From: Spirochaetia bacterium
Lineage (GTDB): Bacteria > Spirochaetota > Spirochaetia > DSM-2461
Assembly: GCA_963668315.1 (NCBI GenBank)
Contig: OY764216.1
Location: 2,848,001-2,912,000 of the forward strand
Reading direction: 5' to 3'
DNA: 64,000 bases
Part shown: positions 1 to 64,000 of the stretch, piece after piece
Position numbering within the stretch: position 1 is the first letter of the stretch
Layout of the letters: each line of letters begins with the position of its first letter
Notes under the pieces: model-generated
Told to the model about the DNA's origin: nothing
Database searches by the model: none
The model's input: the letters and a program-made list of their open reading frames with translations, nothing else
Program-made: the position numbers and the translations under genes

Positions 1-113
1 AAAAGGGGAGCCCCTTCCAGAACGCCCATCCCCTCGCGGAAAGGACCGCCCTCTTTATCAGAGTGAAGAGATGGAAGGGATGCTGCAGAGACAACCCGAT
101 CCAGAAGGCCCAT
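1..113 (-). CDS. Partial hypothetical protein (5' end only, runs off the window)
   Basis: ATG at 113-111 overlaps the TAA of the 917-aa gene (TAATG coupling); frame open to the window edge: MGLLDRVVSAASLPSLHSDKEGGPFREGMGVLEGAPL. Confidence 0.55.
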   Translation of the reverse strand, partial: MGLLDRVVSAASLPSLHSDKEGGPFREGMGVLEGAPL

Positions 114-2866
114 TATTTGGCTATTCCCAGTTCACTGAAGATTTTCTTGTATACCTCGAAATGTTCGCTTCTGGCAAATTCCTGAATCTTATCTTCGGGA
201 AGAGCTTCAAGAAGCTGATCCATATAGGTGAGAACTTCCTTTATCTCCTCTTTAAGGTCGTAGGGGAGGGATGCCAGTTCATCGGAATCTCTCAGGGCGG
301 ATATATCAGGAAAGGAGGGGATTTCATCAAGCACTGATTCCATCTCATTTTCTTCCTCTTCAATTTCTTCCGCCAATTCCGGTTCCGGTTCTTCCCGGTT
401 CTCCGGAGAAAAATCACCCAGGTCGTCGGAAAGGGAAATCCCTTCCAGAAGTTCGTCTATATTCTCATCGTCAATGCTCAGATCTTCGGAGGGTATGGTC
501 TCCAGCTCGTCGGAAGTGAGTTCTATTTCGTCGGAAGTGGCGTCTTCAATCTCTATGGAAAAGCTGCCCGAGTCTTCGTCAGTAATTTCGTCTTCTTCGT
601 TTTCCGCAGAAAGATGATCATCCAGTGCCGGCTCCTCATCAAGGTCGAGGTCCAGATCCAGATCAAGGAAATCGTCCTCAACTTCCTCATCCTGGGTCAG
701 AAGGCTTTCATCAAGGTCAAAACCATCCTTTTCTTCTGCAGCCTCGATCATATCCTCGAACCCGTCGGATTCCTCTTCGTCTTCCTCATCGGAGATTTCA
801 TCGGTAAACCCGAGAGCTTCATCCAGAATGGTTTCGTCCTCATCGGAAATGATAATTTCATCGTCAAAGAAGATTTCATCGGCTTCCTCTTCGGGAATCT
901 CTTCTTCGATGACGAGCTCTTCGTCTTCTTCGGGAGTCTCTTCTTCAATGACGAGCTCTTCGTCATCTTCGGAAGTCTCTTCTTCGATAACGAACTCTTC
1001 CTCTATGACGAGTTCCTCCTCATGGGAGAGTTCATCCTCAAGGACCAGTTCACCTATCTCCTCGGGAATATCGATCTGGGTAAAGTCGTTATCCTCGAGA
1101 TCTTCTATTTCAATCTCTTCATCTATGATTTCCTCATTTTCGGGTATCATGCCGTCAATAAGGGTGTCGTCATCGGAACCTGCGGGAGGCAGAGGAAATT
1201 CCGGTTCCTCTTCACTCCGGGGAAATTCAAGGGGCTCATCATCCCCTTCATTCACGGTCTGATCGAGAAATTCATCAAGGGAGGCGTCTTCGAACTCTAT
1301 GGAGCTCTCCTCTTCCATGAGATCGGAAAGAGGCTCTACAGAATCGGTCTCATCCTCTTCGGAAATGCTGTCCAGGGATATTTCGTCAAGCTGAATATCC
1401 TCCAGAGAATCGATTTCCTCCGAATCAAAAGTCTCATCGGAAAACTCTGAAAGGTCAACGCTTTCAATTTCATCGGTCTCGCTGAAGGAGCCCTCTTCCT
1501 CGAAGACGATATCCCCGTCCATGTCATCAAAGGAGACCTCTTCCCCCTCATCGAAAATGGTTTCATCGGGATTTTCTCCGGCGGCAGACAATTCATCGTC
1601 ATCTTCCGAATCAGCCGTTTCGCTTTCTTCCGAGGTAAGTTCGTCCTCATCGCCGCCCAATTCGCTCAGATCAATCCCCAGATCATCAAGATCCACTTCC
1701 TCTATCACCAGATCGTCATCGGGGGAAGCTTCCACCATATCCTCAATGTCAATTTCTTCCACATCATGGGAGGGTTCCACATCGTCTATGCTGACTACTT
1801 CATCGAGATCGTCCACATTGGACAGCTCCAGGGGATCACTCTCTTCCATGTCACCGGTCAGATCATCAAGGGAGACTTCTTCCAGGGAAATGTCTTCATC
1901 GTCGAGAAGATTGTCCAAGCTGATCTCCTCCTCATCCACATCACCCTGATCGTCAATGGTAATCTCGAGGGAGTCCATGTCGTCTTCCGCCATGCTTTCT
2001 TCATCTTCCCGGCCAAGGTTGGTGAGCATGGAGAGGGCGGGATCTTCGTCGGGCTCGGCAAGATCCATATCATCGACAAGTTCCAGAGGGGTATCGGCCA
2101 GTAGGTCCGACTCATCCTGGTATTCGTCTTCGGGAAGAGTTTCCCCGGGGGGAAGGGTAATTTCTATTTCTTCCTCTTCCGGTTCCTCCTCAAGGGCTGT
2201 GCCGTCAAGGATATTATCAAGCTCGTCACCGGTCAGGGCAATTGTCTCATCCAGATCGCTGTCATCGAAGAAGCCGGCTCCCTGCTCTTCACTGTCGACG
2301 GGAATGCTTTCGGGGGAAACTTTATCCCCTTCGTCCCGGGGAGCCAGGCGGATTGTACTGATTTCATTTTTCAGATCTTTGATTTCATCGCGGATAGTGG
2401 AGAGCTCTCCCTCTATCTTCGCCAGGATATCTAACTGCCTGGATGACTCCTCAAGGAGTTCCGTCTGAGCTTCAAGTCTATCTACCGCGTCTTCGAGGGG
2501 ATGGGGTTCGCTTTCGGGTATGTCATCAAAATTGGGAAGGGAATCCTCAATCGTATCCTCGATACTGGCCACATCCGAGAAATCGAGATCATCATCCATA
2601 TCACCGGCATCAAGGCTTTCGAAATCGAAATCCTCATCTCCCAGATTCTCGAAGTCAATCTCTTCATCATCCTCATTGGAGTGTAGTTCGTTGAGGAGGT
2701 CCTCTTCCTCTTCGGTTATGTAAAGCTGATCACTTTCGGAATCATCATCGATTTCAATAGGTTCCGATTCCATTTCCTGAATGCCGTCGGAGCCGGCTTT
2801 AACCCATACCCCGAATTGTTCCAGGTTGTCATCTTCCCGTTCTTTCTTTCCCTTATCCTTGGCCAT
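113..2866 (-). CDS. Very acidic, largely disordered 917-aa protein with short ordered N-terminal, coiled-coil and C-terminal helical segments
   Basis: D/E-rich ORF; SD GAGGAG upstream; motifs LEQFGVWVK, coiled coil LAKIEGELSTIRDEIKDLKNEI, GFFDDSDLDETIALTGDELDNIL; C-terminal LKEEIKEVLTYMDQLLEALPEDKIQEFARSEHFEVYKKIFSELGI. Confidence 0.85.
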   Translation of the reverse strand: MAKDKGKKEREDDNLEQFGVWVKAGSDGIQEMESEPIEIDDDSESDQLYITEEEEDLLNELHSNEDDEEIDFENLGDEDFDFESLDAGDMDDDLDFSDVASIEDTIEDSLPNFDDIPESEPHPLEDAVDRLEAQTELLEESSRQLDILAKIEGELSTIRDEIKDLKNEISTIRLAPRDEGDKVSPESIPVDSEEQGAGFFDDSDLDETIALTGDELDNILDGTALEEEPEEEEIEITLPPGETLPEDEYQDESDLLADTPLELVDDMDLAEPDEDPALSMLTNLGREDEESMAEDDMDSLEITIDDQGDVDEEEISLDNLLDDEDISLEEVSLDDLTGDMEESDPLELSNVDDLDEVVSIDDVEPSHDVEEIDIEDMVEASPDDDLVIEEVDLDDLGIDLSELGGDEDELTSEESETADSEDDDELSAAGENPDETIFDEGEEVSFDDMDGDIVFEEEGSFSETDEIESVDLSEFSDETFDSEEIDSLEDIQLDEISLDSISEEDETDSVEPLSDLMEEESSIEFEDASLDEFLDQTVNEGDDEPLEFPRSEEEPEFPLPPAGSDDDTLIDGMIPENEEIIDEEIEIEDLEDNDFTQIDIPEEIGELVLEDELSHEEELVIEEEFVIEEETSEDDEELVIEEETPEEDEELVIEEEIPEEEADEIFFDDEIIISDEDETILDEALGFTDEISDEEDEEESDGFEDMIEAAEEKDGFDLDESLLTQDEEVEDDFLDLDLDLDLDEEPALDDHLSAENEEDEITDEDSGSFSIEIEDATSDEIELTSDELETIPSEDLSIDDENIDELLEGISLSDDLGDFSPENREEPEPELAEEIEEEENEMESVLDEIPSFPDISALRDSDELASLPYDLKEEIKEVLTYMDQLLEALPEDKIQEFARSEHFEVYKKIFSELGIAK
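890..1040 (-). repeat. About 3 imperfect 39-bp in-frame tandem repeats (ELVIEEETPEEDE)
   Basis: Unit like ctcttcttcgatgacgagctcttcgtcttcttcgggagt repeated within the acidic gene. Confidence 0.7.
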
Positions 2867-2896
2867 GGATATCTCCTCAGTACAATCTCTCTAAAC

Positions 2897-2923
2897 TTAT
2901 CGGCCGAATCGGGGGAAACATCA
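2897..2923 (-). promoter_or_regulatory. Sigma28 (FliA)-type promoter for the acidic protein
   Basis: Minus strand reads TGATGTTT-N11-GCCGATAA versus consensus TAAAGTTT-N11-GCCGATAA. Confidence 0.7.
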
Positions 2924-3027
2924 ATAAAAAAAGCTTGAATTAGCTATAGAAACGTCTCCCATGGTCATTATAGAATCATATTAAAACAAATCATCAAGTT
3001 TTTCCATTACTATCCGTTATAAAAGTC

Positions 3028-3498
3028 ATGGTCAAGAAAAGTCTTTTCCTGGCATTATACGCCGGACTAACCGTCTATCTCATCCTCAACCTTTTCTGGG
3101 GTACCCAGGGGGTGAACGCCCTGGCCGCCCTGAGAGCGGAGCGCGCCGTTCTTGAGGAGAACATGGATATTCTGACCGGCGAGAACAGGGATGTGCAGAT
3201 TCATCTTGATCAGCTGAAGAACGATCGCCAGTCCATAACCCTTCAGGCCAGGAAACTGGGCTATATCCGGGAAGGGGAGAAAATCATCTACACCGACCTG
3301 GGAAGCCCGGCTCAGAGCATCAGTTACGGCCTGCCCATTATCCGCACCGGAACAGATTACGTTGTGGGGGACAGAAGCGCCTTCTTCCGCGTCCTGGCCC
3401 TGGTGGTCGGTCTTTCCATGTTTCTCCTGGTCCTTATTCTTGAATGGGGCGAGAAGGGAATCCGGCGGGTCCCCCCTTCAGGAGCCGATCAGAGATAA
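3028..3498 (+). CDS. Septum formation initiator FtsB/DivIC family protein
   Basis: N-terminal TM, G..G motif, coiled coil, [14 protein letters not shown] motif; extra C-terminal TM. Confidence 0.75.
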
Positions 3499-4196
3499 TA
3501 CTCTTCGGGCAGCTGCCAGTTAATCGGGCCTTTCCCCTTTTCTTCAAGATAGTCGTTCGCCGCGGAAAAATGGCCGCAGCCGAAGAATCCCCGGTTGGCC
3601 GAAAGGGGCGAAGGGTGGGGCGATTCGAGGACGAGATGGCGCGATCGGTCTATGATGGCCCCTTTTTTCTGCGCATAGGAACCCCAGAGAAGAAAAACCG
3701 TATTCTCCGTCTCCCTGTTAATCACTTCAATAACCCTGTCGGTAAACCTTTCCCAGCCCTGCCCTCTGTGGGAGGCGGCCCGGTGGCATTCCACCGTGAG
3801 GACGGAGTTCAAAAGGAGGACGCCCTGTTCCGCCCAGGGGATAAGACAGCCGTGGCGCACGGGAGCGAAGCCCGTTTCGGCGGCCAGTTCCTTATAGATA
3901 TTCTTGAGGGAGGGGGGAACATCCACCCCGGGGCGTACGGAAAAGGAGAGGCCGTGAGCCTGTCCGGGGCCGTGATAGGGATCCTGACCGATAATGACCA
4001 GCTTCACCTTCTCCAGGGGAGTCGTATTGAGGGCGTTGAAATACTCGTCGCCGGGGGGGAATATCTGCTTTCCCTGCTGCTTTTCCCTTTGGAGGAAACG
4101 GCGCAGATCGGCCATATAGGGGGCGCTGAACTCCTCCTGCAAAGGAGTCAGCCATGAGGGATGAAGTTTGATCTTACGCTGTTCACTGTCTACCAT
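3489..4196 (-). CDS. ung: Uracil-DNA glycosylase (family 1)
   Basis: GQDPYH, GLSFS, GVLLLN, LWG and HPSPLS motifs. Confidence 0.97.
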
Positions 4197-4280
4197 GGAA
4201 ATATTATAGCCGGTACTGTCGCTTTTAACAATGTCCCAGGTCAGATTGAGAAAACGGTCTTCTCTGTGTTATTATGACCT

Positions 4281-5456
4281 ATGGGCTGCAACTGCGAAAT
4301 AAAGAAACGCCTCTCTCTCATGGCGCGGGAATTCCGGGGCGAACCGGTGTACCTCGATTATAATGCCACCACTCCCACCGACCCCGCGCTGCTGGGGGAT
4401 ATGGACCGTCTTCTGAGGCGCGAATGGGGAAACTCTTCCAGCCTTCACCTGAAGGGGGGGGAAGCCTATCTGAGGGAGACGGAGACCAGGCAGACCGCTT
4501 CCCGGCTGTTCGGAAAGGGGGAGGATACCTTCCAATTCTGTTCCTCCGGATGCGAGGGAATATCCGGATTGCTGGCCGGAACGGAGGCAAGAGACCGGAT
4601 ATTGATCACCACGGAAGCGGATCATTCCGTTCTGGTGCAGACCGCCGGAACCCAGTACAGGGAAAAACACCGGTTTATCCCGATCGACGGACAGGGCCGG
4701 ATCGACTCCCCATGGCTTGAGGGCCTTCTGGAAAAGGAGGGGCCGGCCTGTCTTTTCTATTCTCCCGTCAACCACGAAACCGGCGCCAGGCAGAACTGCA
4801 AAGCCCTGTATGAAGCGGCGCAGCGCCGCGGGGCCCTTGTTTTCATCGATGCGGTTCAGGCGGCGTACCGCCTCAGACCGGAAGAGTGGGCCCCCTATTG
4901 CCACGGCTTTGTGATCTCGGGGCATAAATTTCATGTGCCCAAGGGAATCGCCATGGTCCATGTCCGCGAGGATATTGAAATTTTCCCTTTCCGGATGGGC
5001 GGCGGGAACGGCTCCTCCCTCTTTCCCGGAACGGCCAATACTCCGGGAATAGCCCTGCTCGGCAAGGGACTTGAACTACTGGACAGGGACAGGACGGTAA
5101 ACGAAAGGATCCTGGAAAATCTGACAAGGGAAGGGGAGTCCATTCTCGCCGGATGCCGGACGGAAATAATCAGAGAGTCCCCGTCGGACAGCGTTCCCGG
5201 GATTCTCTGTTTTTCCCTTCCCGAACTGAGGGATTGGGAAAAATTCTTCCTCCATTTAGGTGAGAGGCGTATCTGTCTTAGCCGTTTTTCCGCCTGTACG
5301 GGGAAAGTGGAGGGGGAATCGGCCGTTCTGAACGCCATGGGTGTTCCTTCGGCCCGGTCATCCCGGTCTTTGCGGGTTTCATTCGGACGTTTTTCCAAGA
5401 GACAGGATTTCTTTGCCCTGAAGGAGGCCATAGACAGTTATGTACAAAATTCTTAA
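4281..5456 (+). CDS. Cysteine desulfurase-like class V PLP aminotransferase
   Basis: YLDYNATTP, NHETG, DAVQA, SGHK (PLP lysine), SACT (catalytic Cys), LRVSFGR. Confidence 0.85.
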   Translation: MGCNCEIKKRLSLMAREFRGEPVYLDYNATTPTDPALLGDMDRLLRREWGNSSSLHLKGGEAYLRETETRQTASRLFGKGEDTFQFCSSGCEGISGLLAGTEARDRILITTEADHSVLVQTAGTQYREKHRFIPIDGQGRIDSPWLEGLLEKEGPACLFYSPVNHETGARQNCKALYEAAQRRGALVFIDAVQAAYRLRPEEWAPYCHGFVISGHKFHVPKGIAMVHVREDIEIFPFRMGGGNGSSLFPGTANTPGIALLGKGLELLDRDRTVNERILENLTREGESILAGCRTEIIRESPSDSVPGILCFSLPELRDWEKFFLHLGERRICLSRFSACTGKVEGESAVLNAMGVPSARSSRSLRVSFGRFSKRQDFFALKEAIDSYVQNS

Positions 5457-5537
5457 ACGCCGCTTCGGATGGGATAATTTCTGGGAAAATCAGGAAAATA
5501 TACAATATTAATATATTAAGGTTGGTTATTGTAGTAC

Positions 5538-7352
5538 GTGAGTAATACATCTTTAAAAAAAGCAAGAATGATCCTCTCATCTGTTTTTGGTTATAGCAAG
5601 TTCAGAGACAACCAAGAAGAGATTATTTCAGCCATATTAAATGGGAACGATGTCTTCACTTCCATGCCCACGGGCGGAGGAAAAAGTTTATGTTATCAAA
5701 TCCCCGGACTCGTATTTGATGGACTTACTATTATCATAAGTCCACTAATCGCCCTCATGAAGGATCAAGTGGATGATGCTGTTTCAAAGGGGATTCCCGC
5801 GGCATTCCTGAATAGTACTTTGAAGGCTGAGGAGGTCTCCGATATATATTCACGTCTCTACAAGAGAGAAATAAAGCTTCTTTATATTTCTCCTGAGCGG
5901 CTGGCCGTCGAAGGTTATATGGACAGGCTCGCTGAGCTGAATATCAGTTTCTTTTCGATCGATGAGGCCCATTGTTTATCCGAATGGGGGCATGATTTCA
6001 GACCGGATTATTTAATCCTTTCCCGTATCAGGGAGAAGTTTCCCCATGTCCCCATCGCTGCTTTCACTGCTACTGCTACAGAGAAGGTTCAGAGTGATAT
6101 TATACGTATCCTGAAATTGGATGATCCCTTTACCGTTAGGGCATCATTTAATCGAAAGGAGCTATCATACAATATAAAACCCAAGAAAGATATTTTGATT
6201 CAGATTTCAACCTACATAAAAGATCATCCGAATGATGCCGGAATCGTATATCGCTTAAGTAGAAAGGATGTGGATAAGACGACAGAGTATTTAAGGAATA
6301 AGGGTATAAACGCTCTGCCCTATCATGCCGGTATGAATAAAGATCAGAGATCATTAAATCAAGAGTTGTTTAATAATGATGATGTCCAGGTGATCGTTTC
6401 GACCAATGCATTCGGCATGGGTGTTGATAAGAGCAACGTCAGGTTTATCATACATGGTGACCTCCCTAAGAGTATGGAGGCTTATTATCAGGAAACAGGT
6501 AGGGCAGGAAGAGATGGTATGGATTCCGAATGTCTTCTTTTTTTCAGTTCTGGCGATATAGTCCGTCAGAAGTATTTCATAGATCAACTTGAAAGCCAGG
6601 AAGAGCAGAGAAATAGTCTTGATAACCTGAATAAACTAGTTCGCCTTTGCACGGTAAATGTCTGTAGGAGAAAACAAATCCTTTCTCACTTTGGAGAGGA
6701 GTTAGAAGAGAACTGTGGCAGTTGTGATGTATGTACTGACACAACTGAAAAAGTTGAGGCCACTGTAGATGCGCAGAAAGTCCTTTCTGCCATGGCAAGA
6801 ACAGGAGAAGGATTCGGCATTTCCCATATCATAGATATTGTCTCTGGAGCCGATACGGCCAAAATACGGGAAAAAGGGCATGAGAGCTTAAAAACTTATG
6901 GAGTCGGAAAGGACAAAAGTAAGAAATGGTGGCGGGGAATTGTGGATGAATTAATTGGTCAGCAGATGATCTATCAGGATAGTGAGAGATACAACATCTT
7001 GAAAATGAATGAATCCGGAAAAAGAATCCTATTTGGAGAGGAGTCCTTTTTTATCAGTGATACTACGGCATCGCAAGAAACTAAAAATAAGACGAACTCT
7101 CTTATTCAACGGACATTAGCGCCGGCAGATGAAAATCTCTTATCGAAGTTAAAGGAGATAAGGAAAGAATTGGCCAGAAAAAGAAGAGTTCCGCCATATG
7201 TGATTTTCTCTGATAAGACACTTGCTGAAATGTCTCGTATGAAACCGGAAACAGGTTCCGAAATGCTTGAAGTCTCTGGAGTAGGGGAGAAGAAACTGGA
7301 AGTTTATGGGGAAATATTTCTATCTGAGATTAGGAATTATATTGCTGATTAA
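5538..7352 (+). CDS. recQ: ATP-dependent DNA helicase RecQ
   Basis: MPTGGGKSLCYQ, DEAHC, WGHDFRP, YYQETGRAGRDG, Zn-binding Cys, RQC and HRDC (PPYVIFSDKTL). Confidence 0.97.
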   Translation: MSNTSLKKARMILSSVFGYSKFRDNQEEIISAILNGNDVFTSMPTGGGKSLCYQIPGLVFDGLTIIISPLIALMKDQVDDAVSKGIPAAFLNSTLKAEEVSDIYSRLYKREIKLLYISPERLAVEGYMDRLAELNISFFSIDEAHCLSEWGHDFRPDYLILSRIREKFPHVPIAAFTATATEKVQSDIIRILKLDDPFTVRASFNRKELSYNIKPKKDILIQISTYIKDHPNDAGIVYRLSRKDVDKTTEYLRNKGINALPYHAGMNKDQRSLNQELFNNDDVQVIVSTNAFGMGVDKSNVRFIIHGDLPKSMEAYYQETGRAGRDGMDSECLLFFSSGDIVRQKYFIDQLESQEEQRNSLDNLNKLVRLCTVNVCRRKQILSHFGEELEENCGSCDVCTDTTEKVEATVDAQKVLSAMARTGEGFGISHIIDIVSGADTAKIREKGHESLKTYGVGKDKSKKWWRGIVDELIGQQMIYQDSERYNILKMNESGKRILFGEESFFISDTTASQETKNKTNSLIQRTLAPADENLLSKLKEIRKELARKRRVPPYVIFSDKTLAEMSRMKPETGSEMLEVSGVGEKKLEVYGEIFLSEIRNYIAD

Positions 7353-7440
7353 GTCTATTGAAGCAATGGGTTATACTTGATCAGGAGCTCTATAAGCCCG
7401 ATATGATTGTATTTTGTAGGAAATAGATAATAAAAGAAGT

Positions 7441-8229
7441 ATGGATATAGAAAAATATTTAGAATTATTGAATATCTCCAGTATTCAAGGTGATAGACTG
7501 GATTTACTAAAGACGATACATCGGAATCATCTGCAACGGATTCCCTTTGAAAATTTTGACATGCATATGTATGGGAAACTTGATTTGGCTCTTGATAAAT
7601 TATATGAGAAAATTGTAATTAGGCGTAGGGGGGGAATCTGCTATGAGCTGAATTATCTGCTGTATAATTTACTAAAAGAACTAGGTTATGATGTTATACT
7701 CCTATCTGGAAGTGTATTGGATGAAGGGGATTCTGAGTTCGATCATCTCTTTTTGTTGGTTACCCTTGAATCAGTCAGATATCTAGTTGATGTCGGATTC
7801 GGGGATAATTTTTTCGAACCAATATTGTTTGACTGCCATGCTGTTCAACAAGATGTGAAGGGCTATTTTAGAATAAAAAAAGTTTCCGATGATACATATA
7901 GATTGGAGCACAAGACAGATAACGAATATGTTTGCGCTTATACATTCCGTTTAGTTACGAGATATGTTAAGGAATTCGAGGAAAGAATGAATTGGTTTTG
8001 TCACTCCGAAGGATCAATATTTGCAAAAAGACTGTTTTGTTCTATCGAAAATCCAAAGGGAAGAATCTCAATAAGACCGGGCCGAATAACTATAACTGCC
8101 AATGGAAATAAAGAAGAGTTTGATATTCGGGATTTTGTTGAATTTAAGCATTTACTGGCGGATAAATTCAAACTTGAGTTTTTAGATGAAGATCCGTTAT
8201 TACAAGAGATATACAATAAGCAAGGATAA
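7441..8229 (+). CDS. Arylamine N-acetyltransferase family protein
   Basis: IPFENFD, RRGGICYELN (catalytic Cys), DH, DVGFG. Confidence 0.92.
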   Translation: MDIEKYLELLNISSIQGDRLDLLKTIHRNHLQRIPFENFDMHMYGKLDLALDKLYEKIVIRRRGGICYELNYLLYNLLKELGYDVILLSGSVLDEGDSEFDHLFLLVTLESVRYLVDVGFGDNFFEPILFDCHAVQQDVKGYFRIKKVSDDTYRLEHKTDNEYVCAYTFRLVTRYVKEFEERMNWFCHSEGSIFAKRLFCSIENPKGRISIRPGRITITANGNKEEFDIRDFVEFKHLLADKFKLEFLDEDPLLQEIYNKQG

Positions 8230-8439
8230 CGATAATTTGCTCTTTTTTATCGGATTAGTAGCTAACTTTCTATCAAGAAATAAAATGGATTAATATTTAT
8301 ATAGGACAAAGCTATTATATAAAAATCGTTCCCAAAAAAACGGAAAAAACATTGGTTTTTTCCGATGTAATGGTCGTTAATTTCTAGAACTAGTCTCCGA
8401 ATCTCTTTCGGATACTGAAAATGCAAAAAAAAATATTAA

Positions 8440-10410
8440 ATGAAGGAAGAAGGAGAAAATTCCTTGAAACTCAAAACAAAATTTATCTTACCCCTAACCG
8501 CGCTTTCCTGCGTTGCCATGCTGAGTGTGTCTACACTGCTGTACCAGTCGGCAAAACATGAAATTGAGAGCTCCGTCATCGGTCAGATGGAACAGATGGC
8601 CGATGCTCTTGTCAGAAGTGTGGATGACTACCATGAGTCGCTGCTTGCCGATGTCAGACTGTTCGCCCAGTCCCCCTATTATGAAAGTCTTTTATTGACC
8701 GGATCCGGGGAGGATGTCAATATCGTCAATAGCCAGCTCAAGGATTTCCTCGATCTGAAAGAGGGATATGAGAATATTGCTCTGGTGGATTTATCAGGAA
8801 CTGTCGTAGCCTGCAGTAATGAAGCGGCCATAGGAGCCAATGTCTCCTCCCGGGATTACTTCAAGGATGCGATAAAGGGGAACATCTCATTGGGAACTTC
8901 GGTCTTGAGCAGTGTGACGGGCAATTCGACCAACACATCCGCCTGTCCTCTATATAAAGGAAAAGAGATTATCGGTGTTGTCATAGCTGTCTCCGATCTG
9001 CTGCATTTCACCGGAAAATTCTTTGATCCCGTATCCATCGGGGAGCATGGTTACGTCTATATGATGGATCAGAACGGAGATATGGTTTCCCATCCCAATA
9101 AGGAGCTTCTGCTGACCGCCGAGGCGAACGGTCACAATACGGATCAGGGACGGTATGTGCTCAATGAACGAAATGGCGTGCATGTCTACACCTACGGGGG
9201 CATCGAAAAGACCATGGCATTCCGCCAGACCGCGATTCAAGGCTGGTTTGTCATAACGAGCGCCGAGAACGCGGAACTCTATGCGGGAGTACAGAAAGTG
9301 CTGAGGGTGGTTATTATCCTGATTCTCATCGCCCTCACGGTGATGATCTCCACCATATGGTTTCTGGTCTCCAGTCTGGCTAATGTGGTGAAAGCTGCTG
9401 CGGAAAGTGCTGAAAAAATCGCCGAAGGAGACCTTACGGCTACTCCTGAGCAGAAGCATCTTATGAGAAAAGACGAGCTGGGAATATTATCCCGGGCGTT
9501 TGAACACATGATTCTCAAGCTCAGAGAGATCGTGAGAGATGTTAATTCTTCCGCCCATAACGTCTCCCAGGGAAGCAATCAGCTGTCCGCCACGGCGGGT
9601 CAGCTGTCACGGGGAGCAACGGAGCAGGCATCCATATCAGAAGAGGTTTCCTCTTCCATGGAGGAGATGGGATCCGCCATTCAGCAGAACGCCGATAACG
9701 CCGTTCAGACCGGTAAGATCGCCTCCCAGGTTTCTGTGGATATTGAAGAGGGTGGACAGGCTGTCAATGAGACGGTTGAGGCGATGAGAGAGATTGCCGA
9801 AAAAGTCAAACTTATCGATGATATTTCAAGGAATACCAACATGCTTTCCTTGAATGCTTCCATTGAAGCGGCCCGGGCCGGCGAGCATGGCAAAGGTTTC
9901 GCCGTCGTAGCAACGGAAGTCGGTAAGCTGGCGGCCAACAGCCAGAAGGCGGCTCTGGAAATTTTTGAATTGGCCAGTTCAAGTGTAGCCAAGGCGGAGA
10001 AGGCAGGGGAGCTGATTTCGAAGATTATTCCCGATATTCAGAAAACCGCCGAGCTTGTTCAGGAAATCTCCGCTTCCAGTGTCGAACAGAACAGCGGGGC
10101 AGCTCAGGTAAATCAGGTCATGATACAGCTTGATGAGGTCATCCAGAGCAACAGCGCCTCGGCGGAAGAATCTTCTGCCATGTCTGAAGAGTTATCTAGC
10201 CAGGCTACGATGCTCGTTGACGTCATCTCCTATTTCAAATTAAACGAGGAAGATATGAAAGGGAGAGACAGACTGTCCCGTGACAGAAAGAGTCCTGTCA
10301 GCGGGAAAACAGAGGAGAAGAGAAATCCCTCTTCTCCATCAAGGATCTATTCCCTCCCTCCTGGTCGTAACAGGGAAAGCCGTGATACCGACGGCTTTGA
10401 AGAGTTTTAA
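8440..10410 (+). CDS. Methyl-accepting chemotaxis protein (dCache-HAMP-MA); start may be TTG 8464
   Basis: Two TMs, SSRDYF Cache motif, [35 protein letters not shown]; ends GFEEF. Confidence 0.95.
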
Positions 10411-10471
10411 TCGGAACGGACTATCATTGGGGAAGATGGGGAACCATGAGGGAGCCTATCTTTCGACTAAT

Positions 10472-10915
10472 CTAAAAATGGTACCTTAATCCTATCCCGG
10501 CGTTGATTTCAAGATCGACGCCGGGATAGGCCATTACGGTCGGAGCGATTTCTCCGAAAAGTTCAAACCCCGTTGACATCCACCATTGAATCCCCAAGGG
10601 GACTCTGGCGCCCATGTAGAAAGTATGGGAATTGTCATTACTCAGGCCGGTTTTCATTCCTGCCTCTACACCTACCGCAAAATACCAGTCAAAGATTTCA
10701 GCGAAATGATCATTTATCAGCCACCAGTCTGTAATCAGGTCAAGGCGGTTGTCGTAACTGGATATCCCTGACAAACCGGCCGCAACAACGATGTTTTCCC
10801 TTTTCCAGGTTACTCCCGTAGGTTCCCCCAGGATTAAACCGATTCCCTGTTCTGCAGCCAGGGCGGAAGGAATCATCATAATTAGCATTACCGATTTGAT
10901 CATCCCGATTCTCAT
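10472..10915 (-). CDS. Small outer-membrane beta-barrel protein (spirochaete DUF3996/BAPKO_0422-like)
   Basis: Signal peptide; GLILGEPTG, GARVPLG, ELFGEIAP; C-terminal GIGLRYHF with terminal Phe. Confidence 0.7.
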   Translation of the reverse strand: MRIGMIKSVMLIMMIPSALAAEQGIGLILGEPTGVTWKRENIVVAAGLSGISSYDNRLDLITDWWLINDHFAEIFDWYFAVGVEAGMKTGLSNDNSHTFYMGARVPLGIQWWMSTGFELFGEIAPTVMAYPGVDLEINAGIGLRYHF

Positions 10916-11361
10916 GCCCGTTCCTCCCTTGGAATGTTATCATAATATAAATTATAATCGATGAAAGGGGAGAATGAAAGAATAAGGTTTTCTCACCATA
11001 TATTCCCTGGGAAGGGGCGTATAAAATCTTCATAATTTTCCCGGCGGTGTAATAAAAATAGAAAAAAGGCGGTTGAGATTATTTTATGGAAAAGCACTTT
11101 TATATGATCTGATCCGGGTTATGTGAGTATAAAATATTTGCATTAAAGGAAATAATATATTTTATGGTTGTCCGTTATATGACGGGGTATTAATAAATAG
11201 TGAAAATATTTGTTGTATATCTATACACACTTATGCTGTTTAATTATACTGAAAAAAAATTAAATAAAAACACTTTGATTCCGGGTGTCCCCAGATGATG
11301 AGGCCCTTTCCGGTTTTGAAAAAGATGTAAAATCCAAATTGTTTTTTAGGAGAAAGTTTCA

Positions 11362-12774
11362 ATGTCTAGTAGCAAAAAAAAGCTGGGTATTCCCAACGTC
11401 TATGTCATACTTTTCATGATGGTATTGCTGGCCGTTGTACTGACCTGGATCATTCCTGCCGGTCAGTTTGAAAGAGTGAAAATGGGGGGCCGAAACGTGG
11501 TTGTTCCCGACTCTTTTCAATTCGTTGAGAGAAATCCTCAGGGTCCATGGGCTCTTTTTCATTCCATTACTCTCGGATTTCAGGGATCCGCCTCGCTGAT
11601 CTTCATGATTTTCTTTGCCGGTGCGGCCATTCATATGCTGCAGGTCAGCGGCGCCATTGAAGTAAGCTTCAAAAAGCTGGCCAATCAGGTTCAGGGAAAA
11701 GAGTGGATCGCTATTTTTCTCGTTATGGCGGTTCTCTCCCTGGGAGGTGCTACGGGAGCCATAAGCAATGCCACCCTGGCCATGGTCCCCATAGGTATTC
11801 TACTGGCCCAGTCCATGGGTTTTGACAAGGCATTGGGTTTTGCGATTGTCTTCTTCGGTATGTTCTCCGGTTTCAATGTAGGATGGGCCAATGCCGGGAC
11901 CATCGGAATTGCCCAGGACATTGCGGAAATTCCCATGTTTTCCGGTATGAACGTCCGTGTCTATATCCATATCATCAACTTCGCTCTCTGCTATTTCTTT
12001 GTCCTCCGTTATGCCGGAGCCATTAAGAAAGACCATACAAAGAGCTTGAACTATGAAGAGGGAATGACCGTCAGCGAGGTTTTCTCTCCTGTGGAAGAGG
12101 GCACCCATACTGACGCCACCAGCCTTACCTGGAAACAGACCGTCAGTCTGATCGCCATTTTCATCAGTTTCGCCTTTGTTATTATCGGTGTTCTGAACTG
12201 GAAGTGGGGAGTTTCCCAGTACTCTACCGTTTTCCTGATCCTTTCTGTCTTTGTCGGACTGATCAACGGATTCGGGGTGAACGGCACGGCGAAGGAATTT
12301 ATCAAGGGATGCCAGCAGATGGTTTTTGCCGCCTTTATCGTAGGCCTTGCGCGGGGCATCACCATCGTTATGTCCAACGGCCTTATTCTGGATACGATCG
12401 TCAACTCCCTGTCTGTTCCTATTAAACATTTCGGTCCCGTTTTCGGCGCCAATATGATGTATCTCTCCAATATCATTATCAACCTGTTTATCTCCTCCGG
12501 TTCCGGACAGGCCACTTCGGTCATGCCCATCATGGTCCCTCTGGCTGATATCACCGGTATCACCCGCCAGGTTGCTGTTCAGGCCTATCAGTTCGGAGAC
12601 GGTTTCACCAACATCATTGTACCCACCGTGGGAACTCTCATGGGCGGACTGGGGTTCGCCAAGGTCTCCTATACCAAATATTTCAAATGGGTCTGGCCCC
12701 TTCTCGTCATGCAGCTGGCCATCGGCTTTGTGGCCATAACCATCCTGCAGACAATCGGCTGGACGGGAGTGTAA
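11362..12774 (+). CDS. YfcC family transporter
   Basis: LTWIIPAGQFER, ISSGSGQA, MPIMVPLAD, AYQFGDGFTN; many TMs. Confidence 0.9.
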   Translation: MSSSKKKLGIPNVYVILFMMVLLAVVLTWIIPAGQFERVKMGGRNVVVPDSFQFVERNPQGPWALFHSITLGFQGSASLIFMIFFAGAAIHMLQVSGAIEVSFKKLANQVQGKEWIAIFLVMAVLSLGGATGAISNATLAMVPIGILLAQSMGFDKALGFAIVFFGMFSGFNVGWANAGTIGIAQDIAEIPMFSGMNVRVYIHIINFALCYFFVLRYAGAIKKDHTKSLNYEEGMTVSEVFSPVEEGTHTDATSLTWKQTVSLIAIFISFAFVIIGVLNWKWGVSQYSTVFLILSVFVGLINGFGVNGTAKEFIKGCQQMVFAAFIVGLARGITIVMSNGLILDTIVNSLSVPIKHFGPVFGANMMYLSNIIINLFISSGSGQATSVMPIMVPLADITGITRQVAVQAYQFGDGFTNIIVPTVGTLMGGLGFAKVSYTKYFKWVWPLLVMQLAIGFVAITILQTIGWTGV

Positions 12775-12863
12775 AACCTCTTCGCTGAATCATGTTTCCG
12801 CCGGTTTCGCGAGCTCTCTCCGTTGCTCCCTGGACCGGCGTAATTTTTATGAGGGAAAAAAGA

Positions 12864-14054
12864 ATGATAGATATAAAAAAGGAAGTGGAGAAGGTTGAGG
12901 CCGATACTGTCAAAACCTGGAAGCATCTCCACAGAAATCCCGAATTAAGCGGGAAAGAGTTTCAGACATCGGCCTATGTCGAGAAAATCCTGCGGGAGGA
13001 GACTAGCGTTGACCGCATCTACAAGGTGGGAGAAACGGGTCTTCTTGTCGAGATTATCGGAAAAATCCCCGGAGAAGGGAAAGCCATGCTGCTCCGCGGA
13101 GATATGGACGCCCTCCCCGTTACCGAGGAAACGGGACTCCCCTATGCGTCGCAGAATCCCGGAGTGATGCATGCCTGCGGTCATGATGTGCATACATCCG
13201 TACTCCTGGGGACGGTTCGGGTATTGGATGGCATTAAGGATAAGTATTCCGGCAGGATCTTCTGCTTTTTCCAGCCCGCGGAGGAAACCCTCTCCGGTGC
13301 CAGGACCTTGCTGGAAGATTCTTCCCTTCCCTTTGACGAGATTCAGGGCGCCGTGGCGCTTCATGTCTCTCCCGAGATCCCCGCAGGTACCATCGGCATA
13401 AAACGGGGACCGATTCTGGCCGCTCCCGATCTCCTGGAAGTCACTATCCACGGCAGACAGGGACACGCCGCCCATCCCGATACGGTCCGTGATCCCATTA
13501 CCGCGGCGGCTCAGCTGATCATGTCCCTGCAGACTCTAGTATCCCGGGATACTTCCGCCACCGACTCTTCGGTCATTTCCTTCGGCACCATACAGGGCGG
13601 CGCTGTCAGCAATATTATCCCCGAAGAAGTCACTCTATCGGGAACGTTGAGGACATTGAATCCGGATACAAGAAAACTGATGCATCAGCGCATCAGCGAT
13701 GTCTGCGAAGGGGTATCCAAAACGACCCGAACGGAGATCACCTGCAGCATCAGTATGGGGCCGCCGCCGCTTATCTGCAGCGAAGAGTGGTTCGAACGGG
13801 TCTGTCGGGCCGGAACACAGCTCCTGGGCCCGGAGAATGTCATTATCATGGAACGCCCGTCCATGGGAGGGGAGGACTTTGCGTATATTATCGAGAAGAA
13901 ACCGGGGGCTTTCATCCGGCTGGGCAGCAGAACCCCCGGCGGCCCCTACGGTTCCATGCACTCTCCCACCTATTACAGTGATGAAAGCTGTTTGAAGACG
14001 GGGATGATCACCATGGTGGGCACGGTTCTGGATTTTCTGGGAACGGATGAGTAA
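12864..14054 (+). CDS. M20 family amidohydrolase/peptidase
   Basis: LHRNPELS, RGDMDALP, MHACGHDVH, FQPAEE, GGEDFA; ATG 12864 chosen for SD GAGGG (ORF track starts at 12792). Confidence 0.93.
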   Translation: MIDIKKEVEKVEADTVKTWKHLHRNPELSGKEFQTSAYVEKILREETSVDRIYKVGETGLLVEIIGKIPGEGKAMLLRGDMDALPVTEETGLPYASQNPGVMHACGHDVHTSVLLGTVRVLDGIKDKYSGRIFCFFQPAEETLSGARTLLEDSSLPFDEIQGAVALHVSPEIPAGTIGIKRGPILAAPDLLEVTIHGRQGHAAHPDTVRDPITAAAQLIMSLQTLVSRDTSATDSSVISFGTIQGGAVSNIIPEEVTLSGTLRTLNPDTRKLMHQRISDVCEGVSKTTRTEITCSISMGPPPLICSEEWFERVCRAGTQLLGPENVIIMERPSMGGEDFAYIIEKKPGAFIRLGSRTPGGPYGSMHSPTYYSDESCLKTGMITMVGTVLDFLGTDE

Positions 14055-14057
14055 CCC

Positions 14058-14615
14058 TTAGTGATGGGGGACGATAAAGAATATGATTTCCGAGGTCTTT
14101 TCGTGAATGTTACGGACCGAATGGGGCGCCTGGGAAGCCATGTTCAGCGAGTCCCCCTTGCTAAGGATAAAGGTTTCGTCGCCCAATCGGGCTTCCACCT
14201 TCCCCTTGTTGACAAACATAACCTGACTGCCGAACCGTTTGTATGAGGATGTCTCTTCCCCCGTACTGCTTCCCGGCTGAAGCTCCACAACGGCCACTTC
14301 CATTCTTTTGGAAAGGACGCTGTTCGTCGCAAAGGAGATGGCCACGTCATTATTGAGAGACGAAGCCAGCCGTCTGTTGTCTTTGCGTATGACCGGATTC
14401 TCGTCTTTCTGGGAAACCTCTTCAAAAAGCATCTGAATCGTTGTGCCCAGGGCGTTGGCTATTTTCACGAGAGTAGCGAGTGAAGGGGAGACTTTACCAT
14501 TCTCTATCTGGGAAATATAACTGGGGGAGAGCTCCGTCATTTCCGCCAGGCTTCTCAGGCTGAAACCGCAGAGCTCCCTGTTGTGTCTTATTACCGCCCC
14601 GATTTCCTTATTCAA
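14058..14615 (-). CDS. XRE-family HTH plus cupin transcriptional regulator
   Basis: LSPSYISQIENGKVSPSLATL HTH; C-terminal cupin (GDSL...PHSVRN). Confidence 0.88.
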   Translation of the reverse strand: MNKEIGAVIRHNRELCGFSLRSLAEMTELSPSYISQIENGKVSPSLATLVKIANALGTTIQMLFEEVSQKDENPVIRKDNRRLASSLNNDVAISFATNSVLSKRMEVAVVELQPGSSTGEETSSYKRFGSQVMFVNKGKVEARLGDETFILSKGDSLNMASQAPHSVRNIHEKTSEIIFFIVPHH

Positions 14616-14740
14616 AGCAACTTCCCCTTTCCTTGTCCCCTGTTCCGCGGATCATGGTTACAGAATTATACCTGGATTCTCACCCTTATCAAAGCCCCGG
14701 TACTTTCCGGAAGGGCTGAAAGGGTAAGAACATGACAATC

Positions 14741-14779
14741 CTAACAGAAAACTAACAATTCATAAACAGAGAATTAACC
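14741..14779 (+). promoter_or_regulatory. Pho-box-like array of four hexamers at 11-bp period
   Basis: CTAACA 14741, CTAACA 14752, TAAACA 14763, TTAACC 14774 upstream of pstC. Confidence 0.75.
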
Positions 14780-14815
14780 GTTGTCTCATATATTTGGCCG
14801 CAAAGGAGTCGACCA

Positions 14816-15694
14816 TTGAATAAAATGCGGTTAGTGGGCGAGAATGTCATGGAAAAAGTTCTCATGCTCTGCGCCTTCATATCAATTATCAGTGTTCTTT
14901 TCATGACCATTTTTATTTTTAAAGAAGGGATGCCCCTATTTAAACATGTGGGTCTGGGGGAGTTCCTCTTCGGTACAAAATGGGACCCCCAGGGAGAAGA
15001 ACCGCTTTTCGGAATATTCCCCTTCATTGTCGGGTCTGTCTTTGTGACCCTTCTTTCCATGGTCATCGCCGTACCCATCGGATTGGCGGTGGGAATTTTC
15101 ATGGCCGAGTTTGCCAAGGGGCGGATGGCTGAAATCCTGAGAAGCGTCATAGAGCTTCTCGCGGGAATCCCGTCGGTCATCTACGGGCTTTTCGGTTATA
15201 TCGCCATTGCCCCGATCATCAGAAATCTGACCAGCAGCAACACGGGTATGGGGGTTCTAACGGGAGCCATCGTCCTGGCTATCATGATCCTGCCCACCAT
15301 CATAAATATTACCGAAGTCTCTCTCCGGGCCGTCCCGGAGCATCTGAAAGAGGGCTCCATGGGGGTGGGAGCTTCCCACTGGCAGACCATTGTGAAAATA
15401 CTGGTCCCCGCCGCCAAGTCGGGTATTACCGCCGGGGTTATTCTGGCCATGGGACGGTCCATCGGTGAGACCATGGCGGTTCTCATGGTGGCGGGAAACA
15501 GTCCCACCATGCCCAGGGGAATTCTATCCAGCACAAGAACCCTGACCATGAATATCGCCACAGGCATCAGTTATGCTTCGGGAGACCACTGGGTCAGTCT
15601 CTTCACGACCGGTATGGTCCTCTTCGTTTTCATACTGGCCCTAAACCTTGTGGTACAGATATTTATCAAGCACTCTATGGAGAACAATTCCTGA
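14816..15694 (+). CDS. pstC: Phosphate ABC transporter permease PstC
   Basis: ELLAGIPSVIYG, LAIMILPTI, GRSIGETMAVLMVAGN. Confidence 0.95.
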   Translation: MNKMRLVGENVMEKVLMLCAFISIISVLFMTIFIFKEGMPLFKHVGLGEFLFGTKWDPQGEEPLFGIFPFIVGSVFVTLLSMVIAVPIGLAVGIFMAEFAKGRMAEILRSVIELLAGIPSVIYGLFGYIAIAPIIRNLTSSNTGMGVLTGAIVLAIMILPTIINITEVSLRAVPEHLKEGSMGVGASHWQTIVKILVPAAKSGITAGVILAMGRSIGETMAVLMVAGNSPTMPRGILSSTRTLTMNIATGISYASGDHWVSLFTTGMVLFVFILALNLVVQIFIKHSMENNS

Positions 15695-17316
15695 TGGAAA
15701 TTTCCGCAAATACCAAGAAAATACATCGAAACGAAAACATTGCCCGGGGGTTTATCTGGGGATTCGCCGGATTGACGATTGTCATCCTCGTCTGGATTCT
15801 GGGGTTTATACTGGTCAAAGGGTTCTACTCCAATAATATGGTCGGCTATGAGTTTGCCGATATCAGTGACGATGTGGTCACCCTGGATGACGGTTCTGAG
15901 GTCATTTTTATCGCCAATGACAAGGTACGCATCAAGGATATGACTCCCGATAATCTGCAGGAACTGTATAGCCGGGTAATCCGCGAGTTGAACAAGTGGT
16001 CCGACTTTACCGAACAGGCCCTTCTGTGCCAGCCCTTTGCTTTCCGTGACGGGAGTCCCCTGGACGGGAGTGTCAAGACTTTTCTTCTGAAAAAGGAAGG
16101 CCTGGACGACTGGAAAAGCTATACCCTGTTCGCCGAGGATTCGGAAGATATGATCTCCCGGGTCGGTTCCACCAAGGGCGCTCTGGGATATATCCCCGCC
16201 GGGGACCGAAATCTGCTCACCGATGATGTTGTTGTGATCCCCGTCAGATCCGTTCAGGTCATGATGAATCAGGCCGCTCTGGCCGTTGAAAACAACAAAA
16301 GCTTTCAGGAATACACCGAGGATACACTCAAACAGATCTTTACCGGCCGGATAATCAGCATGACCGCGGTGGGGGGCCTTTCCCTCGCACCGGTTACGGC
16401 CGTCGCTCCCAATGTGGATCTCTCCCTGGTCCGGTCCTGGTTCGGTGAGGGGTTCAAGGCTAAGGAGTTCTCCTCCATGGATGACTATTATCAGTTCATG
16501 TCCCATAATCCCGGAGCGGTGGGGCTGGTGAACTATACGGGCTATGTCCCCTCCGATGCCTACGATACCGTAACCGTTCAGAGAAGAGAAAGGGGCTTGA
16601 ACCTGGACTTCTGGTTTCTCATAGAAAAACCCGCCGAGGGAGATGCGGGAGGTATATCCTACTTCATCGTCAATACTCTGCTCATGATATTCATGACCCT
16701 GATCTTTTCCGCCCCCGTCGGTATTCTGGCGGCCATCTATCTGGTGGAATACGCCAAGCAGGGGCCTCTGGTTCAGGTCTTGAGAATGGGTACGGAAACT
16801 CTGGCGGGAATCCCCTCCATAGTCTTCGGCCTTTTCGGACGGATCTTCTTTGTCAATATTCTCGGGATGGGCATCGGATTCATATCCAGCACCCTCACGG
16901 TGACGCTGATGATTCTTCCCACCCTCGTCAGAACATCGGAAGAGGCTATCAAGTCGGTCCCCCCCATTCTGAGGGAGGGGAGCATGGGGCTGGGTGCTAC
17001 CAAATGGCAGACTATATTCCGGGTTGTCCTCCCCGCGGCGAGCCAGGGAATCCTCACCGGCGTTATCCTGGCCGTCGGCCGGGTCGCCGGGGAAACGGCC
17101 GTTCTGCTGTACACCCTGGGGTCCAGTTATGACCTCATCAGAAATCTGCACTCCCCGGCCCGTGTTCTCTCTCTGCACTTGTACCTTCTCTTCTCGGAGG
17201 CCATCTCCTTTGACAGGGCCTTTGCCACAGGAACGGTTCTGGTTGTAATCGTGCTGATCACCAACCTGCTCACGAGAAGTCTTATCAGAAAAAATCAGAA
17301 GATGGTGGGCCGCTAG
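15694..17316 (+). CDS. pstA: Phosphate ABC permease PstA with a large periplasmic PstS-like insert
   Basis: C-terminal [21 protein letters not shown]; about 260-aa soluble insert after TM1. Confidence 0.9.
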
Positions 17317-17339
17317 AGGCCCGGATAGGAGTAAATACC

Positions 17340-18095
17340 ATGTCCATTATGATAGAAGTAAAAAAACTGGATCTCCATTACGGCGATTTCAAAGCCCTCC
17401 ACGGGATCGATATGAAGATCGAAGAGAATGAGGTTACAGCCCTCATCGGACCTTCGGGATGCGGAAAATCCACATTCATCAGAACGATAAACAGAATGAA
17501 CGACCTTATTGACAGCGTTCGGATCGACGGTGAGATCTACTACGGCGGCGAGAATATCTACAATGAGAAATACGATGTCATAGAATTGCGCAAGAGAATC
17601 GGCATGGTTTTTCAGAAGCCCAATCCCTTTCCCATGTCCATCTACGACAATATCGCCTACGGCCCCCGCATCCATGGTAAGAAGAATAAGGCCGAACTGG
17701 ATATCATCGTTGAGAGAAGCCTTCATCATGCCGCCCTCTGGGATGAAGTCAAAGACAGGATTCACTCTCCCGCCATGGGATTGTCCGGCGGTCAGCAGCA
17801 GAGACTCTGCCTGGCCAGGACTCTGGCGGTTGAGCCGGAAGTCGTCCTTATGGATGAGCCCACCTCGGCTCTGGACCCGGTGTCCACCTCGAAGATTGAA
17901 GATCTGGTTCACGAATTGAAAAAGGATTATACTATTGTTATCGTGACTCACAACATGCAGCAGGCAGGCCGTATCTCCGATAAAACCGCCTTTTTTCTGA
18001 ATGGTTATATTGAGGAGTTCGGCGCCACAGACAAGATCTTTTTTAATCCTGAAAGTTCAAAGACAGAGGCGTATATCTCGGGAAAATTCGGTTGA
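17340..18095 (+). CDS. pstB: Phosphate ABC ATPase PstB
   Basis: [36 protein letters not shown]. Confidence 0.97.
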
Positions 18096-18165
18096 TATAC
18101 CAGGAACGGACAGGACAGTTATTACCTGAAAAGGCAGTTTGCGTAATGTATACGGAGGAAATGAA

Positions 18166-18819
18166 GTGAGTATCAGACAACACTTTGACGATGAAATAGG
18201 ATCTTTGAACAAGGAAATCCTGAAAATGGGACTTCTGGTGGAAGAGGCCGTGAAGAACGGCATGGAATCTTTCAAGAGTCAGGACAGGGAGAAAGCCCGG
18301 ATTGTCATAGACAATGATGATGAAATAAACAGCATGGAGAACGCTCTCTGTGATCACTGCGCCATTCTGCTGGCCAAGGAGCAGCCCGTGGCGTCCGATT
18401 TGCGCCATATCGTGGGGGCCATAAAGATCATAACCCAGCTGGAAAGAATCGCCGATCATGGTGTCCACCTGGCGAAAAAGGCCATCGTTCTGGCCGATCA
18501 GACCTATATTTCGCCCATCGTTAATCTTCCCCGGATGGAGGAGATCGGCCGGACGATGCTGGTCGATGCCCTGAACGCCTTTGTGGACAGGGATTCGGAA
18601 GCCGCCGAGGAGATCGCCTCCCGTGATGGTCAGATTGACGAGCTGTACAACCAGGTGACCCGTGTCGTCCTTACCTATATCCTGGAGGATAATACCAAGA
18701 TAGAGCAGGGTATCGAGCTGATAAATGTGGCCCGTTTTCTGGAAAGGTTCGGAGACCATGTGAAAAATATCTGCGAATGGGTTATTTTTTCAGAAAGGGG
18801 AGAGCACGCGGACCTTTAG
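18166..18819 (+). CDS. phoU: Phosphate signalling protein PhoU
   Basis: QPVASDLR, LERIADH, LERFGDH..NICEWV; GTG 18166 follows SD GGAGG. Confidence 0.95.
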   Translation: MSIRQHFDDEIGSLNKEILKMGLLVEEAVKNGMESFKSQDREKARIVIDNDDEINSMENALCDHCAILLAKEQPVASDLRHIVGAIKIITQLERIADHGVHLAKKAIVLADQTYISPIVNLPRMEEIGRTMLVDALNAFVDRDSEAAEEIASRDGQIDELYNQVTRVVLTYILEDNTKIEQGIELINVARFLERFGDHVKNICEWVIFSERGEHADL

Positions 18820-18846
18820 GAGCCGCGGCTGGAGTGAGGAGAAGAG

Positions 18847-19554
18847 ATGGATCATCCGGAAAAAAAGGAAAAGCTGCTGGTCGTGGAGGATGAAGTGGAT
18901 ATCAGGGAACTGATCTCCTTTAATCTGGAAATGTGCGGGTACGAAGTCATCCGGGCCTCGGACGGTCTGGAGGGGTGGGAAAAGGCCCGTTCCGAAAATC
19001 CCGATCTGATAGTTCTGGATCTCATGCTCCCCGGTATCGACGGTTTCGAGGTTTGCAAACGGCTCCGCTCCGAAAAGGCCACTCTCTCCATTCCCATCAT
19101 CATGCTCACGGCCCGTTCGGAAGAGGAGAACATGGTAAAGGGACTGGAGCTGGGAGCGGATGATTACGTGACCAAGCCCTTCAGCCCCCGTGTTCTTGTC
19201 GCCCGGGTCAAAGCGGTCCTGAGGCGCAAGGGCGTCCTGAAGGAGACCACCAGCCACCGAGTCGTCTCCCTCCACGGCATAACCATCGATCCCGCCCGTC
19301 ATGAAGTGCGGGCAGGGGGTAAAAGCGTTACCCTGTCGGCCACGGAATTCAGCATTCTTTTCTTCCTTGCCGAGAATCCCGGCTGGGTCTTCTCCCGAAG
19401 CCAGATCATTGATGCGGTGAAAGGGGAGGATTATCCTGTCACGAGCCGTTCCGTGGACGTTCAGATTCTGGGAATCAGAAAGAAGCTGGGCGATCTGGGG
19501 GACTGCATCGAAACGGTCCGCGGCGTCGGCTACCGTATGGTAAGTGTGGAATAA
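18847..19554 (+). CDS. phoB: OmpR-family response regulator PhoB/PhoP
   Basis: LDLMLP, GADDYVTKPFS, ETVRGVGY; pst operon context. Confidence 0.88.
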   Translation: MDHPEKKEKLLVVEDEVDIRELISFNLEMCGYEVIRASDGLEGWEKARSENPDLIVLDLMLPGIDGFEVCKRLRSEKATLSIPIIMLTARSEEENMVKGLELGADDYVTKPFSPRVLVARVKAVLRRKGVLKETTSHRVVSLHGITIDPARHEVRAGGKSVTLSATEFSILFFLAENPGWVFSRSQIIDAVKGEDYPVTSRSVDVQILGIRKKLGDLGDCIETVRGVGYRMVSVE

Positions 19555-21291
19555 ATGAGAAGTTTTTTTTCCCGATATTTTACCGCCCATCTGATGATAC
19601 TCCTGGTTTCCCTGTTCTCCGTGGGAATATCCGGCATCATTTCCATGAATCATTTCCTCTTCAGCGACAATACCGAGAGGCAGCTCCTTTTTACCAGAAC
19701 GCTGGGAGCCATGTATCTGGAGGCGGAGCTGAGGGAAGGGGATATCCAGGAATATCTGAATTCCCTGAACCTGGACGAGAGGTTCCGCATCACACTGATT
19801 AAAGCGGACGGAACCGTCGTCGGAGACACGTCGGCCGATTACCGGTTTATGGATAACCACGGCAACAGGCCCGAAGTCATTCAGGCGCTGGGGCAGGGTG
19901 AGGGGACCTCCAAGCGGCTCAGCGCCACGTTGCGGGAATCCCTCCTCTATACGGCTATATATCATGAGCCTTCGGGGCTTGTCTTCCGGGTTTCCACCGT
20001 GGTGGGGAATATCGACCGTATGGTGACCCAGATGGCATTCCGCACGGGACTTATTACGATAATTGTTCTCCTCTTCGCCCTTATCGTCAGTTTCAGCCAG
20101 ACCAACTCCATCAACCGCATGCTTAAATCCATCATCGCCGTGGTCAGCGACTACGCCGGCGGGAATTTCCACCAGAACCTTTACCTGGGCGGCTTCAGCG
20201 AAGCGGTGGAAGTGGGCGATGCGGTCAACGCCATGGGGCGGCAGCTGAAGGAGAAAATTGAGACGGTCACCATTCAGCGCAACAAGAGCGAAGCCATGCT
20301 GAACAATATGGTGGAGCCGGTGATCTATCTTGACAGCAACCTTGTTATCCATGATATCAACCAGGCCGCCCTGAAGATGATAGGCCGCTCCTTCTCCCAG
20401 TGCCTGGGAAAGAATCTTCTCCAGGTCATAAGAAATATCGATCTCTGCCGCCTGGCCGAGGAGTGCCTGGAGAGTGACACTCCCGTCTCTCAGGTCATCA
20501 GCCACAAAAGTCATCACTATATGGTCCAGGGTACTACGATTGACTCCCATGAGGAGGGAGATTCCAGCGTGCTTCTGGTTATGAATGACGTGACCGATAT
20601 CAAGCAGATGGAACTCCTGAGAAAGGACTTTGTCGCCAACGTCTCCCATGAACTGCGGACTCCCATCACATCGATTATCGGCTTTGTCGAGACTTTGCGC
20701 TTCATGCCGGGGGAACGTTCGGCCCAGCAGGAGAAATTTCTGGAGATCATACACACCCAGTCTCAGCGTCTCGGCGAGATCGTCAATGACCTGCTGGCAC
20801 TGGCCTCCCTGGAGGACGGTCATTCCCTTGAGAAGGAATCGGTCCCTCTGGCCGATATTGTCCGCGAGGCCGAGTCGGTCTGCCAGTCCAGGGCCGATGA
20901 AAGAAATATCCGCTTTATCCACGACTTCGATGAGAACCTCAACCTCTGCTGCCATAGAAATCTGACCGCCCAGGCTCTGGTCAACTATCTGGATAATGCG
21001 ATCAAGTACGGTCCTTCCGATGACGTCATCACCATACGGGCCGCCGAAGAGGGAAGCCAGACGGTGATTTCCGTTATCGACAGGGGGAACGGTATTCCCC
21101 TGGAACGGCAGGAACGGCTTTTTGAAAGATTCTACCGTGTAGACAAAGCCAGAAGCCGTGAAATCGGCGGCACGGGACTGGGGCTTTCCATCGTCAAGCA
21201 TATCGCTTTGAAACACGGGGGAAGAGCCGGTGTCGAAAGTATTCCCGGTCAGGGCGCCCGTTTTTTTATGACATTCGCAAAAATTAAGTAA
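19555..21291 (+). CDS. phoR: Sensor histidine kinase PhoR
   Basis: MDNHGNRPEV Cache, PAS, FVANVSHELRTP, FERFYRVDKARSR, GGTGLGL. Confidence 0.9.
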   Translation: MRSFFSRYFTAHLMILLVSLFSVGISGIISMNHFLFSDNTERQLLFTRTLGAMYLEAELREGDIQEYLNSLNLDERFRITLIKADGTVVGDTSADYRFMDNHGNRPEVIQALGQGEGTSKRLSATLRESLLYTAIYHEPSGLVFRVSTVVGNIDRMVTQMAFRTGLITIIVLLFALIVSFSQTNSINRMLKSIIAVVSDYAGGNFHQNLYLGGFSEAVEVGDAVNAMGRQLKEKIETVTIQRNKSEAMLNNMVEPVIYLDSNLVIHDINQAALKMIGRSFSQCLGKNLLQVIRNIDLCRLAEECLESDTPVSQVISHKSHHYMVQGTTIDSHEEGDSSVLLVMNDVTDIKQMELLRKDFVANVSHELRTPITSIIGFVETLRFMPGERSAQQEKFLEIIHTQSQRLGEIVNDLLALASLEDGHSLEKESVPLADIVREAESVCQSRADERNIRFIHDFDENLNLCCHRNLTAQALVNYLDNAIKYGPSDDVITIRAAEEGSQTVISVIDRGNGIPLERQERLFERFYRVDKARSREIGGTGLGLSIVKHIALKHGGRAGVESIPGQGARFFMTFAKIK

Positions 21292-21301
21292 TGAAAACTT
21301 C

Positions 21302-21330
21302 TTGAAATCCCCTTACTAATACCTTAAAAT
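21302..21330 (+). promoter_or_regulatory. Sigma70-type promoter of cheR (probably leaderless)
   Basis: TTGAAA-17-TAAAAT, then 6 nt to ATG 21337; no SD. Confidence 0.55.
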
Positions 21331-21336
21331 TCAGTT

Positions 21337-22167
21337 ATGTATGAAAACGGCATGCCTCGACTAGAAGAGAGGGAATTCAAGAAATTAAGTACATTCATTG
21401 AGACCGAAGTGGGAATAAGGATGCCTCCCGCCAAGAAAATTCTCATGGAATCCCGCCTGCAGAAGCGTCTGAAAGTTCTGAACCTTTCCGATTTCAAGGA
21501 ATATTACGACTTCGTTTTTACTGAGCAGTCACGGCAGGAACTTATTGAGATGATCGATGCGATAACCACCAACAAGACTGATTTTATGAGGGAGCCGGCC
21601 CATTTCGATTTTCTCGTAAACAAAGCTCTCCCCGATGTCACCCGAGGAAAAGAGCGGATCAAGCTGTGGTCCGCCGCCTGTTCCACCGGTCAGGAGCCTT
21701 ATAACCTGGCCATGTTCATGGAAGAGTTCCGGTCTCTGGGAAACAGGGTGGACTATACAGTCACCGCCACGGATATAAGCAAAAGCTGCCTGATCAAAGG
21801 GAGGAACGCCGTCTACGCCATGAAGGATATTGACGACGTATCCGCCGCCTTCAGGAAGAAGTATTTTCTGAAAAGCAAGGATCCTAAATCGGATCAGGTG
21901 AAGATAAAGACCTTTCTCAGGGATAAGGTCCATTTCCAGTCCATAAATCTCATGAAGGACGAGTACGGTCTCAGAGACAAATTTGACATTGTTTTCTGCC
22001 GAAATGTTCTGATTTACTTTGATAAGGAAAATCAGGCCAGGGTCATAAGCCGGATCGTCAATCACATGAATCCCGGGGCCTATCTCTTTCTGGGGCATTC
22101 AGAAAGCATGGCGGGAGTGAACAGCAGTTTACTCGGCGTCGCCTCGTCGATCTTCCAGAAAAAGTGA
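21337..22167 (+). CDS. cheR: Chemotaxis methyltransferase CheR
   Basis: ITTNKTDFMRE, WSAACSTGQEPY, FCRNVLIYF, LGHSES. Confidence 0.96.
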   Translation: MYENGMPRLEEREFKKLSTFIETEVGIRMPPAKKILMESRLQKRLKVLNLSDFKEYYDFVFTEQSRQELIEMIDAITTNKTDFMREPAHFDFLVNKALPDVTRGKERIKLWSAACSTGQEPYNLAMFMEEFRSLGNRVDYTVTATDISKSCLIKGRNAVYAMKDIDDVSAAFRKKYFLKSKDPKSDQVKIKTFLRDKVHFQSINLMKDEYGLRDKFDIVFCRNVLIYFDKENQARVISRIVNHMNPGAYLFLGHSESMAGVNSSLLGVASSIFQKK

Positions 22168-22268
22168 GAATTTCCTGCAAATTTCCATAAATATTCAGGA
22201 ATATATTGCAGTTTTCAGTGACAAGACTATAATTTTATTAGAGTGATATTAACAAATAGGAGCTTTCC

Positions 22269-22754
22269 ATGGCCGATGAAAAAAAGACTAATCAATATTT
22301 GACATTTACTGTTAGCGAAGAGGTGTATGCCCTTAATGTATTAAATGTACGGGAAGTACTGGAATTTTCCCAGATATCGAAGGTTCCCAGAATGCCCAAT
22401 TTCATGAGGGGCATCATCAATCTGAGAGGAAGCATAGTACCGGTTATCGATCTGAAGCTTAAATTCGGTATGGGCCAGACGGAGAAAACGATTGATACGA
22501 GCATTATCGTTTGCGAGATGGTTCTGGAAGAGGAAACCATAGTGATGGGCCTCCTCACCGACTCCGTGAGAGAAGTAATCGACCTGGATGAGAACGAGAT
22601 CGAGCCCACTCCCTATGTGGGAGCCAAGATCGATACGGCTTTCATCCTTGGAATGGGAAAGAAGGATGATGAATTCCTCATTATTCTGAATATGGAAAAA
22701 ATATTGACAGCCAATGAGCTGAACATGGTAAGTGCGGCCGAAGAAGGCGAGTAG
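22269..22754 (+). CDS. cheW: Chemotaxis adaptor CheW
   Basis: YLTF, GIINLRGSIVPVIDL. Confidence 0.96.
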   Translation: MADEKKTNQYLTFTVSEEVYALNVLNVREVLEFSQISKVPRMPNFMRGIINLRGSIVPVIDLKLKFGMGQTEKTIDTSIIVCEMVLEEETIVMGLLTDSVREVIDLDENEIEPTPYVGAKIDTAFILGMGKKDDEFLIILNMEKILTANELNMVSAAEEGE

Positions 22755-22763
22755 GAGGTAACA

Positions 22764-23129
22764 TTGAAGCAGATTTTGATTGTAGACGATTCCAGAACCG
22801 TTCGGGACAGCCTGAAGTTCTTTCTTAAAGAGGGAGGCTATGATGTCCTGGAGGGAGCCGACGGCATGGAAGCTCTGGAGGTTCTGAAGACGGCTAAGCC
22901 GAATTTAATTATTACCGATGTAAATATGCCCAATATGGATGGTTTAACCCTTCTGGAAAATGTAAGAAAAAGCGAGGAACATAAGTTTACCCCCGTACTT
23001 GTTCTTACAACGGAGTCTCAGCAGTCTATCATGGAAAAGGGGAAATCCCTCGGGGCTACCGGCTGGATAGTGAAGCCCTTCGACAGTCAGAAAGTGCTGG
23101 CAGTTATCAAGAAAGTGCTTGGAGGTTGA
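22764..23129 (+). CDS. cheY: Single-domain response regulator CheY
   Basis: VDDS, TDVNMPNMDG, LTTES, GATGWIVKPF. Confidence 0.93.
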   Translation: MKQILIVDDSRTVRDSLKFFLKEGGYDVLEGADGMEALEVLKTAKPNLIITDVNMPNMDGLTLLENVRKSEEHKFTPVLVLTTESQQSIMEKGKSLGATGWIVKPFDSQKVLAVIKKVLGG

Positions 23130-23130
23130 T

Positions 23131-23436
23131 ATGGCTCGTAAGAAAAATCCGGTGATCGTTAATCTTCCCGACGAATTTCAGATAAGTATGATAAACGAAA
23201 GGTACAAGGAATTGGTGGAAGTGATTAATGAAGAGCGTCCGGTTGTGGTGGATATGTCACAAGTGAGCAACGTTGATTATGCCGGGCTGCAGCTTATTTA
23301 CAGTCTTATGCGTTCCTGTGAAGAGAAGGAACTGGATTTTTCCATTACCAACGCATCTCCTGTCATCGTGCAGAAGATTGATCTTTGCGGCTTAACTCAA
23401 GATTTGCTGAAGGAAGGAGAGAATGGATCAATTTAA
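23131..23436 (+). CDS. STAS domain protein
   Basis: VDMSQVSNVDYAGLQLI; SD GGAGG before ATG 23131; typical position between cheY and cheA. Confidence 0.85.
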   Translation: MARKKNPVIVNLPDEFQISMINERYKELVEVINEERPVVVDMSQVSNVDYAGLQLIYSLMRSCEEKELDFSITNASPVIVQKIDLCGLTQDLLKEGENGSI

Positions 23437-25519
23437 ACAAGTATTTATAGAAGAAGCGGAAGAGCTGCTGGGTACCCTGGAGGATCATCTTCTGACTCTG
23501 GAGAAATCTCCCCATGACAAGGAAATTGTCGATGCGGTCTTCAGGGTCATGCATACCATCAAGGGATCGGCCGCCATGTTCGATTTCAAGGGAATCGTGG
23601 ATTTCACCCATGTTGTCGAATCCGTTCTGGATAAGGTCAGAAACGGAGAACTGGAAGTCGGTCCCACCCTTATCGATCTGACTTTGAAAAGCCGGGATCA
23701 TATTCAGGATATGATATCGGCCCCCAGTGACGTATCCCCGGAGTTCCAGAGAGTGTCCCAGGAGCTTATCGGGCAGTTCAACCAGCTGGCCGGCATGGAT
23801 GAACAGGATCACAATGGAGGGAGCTCCCCCAAAACCAAAGAGGAAAAGGAACAGAAAAAATCCACCCTCTATAGTATTAAATTTATACCGGAAAAAGAGA
23901 TCCTTTATACCGGGACGAACCTTATAGCCCTCATGGAAGAGCTGAGCGAAATGGGGGAGATCAATATCGTCTCCCATACCCAGGATATACCCTCTCTGGA
24001 AAATTATAATCCTGAGTTCTGCTATATACGCTGGGAGATCTTCCTCATATCCGAAGCGTCGGAGAACGAGATCAGGGATGTTTTCATTTTTGTGGAATCT
24101 TCCTGCGAACTGAAAATCTCCGTTATCGCCAGCAGCAGCGAACTGGATGAAGGCTACGAAGAGAAAAAACTCGGGGAAATCCTGATAGATAAGGGCATTA
24201 TCAATTATAATGATTTGAACGGCGCTCTCCATGAGCAGAAACCGGTCGGCCAGATCATGGTTGAGAGCGGTCTTGTTTCCAAGGCCGATGTGGATGCGGC
24301 GCTCAGACAGCAGCAGTCGGAAAGAAAGCTTCGCGAGAGGGCGGTCCCCGAAAAGGAGAGCAGCATTCGCGTCAAGAGCGATAAGCTTGACAGTCTTGTC
24401 GATTCGGTCGGGGAGCTGGTGACGGCCCAGGCCCGGCTGTCGCAGATATCCAGCCAATACGATGATCCCTCCCTCAATGCTCTGGCTGAGCTGATTGAGC
24501 GTCTGTCCACAGAGCTGCGCGATAACGCCATGGGGTTGAGAATGGTTCCCATCGGCTCGACCTTTTCCCGATTCGCCCGCCTTGTCAGGGACTTATCCAA
24601 GACCCTGGGGAAAAGGATAAATCTGGTGACCAAGGGCGGAGAGACCGAGCTTGACAAGAGCGTTATTGATAAGCTGAATGATCCCCTTGTCCACCTGATA
24701 AGGAATGCGGTGGATCACGGGATCGAGCTGCCCGAAGAGAGAGAGGGAAAGGGAAAATCGCCGGAAGGTACGGTAACCCTTTCGGCCGATTACTCCGGAG
24801 CCAATGTCGTGCTGGAAATCCGTGATGACGGTGCCGGTTTAAACCGGGAGAAAATCCTTTCCAAAGCCCTTGAGAAGGGCCTTATCTCCGGTGAGGAGGT
24901 CATGAGCGATAATGATGTATACAAACTGATACTCCAGCCCGGTTTTTCCACGGCCAAGCAGATTACCGATGTTTCCGGACGGGGCGTGGGAATGGATGTC
25001 GTTTCCCGGGAGATAGAGAGTCTGGGGGGCAGCATATTCATCAGAAGCGAACTGGGAAAGGGATCGGTCATTTCTTTAAGTCTTCCCCTGACTCTGGCCA
25101 TTATCGAGGGCCTCCTGGTGCGTATAGGGGACGAAAAATTTGTCGTGCCTCTGGCATCCGTACAGGCCTGCCTTGAGCTCGGCCGGGAAGAAAGGGAGCT
25201 TCACAGAGAAAAAAGGCTGTTCGAATTCCGCGGTTCCATGTATCCTTACATTAGACTTCGGGAACTTTTCCTGAACGGAAGCGCGCTGCCCGACAGGGAG
25301 CACCTTGTGGTGACTCAGACGGAGAACGGGATTTTCGGTATTGTTGTGGATGAGGTAATCGGTGATTATCAGACGGTTATCAAAAATCTGGGACGACTCT
25401 ATAAAAATCTGCAGCTTGTAACCGGAGCGACAATTCTGGGTGACGGAACTATGGCATTGATTCTGGATTTAAATAAAATAACCGTTCTGGCCAAGTCTGA
25501 ACGGAATGTAACAGCTTAA
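23423..25519 (+). CDS. cheA: Chemotaxis histidine kinase CheA
   Basis: FRVMHTIKG Hpt, HLIRNAVDHG, GFSTA..SGRGVGMDVV, C-terminal CheW domain. Confidence 0.97.
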   Translation: MDQFKQVFIEEAEELLGTLEDHLLTLEKSPHDKEIVDAVFRVMHTIKGSAAMFDFKGIVDFTHVVESVLDKVRNGELEVGPTLIDLTLKSRDHIQDMISAPSDVSPEFQRVSQELIGQFNQLAGMDEQDHNGGSSPKTKEEKEQKKSTLYSIKFIPEKEILYTGTNLIALMEELSEMGEINIVSHTQDIPSLENYNPEFCYIRWEIFLISEASENEIRDVFIFVESSCELKISVIASSSELDEGYEEKKLGEILIDKGIINYNDLNGALHEQKPVGQIMVESGLVSKADVDAALRQQQSERKLRERAVPEKESSIRVKSDKLDSLVDSVGELVTAQARLSQISSQYDDPSLNALAELIERLSTELRDNAMGLRMVPIGSTFSRFARLVRDLSKTLGKRINLVTKGGETELDKSVIDKLNDPLVHLIRNAVDHGIELPEEREGKGKSPEGTVTLSADYSGANVVLEIRDDGAGLNREKILSKALEKGLISGEEVMSDNDVYKLILQPGFSTAKQITDVSGRGVGMDVVSREIESLGGSIFIRSELGKGSVISLSLPLTLAIIEGLLVRIGDEKFVVPLASVQACLELGREERELHREKRLFEFRGSMYPYIRLRELFLNGSALPDREHLVVTQTENGIFGIVVDEVIGDYQTVIKNLGRLYKNLQLVTGATILGDGTMALILDLNKITVLAKSERNVTA

Positions 25520-25528
25520 GAGGATGCG

Positions 25529-26641
25529 ATGGGGCAAGATGACATAAGGGTATTAATAATTGATGACTCCGCGGTGGTGAGAGAAACTCTCACCAATCTC
25601 CTTAAACAGGAGAGGGGCATTGAAGTCGTTGCCACGGCTCCCGATCCGATAATTGGTGAAAGAAAGATCAAGCAGTTTGATCCGGACGTTATCATTCTTG
25701 ATATTGAAATGCCCCGCATGGACGGATTGACCTTTCTGAAGAAACTGATGGCTGAGAATCCCATTCCCACCATCATTTGTTCGGGGAAGACCGATTCCGG
25801 GGGCAAGAGTGCTCTTACGGCCATAGAACTGGGTGCCGTTGAAATTATTACTAAACCAAAATTGGGAACCCGTGAGTTTCTCAATGAATCGATAATCGCT
25901 ATCTCCAATGCCATCCGGGCTGCCAATGCCACGAAGGGCAGAGGCCTGGGATCGACGGGGAAAACACCGGTTAAGCCGGCTGCTCCCGTCGTTCCCAAGA
26001 CGGTCAGTCCCAAGCTGACGGCCGATGTGATTATGCCCGCCTCGGGGAAAATTTCCACAGACGTTACCGAAAAGGTTCTGGCCGTGGGAGCTTCTACGGG
26101 CGGTACGGAAGCGCTGAGAGTATTCCTCCAGGCCATGCCGGCAGACTGTCCGGGGATTGTCATTGTTCAGCATATGCCTGAGCATTTTACCAAATCCTTT
26201 GCCGACAGGCTCAACGAGCTCTGCGTTATAAAGGTCAAAGAAGCGGAAATGGGAGACAAAGTGGTGCCGGGGCAGGCCCTGATCGCCAACGGAGGCTACC
26301 ATATGCTCCTGAAGCGCACCGGAAAAACCTATTCGGTGGAGCTCAAGGACGGCCCCCTTGTCTGCAGGCATAAACCTTCGGTCGATGTCCTTTTCCGTTC
26401 AGCCGCCCGTTACGGGGGGCAGAACATCATAGGGGTTATCCTTACAGGCATGGGGGACGACGGAGCCCGCGGCATGGAAGAGATGAAGAAAGCGGGAGCC
26501 TATAACTTTGCCCAGGACGAGAGCAGCTGTATCGTTTTCGGTATGCCCAAGGAAGCTATCGCCCATGGAGGGGTGGACACGGTACTGCCTCTGGAGAAGA
26601 TTGCTCCTGCAGCCATAAAGAAAAGTCAGGAGAGCCGCTGA
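25529..26641 (+). CDS. cheB: Chemotaxis methylesterase CheB
   Basis: REC domain plus [28 protein letters not shown]. Confidence 0.97.
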
Positions 26642-28368
26642 TGACAAATTCGGACATGATTGAAAGACTGAATGATATTGTGAAAGACCTGGGTGAGATT
26701 TATCTGGGCATGTCCGATCAGTATCCCCGTTATTTCGAACGGCTGGAAAACGAATTCGCCTGTTATACCGGTGATGATGACGGGCAGGAGGGATTGGCTT
26801 CCGTATCGGAAGATGTCAGTCATATACTGGAGAAAAAGAATGATTTTTCCCGGGAGAACAGCGAGAGGGAAAAAAGTCTTATCAGTACCATTGACAGGGA
26901 GCTTCAGAAACTGAGCCTTATTGAGAAGGGTATTGCCGGTATGGAGGAGTGCTCGGAAGATCTGGAGCTGATCTCTCTCAACGCCATGGTCTCCGCTCTT
27001 AAAGCCGGTAATAACGGGGGAGCTTTTCCCTATATAACCCGCGAGCTTCAGAGAGTCTCCCGCCTATCGAGGGAGAACAGCAACCGAATCCGCATGTACG
27101 GGCAGAATCTTGACCGGGAATATTCAAAATTAATCGATAATGTCCGGGCAAGTCAGAAAAAAACGGGGGAGGATATAGGCGGAATCTATGAGACTCTGGA
27201 ACAGATCATTTCCGGTCTCTCTTTCTATGATAAATCCTTCCGCGATCTATGTGAGATTCTTGATAACGCGGTAAATAAAATGCGTTCCCCCCTCTATATG
27301 ATTATCGAGGAAGTTCAGAAGCACGATATCGTACGCCAGTCTGTCAACCATATCATTATTTCCCTGGAAGAGATACACGACAGTTCATGGGATGATGAGG
27401 GCGATGCGGAATTGAATAATCTCAAGTTCGCCTGTCAGGTTTATGAGCTGAGCCGCTTTATCATTGATGACATAAGGGAGAGCGTCAATAAATCCTTTGA
27501 AAAATTCACCAGAGAGAAGGAAGACGTTATCGGTATCCTCAATAATCTGGGAAAGGAAATGGCCGTTAAGGTGAAGGAGATCGGTCGGGATGATTTTGAG
27601 AAAAAAATCGAGTCCATAAGCCGGACCGTATCCCAATATTTCCTCGTACAGAATAACAGCTTCAGCAAGGGAGGATTGAGATCGGAACACTTTGATGAGC
27701 TGATTGATGACCTCGACGGCGGAATTGAGCAGTACGAGAAGGTCTTGAGCTCCATAAGAAGTATCCACGTGGCTTCCAGGATAGAAGTGGTGAAGCTGGT
27801 GAAGCTGGAGAACATGGATAACATTATCTCCAATATCGATACGACGGTGGGGGAGATGGAAGATCAGCTGTCTCAGATTGACGAATCGGTCGATGAGTTC
27901 CGAAAAGCCAGCGGTTCCATTATCAACGATTTTATGGAATATTCCGAGCAGGTCCAGAATCAGGTTCAGGACAGCATGATGAGGCTGGAACCGGTTCTCG
28001 CCGCCGTAAGGGATTTTCAGGGAAATCTGAAGAATCATTTCCTGCAGTTTGAGAAAGTAAATGACGATTTCAAGCAGTTTACCGGAATGGTGGATGAACA
28101 TCTTGAGCATATGGCGATGCTGATCCGGGAAATTGACCGTATCCGGGATACCTTTGAGAATGAGAGGATCGGATATGAGAACATTCTGGAAGATAAGCTT
28201 AAGGAGGCCGGTTATACCGATTGGTCCCTGGAGGGGGACAGAATTAAAAAACTGATTGAGAAATTTACCATCTTCATCCATAAGAAAGTAATGACTGGCG
28301 AAGGTGACGGAGACCAGAGTTCTCTTGATGCCGAACAGGCAGGGGCCAGCGAAATAACGCTTTTTTAG
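26641..28368 (+). CDS. Soluble, divergent chemoreceptor-like coiled-coil protein
   Basis: No TM; ELISLNAMVSALKAGNNGGAF tip-like motif, QKHDIVRQSVNH motif; coupled to cheB by TGATG. Confidence 0.7.
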   Translation: MTNSDMIERLNDIVKDLGEIYLGMSDQYPRYFERLENEFACYTGDDDGQEGLASVSEDVSHILEKKNDFSRENSEREKSLISTIDRELQKLSLIEKGIAGMEECSEDLELISLNAMVSALKAGNNGGAFPYITRELQRVSRLSRENSNRIRMYGQNLDREYSKLIDNVRASQKKTGEDIGGIYETLEQIISGLSFYDKSFRDLCEILDNAVNKMRSPLYMIIEEVQKHDIVRQSVNHIIISLEEIHDSSWDDEGDAELNNLKFACQVYELSRFIIDDIRESVNKSFEKFTREKEDVIGILNNLGKEMAVKVKEIGRDDFEKKIESISRTVSQYFLVQNNSFSKGGLRSEHFDELIDDLDGGIEQYEKVLSSIRSIHVASRIEVVKLVKLENMDNIISNIDTTVGEMEDQLSQIDESVDEFRKASGSIINDFMEYSEQVQNQVQDSMMRLEPVLAAVRDFQGNLKNHFLQFEKVNDDFKQFTGMVDEHLEHMAMLIREIDRIRDTFENERIGYENILEDKLKEAGYTDWSLEGDRIKKLIEKFTIFIHKKVMTGEGDGDQSSLDAEQAGASEITLF

Positions 28369-28379
28369 GTGATGTGAGG

Positions 28380-28408
28380 CTAAGGTGTAGTTTTTCTCTC
28401 TCCGATAA
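28380..28408 (+). promoter_or_regulatory. Possible sigma28-type promoter for the J-domain gene
   Basis: CTAAG-N16-TCCGATAA. Confidence 0.5.
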
Positions 28409-28462
28409 TGGTATCAGGGAACGCTTCCCTGTGGGGTAATTGTTTAACTGGGAGAAGAAAAC

Positions 28463-29188
28463 ATGTCGACGATCTTGAATGAAGAAGAAAAAAACGCCTT
28501 GAGGCTGCTTGGTGTATTTGATTGTTTTGATACACATCAGCTCGTGAAAAGGGAAGATCAGCTGCGCCGGCATTATCGGAAGCAGGCCCTTTCCACCCAT
28601 CCGGACAGAGCCGCCGCGAGAGGTGCCGATCCGGAAAGAATGAAAGAGGCTTTTCAGAGCATAAATGACAGCTATCGTCTGCTTATGGATCGTATAATGA
28701 TCCATAAGGGAGTAGCCTTTAGAACCTGCAAGGTAAAAATAAGACCGGAAGAACAGAAGAAAGAGACCCGTGAGAAGTCCGTATCCGTGGGTTTCTATAA
28801 GGGCCGTCTTCCCGAAAAGAAACTGCGTTTTGCAGAATATATGTATTATACAAAAAGAATTACCTGGGAGCAGCTGATTTCGGCTCTGTGCTGGCAGTTT
28901 ACCAACAGGCCAAAGCTGGGAGATCTGGCCCGCTCAAAGGGCTGGATGACAGAAGAGGAGATACTCATTCTTCTGCGGTACAAGAAATCTTCCGAACGTT
29001 TCGGACTGGCCGCTGTCAACAAGGGGTTTCTGACGATAGACAGGTGCCGGGAACTGCTTCGAGAGCAGAGATCCGTAGGACTTCCCATTGGAAAATATTT
29101 TCTGATCAAGCACATTATGACGCAGGAGCAGCTGAGGGAACAGCTGGGTGCGTTTCTTCTGCACAACAAAAAATACGGAAAGAATTAA
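28463..29188 (+). CDS. DnaJ (J-domain) protein with C-terminal MshEN-like repeats
   Basis: YRKQALSTHPD...FQSINDSYRLL; repeats such as KLGDLARSKGWMTEEEILILL and PIGKYFLIKHIMTQEQL. Confidence 0.8.
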   Translation: MSTILNEEEKNALRLLGVFDCFDTHQLVKREDQLRRHYRKQALSTHPDRAAARGADPERMKEAFQSINDSYRLLMDRIMIHKGVAFRTCKVKIRPEEQKKETREKSVSVGFYKGRLPEKKLRFAEYMYYTKRITWEQLISALCWQFTNRPKLGDLARSKGWMTEEEILILLRYKKSSERFGLAAVNKGFLTIDRCRELLREQRSVGLPIGKYFLIKHIMTQEQLREQLGAFLLHNKKYGKN

Positions 29189-29280
29189 TTCCTATCCTGG
29201 AGCCTGCCCCCGGGAATTCCTGGAAATATGAGAGTGAAATGTTGTGCCGCTTACGGTGACGTCCTGCAAGCTGAATATAT

Positions 29281-29309
29281 CCGCTTCTCTCTGGGAAGCG
29301 GTTTTATTT
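29281..29309 (+). terminator. Probable intrinsic terminator after the J-domain gene
   Basis: ccgcttc...gaagcgg stem followed by ttttattt. Confidence 0.6.
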
Positions 29310-29352
29310 GCTTTCTCTTCTCTCCGGAATTATATTTATAGGGGAGTAAGGA

Positions 29353-29928
29353 TTGTATAAATACTATAATAACAAGTTTAAAAAAGATATAATTGATATT
29401 TCAGCGGGCGAGTATATCGCTTCCGCGGAAGATGTGATAATAAGTACGGTTTTGGGATCATGCGTTTCGGTCTGCATTTATGATCCACGGAGAAAAATGG
29501 CCGGTTTGAACCATTTCATGCTTGTCGAATCCAGGAGCCTTGATAATTTAGGGGAGATGATGCGTTCAGAAAGATACGGTTCCTATGCGATGGAATCTCT
29601 TTTGAATGAATTCATTAGAACGGGCAGCCGTAAATCCGATCTGCAGTCCAAGGTTTTCGGGGGGAGCCGCATTCTGCAGACAGCTCCGGGAAAATCTATG
29701 GATATCGGGCATCAGAATATTATTTACGCTTTGAATTTTCTGGAGAATGAGGACATCCCCATTCTTGCCAAGGATACAGGAGGGGAACGGCCAAGGAGGA
29801 TCTACCTCTTCCCTCATAGTTTTAAAGTTCTTTTGAAGAGGGAGAAAAATTCTTCACTGGATGAAAAGAGTGAAATTCGTATTCCTGCGAAGAAGAGTGG
29901 AAGCATTGTTCTTTTTGATCAGGACTGA
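29353..29928 (+). CDS. cheD: Chemoreceptor glutamine deamidase CheD
   Basis: TVLGSCVSVC, GLNHFML, KVFGG, IGHQN, DTGG..PRRI. Confidence 0.95.
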   Translation: MYKYYNNKFKKDIIDISAGEYIASAEDVIISTVLGSCVSVCIYDPRRKMAGLNHFMLVESRSLDNLGEMMRSERYGSYAMESLLNEFIRTGSRKSDLQSKVFGGSRILQTAPGKSMDIGHQNIIYALNFLENEDIPILAKDTGGERPRRIYLFPHSFKVLLKREKNSSLDEKSEIRIPAKKSGSIVLFDQD

Positions 29929-29968
29929 CCTCTAGGATAGTCCGTGAATATATGATAATTTACCAGTT

Positions 29969-30559
29969 ATGATAAATTTCCGAACCGCCCGCTTTATGAT
30001 GTCCTGTCCGTCAAATAAAAATCTTCCGGGAGATAACATAAACGAAATAGCCTTTGCCGGACGATCAAACGTGGGCAAATCCAGTGTCCTTAATTCCCTC
30101 GCCGGCCAGAATAAACTGGCCAAATCTTCCAGTGTCCCCGGTAAGACAAGGGAGATAAACCTCTTTTCCATCAATGATAAGTACCGTCTTGTCGACCTAC
30201 CCGGATACGGGTATGCCCGAGTTTCCAAAAAGGAACAGGACCGATGGGGTTGGGAAATGACCCGCTATATAGAAGAAAGGGACAATCTCAAAGGGGTTGT
30301 CATTCTCATGGATATGCGCCATCCCCTGACAGCCCTGGACCGGGACATGATTGAACTTGTCCGTAGAGGGGGGAAGGCTTTTGCGTTTGTGTTGAACAAG
30401 GCGGACAAGCTGAGCAGAAATGAACAAGCCAAGACCATCAGGAAGGTTGAGAAGGACTTGCTTGCCATGAATATCCCCGCTCTGTTGATTCCCTATTCGG
30501 CAGAGAAAAAAACGGGAGTGGGAGAATTAACGGCTCTTCTCTCCGGGTGGCTCGAATAG
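29969..30559 (+). CDS. engB: Ribosome biogenesis GTPase YihA/YsxC
   Basis: GRSNVGKSS, PGKT, DLPGYGYA, NKADK. Confidence 0.95.
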   Translation: MINFRTARFMMSCPSNKNLPGDNINEIAFAGRSNVGKSSVLNSLAGQNKLAKSSSVPGKTREINLFSINDKYRLVDLPGYGYARVSKKEQDRWGWEMTRYIEERDNLKGVVILMDMRHPLTALDRDMIELVRRGGKAFAFVLNKADKLSRNEQAKTIRKVEKDLLAMNIPALLIPYSAEKKTGVGELTALLSGWLE

Positions 30560-31351
30560 AAGGTTCCCCTCCCGTCCGTCATCGATATTTCCCAGGGGCA
30601 CGATGTATCTTTTATCTCCCCGGGCAATCTGTTCCGTGTCCACATTATAGACTTCCTTTATGAGACCGGGGGTAAGAACTTCCGAGGGGGCTCCGTATCC
30701 CTTGAGAGAGCCCCGGCTCAGCAAAACGCTTTGGTCGGCGTAGTTCATGGCCAGATTCAGGTCGTGCACCACGGAAATGACCGTTTTGTTCTCGGTCTCC
30801 GTAATCATACGCAGTAATCCCATAATAGAGAGCTGATGGCGCAGATCCAGAAAAGCGGTCGGCTCGTCGAGCAGCATGACCGGAGTCTCCTGGGCCAGAG
30901 CTCTGGCTATAAGGACCCTCTGTCTTTCCCCTCCCGAAAGGCTGTGTACGAATCTCTCCCGGAGCGAGGAGACTTCCATCTGCTCCATGGCTCTTTCTGT
31001 TACCCTCCTGTCCCTGTCGTTCTGCCGCTGCCACTCCCCCCTGTGAGGATAACGTCCCATCATAACCGTTTCCTCCACCGTAAAATCAAAGGTTCTTTCC
31101 ATGCTCTGGGGTACATAGGAGATGAGGGAGGCACGCTGTGGCGGCGTGAGTTTTGAAAGATTCAGATCCCCATGAAAGAGGGAGCCCATCCGGGGCTGCT
31201 TCAAGCCGAGAAGAAGCTTGAGAAGAGTGGTTTTTCCCGATCCGTTCGGCCCCAGGAGAGCCGTGAATTTCCCTTCGGGAAAATCCACCGAGAAATCGGA
31301 GAAAAAAGGCGCAGAGCCATAGAAAAATGAGAGATTCCGGCAGCTGATCAT
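30527..31351 (-). CDS. Cobalamin/iron-chelate ABC transporter ATPase
   Basis: GPNGSGKTT, LSGGERQRV, LLDEPT, HDLNLA. Confidence 0.92.
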   Translation of the reverse strand: MISCRNLSFFYGSAPFFSDFSVDFPEGKFTALLGPNGSGKTTLLKLLLGLKQPRMGSLFHGDLNLSKLTPPQRASLISYVPQSMERTFDFTVEETVMMGRYPHRGEWQRQNDRDRRVTERAMEQMEVSSLRERFVHSLSGGERQRVLIARALAQETPVMLLDEPTAFLDLRHQLSIMGLLRMITETENKTVISVVHDLNLAMNYADQSVLLSRGSLKGYGAPSEVLTPGLIKEVYNVDTEQIARGDKRYIVPLGNIDDGREGNLLFEPPGEKSR

Positions 31352-32451
31352 TCCCGTTCTCCCATGATAGGGGCCGTTCCGTTCCTTTTCAGGAGAAAGA
31401 GGAAAAGCGGGGCGCCCAGCAGTCCTGAGATTACACCCACGGGGATTTCCATGGGAGGATGGGCCGTACGGGCGAGCAGATCGGCCAGTACCATGACCGA
31501 AGCCCCGGCGGGTATGACTGCCGGTAGAAGCCGCCGGTGGTCGGCTCCCGTCAGAATACGGACGGCGTGGGGGACGAGAAGGCCGATAAAACCGATCGTT
31601 CCCGAACAGGCTACCGAGGCGGCGGTGAGCATGGAGGACGCAAGGAGAAGAAGATTTGAGGTTCTTTTAACGTTCAGCCCCAAGGTATGGGCCGTTTCTT
31701 CTCCCACTGTCAGTAAGTTCAGGGCGTTCCGCCTGAAGAAGAGGCTCAGGGTGAAGAGACATGTCAGGGGGGCAAGAAAGAGAATCTTCTCCCACCGGGC
31801 CGTGGTAAAGCTTCCCATGGACCAGAACAGAATGGAGGATGCCAGCTTTCTGTCCATGCTCAGAATCAGAGACATGAGGGAGGAAAGGAAAAAACTGAGG
31901 ACGACCCCACCCAGCAGCAGTCCGATGCGGCTTTCACCTCCGGTTTTCCCGAAAAAGATATAAAGAATGAATAAACTGACGCCCGCTCCGGCGAAAGCGC
32001 CCACACCCAGGGCGGAAATCCCCCAGAAAGTGATCTGTATTCCCAGAAGGGCGATCAGCGACGCACCCAGGGCGGCGCCTGAGGAAATTCCCAGGATATA
32101 GGGCTCCGCCATGGGATTCCGGAATACCGCCTGAAATACCATTCCCCCCAGAGCAAGGGAAATGCCGGTCAGGGAGGCAAGGAGAATACGGGGGAGGCGG
32201 AGCTTCAGAATAATAAGGACCGCCGTTCCCTCCTGCCCGGTCCCCGTGAGGATGTGCAGAATCTCCCGGGGAGAAACCTTCACGGCTCCGAGAGAGAGGG
32301 AGATCAGAAAGATAAGGGCGAATAACAGCCAGGCGGAGGACAGAAGAAGGGACGGTTTTTTTCTAAAAATCGACACCGTGTATAATCCTTGCCAGGTCCT
32401 GAAGCCCTTCGGCCAGCCTTGGGCCCTGGCGGTCCAGTTTATTGTTGTCAA
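31348..32451 (-). CDS. FecCD/BtuC family permease (true start probably near GTG 32376)
   Basis: LRLPR, FRNPMAEPYILGISSGA, GFIGLLVPH. Confidence 0.92.
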   Translation of the reverse strand: MTTINWTARAQGWPKGFRTWQGLYTVSIFRKKPSLLLSSAWLLFALIFLISLSLGAVKVSPREILHILTGTGQEGTAVLIILKLRLPRILLASLTGISLALGGMVFQAVFRNPMAEPYILGISSGAALGASLIALLGIQITFWGISALGVGAFAGAGVSLFILYIFFGKTGGESRIGLLLGGVVLSFFLSSLMSLILSMDRKLASSILFWSMGSFTTARWEKILFLAPLTCLFTLSLFFRRNALNLLTVGEETAHTLGLNVKRTSNLLLLASSMLTAASVACSGTIGFIGLLVPHAVRILTGADHRRLLPAVIPAGASVMVLADLLARTAHPPMEIPVGVISGLLGAPLFLFLLKRNGTAPIMGERE

Positions 32452-33229
32452 TGGGAAAGATTTTTCCCTCTCGTACGGCGGTAAGCTCCCTGTACCCCGA
32501 CGCTTCCTTCAGCTGTTCAGGTATATGGCCGTAACGGGAGCAGATAATGAGATCCGGGTCCTGGAGGAGAAGTTCCTCCAGGCTGTATCGCCAGCCGTCC
32601 AGTTCGTCGGCCACATTGACGGCTCCTGCCATCTCCAGCATTTTTCCAATGAATGTATTTCCCCCGGCCGTGTAGTCGCCGTAATCGCCGAATCCTATCA
32701 CATAATAGACTTTGGGGCGGGGTTTGCCGGCGACGCTGGCCTCCACACGGTTTACCCTGTCTTCCATACCGGCGATCAGCTCTTCCCCTTTCCGGGAGGC
32801 GTCAACGGCGGAGGCTACTTCTCTTATGAGGGAGTAAACCCCTTCAAAACTCTCTTCCGAGTAGAGGGAGAGAACAGGGATTCCCGTCTCCTCAAGGGTC
32901 GTGAGGGTTTCCGGCCCGGCGTGGGTCGAAGCAATAATCAGATCGGGATTCAGGGAGAGAATCTTTTCCAGGGAAGGATCGGATATGGTGCCTACCGAGG
33001 GAACGGCTAGGGCTTCTTCGGGGTAGTCGCAGTAATCGGTACGTCCCACAAGCAGATCCCCCCTGTCCAGGGCAAAGAGGGTTTCCGTTATATTGGGGCC
33101 CAGGGAAACGACCCTCTCGGGGATCTTTTTCCCGTTTCTGTCCGGCTGACCGGCCGTTTCTCCCGATCCCTGGGAATAAAGGGCCAGCGGAAAGAGGAGG
33201 ATACATAAGAGAGGCAGTGAATACTTCAT
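32363..33229 (-). CDS. BtuF-like cobalamin/iron-chelate binding protein
   Basis: RVVSLGPNITE, GRTDYCDYP, RQGPRLAEG; signal peptide from ATG 33229. Confidence 0.85.
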   Translation of the reverse strand: MKYSLPLLCILLFPLALYSQGSGETAGQPDRNGKKIPERVVSLGPNITETLFALDRGDLLVGRTDYCDYPEEALAVPSVGTISDPSLEKILSLNPDLIIASTHAGPETLTTLEETGIPVLSLYSEESFEGVYSLIREVASAVDASRKGEELIAGMEDRVNRVEASVAGKPRPKVYYVIGFGDYGDYTAGGNTFIGKMLEMAGAVNVADELDGWRYSLEELLLQDPDLIICSRYGHIPEQLKEASGYRELTAVREGKIFPIDNNKLDRQGPRLAEGLQDLARIIHGVDF

Positions 33230-33246
33230 CCTATCCCACCGGTAAT

Positions 33247-34536
33247 TCAAGAGGGGAGGTCAAGGGGTTTGTGGGTGAAGGATTTTTTTCCCGTACTGTA
33301 GTCATCCACGATATGTCCTTTTCCATAGAGCTTCCATTTGTAAATCATCAGCCCTTCCATGCCGACCGGTCCCCGGGCATGAATCTTCCCGGTGGAGATT
33401 CCCACTTCCGCTCCCAGTCCGAAACGGAAACCGTCGGCGAACCGGGTGGAGCAGTTCCAGAGGGCGTCGGCCGTGTCCACTCTGTTCATAAAATCCTCGG
33501 CCCGAACGGCGTTTTCCGTGACGATGGCGTCGGTGTGTCCCGAACCGAAACGGTGGATATGGTCTATGGCTTCATCCATGGAGGAAACGATCTTTATGGA
33601 GAGAATATAATCGAGATATTCCGTTTCCCAGTCCGTCTCATCAGCTCTTTTTACATCGATGATCCGGCATGTTTCTCCGCAGCCCCGGATCTCCACGTGT
33701 TTCGCTTCCAGGGCTTCCTTCAGAGGGGGAAGCAGGGCGGGGGCGGCGTTCTTATGGACCAGAAGCGTTTCCAGGGCGTTACATACCGCCACGTACTGGG
33801 TTTTGGAATCCACCACGATGGGAACGGCTTTGGCAGGATCGGCTTCTTCGTCCAGATAGACATGGCAGATTCCGTCGGCATGGCCCATTACGGGAATATT
33901 GGAGTTTTTCATGATATATTGAACGAAACTGTTCGATCCCCGGGGTATTATCAGATCGATAAGCTTGTCCAGGGCCAGCATCTCCTGAACTTCCTCCCGG
34001 CTTTCCACCAGCTGTAGCCATCCCGAAGGGCAGCCCGCTTCCACGCTGGCTTCATGGATGATGGCGGCGAGAATCCGATTTGTCTCCCTTGCCTCGCTTC
34101 CCCCTTTGAGGAGGACACCGTTGCCGCTTTTCAGGCAGAGGGTGGCTATCTGGACAAGGGCGTCGGGGCGGGATTCGAAGATCATGCCGATAACGCCGAT
34201 GGGACAGGCCACCTGATATAGGTTAAGCCCCTCATCCAGTTCGGTGGCTTTGAGAACTTTTCCCACGGGATCGGACAGCTTTACAAGCGATTCGATTCCC
34301 CGTATGACCTCTTCCAGTTTGCTTTCCTTGAAGGTCAGTCTCTTAAGGAGGGGGGCGGCCAGATTTTCCTCTTCAGACCGTTTCAGGTCCTTATCATTAG
34401 CCGAGAAGATCTCCTCTTTTCGTGTCTGCAGTTTTTCGGCAATGGCCTTGAGAGCGCTGTTTTTCCTTTCTCCCTTCAGAGCGGCCAGGATTCTGGCCCC
34501 TTCCCTGGCACTGCGGGCCGCATCGGTTACGTTCAT
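33247..34536 (-). CDS. proA: Gamma-glutamyl phosphate reductase
   Basis: IFESRP, LKGGSEA, AVCNALET, SGHTDAI, GKIHARGPVG; SD AGGAG before ATG 34536. Confidence 0.96.
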   Translation of the reverse strand: MNVTDAARSAREGARILAALKGERKNSALKAIAEKLQTRKEEIFSANDKDLKRSEEENLAAPLLKRLTFKESKLEEVIRGIESLVKLSDPVGKVLKATELDEGLNLYQVACPIGVIGMIFESRPDALVQIATLCLKSGNGVLLKGGSEARETNRILAAIIHEASVEAGCPSGWLQLVESREEVQEMLALDKLIDLIIPRGSNSFVQYIMKNSNIPVMGHADGICHVYLDEEADPAKAVPIVVDSKTQYVAVCNALETLLVHKNAAPALLPPLKEALEAKHVEIRGCGETCRIIDVKRADETDWETEYLDYILSIKIVSSMDEAIDHIHRFGSGHTDAIVTENAVRAEDFMNRVDTADALWNCSTRFADGFRFGLGAEVGISTGKIHARGPVGMEGLMIYKWKLYGKGHIVDDYSTGKKSFTHKPLDLPS

Positions 34537-34546
34537 CGGGTAACTC

Positions 34547-34873
34547 CTAGTCTTTTTTACTGATCCATATGTCCACAAGGCCGAAAATGAGCAAGTATAT
34601 GATCATCATCTGCTGCCCTTCTATTACCGTTTTATGAAAGCCGTAATAGAGTATCAGAAGAATAATGGCGGCCCCTATGGCTATCCAGGCAAAGAAATTC
34701 GTTAAGAGAATAAATGCCAGAATGATGGCTGTTATTATAAGCATTAACGGGGACAGGGTAAATCCCAGCAGCTGGATTTCCCCTTCGAGGCCCACATCTT
34801 TCATAAAATAAAAACCGAGGAAGCCCGTTACCAGGATAATCACTCCCAGAATAATTCTTACAATGCCTTTCAT
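34547..34873 (-). CDS. Small hypothetical membrane protein
   Basis: 108 aa with 3-4 hydrophobic segments; coupled to both neighbours. Confidence 0.7.
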   Translation of the reverse strand: MKGIVRIILGVIILVTGFLGFYFMKDVGLEGEIQLLGFTLSPLMLIITAIILAFILLTNFFAWIAIGAAIILLILYYGFHKTVIEGQQMMIIYLLIFGLVDIWISKKD

Positions 34874-36441
34874 TTACCTTCTCCATATAATAATCTGAGG
34901 TAGGGAAGGGAGAAAAACTTCTCTTCCATCCCGTTCTGTATAGTATCAATATCGGCTTTTCGGCATCCCAGGGAAAGGCCGTTCATAATGGATTGAAGAG
35001 TAGCGGCGTATTTCTTTTCGCCGAACACTCCTTCTAGACGGCTGTCCCTGTCTTCCCCGGTGGCAGAGGATAATCTGTCCAGTTCCTCCAGGTTCTCCCT
35101 GTTCATGGAAATCGTTTCACTCCGGAAGAGGGGGGCCGAATCCAGTTTTTTCAAAATCTCATACTGCATTTCCGGGGAAAGGTAGGAGAAGCAGAACCGG
35201 TCGCGGGAGAGCATTTCTTCCATCTGAAGGTTCAGGGCCGCTTCCTTTTCCCGGGGCATATGTTCGGAGAGAATACGGAATTTCCTTTCGTACTGCCGGG
35301 AAAGAGTGCTTCTTTCATCCCTGGTCAGCGGAATGTACACATGGTGGTAAAAATGGGAGGTATCCCTGTCGAAAAGATCGATAAAACCTTCCATTATATC
35401 AAGTTGCCGTGCAAATAGGGGCTTTTTCCAATGGAGGGCGTTCAGATAAAGATAGCCGAATCCCTCCTGTATGGAGGGGGAGACAATCATATCGGAGGCG
35501 GCCCAGAAATGGGAGTAATTCAACAGATCCGTCTCTTCCTGGGCGCCGATTCCCCAGAGACCGGGGATAAGCCCCTCTCGGAAGGCGCTTTCCACCAGAT
35601 CCGAATAGGCCTTTTCCATCGGGGAGACGCCGGGGAGGCTTACCATCAAGTTGGCCTTCCCCTCCATCAGTCTGACGAGAAGGGCCGCTTCCAGAATATT
35701 TTTCCGGCGGATAGTGCGGACGGGATAAAAAAGGAGTTTGCCCCCCGGAACAAGGGCGGGAAAATCTCCGCGGTACTTCTGGAAAAGGGCGTCCTTTATC
35801 TGCTCCGGATCGGCCTCCACCGTTCTGTCGAGGGGTACGGGATTATTCAGAAGCCAGATATTCTCCCTTTCCATTCCCGCTTCTATCAGATTATTCCTGT
35901 CCCGGGAGTTTATCACGCAGTAGGCGATGTTTTCCCGCTGGGGATAGAGGGTTTTGTCCGTTTCCTCCCGCAATGCGGCAAGATTGGCGTAGCGGGAGCA
36001 TTCGGGGAAGTCGTGTATCTGAAAAAGAATAGGCCTGTCTCTTCTCTCCGCCGCCAGAAGCATGGCCCGGGTAAAGGGAGGATTTTTTCCCAGGTGGTAG
36101 TTGTGGACCATCCAGAGATTATCCTGCCGGGGAAACCGTTCCTCCATAAGGGAAAGGAGCCTTTCCGCGGAAGGGAGATGGTCAACCTTTTCCCGGTAGT
36201 CTATTTCCGGAAGATGATACAGAATCAGCCTGTCCGACAGATCCTCTCCCATGGCCTCGAGGATTCTTCCGCGGACCCGGTCAATGTTTTCCTCCCGGCC
36301 GTAGACAATGGTGATCTTCTCAATATCCGGCAGATGGCGGAAAACCGCCCTTGCCGAAAGGATGATAACATCGGTCACTCCGCCGGGCAGAAGATGGTAA
36401 TGGAATATTGTTAATGCGCGGAATTTACCCGAGCCGGCCAT
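34870..36441 (-). CDS. GT-B (GT4-like) glycosyltransferase
   Basis: HYHLLPGGVTDVI, HNYHLGKN, HDF, RTIRRKN, SIQEGFG. Confidence 0.75.
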   Translation of the reverse strand: MAGSGKFRALTIFHYHLLPGGVTDVIILSARAVFRHLPDIEKITIVYGREENIDRVRGRILEAMGEDLSDRLILYHLPEIDYREKVDHLPSAERLLSLMEERFPRQDNLWMVHNYHLGKNPPFTRAMLLAAERRDRPILFQIHDFPECSRYANLAALREETDKTLYPQRENIAYCVINSRDRNNLIEAGMERENIWLLNNPVPLDRTVEADPEQIKDALFQKYRGDFPALVPGGKLLFYPVRTIRRKNILEAALLVRLMEGKANLMVSLPGVSPMEKAYSDLVESAFREGLIPGLWGIGAQEETDLLNYSHFWAASDMIVSPSIQEGFGYLYLNALHWKKPLFARQLDIMEGFIDLFDRDTSHFYHHVYIPLTRDERSTLSRQYERKFRILSEHMPREKEAALNLQMEEMLSRDRFCFSYLSPEMQYEILKKLDSAPLFRSETISMNRENLEELDRLSSATGEDRDSRLEGVFGEKKYAATLQSIMNGLSLGCRKADIDTIQNGMEEKFFSLPYLRLLYGEGK

Positions 36442-36538
36442 TGCTGTCCCCTTTATAATTCATCATAACGGCCCCGGGTGCTCCTGTCAATTACGGGACA
36501 GATCCGGCCCTTGAGCAAAATACGGCAAAAGTTTATTC

Positions 36539-37618
36539 TTGACACCGATGAAAAGAGTAGATGCGTTTCTCCGGCAGACTCAGGGGGATTTCTGGTATTT
36601 CGGCAAAAGTGCCCTGGACCGGTATGAAAATAACTCCCCCCTGGTGGTAAGTGTCGCCACCACAGCCGGACTGGGCGAACTGGCCGCTTCCTTCGAGGGA
36701 CTTTTCTTTCCCGGCCTGGAGGGAGCCGACGCCGCCGTAACCGTCGAAGGAGTCACCCTGCTCTTCACCATTGTCGATTCATCCGGTGCCATCCCCCGCT
36801 TCTCCCCGGCTCCCTTCAATATGATCTATTCCCCGTCTGAGAGAAAGTACGTAGACCGTGAGGGGGAGTATGACCTGATGCGCAGGGGCCTTGTGGAAGG
36901 GGAGCCCCTTTCATACAGAGACTGGAGCCATTTTGTCCGACGGATGGCCTGGTGTGACCGGGAAGACTCTTTTTCTTTCGATGATATATCCTCTCTCTTT
37001 TCAAGGGAAAACGACCGCTTCTTTCTGGAAGACGTAATAACCGGTCCCCGGGCGGATAAAGCCCTGGAATACCTTTTCAGCTCCCGGTGGATAGAAACTT
37101 TTTTCCCCTCCCTCGCGGCCCTGGCAGATGTGGAGCAGAACAAGGAGTTCCATCCCGAGGGCAATGTCTGGGAACATACCCTGGAAACCTTGAAATACAG
37201 AAAGGAGAGACCGGCGAATCTCTCTCTGGCTCTTCTTTTTCACGATCTTGGAAAGAGTCAGGCCGAAGAGGTCGGGCAGAACCGTTTTCACGGCCATGCC
37301 CAGATAGGAGCCCGACAGCTGACCTCCCTCCTGGATGAGTGGGATTTTCCCGATAAGCTGATGAACGAAACCGTCTACCTGGTGGCCAATCATATGATGC
37401 CCGCCGCCATTGAGCGCCTTCCCTACCACAAGAAAAAGGAAGTGATCGAAGATCCCCTTTTCCCGGTCCTTCTGGAACTGTACCGCTGTGATCTCTCTTC
37501 CTCCTTCAACGGGCTTGACGGCTATTACGACGCCTGCCGCTACTATAAGGCTTTCCGTAAAAACGTCCAGAATCCCTACCGGAAGAACGACGGAACACTA
37601 AAGAGGGGAGCGGTCTGA
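36539..37618 (+). CDS. HD-domain protein related to the C-terminal part of CCA-adding enzyme/poly(A) polymerase
   Basis: EQNKEFHPEGNVWEHT, LFHDLGK, FHGHAQIG, NHM. Confidence 0.75.
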   Translation: MTPMKRVDAFLRQTQGDFWYFGKSALDRYENNSPLVVSVATTAGLGELAASFEGLFFPGLEGADAAVTVEGVTLLFTIVDSSGAIPRFSPAPFNMIYSPSERKYVDREGEYDLMRRGLVEGEPLSYRDWSHFVRRMAWCDREDSFSFDDISSLFSRENDRFFLEDVITGPRADKALEYLFSSRWIETFFPSLAALADVEQNKEFHPEGNVWEHTLETLKYRKERPANLSLALLFHDLGKSQAEEVGQNRFHGHAQIGARQLTSLLDEWDFPDKLMNETVYLVANHMMPAAIERLPYHKKKEVIEDPLFPVLLELYRCDLSSSFNGLDGYYDACRYYKAFRKNVQNPYRKNDGTLKRGAV

Positions 37619-40056
37619 TGCTGAGCGATAGACGGCTGACCGCCGAAGTACGGCAGAAAATGGCGGAGGATATCGCCGATGCGGAGGGGAACGAGGTCCT
37701 CTGGTGGGGTAAACTCGACGAGGAGAGCCGTGTCTGTCAAGTGGAGGCCGCCGCCCGGGGCGATGAATCTTCCGTTCCCGCCCTCTTCCCCCATATGACC
37801 AAGGGGGATGTCATCATTCATAACCATCCTTCCGGTTTCCTCACTCCCAGTTCCGCCGATCTGGGGGTCGCTACGAATCTGGGAAACCAGGGCATCGGCT
37901 GTTTCATCGTGGATAACGAGGTCAAGCGCATCTATATCGTGGCCGAACCGGTGAAAGCCCGGGAGATACAGCCCCTGGACCGGGAGGGCGTCGGCGCCTT
38001 TCTGGAACCTGAGGGGGAGCTTTCACGCTTTCTTCCCAACTATGAGCCCCGTGAGCCGCAGATAGAGCTTCTCAAGCAGATCGTGGACGGATTCAATCTG
38101 GATAAGGTAGTGGCCGTCGAGGCGGGAACGGGCGTGGGGAAATCCTTTGCCTACCTGCTGCCCGCCATTCTCTGGGCGGAGAAAAACAAGGAACGCATCG
38201 TCGTTTCCACGGGAACGATCAATCTTCAACAGCAGCTGATGGACAAGGACATTCCCCTGGTGCAGAGGCTCCTGGGAAGCAAGGTCAAGGCGGTTCTCGT
38301 CAAGGGAAGAAGAAATTACCTCTGCCTCAAGCGTTTTTCCGAGGAGATGGAGGAGGGCTCCCTTTTCCGTGATGACAAGGATGAGATAAACTTGATCAGG
38401 GAGTGGTCCGAAACTACGGCGGACGGCTCCCTTTCCGACCTCTCCTTCAAGCCGAGCGGTGAGCTGTGGAACAAGATCAACAGCGAGGCCGATCTCTGTA
38501 CGGGAGTGCGGTGCCGCTATCATGAGCAGTGTTTCGTTATGCAGGCCCGCAGGGAAGCTTCGGCGGCGGGTATTCTTGTCGTCAACCACCATCTGCTTTT
38601 CGCCGATCTCTCCCTGCGCGTGGGGGGATTCGGCTTCGAGGCCTTTGCCGTACTGCCCCCTTTCCAGAGGGTTATCTTTGATGAGGCCCACAATATGGAG
38701 AAGAGCGCCACCAGCTTCTTTTCCCAGAGCTTCAACCGCTTCTCCTGTTCCCGCTATCTGAACAGGCTCTATAGAAAGAGCAGAAAAGGGCCGGGCGGTC
38801 TGATCCTCAAACTGGAGAAAATCACCGGTACGTCCGAGGAGTACCTCGCCGTACCGACCCTCATCGATGAAATCCTCTCCAAGTCGGTGCTGCTGGAGGA
38901 AACCACCCTGGCCATGAACCCCTTCAGGGGATCTCTCTGGATTCACGGACCGGAGTCCCAGAATATCGGTTACGGAATCCTCGAGCCCATGCTCACCCTC
39001 CAGAAGGCGATACTCGATCTGGTCGGCACGGTCTCCCGCCTGCTCAAGAAAGTCCCCGAGGACCAGGAAGAGGGGGATGTGCCCCTGGAAATCCGCAGTC
39101 TTATGACCCGCTTTGACAACATGGCCGCCTTTATGGAGGTCTTCCGCCATTACAGGGAACATTCGGAGAAGATTTTCTGGCTCCAGAAAGGACGGCTTCC
39201 CGACGGCAAGGAGTTTATCACCTATTATGTGACACCCCTGGATATCTCCCCCCTCATGTATGAAGCGGTATTCGAGCCCTTCGACAGCGTTATATGCACA
39301 TCGGCCACCCTGGCGGTAAACAGGAATTTCTCCTACTGGATGGACCGATCCGGCGCCTCCCTGGTTCCGGAGGAACGGCTGATCAGCGGGGTATACGATT
39401 CTCCCTTCAACTATCGCGACAGGGTGCTGCTGGCCATTCCGGCGGACGCTCCCCTGCCCAATAATCAGGACGCCTGGATTCAATTCTCCCTGCCCCTCAT
39501 AAAAGAGGCGGTGCTCCTCTCGGAGGGGAAGAGTCTGATTCTTTTCACAAGTTACGAAATGCTGCGCCATACCTACGAGTATCTGAAATTCGATCTCGAA
39601 TCGGCGGGGATTACCCTTTTCGCCCAGGGCGACGATGACCGGGCCCGTCTGCTTGAGCGGTTTAAAAACGAGGTAAGCAGCGTTCTCCTGGCCACCGACT
39701 CCTTCTGGGAGGGCGTGGATGTCCCCGGCGAGTCGCTCCGGCAGCTGATACTCTGCCGCCTTCCCTTCAGGGTGCCCACCGAGCCGGTCCTCATGGCCCG
39801 CGTGGAGGCTCTGGAAGCCAGGGGGGGAAACGCTTTCATGCAGATTTCCCTGCCCGAGGCCATCATGAAGTTCAAACAGGGATTCGGCAGGCTGATGAGA
39901 AGCAAGACGGACAGCGGGATCGTGCTCGTCCTGGACGGGCGTATCATCCAGAAAAATTACGGACGGTATTTCCTCTCCAGCCTTCCCGAAACGCAGAGGT
40001 CGGTAAAGCACAGCCGGGAGTTATTCATGGATATGGAGAATTTTCTGTACGAATAG
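37618..40056 (+). CDS. DinG-family helicase with N-terminal JAB/MPN domain
   Basis: GNEV...IHNHPSG.LTPS.AD; EAGTGVGKS; Fe-S cysteines; DEAH; SFWEGVDVPG; QGFGRLMR. Confidence 0.9.
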   Translation: MLSDRRLTAEVRQKMAEDIADAEGNEVLWWGKLDEESRVCQVEAAARGDESSVPALFPHMTKGDVIIHNHPSGFLTPSSADLGVATNLGNQGIGCFIVDNEVKRIYIVAEPVKAREIQPLDREGVGAFLEPEGELSRFLPNYEPREPQIELLKQIVDGFNLDKVVAVEAGTGVGKSFAYLLPAILWAEKNKERIVVSTGTINLQQQLMDKDIPLVQRLLGSKVKAVLVKGRRNYLCLKRFSEEMEEGSLFRDDKDEINLIREWSETTADGSLSDLSFKPSGELWNKINSEADLCTGVRCRYHEQCFVMQARREASAAGILVVNHHLLFADLSLRVGGFGFEAFAVLPPFQRVIFDEAHNMEKSATSFFSQSFNRFSCSRYLNRLYRKSRKGPGGLILKLEKITGTSEEYLAVPTLIDEILSKSVLLEETTLAMNPFRGSLWIHGPESQNIGYGILEPMLTLQKAILDLVGTVSRLLKKVPEDQEEGDVPLEIRSLMTRFDNMAAFMEVFRHYREHSEKIFWLQKGRLPDGKEFITYYVTPLDISPLMYEAVFEPFDSVICTSATLAVNRNFSYWMDRSGASLVPEERLISGVYDSPFNYRDRVLLAIPADAPLPNNQDAWIQFSLPLIKEAVLLSEGKSLILFTSYEMLRHTYEYLKFDLESAGITLFAQGDDDRARLLERFKNEVSSVLLATDSFWEGVDVPGESLRQLILCRLPFRVPTEPVLMARVEALEARGGNAFMQISLPEAIMKFKQGFGRLMRSKTDSGIVLVLDGRIIQKNYGRYFLSSLPETQRSVKHSRELFMDMENFLYE

Positions 40057-40059
40057 GGT

Positions 40060-40350
40060 TTAATAACCCTTTTTCTGCCTCTTCTTTCTGAGGTAATTCA
40101 TCTCGGCCATCAGTTCTCGCAGGCGGGATTCATCGGTCAGATCTCTTTCAAGCTGATCCTGAAGATCGTCGATAAGCTTCTCTTCCATATTATAGAAATC
40201 CCCTTCCATCTCCCCGGACCAGATATAGCGTGCCAGTTCATCCGGCTCATGCTGATAGGAGAGAAGTCTACGGGACATGTACGTGGCAAGATACCAGCGG
40301 ACATCGTCTATTTCCAGTTCGTATTCATCAAGAAGCTCTTTGACAGTCAT
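40060..40350 (-). CDS. Hypothetical protein (96 aa)
   Basis: Compact ORF filling the gap; -10-like TATATT 6 nt before ATG. Confidence 0.7.
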   Translation of the reverse strand: MTVKELLDEYELEIDDVRWYLATYMSRRLLSYQHEPDELARYIWSGEMEGDFYNMEEKLIDDLQDQLERDLTDESRLRELMAEMNYLRKKRQKKGY

Positions 40351-40395
40351 GGAGGAAATATAACCTAAGGGAACCCCCTTGTTAAAGGGGCTCTC

Positions 40396-42435
40396 TCAGA
40401 ATTCTTCGAAATCATGGTCGTAGGTGGACTCTGTCGCGGGAATATCCGGGATAGCTTCCAGCCGGGGAACATCCTTGGCGGGAGTTTCCCGGGGCGCCTG
40501 GACGACCGATTCGCTGCGCGAGGGCCGGGCGGTTTCTCGGGCGGTTTCTCCCTTAATGCTTTTTGACGGCATTTTCCCTCCCTTATTCAGCTGAAAATAG
40601 GCGATACTGGCCTTCATCATTTCCGACTGGCTGTTCAGCTCTTCCGACATGGAAGCCAGCTCCTCCGAAGCGGAGGCGTTCTGCTGAATCACCGTATCGA
40701 GCTGCTGCAGGGCGGAGTTTATCTGCTCGGCTCCACGATACTGCTCCTCGCTGGCCGAGGTTATCTCCTGAACAAGATCGGCCGTATTCTGTATCTGGGG
40801 GACCAGCTCATTAATAATCGTACCGGCTTTTTCTGCCGCTTTGACGCTGTTCACCGAAATCTCCGTGATCTCCGCCGCGGCCTTTCCCGAGTTCTCCGCC
40901 AGCTTGCGGACTTCCGAGGCCACCACAGCGAATCCCTTTCCCGCCTCTCCGGCCCGGGCCGCTTCGATGGCCGCGTTCAAGGCCAGCATATTCGTATTCC
41001 GGGCGATCTCCTCAATGATCCCGATTCTTTCGGAAATGCTCTTCATCGCATCCACGGTCTGGTTGACCGATTCTCCGCCCAGGGCGGCGTTCTGGGCCGT
41101 CTGGCGGGATATGGCATCGGCCTTCTGGGCGTTCTCCGTATTCTGCTCAATATTGGAGGTGAGCTGTTCCATGGAGCTCGAGATCTCCTCCGTGCTGGAG
41201 GCCTGTTCGGACGCCCCGGTGGATATCTGCTGACTCGAAGCGGATATCTGGTTGGAACCGGTCGAGACCTGGGCTGCCGCGCTGTTGATATCGGTCAGAG
41301 TATTATTGAGGGATAGGACCATGTTTTTCATGGAGCAGTAGATGCCGACTTCATTTCTGTTATCAAAGTGGATGGTCAGATTGCCCCGGGCTATCTCCTC
41401 GGCGATTTCCGAAATCTCATTGGGTTCGCCGCCCAGCTTCCCGGTAAGGAGTTTCGTTATGGCTATGGCTATGATGATGCCGAAGATAACGCCGATGCCG
41501 ATTCCCGTCCAGATCACCATTGTCTGGACCATGCCCTTTCTGTCCGCCTTTGCCTGCAGAAGGGCCTGTTCCTCTTCGATAACCCCGATGCTGTTTTGGA
41601 TACCCGTAACGACCTTGTCCAGGTTGGGAAGAGTTTCGTTTCTGAATATGCCCTTGGATTCGTTCTGACCCTGCTCCAGAGCCTTCTCCATATCGATAAT
41701 CTGCTGGAAGTTTTCCTCAATAAAGGTCAGTTCCGGTGCTACCAGATTTACATAGGCGGAGTATTTATCCCCCACGGTCCTCTCTGCGTTGATGGTGGGG
41801 ACAGCTTCATGAAGGTTATCATGATGAACTATGATTTCTTTCATGAGCGATCTGTATTCCGGCCAACTCTGTTCAAGCTCCCTGTTTCTGTCGCTGTCCA
41901 GAAAACGGCCGAATCCGCAGAGGTCGGGATCGGCTTCCACCCGGCTCTGCCTGTTGTTGATGATATCAGCCAGAAGCTGCGCGGCCCAGCTGGTATGGTC
42001 GCTCAGCCTCAGGTAGAGCTCTTCCCCCAGGCCTTCGTGTGTAGCCGACCAGAGACCGTTTATTTTCTCCGCGCTGCTGTGAAGGGCCAGATGGGCCGCT
42101 TCGATCGATTTTACCGCCGCCGCGGCTTCCGGACTGTAGGAGGCGAGTTTCTCAAGCCCCCCCGAATAGTACCAAGTCCCGAAACCGCAGTCGTGTCCGT
42201 CAAGCTGTACGGAAAGTTCATTCTCATTGTTGACAAAGGTCTCTTCGAGGGACGCTTTCCATTCGTTGTGAGCCGACATGGCTGTAATAAGCTCGGAAGT
42301 CACATTGGCCAGCTCTATGACATCCCTGTTGTCCTGGAGTGTTGATGAACTGATAGTGAAAGCCACGAAACCAACTATGAATGTTATAAATGCCATTCCT
42401 AGAAAGCTGGAAAGGAGCATTGTTCTTACTTTCAT
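40396..42435 (-). CDS. Methyl-accepting chemotaxis protein with two CZB domains
   Basis: Two copies of H..W...CGFG.(W/F)...H...H between TM1 and TM2; [21 protein letters not shown]; ends DFEEF. Confidence 0.92.
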
Positions 42436-42530
42436 TCTGCACCTCGCAATCTATAAGTGAAAAATAAGCATTTTTTAAATGATTAATAATAAGTCTATTA
42501 TTAATATATAAGATTGCAAGCATTTCCTGT

Positions 42531-43238
42531 TTATTTATAGGAAAAAAAGATATCCACGTTTATGGGTACCCATTTATCTCTGTTTTTTTCCCGAAGGAGT
42601 GAAGGGCCGTGAATCTCTCTTATCAATTTTGTAGAATCATCGATGACATAGAAGACTCTGTCGATAAAAAGATTGACGATAATATTATTTGATTTCATTT
42701 CAAGAACCGTAAAGCCTTCTTTTTCGTATTCTGACCCTTCCACTTTTCTGAAATAGAAAGACGCCGTAGTGGTGAACTCCGGAACGGGAAGGGAGAAGAA
42801 AACCTTATCGCCCTGTGCCAGGTCTTCGTATCTGTCCCTTATCAGTTGCTGCTGTGTCGGTCCGAAGAGAAGATCTTCCCTGTTGTCGATAATTTTGCTT
42901 TTCTCCTCTTCCCCCCGACGGAATGTGATCTCAATCTTGTCTCCGTCCCATTCGAGCCGTGAATACTCTCCTATCTCATAAAAGACTGTGCTATGAACCC
43001 GTTTCCCCGATTCAAGGCTTTCAAGTCTCTCTTCGGCAAACAGATTCCCGTCCATGGAATAGTATTTATGGATGAAAAGGGCAGATTCCCCGTTGATAAC
43101 CGATTCGTTTTCCAGAAGGAACAGCGGTCCTTCCCCTGCCTGCCCCTGACGGAAAACCTGGGCGGTGAAGCTGTCGGTTCCCCACAGGGTGAGCGCCTGG
43201 AAAAACAGAAGGATAAAAAGCACTTCTCCTCTTTTCAT
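42531..43238 (-). CDS. Hypothetical exported protein
   Basis: Signal peptide-like N-terminus; 6 bp downstream of the DUF1295 gene. Confidence 0.7.
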   Translation of the reverse strand: MKRGEVLFILLFFQALTLWGTDSFTAQVFRQGQAGEGPLFLLENESVINGESALFIHKYYSMDGNLFAEERLESLESGKRVHSTVFYEIGEYSRLEWDGDKIEITFRRGEEEKSKIIDNREDLLFGPTQQQLIRDRYEDLAQGDKVFFSLPVPEFTTTASFYFRKVEGSEYEKEGFTVLEMKSNNIIVNLFIDRVFYVIDDSTKLIREIHGPSLLREKNRDKWVPINVDIFFSYK

Positions 43239-43244
43239 TGGGTG

Positions 43245-44030
43245 TCACTCCTTTTTGGGAAACCAGGGAACAAAGAGACTGGTTCTCTTTTTGTATTCCG
43301 AATAGCCGGGAATGCTTCCGTATTTTTTGTCCCCGCTTTTTTCCAGAAGGGGAATTCCGGAGACGAAAAGTAAAAGGAACATAATGAATAGCGGACTGAT
43401 GACCAGCCACAGGAAGGCCGGGCCCAGGAGGGAAAGCACCATGAAAAGAATGCCCCACCAGAGGAGTGTCTCTCCGAAGTAGTTGGGATGGCGGGAGTAT
43501 TTCCAGAGGCCTGTTTCAATCCAGCCCTTGTTATCCTTTCGTGATTTGAACCGGTATTTCTGAAAATCGCTCACCGCCTCTACGAGAAATCCCGCCAGCC
43601 AGACAAACAGGCCGCACAGAAAAAGGGCATTCACTTCCGTGCTTCCCGGTGCGGAGAGGATAACGGCCATGGGCATCATCACTATCCACACCGTTACCCC
43701 CTGGAGTACCCAGAAGATCATGAAACGGAGAAAATGATCCCTTTTATCATCAAAGCGGTTGTCCTTGCCCATGCTTAGTATACGCAGGAGCAGGTAAGTC
43801 CCCAGCCTGAGGGCCCAGACTATGACGGCGGCCGAAAGAATCACCCTGGGGAGATCGGGCCGGGGATTGGCCGTATTGAGGAGAACCGTAAGGAGAATGA
43901 AGGTAAAACTATAGGTGAAATCGGTAAATTTATCCGTCCTCAGCAGATAGGCAAAGGTAAAAAAGACCGCTTGAACCGTCATGCTTATAAGCAGGGATAA
44001 AAGGATGTTGTATATATCAAAGGGAAACAT
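43245..44030 (-). CDS. DUF1295 / steroid 5-alpha-reductase-like membrane protein
   Basis: [37 protein letters not shown]. Confidence 0.9.
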
Positions 44031-44099
44031 GCTAAAGCTCCTATCAAATCTGAATGTAGTGTAAATTTAATATAATATCCTCTCTATGTCAAATAAAAC

Positions 44100-44127
44100 T
44101 TGAATAAATATAACAATATGTTATAAT
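44100..44127 (+). promoter_or_regulatory. Sigma70 promoter of the lipocalin operon overlapped by a palindromic operator
   Basis: TTGAAT(44100)-16-TATAAT(44122) with extended TG; palindrome AATATAAC-AATAT-GTTATAAT at 44107-44127. Confidence 0.75.
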
Positions 44128-44182
44128 TTAAAATGTGCAATTCCAGATGAATTGACTTAGAATAGAATTAAAGGAAGGACTA

Positions 44183-44731
44183 ATGAGAAAATTACTGTTT
44201 CCGATTATGATACTGATTTATCTTGCATCCTGCGTCAGTTACAAAGGGGATCAGCCTTTTCAGCCCATAGCGGAAAGGGTGGATATAAACCGCTTTCTGG
44301 GAGACTGGTTTGTCATTGCTTTGCTGCCCACTCCTATGGAAAAGAGTATTGCCAACGGTGTGGAGAACTACAGCCTCAGGGAAAACGGAGAGATTCGCGT
44401 TACCTATACATTCAGAAAGGGTAATACTTCAGGTAAGGAAAAGGTCATGTACCAGCGCGGTTGGATTGTTGATACCCATACCAATGCGGAGTGGAGGGTT
44501 AGACCGCTCTGGCCTCTGAAGCTTCCCTATTACATTCTGGAAGTGGGGAATGATTACGCCTATACGGTTATTGGGACCAATAACTACGATTATCTCTGGA
44601 TAATGTCCCGGGAGCCCGACCTGGAACCTCTTTTATTGGAGGGGATTATCCGGCGCATGGAAGAACGGGGTTATACAATGGATGATCTTGTTTATATGGA
44701 GCAGAACTGGGAGGGACGGGATGACCAATGA
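44183..44731 (+). CDS. blc: Lipocalin (Blc-like lipoprotein)
   Basis: Lipobox LASC; VDINRFLGDWFVIA (GxW); YLWIMSR. Confidence 0.88.
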   Translation: MRKLLFPIMILIYLASCVSYKGDQPFQPIAERVDINRFLGDWFVIALLPTPMEKSIANGVENYSLRENGEIRVTYTFRKGNTSGKEKVMYQRGWIVDTHTNAEWRVRPLWPLKLPYYILEVGNDYAYTVIGTNNYDYLWIMSREPDLEPLLLEGIIRRMEERGYTMDDLVYMEQNWEGRDDQ

Positions 44732-46529
44732 GATAAACGGTTTTCATCTCTATCAGGCTTTTCTGGCGGGTTATTTCGAAATGAAAAAGAACAGGGAGGA
44801 AATGAACCGGATAAATGTATTCCCCGTAAGGGACGGGGATACCGGTTCGAATATGGTCGGTACCATGAAGAATGTAGCCGCGGGGCTTAAATCCTGCCGT
44901 TCCGCCGGAAAGCTTCTTGAGCGGATGGCCGAACTCTCCCTGGAGGGGGCCCGGGGCAATTCGGGTATGATCCTTACCCAGTATCTGAACGGAATGGCAC
45001 GCCACGGGAGGGGGAAGTCCACCTTGAGTCTGTGCGAACTGGCGGATATTATCAACCTTTCCGTGGAGGACGCCTATAAAGCGGTGGACATGCCGAGGGA
45101 GGGAACCATCCTTTCCGTCATGACCGCCTGGGCGGAGAAATTCCATTCCCTCTGCGCCATGCACCGTTCTCCCCAATCCCTCATGGAAGTATCACTGGAG
45201 AGAGCGCGGGAGGCTCTGGAACATACACCGGAACAGCTTGATATCCTGAAGGATAACCGGGTGGTGGATGCGGGCGCCCTTGGATTTGTCTCCTTTCTGG
45301 AAGGGGTGGATAAACTGGGTGACACGGGGCTTGTTGACGGGAGCATGCGGAAAAAGATTCTGGCCGATTCGGATCGCAGCACCCTGTCCTATGGCCTCGA
45401 AGAGGGGCACGGCGGAAGCGGTAAGTTCACCTACCGGTACTGTACAGAGGTTCTTCTGGAGAAAAGCGAGGCCGACCGTGATGAGCTGAGAGCTCTTCTC
45501 TCCCCCCTGGGAGATTCGCTGATTGTAGCTGAAGGAAGTGAAAAGTTCCGGATACATATCCATACGGATGAGCCGGATAGAGTGGTGGATACCCTGCGCC
45601 GTCTGGGGAGGGTCATACAGCAGAAAGCGGATGACATGAAAAGGCAGGAGCAAGTCGTATCGGCCCGGGCGGGAAAGATAGCCGTCTTGACCGATTCCAT
45701 AGCCGATATCCCCCGGGAACTGATGGACCGGTATCAGATCCACAGTTTAAGTCTTTCCCTGATCTGGGATGATGAGGAGTATCTGGACCGGCTTACCATC
45801 AGGCCCGGTACCTTCTATGCCATGCAGGAAGAGAGATCCTCCTTTCCGGCCAGTTCCCTGCCCTCCGCTTCCCGGGTGGAGAACTATTTCGCCTTTCTGC
45901 TCGAACACTACGAGGGTGTCATCGTCCTGTCCGTCTCCAGGGAACTGAGCGGTACCTGGAAACAGATGTCTCTGGCGGCGGAAAAATTCAACCGTCAGGA
46001 GAAGCGCATCGCCGTGGTGGACACGAGGCTGAATTCCGTCGCCCAGGGGCTGCTGGTTGAGAGGGTGGCGAGGGCATCCGTTCAGGGGGCGGGGCTGGAG
46101 GAACTGATTCTGCTGGCCGAATCCCTGAGAAAGAGAATAAAGATTTTTGTCAGCGTGAAGACCTTCCGGTATATGGTGAAAGGAGGCCGAGTCACTCCCC
46201 TGAAGGGAGCGGCGGCCAAATTACTCAACCTCAAACCTATCATCACCCTGGATGAAGAGGGAAAGGGGAAAGCCTTCGATAAATCCTTTTCCTCAGGGGG
46301 ACTGATGAAAAAGGTAACGGCTCTGGTGAGGGACATTCAGGAGGGAAAGGGGATAGAAGAGTATGCCGTAGTCCATGCTTCCGACAGGGAAAGGGGAGAG
46401 ACTTTTTCCCGTCTTGTCAGGGAGGTAATCGGAAAGGAGCCATCCTATATCTCGGAAATATCCCCCATTGTGGGGATGCATTCCGGTAAAGGGGCGGTGG
46501 CCATAGGAATTGTCGAACGTGAGGAGTGA
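44721..46529 (+). CDS. DAK2 (FakA-like) - DegV (FakB-like) fusion protein
   Basis: INVFPVRDGDTGSNM, GARGNSG, EGTILSV, VVDAGA, YRYCTE, IHIHT; then DegV TDSIAD, LSGT, KGGR, LKPII, H.GKGA. Confidence 0.9.
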   Translation: MTNEINGFHLYQAFLAGYFEMKKNREEMNRINVFPVRDGDTGSNMVGTMKNVAAGLKSCRSAGKLLERMAELSLEGARGNSGMILTQYLNGMARHGRGKSTLSLCELADIINLSVEDAYKAVDMPREGTILSVMTAWAEKFHSLCAMHRSPQSLMEVSLERAREALEHTPEQLDILKDNRVVDAGALGFVSFLEGVDKLGDTGLVDGSMRKKILADSDRSTLSYGLEEGHGGSGKFTYRYCTEVLLEKSEADRDELRALLSPLGDSLIVAEGSEKFRIHIHTDEPDRVVDTLRRLGRVIQQKADDMKRQEQVVSARAGKIAVLTDSIADIPRELMDRYQIHSLSLSLIWDDEEYLDRLTIRPGTFYAMQEERSSFPASSLPSASRVENYFAFLLEHYEGVIVLSVSRELSGTWKQMSLAAEKFNRQEKRIAVVDTRLNSVAQGLLVERVARASVQGAGLEELILLAESLRKRIKIFVSVKTFRYMVKGGRVTPLKGAAAKLLNLKPIITLDEEGKGKAFDKSFSSGGLMKKVTALVRDIQEGKGIEEYAVVHASDRERGETFSRLVREVIGKEPSYISEISPIVGMHSGKGAVAIGIVEREE

Positions 46530-46530
46530 T

Positions 46531-47955
46531 ATGGACCGGGAGAGAGTCTTCTCCCTCAACCGGATTGCCGAGGAGGGCCCGGGGGATATTTACTATTGGA
46601 TGACCCGTGAGCAGCGGCTTGAGGACAACTGGGCCCTGAATTATGCCTGCCGCTGGGCGGATCTGAAAAAACGCTCCCTGAAAATCCTGTTTTTCCTGCC
46701 CCCCCGGCGGGAGGGATTCGCCGTGAAGTCCTACGATTTCATGGTTAGGGGACTGGTAAGATTGAAAGAGGAAGCCCTTCAGAAGGGATTTACCCTGTAT
46801 ATACTGCATCGTTGTGATCCGGAAGATCTCTTCAGGGAGAGGGCCGGAAGGGGAATGCTGGGAGGACTGGTCTGTGATTTCTATCCTCTGAAGGAATTCC
46901 GCGAGAAGAGGGAGAGGATCGCAGGGATATTGGATATCCCCGTACGGGAAGTGGACGGGCACAATATTGTCCCCTGCCGTTATCTATCGGATAAGCAGGA
47001 GTTCGCCGCCTATACGATCAGAAATAAAATCGCCCCCCTCCTGACGGGGTTTCTGAAAGAGATCCCCCCTCCGCAGTTTCCGGGATCTGCTGTTGCCCGG
47101 TCAGCCGATGAGGGAATGGAGACCTACTCTCCCTTCATTATGAGAACGGAGAATCTGGAGAGGCTGATTTCTTCCAAACCGATATATCCGGGCGAACCGG
47201 GCTACGGGGGAGGAATGGAGAGGCTCTACCATTTTCTGCAAAAGAAGTGGGACCTTTACGGAACGGAGCGGAATAATCCGGTAAAAGAGGCTCTTTCCGG
47301 GCTCTCCCCCTATCTTCATTTCGGTCAGATCTCCCCGCAGACCGCCGCCTTCGAGGCTGCCCGTCTGGGAGGGATCACCACGCTGAAAGGCGGCTTTCTT
47401 GACGAGATAATCGTCAGGAGGGAGCTGAGTGACAACTTCTGTTTTCATAACGCCCGCTATGACAGGGAGGAGGGATTTCCCGACTGGGCCCGGCAGACCT
47501 TGGCCAAGCATGAAGGCGATCCCAGGCCTTATCTATACAATCTCGAAGAACTGGAAGAAGGGGTCACCCATGATGATCTCTGGAACGCGGCCCAAAAGCA
47601 GATGGTTGATACGGGGAAGATGCACGGCTATATGCGTATGTACTGGGCTAAGAAAATACTGGAATGGAGCCCTTCGGCGGGAACCGCCATGGAACGGGCC
47701 GTCTATCTTAATGATAAATACTCCCTTGACGGGGAGGACCCCAACGGCTATGCCGGCTGCGCCTGGGCCATCGGGGGGCTTCATGACAGGGCCTGGCAGG
47801 AGCGGCCCGTTTTCGGGAAAATCCGCTATATGAATGAGGCGGGATGCCGGAGGAAGTTTCCGGTGAAAGACTATATAAGGGAGAATCTGGGTCATGGAAA
47901 AGAAGATACGCATAGGTATAAGCAGCTGTCTCTTGGGGAATCGGGTGCGCTATGA
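46531..47955 (+). CDS. phr: Class II CPD DNA photolyase
   Basis: YWMTREQRLEDNWAL, LSPYLHFGQIS, RRELSDNF, GKMHGYMRMYWAKKILEW, FGKIRYMN. Confidence 0.95.
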   Translation: MDRERVFSLNRIAEEGPGDIYYWMTREQRLEDNWALNYACRWADLKKRSLKILFFLPPRREGFAVKSYDFMVRGLVRLKEEALQKGFTLYILHRCDPEDLFRERAGRGMLGGLVCDFYPLKEFREKRERIAGILDIPVREVDGHNIVPCRYLSDKQEFAAYTIRNKIAPLLTGFLKEIPPPQFPGSAVARSADEGMETYSPFIMRTENLERLISSKPIYPGEPGYGGGMERLYHFLQKKWDLYGTERNNPVKEALSGLSPYLHFGQISPQTAAFEAARLGGITTLKGGFLDEIIVRRELSDNFCFHNARYDREEGFPDWARQTLAKHEGDPRPYLYNLEELEEGVTHDDLWNAAQKQMVDTGKMHGYMRMYWAKKILEWSPSAGTAMERAVYLNDKYSLDGEDPNGYAGCAWAIGGLHDRAWQERPVFGKIRYMNEAGCRRKFPVKDYIRENLGHGKEDTHRYKQLSLGESGAL

Positions 47956-48844
47956 CGGGCAGCACAAAAAAGATCCCTTTCTGACGGACGTTCTGGGGCA
48001 ATGGTGTGAATTCGTACCGGTCTGCCCCGAGGTGGAGTGCGGCCTGTCCATTCCCCGTGAGGCAATGCGTCTCGTAGGCAGCAGGGAGAAGCCGAGGCTG
48101 GTCACCTGGAAGAGCGGCGTCGATCATACGGAACGAATGGAGACGTGGTGCCGTGAGAAATGTGAATCCCTGGCTTCTGAGGATTTGGCAGCCTTTATCT
48201 TCAAGACGAAGAGTCCCTCAAGCGGATTGGGCCGGGTCAAGGTCTATAACGGGAAAGGAGACGTCATCCATAGGGACGGCCAGGGAATCTTCGCCCGGAT
48301 ATTTACAGAGACATTCCCCGATCTTCCCGTGGAGGACGAGGGGAGGCTGAACGATCCGGGCATAAGGGAGAACTTTGTGGAGACCCTCTTTGTTCTCCAG
48401 CGCTGGCGGGAGGCTCTGGCTGAGGGCACGGCCGGGGCGGTGGTGGAGTTTCACAGCCGCCATAAGTACACCTTTATGGCAAGAAATCAGAAAATCCTCA
48501 GGCAGATGGGACCGGTCATGTCCAATCTGGGGTGGGATAATTTCGCAAAGGCGAAGGAGAGCTATTACCGACTGCTTCTGGAAATCCTAAAAAGTGAAAA
48601 GGACAGAAAAAACAACTATAATGTTCTGCTCCATATGGCAGGATACTTCCGGGAGAATCTGGATCCGGAGGAGAGAAAAGAGCTGGGGCGGATTATAGAG
48701 GATTACGGCAAGGGATGGCTTCCCCTGCTTGTTCCCCTGACTCTCATCAGGCATTTCAGCCGTAAGTACGGGAGGGAGTATCTGATGGGGCAGCATTTCC
48801 TCAATCCCCATCCTCTGGAGATGAAGCTGCTCTATCCGGTTTGA
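47894..48844 (+). CDS. DUF523 + DUF1722 (YbgA family) protein
   Basis: GISSCLLGNRVRYDG, VCPEVECGL, KSPSSG, EDEGRLND, FHSRHKY, NVLLHMAGYF. Confidence 0.92.
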   Translation: MEKKIRIGISSCLLGNRVRYDGQHKKDPFLTDVLGQWCEFVPVCPEVECGLSIPREAMRLVGSREKPRLVTWKSGVDHTERMETWCREKCESLASEDLAAFIFKTKSPSSGLGRVKVYNGKGDVIHRDGQGIFARIFTETFPDLPVEDEGRLNDPGIRENFVETLFVLQRWREALAEGTAGAVVEFHSRHKYTFMARNQKILRQMGPVMSNLGWDNFAKAKESYYRLLLEILKSEKDRKNNYNVLLHMAGYFRENLDPEERKELGRIIEDYGKGWLPLLVPLTLIRHFSRKYGREYLMGQHFLNPHPLEMKLLYPV

Positions 48845-49460
48845 CCCTTTTCCATGTCTTCTCCTCCCCCCTGATTATCCGGCGGATATTGGAGCGGTGC
48901 AAGAAAAGGATGAGGAGGAAAAGGAGAGAGAGAAAAAATTCGGTCAGAAGAAAATCCTCCCGGGAGGTTATCAGATGGGCAGTAAGGTAGTAGAGAGGCA
49001 GAGTCATTCCGGCAAGGAGAGAGCCTAATGACGCGTAGCCGCTTATCAGGACTGCCAGAAGAAAGGCCGCGAGGCAGAAAGGGACCGCTCCGGGGATAAG
49101 GGCGCTGATTCCACCGGCCGTGACGGCCACACCCTTTCCTCCCTTAAATCGGGTCCAGGGGGGGAAGGAGTGTCCCAGCATGAGAAATATGATCATGACA
49201 AGAGTAAGGAGACGGGGCTCGTTCCAGCGGACGGCGGTCAGGATAGGAAGAAAACCTTTGGCAAAATCAAGGAGAAGCACAGCCCCGCCGGGCAGCTTTC
49301 CGAAATTCCGGTAGACGTTCGTCGCTCCTCCGTTTCCGCTTCCCAGGGTGTAGATGTTTTTTCCGAAGAAAATTTTCACCACGAGGAAAGCCGAAGGGAG
49401 TGAGCCGCACAGGAAGGACGCGGCCGGTAAAATCGTATAGGACAGGAATTCGGGAAACAT
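48801..49460 (-). CDS. plsY: Acyl-phosphate:glycerol-3-phosphate acyltransferase
   Basis: GSLP, GSGNGGATN, DFAKG, LGH, FKGGKGVA, HRSNIRR. Confidence 0.92.
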   Translation of the reverse strand: MFPEFLSYTILPAASFLCGSLPSAFLVVKIFFGKNIYTLGSGNGGATNVYRNFGKLPGGAVLLLDFAKGFLPILTAVRWNEPRLLTLVMIIFLMLGHSFPPWTRFKGGKGVAVTAGGISALIPGAVPFCLAAFLLAVLISGYASLGSLLAGMTLPLYYLTAHLITSREDFLLTEFFLSLLFLLILFLHRSNIRRIIRGEEKTWKRVKPDRAASSPEDGD

Positions 49461-49554
49461 GGCGAACCTCCGTTTGTATCAGTATAGCCCATGAACGGCT
49501 AAGGGGCGAGAATTCTTTCTTATCTCCTTGGCTGAGAACTTATGAAACTTTTTA

Positions 49555-49584
49555 TTGACGAGGAATATAACAAAGAGTTATATT
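49555..49584 (+). promoter_or_regulatory. Promoter of the regulator overlapped by the same palindromic operator
   Basis: TTGACG(49555)-18-TATATT(49579); perfect palindrome AATATAAC-AAAGA-GTTATATT at 49564-49584. Confidence 0.78.
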
Positions 49585-49590
49585 TTATTT

Positions 49591-50463
49591 GTGGATAGAA
49601 AACAGTTCGGAGAGAAAATCCGTTATTTTCGAAAGCAGAAGGGGCTGACACAGGGACAGCTTGCCGAGATGATCGGCGTTTCCCAGGTGACGATTGCCCA
49701 TTATGAGAGGGGAAACAGGTTTCCCAAGGGGACAAAACTGGCCCTGCTGGCATCGGTTCTGAATGTGTCAGTCGATTCCCTGATGGGCCTTGAGGTAAAG
49801 GAAGAGGCGGAAAGCCAGGGCCTTTATTCCATTGATGAGCTGATAGAGCTCCTCCACTCCGATTCGATGGAACGAAGCTGGGTTTACCTGAGACACTGGC
49901 AGCTGTCGAGGAAATACGACAGCATGGGGGTTTTCCGGGATATTCTCATTCCCCTCCTTGAGCGGGTGGGCGACCTCTGGCAGGAGAAAAAGATATACAT
50001 CTCCCAGGAGCATATCATTACCGATAAGGTCAAGCTGCTTATAGACAGGCTGGTAAGGGAGGAGATGGAGGAAAAGCATATTCTTCCCGACAGGGAGAGA
50101 AAATGGATGGGACTGTGTGCTCCCGGTGAGCAGCATGAGCTTGTGCTTTTCATGATAAGCCAGCTTATGAGACTGAGCGGCTGGGATGTCAATTATCTGG
50201 GAAAGGATATACCGCTGAACGATTTGAAGAAGATGGTCAGGCGTTACAAACCGGATATCCTGGTTTTTTCCATTACCATGAAAAACCATGGTAAGATACT
50301 GAAAGAGTATCTGGAGGGACTGTCGGTGTTCTTGAAGAGGTCACGCATTATTGTAGGGGGACGAGGCTGGATCGGCGGTACCGGAGAAGGACCTTCTGCC
50401 GAGGCGGAATATGTCGATAGCCTGGATCAATACTTTTCTCTGATAGGGGAAGGAAAGAAATAG
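49591..50463 (+). CDS. XRE-HTH plus cobalamin-binding-domain transcriptional regulator (CarH-like sensor)
   Basis: GLTQGQLAEMIGVSQVTIAHYERG HTH; W-x9-EH; EQH..V-x41-SIT-x26-GG; GTG 49591 preferred to TTG 49555. Confidence 0.88.
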   Translation: MDRKQFGEKIRYFRKQKGLTQGQLAEMIGVSQVTIAHYERGNRFPKGTKLALLASVLNVSVDSLMGLEVKEEAESQGLYSIDELIELLHSDSMERSWVYLRHWQLSRKYDSMGVFRDILIPLLERVGDLWQEKKIYISQEHIITDKVKLLIDRLVREEMEEKHILPDRERKWMGLCAPGEQHELVLFMISQLMRLSGWDVNYLGKDIPLNDLKKMVRRYKPDILVFSITMKNHGKILKEYLEGLSVFLKRSRIIVGGRGWIGGTGEGPSAEAEYVDSLDQYFSLIGEGKK

Positions 50464-50472
50464 GAGTTTATT

Positions 50473-51567
50473 ATGAATCTACCGGGGAAGTTGTACATAC
50501 CAATAGTATGTGTCTTGCTGACGGGAATGTTTGTTTCCTGCGGGGAGGAGTCCGACCAGGTGACCAGCGCCAGTTATCACGGGGACGGTACAGAAGAACC
50601 CCGGCCGGTGGAAGCCGTAGAGCTTCATAGGGATAAGCTGATAAAGCGGGTTAGCGGATCGGGTATCATCCGGGGACGTGACGAGGTGTGGAGTACCTCG
50701 GAGACCCAGGGGACGATTGTGGAAGTCTATGTCTCCCCGGGCGATTATGTCAGCAAAGGGGATCCCCTTATTAAAGTGGAGGACAACCTGGCTTACTGGG
50801 AGATGAAAAGGGCGGAACAGCAGTTTAAAACCTCCGATTTCGAGTACCGGGGCAAAAAGAACTCCTTTGAGAACGGCGCCGTATCGGAAATCGAATACAA
50901 CCGGTCCTATGCTTCCTGGTTTTCCAGCCGGGCCGCCTATGAAACCGCTCTGCAGGCCTATGAAAACTGCACTCTCCGTGCTCCTATCTCCGGCCATGTC
51001 TCCCAGATGGATACGACGCTGACGGCGGGGAACATTCTGAACCGGGGGACTCCGGTCATGAAGATCATCAATACCGATGAGTTTCTCCTCAATATAGCCC
51101 TGGGACAGAGGGAAGTCGGCCTGGTCACCCTGGATTCTCCTGTCGCTGTCACTATTGAGCTGGCGGATACGGTTCTGCGGGCCGAAGGAAGGGTTCTGGA
51201 CATCTCCACCGGAAGCGACGGGGAAACGGGCAGTTTTCCCTTAAGGGTCGTCTGGAAAAACGAGTGGGACAGCCTGGTCAGACCGGGAATGACCGCCCGG
51301 GTGGAACTGCAGGCCGAAAGGGGGGAGGAAGGCATAATCATCCCCTATGACAGCATTCTGGAGAGGGACGGTAAGAAATGGGTTTTCGTCGCCCTTGCGG
51401 AAGATAATGGGGTAAAAGCCTATCCCCGGGAGATACAGCCGGGCAGCAGGCTGGGAAACAGGATACGCATTGATGAAGGCCTGGAAGAGGGGGAATCCCT
51501 TATCATTTCGGCTCTGACGACCCTCTACCCGGGGGCTCCCGTTGAGCTGAGCTACCTGAACGAGTAG
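50473..51567 (+). CDS. RND efflux periplasmic adaptor (MFP) lipoprotein
   Basis: Lipobox FVSC; GDYVSKGDPL, LRAPISG, RPGMTA, GLEEGE. Confidence 0.9.
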   Translation: MNLPGKLYIPIVCVLLTGMFVSCGEESDQVTSASYHGDGTEEPRPVEAVELHRDKLIKRVSGSGIIRGRDEVWSTSETQGTIVEVYVSPGDYVSKGDPLIKVEDNLAYWEMKRAEQQFKTSDFEYRGKKNSFENGAVSEIEYNRSYASWFSSRAAYETALQAYENCTLRAPISGHVSQMDTTLTAGNILNRGTPVMKIINTDEFLLNIALGQREVGLVTLDSPVAVTIELADTVLRAEGRVLDISTGSDGETGSFPLRVVWKNEWDSLVRPGMTARVELQAERGEEGIIIPYDSILERDGKKWVFVALAEDNGVKAYPREIQPGSRLGNRIRIDEGLEEGESLIISALTTLYPGAPVELSYLNE

Positions 51568-51576
51568 GACACGCAT

Positions 51577-54500
51577 ATGAGTATCTCAAAGTTTTCCGTA
51601 AATAATCAGGTTTTTCTGAATATATTGATGATCGCCCTTCTGGTGTTCGGATTTTTTTCCGCCGGCAGGATGCCCCGCGAGCAGTATGATGAGGTTCCCT
51701 TCTATTTCGTGAACATCACCGTTCCCTATCCGGGGGCGGGCGCGGAGGATGTGGAAAGGCAGGTCACCATACCCATAGAAAATGAAATGCAGTCCCTCGA
51801 TGAACTTAAGGAGGTCTCCTCCCTGTCGTCGGAGGGGCTCTCCTTTGTTCAGATTCAGTTTGACGACGGGATTTCGGCGGCGAAATTCGATAAGCTTTTC
51901 AGCGATGTGAGAACGGCTTTTTCCAAGGCTTCCCTGCCCGACGGCGTCCAGGAGGAACTTATCGATGACTTCTCCTCCACCGATTTCATTCCCGTGGCGG
52001 AAGTCGTTCTTTCCGGTGATGTGGACTACGCCCGGCTCATCCGTACGGCGGAGCAGATGGAATCGGATATCAGAGCGATTCCCGATGTCTCCGGTGTCGA
52101 GATAGTCGGAGCCCGGGATAAGCAGATTGCCGTTGAACTGGACAAAGCGGCGGCGGAAGCGCGGGGCATTACTCTGGAAGAGGTCGCCCGGGCCATCCGG
52201 GGGGCCAATATGACCGTTCCCGGGGGAACCTTCGTCACCGATGAGGGGGAGTATCTTATCAGGACGACAGGAAGCATTGAGGGAATAGAATCGCTCGGGG
52301 ATATTATCGTGAGAAGGGGCAACGGGAACGGCGGCATCCTGCGGGTGGATCAGGTGGCCCGAGTGAAGGAGCGGTTTGATCCGGAGGGGACAAAGGCCCG
52401 CTTCAATGGAAAGACATCCCTTGTCCTGCGTATTACCAAAGTGCCCGGCGGGGACGGGGTGGGTATCATCGACGGGGTTAAATCCCTCATGGACGAGTAC
52501 CGGGAACAGACCGGCCGCCAGATATCCATCACCCTGGTCAACGATTCCACCATACAGATACGAAACAGTTTGAATGTCCTTCGCAATAATGTCCTCATAG
52601 GGCTGCTTCTTCTCGTGGGAATCCTCTTTCTATTCGTGGGAATCAGAAACAGTCTGATGACGGCTCTGGGTATCCCGGTTACCTTTGCGGCTACCTTCAT
52701 CGTGCTGGAAATCTTCGGGGAGACATTCAATACCAATACACTTTTCGGCCTGGTTTTAGTCCTGGGACTCGTGGTGGATCACGCCATCGTCATTATAGAA
52801 AACGGCTACCGCATGCAGGAGCTGGGACTCAGCCCAAGGGAGGCGGCCGTGAAGGGGACCTCCCAGGTGGCCGTACCGGTTATCGCCGCCACGGCTACGA
52901 CGGTCGCCGCCTTTCTTCCCCTTATGATACTGCCCGGGACAATAGGTAAATTCCTGCGGGTCATTCCTTTTACCGTTTCCATCGCCCTCCTGCTCTCAAC
53001 CGGGGAAGCCCTGCTGTTTATTCCCGCCCATTTCGCCCACTGGCCGGGAAACCGGAAAAGGAGGAATGATTCGGTTCGGTGGATCAGGTTCCGGGACTTT
53101 TTCGGCCGGATTCTCGAAAAACTGTACGGGAAAAAAGGGCTGACCGTATCTATCATTCTGCTGCTTATGGTGCTGAGTTTTACCCTCGTCCCCCTCCTGG
53201 AAACAGATCTGTTTTCCGCCGAGGACTATACGGTTTTTTATATCGATGTGGAGATGGCCCCCGGAACGACGCAGGAGAGAACGGAACAGGTCCTGAGCCG
53301 CTTTGAAGAGAGACTCCTTCCCCTGGTGGGGAACGGGGAGATTACCTCCCTTTCCCTCTCAATAGGATTTCTCGGCAGCGACAGCGGCAGCCGCGTCAGA
53401 AATAATGTGGGTCAGCTGACCGTGGACCTGGCGGAACGGGAGGAGGGGAGAACCCGTTCCATTACGGATATCATGGAGGATGTCCGGACTCTTACGGGGG
53501 ATATCCCCGGGCCGGAGTATGTGGAATACCGGAAGGCGACAAACGGTCCCCCCTCCGATGCCCCGGTGGCCTTCCGTCTCTTCGGAAACAGCCGGGAGGA
53601 ACTGGTGCAGGCTTCTGAGAGACTCCAGGAGGAGCTGAGAACATTTCCCGAACTGTTCAGTATCCGCGATGATTACGAACCGGGTACGCCGGAACTGCAG
53701 ATCACCGTGGACAAGGAGCGGGCCGCTTCATACGGTATGACGCCCCTCACGGTCGGTTTAGCCGTTCAGGAGGCTCTGGAGGGCTACGGGGCCGGTTCCT
53801 ACTTTAAGGACAACGAAGAGATCGATGTGGTGGTATATTACGAAGGGGCCGGTTCGGGAGCCCTGGAAGATCTTCTCCAGCTCTATCTCATTACCCCGCG
53901 GGGTGACAGGATCCCCTTTTCGGCTCTCTGCCGGATAGAGCCGAAATCATCCCCTTCGGCCATAAGCCGTGTCGACGGGAAAAGACAGATTCAGGTAACG
54001 AGCGAAGCCTATGACACGGAGAACCTGCCTGTCATCGACCGGGCCGTACAGCGGGTCTTCGACGAGGAGATCGCCCCCCGGTTTCCCGATGTGACGCTGA
54101 AGCTGGGGGGAGAGTTCTCCGAATTCGGCGACCTTCTCATTCAGATACTGCGTATCTTCCTTATCGGGATTTTTCTCATCTACATCATTCTGGCATCCCA
54201 GTTCAACTCCTATACCCAGCCTCTTATCATCCTCTTTTCCGTACCGCTGGCCTTCATGGGGGTCATTCTGTTCCTGGTCCTTTCGGGAAATCCCTTTTCC
54301 ACCACCGTTATCTACGCAGGGGTGGCCCTGGCCGGCATTGCCGTGAACGATTCCATTGTACTTATAAGCTTCATCAATGAGGAGAGAAGCGAGGGCAGGG
54401 GGATTTCCGAATCTGTGAAGGAGGCGGTTCTGACAAGGCTGAGGCCCATTCTTCTCACTTCCCTGACGACGATTGGGGGGCTCCTTCCCACGGCGGTAGG

Positions 54501-54672
54501 CCTGGGGGGCAAGTCCGTTGTCTGGGGCCCCATGGCGGGTACCATCGTCTTCGGACTCCTCTTTTCGACTCTTACGGCCCTGCTTTTCATTCCCTGCCTC
54601 TACGGGTTTCTTTATGACAGGAAGAAAGGGGCTGGAGCGGCCCTTTCTGATGGGGGAGAAGATAAACGCTGA
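51577..54672 (+). CDS. RND efflux permease (AcrB/AcrD/AcrF family)
   Basis: YPGAGAEDVE, GLVVDHAIV, AVNDSIVL, RLRPILLTSLTT; 1031 aa. Confidence 0.95.
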   Translation: MSISKFSVNNQVFLNILMIALLVFGFFSAGRMPREQYDEVPFYFVNITVPYPGAGAEDVERQVTIPIENEMQSLDELKEVSSLSSEGLSFVQIQFDDGISAAKFDKLFSDVRTAFSKASLPDGVQEELIDDFSSTDFIPVAEVVLSGDVDYARLIRTAEQMESDIRAIPDVSGVEIVGARDKQIAVELDKAAAEARGITLEEVARAIRGANMTVPGGTFVTDEGEYLIRTTGSIEGIESLGDIIVRRGNGNGGILRVDQVARVKERFDPEGTKARFNGKTSLVLRITKVPGGDGVGIIDGVKSLMDEYREQTGRQISITLVNDSTIQIRNSLNVLRNNVLIGLLLLVGILFLFVGIRNSLMTALGIPVTFAATFIVLEIFGETFNTNTLFGLVLVLGLVVDHAIVIIENGYRMQELGLSPREAAVKGTSQVAVPVIAATATTVAAFLPLMILPGTIGKFLRVIPFTVSIALLLSTGEALLFIPAHFAHWPGNRKRRNDSVRWIRFRDFFGRILEKLYGKKGLTVSIILLLMVLSFTLVPLLETDLFSAEDYTVFYIDVEMAPGTTQERTEQVLSRFEERLLPLVGNGEITSLSLSIGFLGSDSGSRVRNNVGQLTVDLAEREEGRTRSITDIMEDVRTLTGDIPGPEYVEYRKATNGPPSDAPVAFRLFGNSREELVQASERLQEELRTFPELFSIRDDYEPGTPELQITVDKERAASYGMTPLTVGLAVQEALEGYGAGSYFKDNEEIDVVVYYEGAGSGALEDLLQLYLITPRGDRIPFSALCRIEPKSSPSAISRVDGKRQIQVTSEAYDTENLPVIDRAVQRVFDEEIAPRFPDVTLKLGGEFSEFGDLLIQILRIFLIGIFLIYIILASQFNSYTQPLIILFSVPLAFMGVILFLVLSGNPFSTTVIYAGVALAGIAVNDSIVLISFINEERSEGRGISESVKEAVLTRLRPILLTSLTTIGGLLPTAVGLGGKSVVWGPMAGTIVFGLLFSTLTALLFIPCLYGFLYDRKKGAGAALSDGGEDKR

Positions 54673-54859
54673 TATATGGACGTAAATTTTCCAAATCATG
54701 GCCGGAGTACTGGTTTCTTACTCCCCGAAAGTGGTATGATCCGCTGTTGCATTATAAACCGGGCCTTGCCGATTTCAACAGCGCCGGGGTTCAGATCTGC
54801 ACGTTAAGGGCAAAATCGCCCTTTGGGCCGTCCATCCGTGCATTTAAGGAGAAGGGAAC

Positions 54860-55486
54860 ATGTTGAAAGTGGGTCAGTATAATAATTTCCGTGTGGTACA
54901 GGGTACCAACCGGGGCTGGTATATAGAAGAGGCGGGGGAGAAGCTTTTTATTCCCAAGAGAGAGCTTCCTCCGGGGACGATTGTGGGCCATCGGGTTAAA
55001 CTCTTCGTTTACAACAAGGGAAAGGGGGAGATCCGCGCCACGTCGGCCGTTCCCTATGCCCAGGTCAATCAGTTCGCCTATCTGAAAGTAAAGGATGTCG
55101 CCTCCTTCGGGATGTTCCTTGACTGGGGAATCGATAAGGATCTTTTCGTGCCCAACCGTTTTATGAAGGACAAACCCGAGCCGGGTACCTCCCTTATCGT
55201 CCGTCTTGTTCTGGATGAACAGGACAGAAGCGTCATCGGCAGCTGCCTGCTCGACGATTATCTTGAGGAGAAACCCGGAAAGGAACTCAAGAAAAATCAG
55301 CAGGCCCGGCTCCTTATCTGCGGTATCAAGGATATCGGGTTCCGGGTCATCATCAATGATAAGTACCGCGGACTCCTTTACCGGGATGAAAATGCCGATT
55401 CCATACGCTTCGGAGACAAGAAGCAGGGGTATATCAGGAAAATCCGTTCAGACGGCCTTATCGATGTTTCCCTCGATCGGAACTGA
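54860..55486 (+). CDS. CvfB-like S1 RNA-binding protein
   Basis: GMFLDWGIDKDLFVP, YRGLLY, GYIRKIRSDGLIDVSL. Confidence 0.85.
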   Translation: MLKVGQYNNFRVVQGTNRGWYIEEAGEKLFIPKRELPPGTIVGHRVKLFVYNKGKGEIRATSAVPYAQVNQFAYLKVKDVASFGMFLDWGIDKDLFVPNRFMKDKPEPGTSLIVRLVLDEQDRSVIGSCLLDDYLEEKPGKELKKNQQARLLICGIKDIGFRVIINDKYRGLLYRDENADSIRFGDKKQGYIRKIRSDGLIDVSLDRN

Positions 55487-56684
55487 TGCGGCCCCTGAGC
55501 AGATAGATCAGATAGAACAGGGTCGCTATGGCGGCGAGGAAGCTGAAGGATGCCTTCAGGCCCCACCTGTCGCCGGTAATACCGATGAGCGGGAAGATAA
55601 TAATCATATATAAGCTGAACGCCATACTCTGGAAGGAGAGAATGGTGGCCCTTCTTTCCGAGGGGATCAGTCTGTTCAGATAGTCCTGTACGGCGACATA
55701 AAGAATCCCCTGGGCAAAGCCGGTCAGGCAGTAAAAAAAAGGAGCCCAGGGCGTCAGGGCGATTCCCCAGAAACAGACAATCAGATAAACGGGAAAAAGG
55801 AGGAACACCCGGTCCGGTCCTATCCTTTTTTCGAATTTCTCGGCTCTTAATCCGGCCAGAGCGCTGAGAAGGGAACCACATGCCAGAATAAGCCCTATGG
55901 TGAACTCATTTCTGCCCCCTCCCTTCCAGTAGGTCTGCAGGTAGAAGTAGAGGCTGGTGATAAACATCATAATCATTTCGGTAAAGAGGATGAGAAAGGC
56001 TATTCTGGGCTTCTCCCTGACAACTCTCAGACTCTCTACCGTCTGTACCTTCAGGGCGCAGAAGCCGCCCATCATGCGAAGGCGGTCCCTTTCTTCTCCG
56101 CCCAGCCGGGGTTCCTCAAAGAAACCGGAGGCGATGACGGCGCAGCCTGCCAGAGCGAAAGCCGGAAGAAATACCCAGGCATAGCCGAGGTAGTGGGCGC
56201 AGTAGCCTCCCGCCAGAAAACTGATTATCGCTCCCGACTCGAAAATGAAGTTATTCCGGCCCGCAGTCTTTTTGTACTCCTCTTCGCGGCCCAGTTCCTT
56301 GAGGGAGTCGTAGATGAGAGCTTCGCCGGCACCGCTTTCCAGGTTATATCCCAGGGCGCAGAAAATAAAACCGGCCGCCTGCACGGTAAATCCCCGGCCG
56401 TAGTAGAGTATGATCAGGCTTATGAGAAAAAGGATACGCCCCCACAGACGGCTTGTTTTCCTTCCCAGAAGATCGGCGACAAGACCGGTCGGAACTTCCA
56501 TCAGAAAACTGGTCAGGTGAAAAATCCCCTCCAGAATACCAAGCTCCGTAAGAGAGTAGCCCCTCAGAGAGAGCCATATCATCCATAATCCCTGTGTGAG
56601 GTTTATGTAACTCAGTCCAAGATAAAGATAATTCTTGGGTAGGTTTGCTTTCAGTCTTTCGCTGTGGTCCTGTCTGTTTTTCAT
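55458..56684 (-). CDS. MFS transporter
   Basis: EVPTGLVADLLGRK, SGAGEALIYD, IPSERRATILS; start ATG 56684 preferred. Confidence 0.9.
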   Translation of the reverse strand: MKNRQDHSERLKANLPKNYLYLGLSYINLTQGLWMIWLSLRGYSLTELGILEGIFHLTSFLMEVPTGLVADLLGRKTSRLWGRILFLISLIILYYGRGFTVQAAGFIFCALGYNLESGAGEALIYDSLKELGREEEYKKTAGRNNFIFESGAIISFLAGGYCAHYLGYAWVFLPAFALAGCAVIASGFFEEPRLGGEERDRLRMMGGFCALKVQTVESLRVVREKPRIAFLILFTEMIMMFITSLYFYLQTYWKGGGRNEFTIGLILACGSLLSALAGLRAEKFEKRIGPDRVFLLFPVYLIVCFWGIALTPWAPFFYCLTGFAQGILYVAVQDYLNRLIPSERRATILSFQSMAFSLYMIIIFPLIGITGDRWGLKASFSFLAAIATLFYLIYLLRGRISSDRGKHR

Positions 56685-56706
56685 GGCGGCTTTAGGCCCG
56701 TTCCCT

Positions 56707-57351
56707 TTAAAGTAGTTCTTCCCCCCGGGATTGGAGGGCCTTTTTTTCGGCCTGATTAACCATGAAGAAAAGATTTTCAATTTCTAGACCGATATTCACA
56801 TTATGGATACGGCAGCCCTCTTTGCTCTTCAGTTGAAGGGGGGCGAAATTCAGTATTCCCTTTATGCCGCAGTTCACCATCATCTCCATGGTCTGCATGG
56901 CGGCAGAGTAGGGTACGGCTATGATTCCCACATCAATATGATGTTCGAGAACGTAGGGTTTGAGAATCTCCAGGGGGTAAAGGGGAATATTATTCATTTC
57001 TGCCTGGGGCGGATTAATATCAAAACCGGCGGCGATACGGAAGCCTTCCCTTATATAATCATGATTGATAAGGGCCTTACCCAGATTTCCGCATCCCACG
57101 ATGACGATCTCCTGGAGGCCCGAATCCCCGAGGAGGTGGTTCAGTTTGTCCAGCACACGGTTGATGCTGTAACCTCCTCTTCTGTTTCCCTCAATCTTGA
57201 AATGGGAGAAATCCTTCCTGACAAGGGCGGCGGAAATCTCAAGAGCGTCCCCCAGGTTATTTGAATAGACCCTGTCCAGGCCGAGTGATTTAAACTGAAG
57301 AAGTATCCTTTTGTACTTCATAAGCCGAAGCATCAGGTCCTTTTGTTCCAT
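56707..57351 (-). CDS. rex: Redox-sensing transcriptional repressor Rex
   Basis: VRKDFSHF..G...GY winged helix; VGCGNLGKAL Rossmann fold; GILNFAP. Confidence 0.93.
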   Translation of the reverse strand: MEQKDLMLRLMKYKRILLQFKSLGLDRVYSNNLGDALEISAALVRKDFSHFKIEGNRRGGYSINRVLDKLNHLLGDSGLQEIVIVGCGNLGKALINHDYIREGFRIAAGFDINPPQAEMNNIPLYPLEILKPYVLEHHIDVGIIAVPYSAAMQTMEMMVNCGIKGILNFAPLQLKSKEGCRIHNVNIGLEIENLFFMVNQAEKKALQSRGEELL

Positions 57352-57374
57352 CAGATGATATCCTTATTTTAATA

Positions 57375-57392
57375 TTGTGAAATATAGTACAT
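57375..57392. promoter_or_regulatory. Weak Rex operator candidate near the rex start
   Basis: TTGTGAA-ATAT-AGTACAT versus TTGTGAA-N4-TTCACAA. Confidence 0.45.
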
Positions 57393-57487
57393 TAAAAGGC
57401 AAATAATATCAATAAGTTGTAATTTAATGTAAGTAACAACTAAGTATATTAGGTATAAAGTTGACCTATGTAATTTTGGCTGTTTTG

Positions 57488-57505
57488 TTGTGAAATAAGT
57501 AACAA
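57488..57505. promoter_or_regulatory. Rex operator candidate
   Basis: TTGTGAA-ATAA-GTAACAA (12 of 14 consensus positions). Confidence 0.7.
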
Positions 57506-57641
57506 TATAAAACATAACCGTATCAATAAGGCTAAAGTTTTAACGATTTTCCTTGCGCAGTAAAGGTAAAGTACCGTAAAATATCGTTGACTTTATACAA
57601 TATTAGTCAAAAACAAGATCACTATATGTTAGGGAGGTCCT

Positions 57642-58130
57642 ATGGCAGTAGCTGAAGCGGAAGAGCTTAAAATGTCCGATGAACTTTTGGCTTTCATCGG
57701 TGAATGGAAAGTCAAACCGGGTAACCTTATTATGATTCTTCATCGTGTCCAGGAGGAATTTGGTTATATTCCCCGTCCGGTGGCAATCGAATTAAGCCGT
57801 ATGCTGGAAGTGCCGTTGGCAAAAATTTATGGAGTTATCACCTTTTATCATTTTTTCAAACTGGTGAAGCCGGGTAAGCATAAGCTTCAGGTTTGTATGG
57901 GCACCGCCTGTTACCTGAGGGGAGGCGACGATCTGATTGCCGAGCTGGAGACCATGCTGGGAATCGGTGTTAACGAAACGACCGAGGACGGTCTCTTTTC
58001 CCTGGAAGCTGTACGCTGTGTCGGCTGCTGCGGTCTTGCTCCCGTTGTGGTTTGCGGTTCCGATGTTTATGGAAAGCTGACCACCGATCAGCTGGCGGAA
58101 ATCGTGGCAAAATACAGGAACGCCGAGTAG
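57642..58130 (+). CDS. hndA: [FeFe]-hydrogenase NuoE-like 2Fe-2S subunit (HndA/HydC)
   Basis: VCMGTACYLRG, RCVGCCGLAP. Confidence 0.88.
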   Translation: MAVAEAEELKMSDELLAFIGEWKVKPGNLIMILHRVQEEFGYIPRPVAIELSRMLEVPLAKIYGVITFYHFFKLVKPGKHKLQVCMGTACYLRGGDDLIAELETMLGIGVNETTEDGLFSLEAVRCVGCCGLAPVVVCGSDVYGKLTTDQLAEIVAKYRNAE

Positions 58131-58673
58131 ATGCACTTTGCCGTCTGCGACTATATCCTGGATATGGTTCAGAATTCCATTGAAGCCGGAGCGGACAGAA
58201 TTGAACTTATTCTGGCCGAAAGGTACAACGGATTGACGCTGAACCTCAGGGACAACGGTTGCGGCATGACGGAAGAAGAACTGAAAAAAGCAAAAGATCC
58301 CTTTTATACTGACGGTGTTAAGCATAAGGCCCGGAAAGTCGGGCTAGGTATACCTTTTCTTATTCAGATGGCCGAATCCACAGAGGGGCGATTTGATATA
58401 GAATCAAAGAAGAACGGAGGAACGGAAGTATCCGTTTTCTTCAATACGTCCCATATCGATACTCCCCCTGTCGGGGACCTGGTATCGCTGTTCTTACAGG
58501 CCATGACTTTCGACGGCTCCTATGAGCTGATTATCAGAAGGGTTTTCCCGTCTGGAGGCAGAGAGAGTTATGAGTTGGTCAGAAGCCAGCTCAGCGAGAT
58601 CCTGGGTGATCTGAACCGGGCAGGCAATATGGCGCTGCTCAGGGATTTTATCGCATCCCAGGAAAATGAATAG
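58131..58673 (+). CDS. Stand-alone histidine-kinase-like ATPase (HATPase_c)
   Basis: QNSIEAGA, DNGCGM, DPFYT, VGLGIP. Confidence 0.85.
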   Translation: MHFAVCDYILDMVQNSIEAGADRIELILAERYNGLTLNLRDNGCGMTEEELKKAKDPFYTDGVKHKARKVGLGIPFLIQMAESTEGRFDIESKKNGGTEVSVFFNTSHIDTPPVGDLVSLFLQAMTFDGSYELIIRRVFPSGGRESYELVRSQLSEILGDLNRAGNMALLRDFIASQENE

Positions 58674-58694
58674 AAGACGAACAAGGAGACAATA

Positions 58695-59084
58695 ATGGCT
58701 AAGATGACCCTTGAAGAACTCCGTAAACTTCGCTCCGGCGAAAAACAGGCCCTCAGCAACAGAGATATAGAGGGCAAGGAAGTTCAGGTTATAATTGGTA
58801 TGGGAACCTGCGGAATCGCCGCCGGCGCCAAGGATACCATGGACAGCTTTGTTAACTGCATCAACAGTAACGGGCTTCAGAACGTGACCATCAGACAGAC
58901 AGGCTGCATGGGACTCTGTTACGCCGAACCTACGGTGGAAATCAAGATGGCCGGCATGGCCGACACGATTTACGGCAACGTCAATGCCGAAGTGGCCAAG
59001 GAGATCGTGGAAAATCATATTCTGCACAAGAGGCTGGTTGATAAGCACGTTTTCGATAAACCCGCCGCCGATATCACACAGTAG
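58695..59084 (+). CDS. hndB: Thioredoxin-like 2Fe-2S ferredoxin subunit (HndB/HydD)
   Basis: GMGTCGIAAGA, TGCMGLCYAEP. Confidence 0.85.
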   Translation: MAKMTLEELRKLRSGEKQALSNRDIEGKEVQVIIGMGTCGIAAGAKDTMDSFVNCINSNGLQNVTIRQTGCMGLCYAEPTVEIKMAGMADTIYGNVNAEVAKEIVENHILHKRLVDKHVFDKPAADITQ

Positions 59085-59095
59085 GAGACGAGAAA

Positions 59096-60889
59096 ATGGC
59101 TATTAAAACTTATGTAATGGTCTGCGGCGGAACGGGGTGCGAATCCTCCCGCGCGGACGACATATACAAAAACCTCCATAAGGAGGCGGAACTGCAGGGC
59201 GTCAGCGATGACGTTCAGATCGTTAAAACCGGTTGTTTCGGTTTCTGCGAGCAGGGACCCATTGTTAAAGTTCTTCCCAATGACCATTTCTATGTACAGG
59301 TCGTTCCCGAAGATGCCAAGGAGATTATCGCCGAGGATATTCTGAAGGGCAGGGCGGTCAAGCGTCTTCTCTATAAAGAAGAGAACATGACCGAAATGAA
59401 GAACAACGAAGGGGAAGACATCAAGTTCTACCAGAAACAGCTTCGTATCGTTCTGCGGAACTGCGGTCTCATCAATCCCGAAAATGTGAATGAGTATATC
59501 GCCAGAGACGGTTACCTGGCTCTGGAAAAGGTCCTTTTCGAAATGAGTCCCGACGATATCATCGAAGAGTTGAAGAAATCCGGGCTGAGAGGACGGGGCG
59601 GTGCCGGCTTCCCCACGTGGATGAAGTGGAACTTCTCCAAGCAGGTCGACAACGATGTCAAATATGTCGCCTGTAACGCCGACGAGGGCGACCCCGGCGC
59701 CTACATGGACCGCTCCGTACTGGAAGGGGATCCCCACTCCGTACTGGAAGCCATGACCATTGCCGGTAAGTGTATCGGCGCCAATCTGGGTATCATCTAT
59801 ATCCGCGCCGAGTATCCCCTGGCCATCAACCGTCTGAAAACCGCCATGGGCCAGGCCCGTGATCTGGGACTTCTCGGCAAGGACATCCTCGGTTCGGGAT
59901 TCGATTTCGATATCGAACTCAGACTGGGAGCGGGAGCTTTCGTCTGCGGTGAAGAGACAGCCCTCCTTCAGTCCGTTGAAGGAAACAGGGGTATGCCCAT
60001 TCCCAAGCCTCCCTTTCCCGCCGTGGAAGGTCTCTGGCAGAAACCCACCGTTATCAACAACGTGGAAACCTACGCCAACATACCCGTAATCATCAGCAAG
60101 GGCGGCGACTGGTTCGCCCAGTTCGGTACGGAAAAATCCAAGGGAACCAAGGTGTTTGCCCTGACCGGCAAGGTTCAGAACTCCGGCCTTGTGGAAGTGC
60201 CCATGGGATCCACCCTGCGGGATATCATCTTCGATATCGGCGGCGGCATCAGGAACGGCAAAAAGTTCAAGGCCGTTCAGACCGGCGGACCCTCCGGCGG
60301 TGTTATCACCGAGGACATGCTGGATATGCCCCTGGACTTCGACAGCCTCCTCTCCATCGGTTCCATGATGGGTTCCGGCGGTATGATCGTTATGGACGAG
60401 GACGACTGTATCGTGGACGTGGCCCGTTTCTACATGGACTTCTGCGTGGAAGAGTCCTGCGGAAAGTGTTCGCCCTGCCGGATCGGTACCAGAAAGCTTC
60501 TCGACTACCTGGAAAAAATCACTAAGGGCAAAGGGCAGATGGAAGATCTGGAGAACATGGAGAGAATCGGCAAGCATATGCATAAGTCGGCTCTCTGTAT
60601 GCTCGGCGGTTCGGCCGCCAACCCCATCCTTTCCACCCTGAAAGCCTTCCGCGAAGAGTACGTGGAACACATCCAGGAGGGCAAGTGCCGCGCCGGTAAA
60701 TGCAAGGCTCTCGTTCATTACGAGATTCTTTCCGACAAGTGTATCGGCTGTACCGTCTGCGCCAGAAAGTGTCCCGTCAACTGTATCACGGGAGAGAAGA
60801 AGAAGCCCCATGAGATTGATCAGTCAGCCTGTATCAAGTGCGGTCAGTGTTACGAAGGTTGTAAGTTCAACGCCATTGTCATTAAGTAA
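59096..60889 (+). CDS. hndC: NuoF-like flavin subunit of [FeFe]-hydrogenase (HndC/HydB)
   Basis: GLRGRGGAGFP, NADEGDPGAYMDR, GGPSGG, ESCGKCSPCR, two C-terminal 4Fe-4S motifs. Confidence 0.93.
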   Translation: MAIKTYVMVCGGTGCESSRADDIYKNLHKEAELQGVSDDVQIVKTGCFGFCEQGPIVKVLPNDHFYVQVVPEDAKEIIAEDILKGRAVKRLLYKEENMTEMKNNEGEDIKFYQKQLRIVLRNCGLINPENVNEYIARDGYLALEKVLFEMSPDDIIEELKKSGLRGRGGAGFPTWMKWNFSKQVDNDVKYVACNADEGDPGAYMDRSVLEGDPHSVLEAMTIAGKCIGANLGIIYIRAEYPLAINRLKTAMGQARDLGLLGKDILGSGFDFDIELRLGAGAFVCGEETALLQSVEGNRGMPIPKPPFPAVEGLWQKPTVINNVETYANIPVIISKGGDWFAQFGTEKSKGTKVFALTGKVQNSGLVEVPMGSTLRDIIFDIGGGIRNGKKFKAVQTGGPSGGVITEDMLDMPLDFDSLLSIGSMMGSGGMIVMDEDDCIVDVARFYMDFCVEESCGKCSPCRIGTRKLLDYLEKITKGKGQMEDLENMERIGKHMHKSALCMLGGSAANPILSTLKAFREEYVEHIQEGKCRAGKCKALVHYEILSDKCIGCTVCARKCPVNCITGEKKKPHEIDQSACIKCGQCYEGCKFNAIVIK

Positions 60890-60900
60890 GGAGTAGAATT

Positions 60901-62664
60901 GTGTCAACTGTAGATGTTAAGATAAACGGGCGCGACGTCAGTGTCAGTCCGGACAGCACCATCCTGGAAGCTGCCAAAAAACTGGGATGCAAGATTCCCA
61001 CTCTCTGCCACCATGAGGACCTTAAGCCTTCGGGCGCCTGCGGTCTCTGCGTGGTCAAGGTTAAGACGGACAGGGGTATCGGTCCCAAGCTGGTGAGAGC
61101 CTGCTGCACCAAGGTTGTCCCCGGTATGGATTATATCACCCATGATGCGGACCTTCAGGAGACCAGAAAGACGATTCTGGAGCTGATTCTGTCCAATCAT
61201 CCGGACGACTGTCTCTCCTGCGGAAGGAACCAGACCTGCGAACTGCAGCAGCTGGCTTCCGACTTTGCCATCCGGGAGACTCCCTTCCCGAAGAATCTGA
61301 AGGATTTCCCCCAGGACCACTCCACCGTGTCCCTGGTCTTCGATCCCAACAAGTGTATCAACTGCGGCCGCTGTGCCCAGGTTTGCCAGCAGCTGCAGGG
61401 TGTCTGGGCCCTTGAGTTCATCAACCGCGGAGAGGAAACCATTATCAAACCCGCCGGTGATATCATGCTCAACGAGAGCCCCTGTATCAAGTGCGGTCAG
61501 TGCTCGGCCCACTGTCCCGTCGGAGCCATCTATGAGAAAGATGAGACCATGGAGTTCATGTCCGCCATAAGGGACGAGAGCAAGCATGTCGCCGTTCAGA
61601 TCGCCCCCGCCGTGCGTGTCGCCATTGGTGAACCCTTCGGCCAGGAGCCCGGGGATATCTCCACCGGAAAGATCTACGCCGCCCTTCGCGCCCTGGGTGT
61701 GGACGCCGTGTTCGATACCAACTTCTCCGCCGACCTCACCATCATGGAAGAGGGAAGCGAATTGGTGGAAAGACTGACCAAGGGGGGAGATCTTCCCCAG
61801 CTTACCAGCTGTTGCCCCGCCTGGACGGACTACATGGAAAAATATGCCACCGATATGATTCCCCACTTCTCCACGGCCAAGTCGCCCATGATGATGCAGG
61901 GAGCCATTACCAAAACCTACTACGCCGAGAAGAAAAAGGTGGATCCCGCCAGCATCTTCAGTGTTGCCATCATGCCCTGTACGGCCAAGAAGTACGAGAT
62001 CAGCCGTGACGACAACATGCAGGCTTCCGGCTTTAATGACGTGGATCTGGTTCTTACCACCCGCGAGCTGGCCAGACTCATCAAACGGGCCGGCATCTGC
62101 TGGGATTGTCTTGATGAAGATACCAAGGCGGACAGCCCCATCGGTGCCTACGCCGGCGCGGGAACCATCTTCGGAGTTACCGGAGGCGTTATGGAAGCGG
62201 CCGTCAGAACCGCTCACAAGCTGGTCACCGGAAAGGAACTGGAGAAGGTGGAAGTGGAAGCGGTACGCGGACTGGACGGCATCAAGGTGGGCGAAGTCGA
62301 CCTGGGCGGCACCAAGGTAAAAGTTGCCGTTGCCCACGGTCTGGCCAACATTGAAACCGTTCTTAACGAGGTGCGCGAAGCCAAGGCCGCCGGCAAGGAA
62401 GCTCCCTACCACTTCATCGAGGTCATGGCCTGCCGGGGCGGCTGTATCGCCGGAGGCGGTCAGCCCTACGGCACCACCGATGAAGTAAGAGAAAAGAGAA
62501 TCGCCGGCCTGTACAGGGACGACGAGAAATCGGAAGTACGCTGTTCCCACCAGAACCCCGAGATACTTCAGATTTATGAAGAGTTCCTGGAAAAGCCCAT
62601 GAGCCACAAGTCCCATGAGCTGCTCCATACCAAGTATCAGGAGAGACCCGTTTATCACAGATAA
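60901..62664 (+). CDS. hndD: [FeFe]-hydrogenase catalytic subunit, group A (HndD/HydA)
   Basis: H-cluster motifs TSCCPAW, MPCTAKKYE, EVMACRGGCIAGGGQP; N-terminal FeS domains. Confidence 0.96.
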   Translation: MSTVDVKINGRDVSVSPDSTILEAAKKLGCKIPTLCHHEDLKPSGACGLCVVKVKTDRGIGPKLVRACCTKVVPGMDYITHDADLQETRKTILELILSNHPDDCLSCGRNQTCELQQLASDFAIRETPFPKNLKDFPQDHSTVSLVFDPNKCINCGRCAQVCQQLQGVWALEFINRGEETIIKPAGDIMLNESPCIKCGQCSAHCPVGAIYEKDETMEFMSAIRDESKHVAVQIAPAVRVAIGEPFGQEPGDISTGKIYAALRALGVDAVFDTNFSADLTIMEEGSELVERLTKGGDLPQLTSCCPAWTDYMEKYATDMIPHFSTAKSPMMMQGAITKTYYAEKKKVDPASIFSVAIMPCTAKKYEISRDDNMQASGFNDVDLVLTTRELARLIKRAGICWDCLDEDTKADSPIGAYAGAGTIFGVTGGVMEAAVRTAHKLVTGKELEKVEVEAVRGLDGIKVGEVDLGGTKVKVAVAHGLANIETVLNEVREAKAAGKEAPYHFIEVMACRGGCIAGGGQPYGTTDEVREKRIAGLYRDDEKSEVRCSHQNPEILQIYEEFLEKPMSHKSHELLHTKYQERPVYHR

Positions 62665-62690
62665 TCCTGTCTGAAACGGAATTTATCCAG

Positions 62691-62725
62691 GCCGTCCGGG
62701 TCTTATCGTCCCGGGCGGCTTTTTC
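62691..62725 (+). terminator. Intrinsic terminator of the hydrogenase operon
   Basis: gccgtccggg-loop-cccgggcggc then ttttt. Confidence 0.8.
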
Positions 62726-62843
62726 ATTTCCGGAGAAGGGGAAAAAAGAATTTGCCTTTCGGTTGAAAAATGATTATATTCCCAATATAATAAAAAAGGA
62801 ATATAGGACGGGTGATTAGGTTTCCCGTAAAAAGGAGAGATAT

Positions 62844-63164
62844 ATGGCAAATGGTGTAATAAACGTAACATCGGAAAACTTTGATAAACTGATAGAGAAG
62901 GGAGTCGTCCTGGTGGATTTCTGGGCTCCCTGGTGCGGTCCCTGCCGGATGCAGGGTCCTATCGTTGAAAGGGTTGCCGAAACTCTGGGCGACAAGGCTG
63001 TCATATCGAAGATCAATGTAGACGAAGAGCAGGCTCCTGCTCAGAAGTTCAGCGTTACTTCCATACCTACTCTGATTGTTTTCAAGGACGGTCAGGTGGC
63101 AAAGCAGTTTGTCGGGGTTCAGAGTGAGGATGTACTGGTTTCTACCATCGAAGGCCTGCTCTAA
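62844..63164 (+). CDS. trxA: Thioredoxin
   Basis: DFWAPWCGPC, SIPT. Confidence 0.96.
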   Translation: MANGVINVTSENFDKLIEKGVVLVDFWAPWCGPCRMQGPIVERVAETLGDKAVISKINVDEEQAPAQKFSVTSIPTLIVFKDGQVAKQFVGVQSEDVLVSTIEGLL

Positions 63165-63184
63165 TACCGCGTTAAGCGCTTGAG

Positions 63185-63220
63185 AAACCTTTCTCCTTTA
63201 AAGGGGGAAGGTTTTTTTTT
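63185..63220 (+). terminator. Intrinsic terminator after trxA
   Basis: aaacctttctcc-tttaaa-gggggaaggttt stem with T-run. Confidence 0.75.
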
Positions 63221-63290
63221 GCCCGTCCCCTTAGTTCCGACCCATGAACATTACCTTGTCAAAATGCCGGCAAAGAGGTAAATTATAGGT

Positions 63291-63593
63291 ATGTCAGATT
63301 ATGAATATTCCAGCGGCGTGCTCGAAGAGGAAGAACTGAAAGAGCCTTCCATGTATCGGGTCGTCCTGCTTAATGATGATTATACGCCCCAGGATTTTGT
63401 TGTGGAAATTCTGAGCGGCATTTTCCATAAGCCCCCCCTTGAGGCCACCCAGATTATGCTGGATGTGCATAAGAAAGGGAAGGGGATTGTGGGGGTCTAT
63501 ACCTACGACATAGGTTCCACCAAAGTCCAGCAGGTATCGAAATTGGCCAGGGAAAGGGGATATCCTCTTAAATCCATACTGGAGAAGGTTTAA
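63291..63593 (+). CDS. clpS: Clp protease adaptor ClpS
   Basis: YRVVLLNDDYTP, IMLDVH..GKG, YPL. Confidence 0.95.
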   Translation: MSDYEYSSGVLEEEELKEPSMYRVVLLNDDYTPQDFVVEILSGIFHKPPLEATQIMLDVHKKGKGIVGVYTYDIGSTKVQQVSKLARERGYPLKSILEKV

Positions 63594-64000
63594 TGATTGA
63601 ACTGAATGAAGAAGTACAGGCCATTTTAAATAAAGCCTTTCTTTTTGCCAAAGAAAAGAAACATGAGTATTTCACACCCGAACATCTGCTCTACAGCTCC
63701 CTGGAATTTGAAACGCCCCAGGAGATATTCGTCCAGTGCGATGTGGACGTCAGAGAGCTGGAGAAGAATCTTCTGGCCTATATGGATAAGCATCTTCCCC
63801 TGATCGACGACGGTTCCGAACCCATGCAGACCGCCGGTCTCATGGATGTCCTGGAACGGATGGTGACCCATATCGCCGCGTCCGGCCGGGAGATAGTCTA
63901 TCCCGCCGACATGATTGTCGCCCTGTACGATGAAGCCGAATCCTACGGCGCCTACTATCTGAAAAAAGCCGGTCTGGGCAGGCTTGATCTTCTTAATGTC
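63593..64000 (+). CDS. clpA: ClpA ATP-binding subunit, N-terminal part (runs off the window; absent from the ORF track)
   Basis: TAATG coupling with clpS; MIELNEEVQAILNKAFLFAKEKKHEYFTPEHLL... Clp N-domain. Confidence 0.88.
   Translation, partial: MIELNEEVQAILNKAFLFAKEKKHEYFTPEHLLYSSLEFETPQEIFVQCDVDVRELEKNLLAYMDKHLPLIDDGSEPMQTAGLMDVLERMVTHIAASGREIVYPADMIVALYDEAESYGAYYLKKAGLGRLDLLNV

Follow-up and report, generated by a model that had tools for sequence, protein, structure and literature searches.

A probable cobalamin-dependent, light-released repressor with a Cro/C1-type head on a CarH-type module in a Spirochaetia genome

In a stretch of 64,000 nucleotides from a Spirochaetia bacterium (contig OY764216.1 of assembly GCA_963668315.1; hereafter the window), a gene was found for a regulator in which a Cro/C1-type (XRE) DNA-binding head is fused to a CarH-type cobalamin module, and this protein is probably an AdoCbl-dependent repressor that is released by light. 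The family to which it belongs is real, conserved and apparently uncharacterised, and what is new is the XRE head on a CarH-type module together with a predicted operator, a predicted regulon and a predicted specificity residue. The features of the locus are collected in Table 1.

Table 1. Regulator locus and predicted targets (positions counted from the first letter of the window).
Feature	Position	Strand	Remarks
DUF1295 gene (43245-44030) and 235-aa gene (42531-43238)	42531..44030	-	divergent, conserved neighbours
Promoter of the lipocalin operon, TTGAAT-16-TATAAT, extended -10	44100-44127		encloses predicted operator 2
Predicted operator 2 (ATATAAC-AATAT-GTTATAA)	44108..44126	.	top-scoring site of the genome (matrix)
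Lipocalin (Blc-like)	44183..44731	+	first gene of the predicted target operon
Dak2/FakA-DegV/FakB fusion, fatty-acid-kinase-like	44682..46529	+	likely start near 44721
Class II-type CPD photolyase	46510..47955	+	PF00875; TIGR00591 510 bits, cut-off 550
RudS-type protein (2-thiouracil desulfurase domain and DUF1722)	47894..48844	+	Pfam
PlsY-type acyltransferase	48801..49460	-	divergent from the regulator, conserved neighbour
Regulator promoter, sigma70-type TTGACG-18-TATATT	49555..49584	+	ends 6 nt before GTG; no Shine-Dalgarno, leaderless-type
Predicted operator 1	49564..49584	.	perfect 8-5-8 inverted repeat AATATAAC-AAAGA-GTTATATT; between -35 and over -10 of the regulator's promoter
XRE-B12 regulator gene	49591..50463	+	290 aa, GTG start; Pfam, AlphaFold2, Foldseek
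Cro/C1-type (XRE, HTH_3) DNA-binding domain	49618..49779	+	residues 10-63
Four-helix cap (B12-binding_2) with G127xxW130-x9-E140H141	49915..50052	+	
Rossmann B12-binding domain	50107..50361	+	G179xxH182, V185 replacing Gly, G204xxxP208, S227, G256-G257
RND efflux pair: membrane-fusion protein, AcrB-type transporter	50473-51567, 51577-54672	+	9-nt gaps

Three Pfam domains of the regulator scored above the curated cut-offs, namely HTH_3 (10-63, E 5e-16), B12-binding_2 (109-154) and B12-binding (173-257). HTH_3 and HTH_31 were matched by the head and the MerR domain was not, which bears out the claim of an earlier note, made from the letters alone, that the head is of XRE type and not the MerR type of CarH. 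The relatives of the head by PDB sequence are the P22 c2, SinR and 434 repressors, and the conserved palindrome of the predicted operator may be a site for a dimer, the way in which XRE (Cro/C1) repressors bind. The recognition region reads Q32-V33-T-I-A-H-Y-E-R-G-N-R-F-P45, and Q21, A36, Y38, E39, R43 and P45 of the XRE domain are invariant in all 103 aligned fusions. For residues 108-278 the nearest PDB relatives by sequence were CarH of Thermus thermophilus (TtCarH) and, second, CtMerR (E ~4e-11). The AlphaFold2 model, run on a 27-row alignment, had a mean pLDDT of 88.9 with a low-confidence linker (residues 69-77), and its top Foldseek matches were all TtCarH chains (best 5c8d, E 6e-14); against CarH domain chains the TM-score was 0.76-0.80, the rmsd 3.4-3.9 Å and E ~1e-12, a comparison different from the SignatureFinder fold criterion of 2 Å on homology models (PMC11796333). 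A homodimer prediction run without cofactor scored 0.22 against a mark of 0.42 and was counted neither way. The in-frame alternative start TTG at 49555 (302 aa) was rejected, as the recorded protein has 290 aa and the orthologue starts share the GTG register. The database label 'methanogenic corrinoid protein MtbC1' was likewise rejected and is hereby corrected for XRE-B12 fusions: TIGR02370 scored 31 of 215 bits and MtaC 25 of 420, and the HTH and Wx9EH are present, both of which the MtaC, MtbC and MetH methyl carriers lack.

The cap motif (G127-D-L-W130-x9-E140-H141) and the Rossmann motif (E180-Q-H182-E-L-V185, 41 residues, S227-I-T, 26 residues, G256-G257) were located in the translation. 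The earlier note had listed an XRE HTH followed by W-x9-EH and E-Q-H-E-L-V-x41-SIT-x26-GG, and the translation, the Pfam matches and the motif positions agree with it exactly. All four elements of the SignatureFinder signature (PMC11796333), namely G127xxW130, E140H141, G179xxH182 and G204xxxP208, are in the regulator, and since the whole published signature is carried, a light-sensing role is an expected prediction and not a surprise. Wx9EH together with the B12 motif is also the published mark of AdoCbl photoreceptors as against CarA (PMC9304148).

CarH and class I LitR (T. thermophilus, 5C8D and 5C8A; Myxococcus xanthus; Bacillus megaterium) share with the regulator the Wx9EH four-helix cap and the lower axial His of the Rossmann domain, for which H182 is predicted. 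Both have an N-terminal DNA-binding domain, joined in the model of the regulator by a linker of low confidence (69-77), and they would also be alike in an operator over the promoter and in photoprotective targets. The head of CarH, however, is a MerR winged helix (RxWERRY) and its operator is made of tandem 11-bp direct repeats (TnnACA) (PMC9304148), whereas the regulator has an XRE head and its conserved element is a 17-bp palindrome. The CarH motif D/ExHx2G/Px41SxT/Vx22-27GG (PMC9304148) is matched at E180, H182, the spacing of 41, SIT, the spacing of 26 and GG, with Val at the G/P position. Against the NCBIfam CarH equivalog the regulator scored 63 bits (cut-off 400), with residues 107-279 only being matched. 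The dimer salt bridge R176-D201 of TtCarH (PMC8221060) is only half kept, with Gln181 and Asp206 in the regulator (Asp in 22/103 fusions), and the oligomer interface therefore probably differs from that of TtCarH; the equivalent of TtCarH G192 (residue from PMC8221060) is kept in 97/103 fusions.

TtCarH has His132 after the cap Trp and forms a bis-His light state, which is not universal, and the regulator has Gln131 at this place. The H132A variant of TtCarH fails to monomerise, and O2 is required for TtCarH to respond in full (PMC10442372). CtMerR of Chloracidobacterium thermophilum (8JBS, 8JBT), a proven AdoCbl green-light switch with the elements GxxW, EH, GxxH and GxxxP and, as the regulator, no His132, has Arg after the Trp and goes from tetramer to monomer without His132 (PMC11796333); it is described as a MerR-family protein, whereas the regulator is XRE. 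The photocobilins SasPcob and AbDPcob (8J2W-8J2Y) have this B12 module for light sensing in proteins that are not of MerR type, and SasPcob has Gln after the Trp, as the regulator (PMC11796333), so that CtMerR and SasPcob are both proven photoreceptors without His after the Trp; the photocobilins, in contrast, carry a biliverdin-binding globin, control enzymes and have no XRE domain. PpaA/AerR and the SCHIC domain of AppA are homologous B12-type modules in which light or redox regulation is done via a partner repressor, whereas the regulator has its own DNA-binding domain.

A profile search yielded about 90 full-length fusions, which together with the genome loci made up the 103 aligned. G127, W130, E140, H182 and G204 are invariant (103/103) and H141 is kept in 102/103. 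A further set, with little overlap with the first, was made up of the 150 top-ranking representatives at 50% identity: 126 were full-length fusions (the other 24, multi-HTH or module-only, were set aside), and GxxW-x9-EH was present in 121 of the 126; the family is larger than counted, since the figures rest on the best 150 representatives. The architecture, which the earlier note had called distinct, is so in having XRE fused to a CarH-type cap, and with this many fusions it is not a one-off. ESM Atlas clusters with the same Pfam set had 125, 154 and 69 members, mostly Bacillota where the host is known. Homologues close in sequence to the regulator are labelled Spirochaetales, and the named hosts are spirochaetes and Bacillota, including Oceanispirochaeta, Thiospirochaeta, Thermohalobacter, Alkaliphilus and Fusibacter, all of which we take to be anaerobes. 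Among 61 related genomes, 22 were matched and 19 had a full fusion (G047, G054 and G055, with module-only matches, are left out of the carrier count); within the family of the window's genome the count was 16/37. In a phylum-wide sample of 300 other genomes (E 1e-40), a weak one since no genome had more than 7 candidates scored, no clear full-length fusion and three partial module matches were found. No published description of an XRE-B12 fusion regulator was found in the literature search, to which subscription papers were out of reach, nor in the accessible parts of PMC8156234, PMC8717448, PMC9304148, PMC9758184, PMC10734443, PMC3532121, PMC8123684, PMC8516407 and PMC10979010. SignatureFinder gives 1561 signature-bearing sequences and mentions HTH fusions of unspecified type; 'XRE' and 'Cro' do not occur in the text of its supplement, and its network figures, which lie outside a text search, may list the architecture (PMC11796333).

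In a quick tree of the B12 module, a branch with SH-aLRT 94 set apart the 34 members with Val33 in the recognition helix, and one with 95 set apart seven MerR-type proteins. MerR-type proteins were found in 5/61 genomes, two of which are carriers, and once one adjoined the XRE type: in genome G026 (L033) a MerR-type CarH-like gene (6845-7759) and an XRE-type gene (9606-10544) are two genes apart, with fasciclin and RudS near, so that both heads occur in one cluster. A 361-aa protein with an N-terminal extension (L048:9730-10815), read as photoglobin-type, adjoins a histidine kinase and shares the Wx9EH B12 module, which the tree places with those of the Thr33 members.

The two deviations from CarH to which the earlier note had pointed, Gly to Val in ExHxxG (V185) and the missing His after the Trp (Gln131), are real and neither is distinctive. 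Position 185 is Gly in 66/103, Val in 19 and Ala in 9, and His after the cap Trp is absent from all 103 aligned fusions (and present in 1/126 representatives), just as CtMerR and SasPcob do without it; both are therefore family or clade traits. Val185 may narrow the pocket for the nucleotide tail. The replaced Gly is also what speaks for a quite unlikely explanation, by which the module of the Val185 clade has become independent of AdoCbl, like those of CarA and class II LitR, or has a different tetrapyrrole as its ligand, with repression lifted by a partner protein or other ligand: the residue is Val, Ala, Ile or Pro in 29/34 members of the Val33 clade, the published motif permits only G or P (PMC9304148), and CarA and class II LitR are cases of lost B12 dependence (PMC9304148, PMC9758184). 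CarA, however, is without the Trp and class II LitR without the Rossmann B12 motif (same sources), and the regulator keeps both; among members without Gly185, 36/37 retain all eight core pocket residues (G127, W130, E140, H141, H182, G204, S227 and G257), Gly-bearing members are nested inside the Val33 clade, and the loci examined showed no conserved gene for a partner sensor next to that of the regulator.

The predicted operator was read from promoter sequences. The exact 17-bp core TATAAC-N5-GTTATA occurs twice in the 5,624,497 bases of the genome, at 44109 and in the regulator promoter, both copies being in promoters less than 5.5 kb from the gene; hexamer counts predict 0.19 copies, and with other spacings the number is 0-2 (spacing 4 also 2), so that position and not copy number is the evidence. 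With a matrix made from orthologue promoters only, 44108, which is outside the training set, ranked first and 49565 second in 5.6 Mb. The 19-mer was found within 2 mismatches at the same register in 8/23 orthologues (0.04 in shuffles) and the 17-mer within 2 mismatches in 13/18 Val33 promoters (0.4 in shuffles), where 15/16 listed sites are within 2 nt of one register and the regulator start is 7-9 nt 3' of the site. An orthologous site outside the training set is at the lipocalin promoter of L001 (position 32), and others, likewise outside it, are before the downstream gene in L003-L006, at the divergent promoters of seven loci (as second sites, 40 nt upstream) and, in two copies, before an 83-aa gene in L038 and L042. 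The motif counts omit L006 (near-duplicate of L005), and 9/80 loci were omitted from the upstream analysis (L117, short flank, no start or identical upstream region). A degenerate pattern count in 61 genomes gave no enrichment over the reversed control. A Shine-Dalgarno word was found in none of the 18 Val33 promoters over the stretch tested (L041 has GAGG abutting the start), whereas 7/7 neighbouring genes of the window have one, which supports a leaderless-type arrangement; both this and the autoregulation proposed in the earlier note, the latter from the palindrome lying across the regulator's own promoter, have support at the level of sequence.

Residue 33 of the recognition helix tracks the palindrome type. 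Val33 members preferred TATAAC-N5-GTTATA in 17/18 cases, and Thr33 members preferred TAACAC-N5-GTGTTA in 46/70 (TATAAC type 10, tie 14), with 15 Thr33 promoters within 2 mismatches of the latter against 0.16 in shuffles. This match supports that the palindrome belongs to the protein, as support and not as an independent statistical test, because the consensus came from the same sequences, the -10 is overlapped and there is one clade split; part of the conservation of the right half-site is promoter conservation, as that half overlaps the -10 element.

Some other sites were looked at. The 83-aa ORF at L038:6251-6502 (+) and L042 ~9880-10130 (-) is conserved, has no Pfam match and has two operator-like sites 61 nt apart upstream (G020, G032); its homologue in the window's genome (G000:C1:2301806-2301988) has no operator-like site upstream. 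At 56707-60889 of the window, a Rex-type regulator is divergent from a gene cluster that looks to be for a bifurcating hydrogenase or an NADH dehydrogenase, and the weak matrix match of 11.7 bits at 57404 is more likely a Rex site. Further matrix matches, for example at a prophage-type repressor promoter (G000 3390305), are unsupported.

Predicted operator 2 precedes four overlapping genes, for the lipocalin, the Dak2-DegV fusion, the photolyase and the RudS-type protein, respectively. RudS removes UVA-sensitive s4U from tRNA and has been reported in LitR/photolyase light operons (PMC11417400), and the presence of photolyase and RudS in the predicted target operon strengthens the light reading beyond the earlier note. 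The RND pair is likely co-transcribed with the regulator, as judged from the short gaps, and RND genes were near 6/19 Val33-clade loci and 4/5 genome loci. The -35 of the divergent DUF1295 gene is at 44092, outside predicted operator 2, and regulation of the DUF1295 pair by this site in the window's genome is uncertain. The 235-aa protein of that pair is predicted to be exported, has no Pfam or NCBIfam match and is kept beside the regulator in 6/19 Val33-clade loci.

Marker genes within 6 kb of the regulator were counted for 24 loci from genomes and 79 from metagenomes (the 80 top-ranking out of 187 matches, less L117, in which no regulator ORF was called). The markers were chosen after inspection of the neighbours, many loci are close kin and no control set of unrelated regulators was counted, and with these limits strict light markers (photolyase, RudS, crtI, crtB, lycopene cyclase, crtW-like, pyrimidine-dimer glycosylase) were found at 18/45 metagenome loci of at least 5 kb, and strict or accessory ones (mevalonate enzymes, crtE, fasciclin, SOD, tocopherol-cyclase-like, lipocalin, DUF1295) at 28/45. 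One family member is inside a crtI cluster (L046). In the Val33 clade a strict light marker was within 6 kb at only 4/19 loci, and the frequent neighbours were DegV-Dak2 (11), PlsY (9), lipocalin (8), DUF1295 (7) and RND (6). PF00875 photolyase was detected in 8/19 carriers and 9/42 non-carriers among the 61 relatives (absent from 11/19 carriers), and within family f1 in 5/16 carriers and 1/21 non-carriers.

This prevalence of lipid genes in Val33-clade neighbourhoods, with no photolyase detected in 11/19 carriers, would also suit a rather unlikely explanation, in which cobalamin and the same palindrome are used and the signal at work in the anaerobic hosts is oxygen, oxidative damage of the Co-C bond or AdoCbl supply, light being at most one input (as in a gate for light and oxygen) and the regulon a membrane-lipid stress module. 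Other members have genes of the SOD, fasciclin and tocopherol-cyclase-like kinds at their sides, in TtCarH the light response is itself tied to O2 (PMC10442372), and the AppA and PpaA/AerR modules sense redox through haem or cobalamin (PMC10734443). Against it, Wx9EH is published as the adenosyl cap and a mark of photoreception (PMC8156234, PMC9304148), and photolyase, RudS, crtI and crtB recur beside the family. The one lead to B12 supply, a site before metE, was rejected as a target: it is the third-best site of the genome (17.0 bits), a score at the level of chance, since in 20 permutations of the matrix columns 0-2 sites of this strength turned up per genome, and none above 6.8 bits was found upstream of metE in the seven other genomes, two of which are carriers. 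A long AT-rich inverted repeat with 13-bp arms, unrelated to the studied operator, is upstream of metE (G000:C1:4620790-4620822, L051), and Rfam gave 0 matches in the window and the metE region.

With regard to cobalamin, the CobA/BtuR adenosyltransferase is present in the window's genome and no match was found there for CobS or PduO-type genes, so that AdoCbl would depend on uptake. A receptor gene, TonB-type by its sequence, is behind a cobalamin-riboswitch match of 30.4 bits, just under the gathering score of 31.5. CobA was found in 16/19 carriers and 21/42 non-carriers and was not seen in 3/19 carriers. The genome has two further B12-binding_2 proteins, of which the first is as long as MetH and the second resembles MtaC; MerR-type CarH and phytoene synthase were not found in it.

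For the preferred reading, that of an AdoCbl-dependent repressor released by light, AdoCbl binding is suggested by W-x9-EH and His182, repression by the overlap of the predicted operator with the -10 and the spacer, symmetric binding by the palindrome and the XRE precedent, and light as the signal by the target genes and the CarH precedent. The CobA/BtuR gene, the TonB-type receptor gene and the lack of a detected MerR-type CarH in the genome also speak for it. Against it speak the 11/19 carriers in which no photolyase was detected, the few Val33-clade loci with a strict light marker, the half-kept salt bridge, Val185 with its possible effect on the pocket, the behaviour of TtCarH H132A and the O2 requirement of TtCarH in view of the anaerobic hosts, and the failure to find CobS or PduO-type genes. 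In the dark, AdoCbl would be bound His-on at H182, capped by W130, E140 and H141, and would hold an oligomer; with two-fold symmetry the latter would present two XRE helices to TATAAC-N5-GTTATA and block RNA polymerase at the regulator's own promoter and at that of the lipocalin-FakAB-photolyase-RudS genes. Light would break the cobalt-carbon bond, the cap would shift, the oligomer would loosen and the operon would be expressed. As the Trp is not followed by His, the repressor would come off as CtMerR does, with water-ligated cobalamin and a Glu of the EH pair that reorients, rather than through the bis-His state of TtCarH. The cell would gain DNA photorepair, loss of the UVA-sensitive s4U from its tRNA, and repair or export of membrane lipids.

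The opposite polarity, in which it is the photolysed form or the apoprotein that binds DNA, or the regulator activates divergent promoters while repressing itself, is highly improbable. XRE proteins can activate, as those of the lambda cI type do, and at seven loci (L031, L032, L033, L035, L036, L039 and L041) the divergent promoters have a second site, 40 nt upstream. In the window's genome, however, each of the two sites extends over the spacer and the -10 of the promoter it faces, a geometry of repression, and light is when photolyase and RudS are needed, in keeping with repression in the dark.

In the papers surveyed, every characterised B12 photoreceptor that binds DNA has a head of MerR type, and the hosts are aerobes or a phototroph. 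If the preferred reading is true, an XRE head, a short palindrome and anaerobic hosts would mean the same chromophore pocket with a different DNA-binding geometry, and a standing question becomes testable, that of how a B12 switch releases DNA without His132 and perhaps without O2. The regulon also hints at functions for DegV-Dak2 fusions, DUF1295 and several unnamed genes, and the two operator types are a candidate orthogonal pair for green-light control. A wider reading is possible, though doubtful, namely that of a B12 photoswitch of anaerobes with more than 100 50%-identity clusters in spirochaetes and Clostridia, in which XRE stands for MerR, residue 33 sets the 17-bp palindrome, His132 and possibly oxygen are dispensed with, and the Val33 clade provides carotenoid-free membrane protection; as part of that reading, the carotenoid-free route would consist of the fatty-acid kinase fusion, PlsY/PlsC-like acyltransferases, DUF1295, lipocalin and RND export. 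If true, the family would offer a small repressor controlled by green light that comes with two operator specificities from nature and could be put to use in anaerobic hosts.

Several loci of relatives have gene contents of their own. The regulator is inside mevalonate clusters on high-GC metagenome contigs in L090, L102, L107, L108, L123 and L099 (HMG-CoA synthase, GHMP kinases and an FMN_dh-family gene read as type 2 IDI). In L003 (2457-3344), L004 (10978-11946), L005 and L006, a gene of 295-303 aa with its own predicted operator follows the regulator, and its ESM Atlas neighbours are acetoacetate-decarboxylase-like (PF06314) clusters. A 1450-aa BcrAD/BadFG and DUF2229 protein, with the architecture of the anaerobic plasmalogen synthase PlsA, is encoded downstream of the regulator locus at L004:14503-18861 and L006:12749-17086. 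Divergent from the regulator, L124 (4974-5624) and L129 (5126-5794) have stand-alone B12-binding proteins with EH and without the GxxW cap, each a possible partner or antirepressor.
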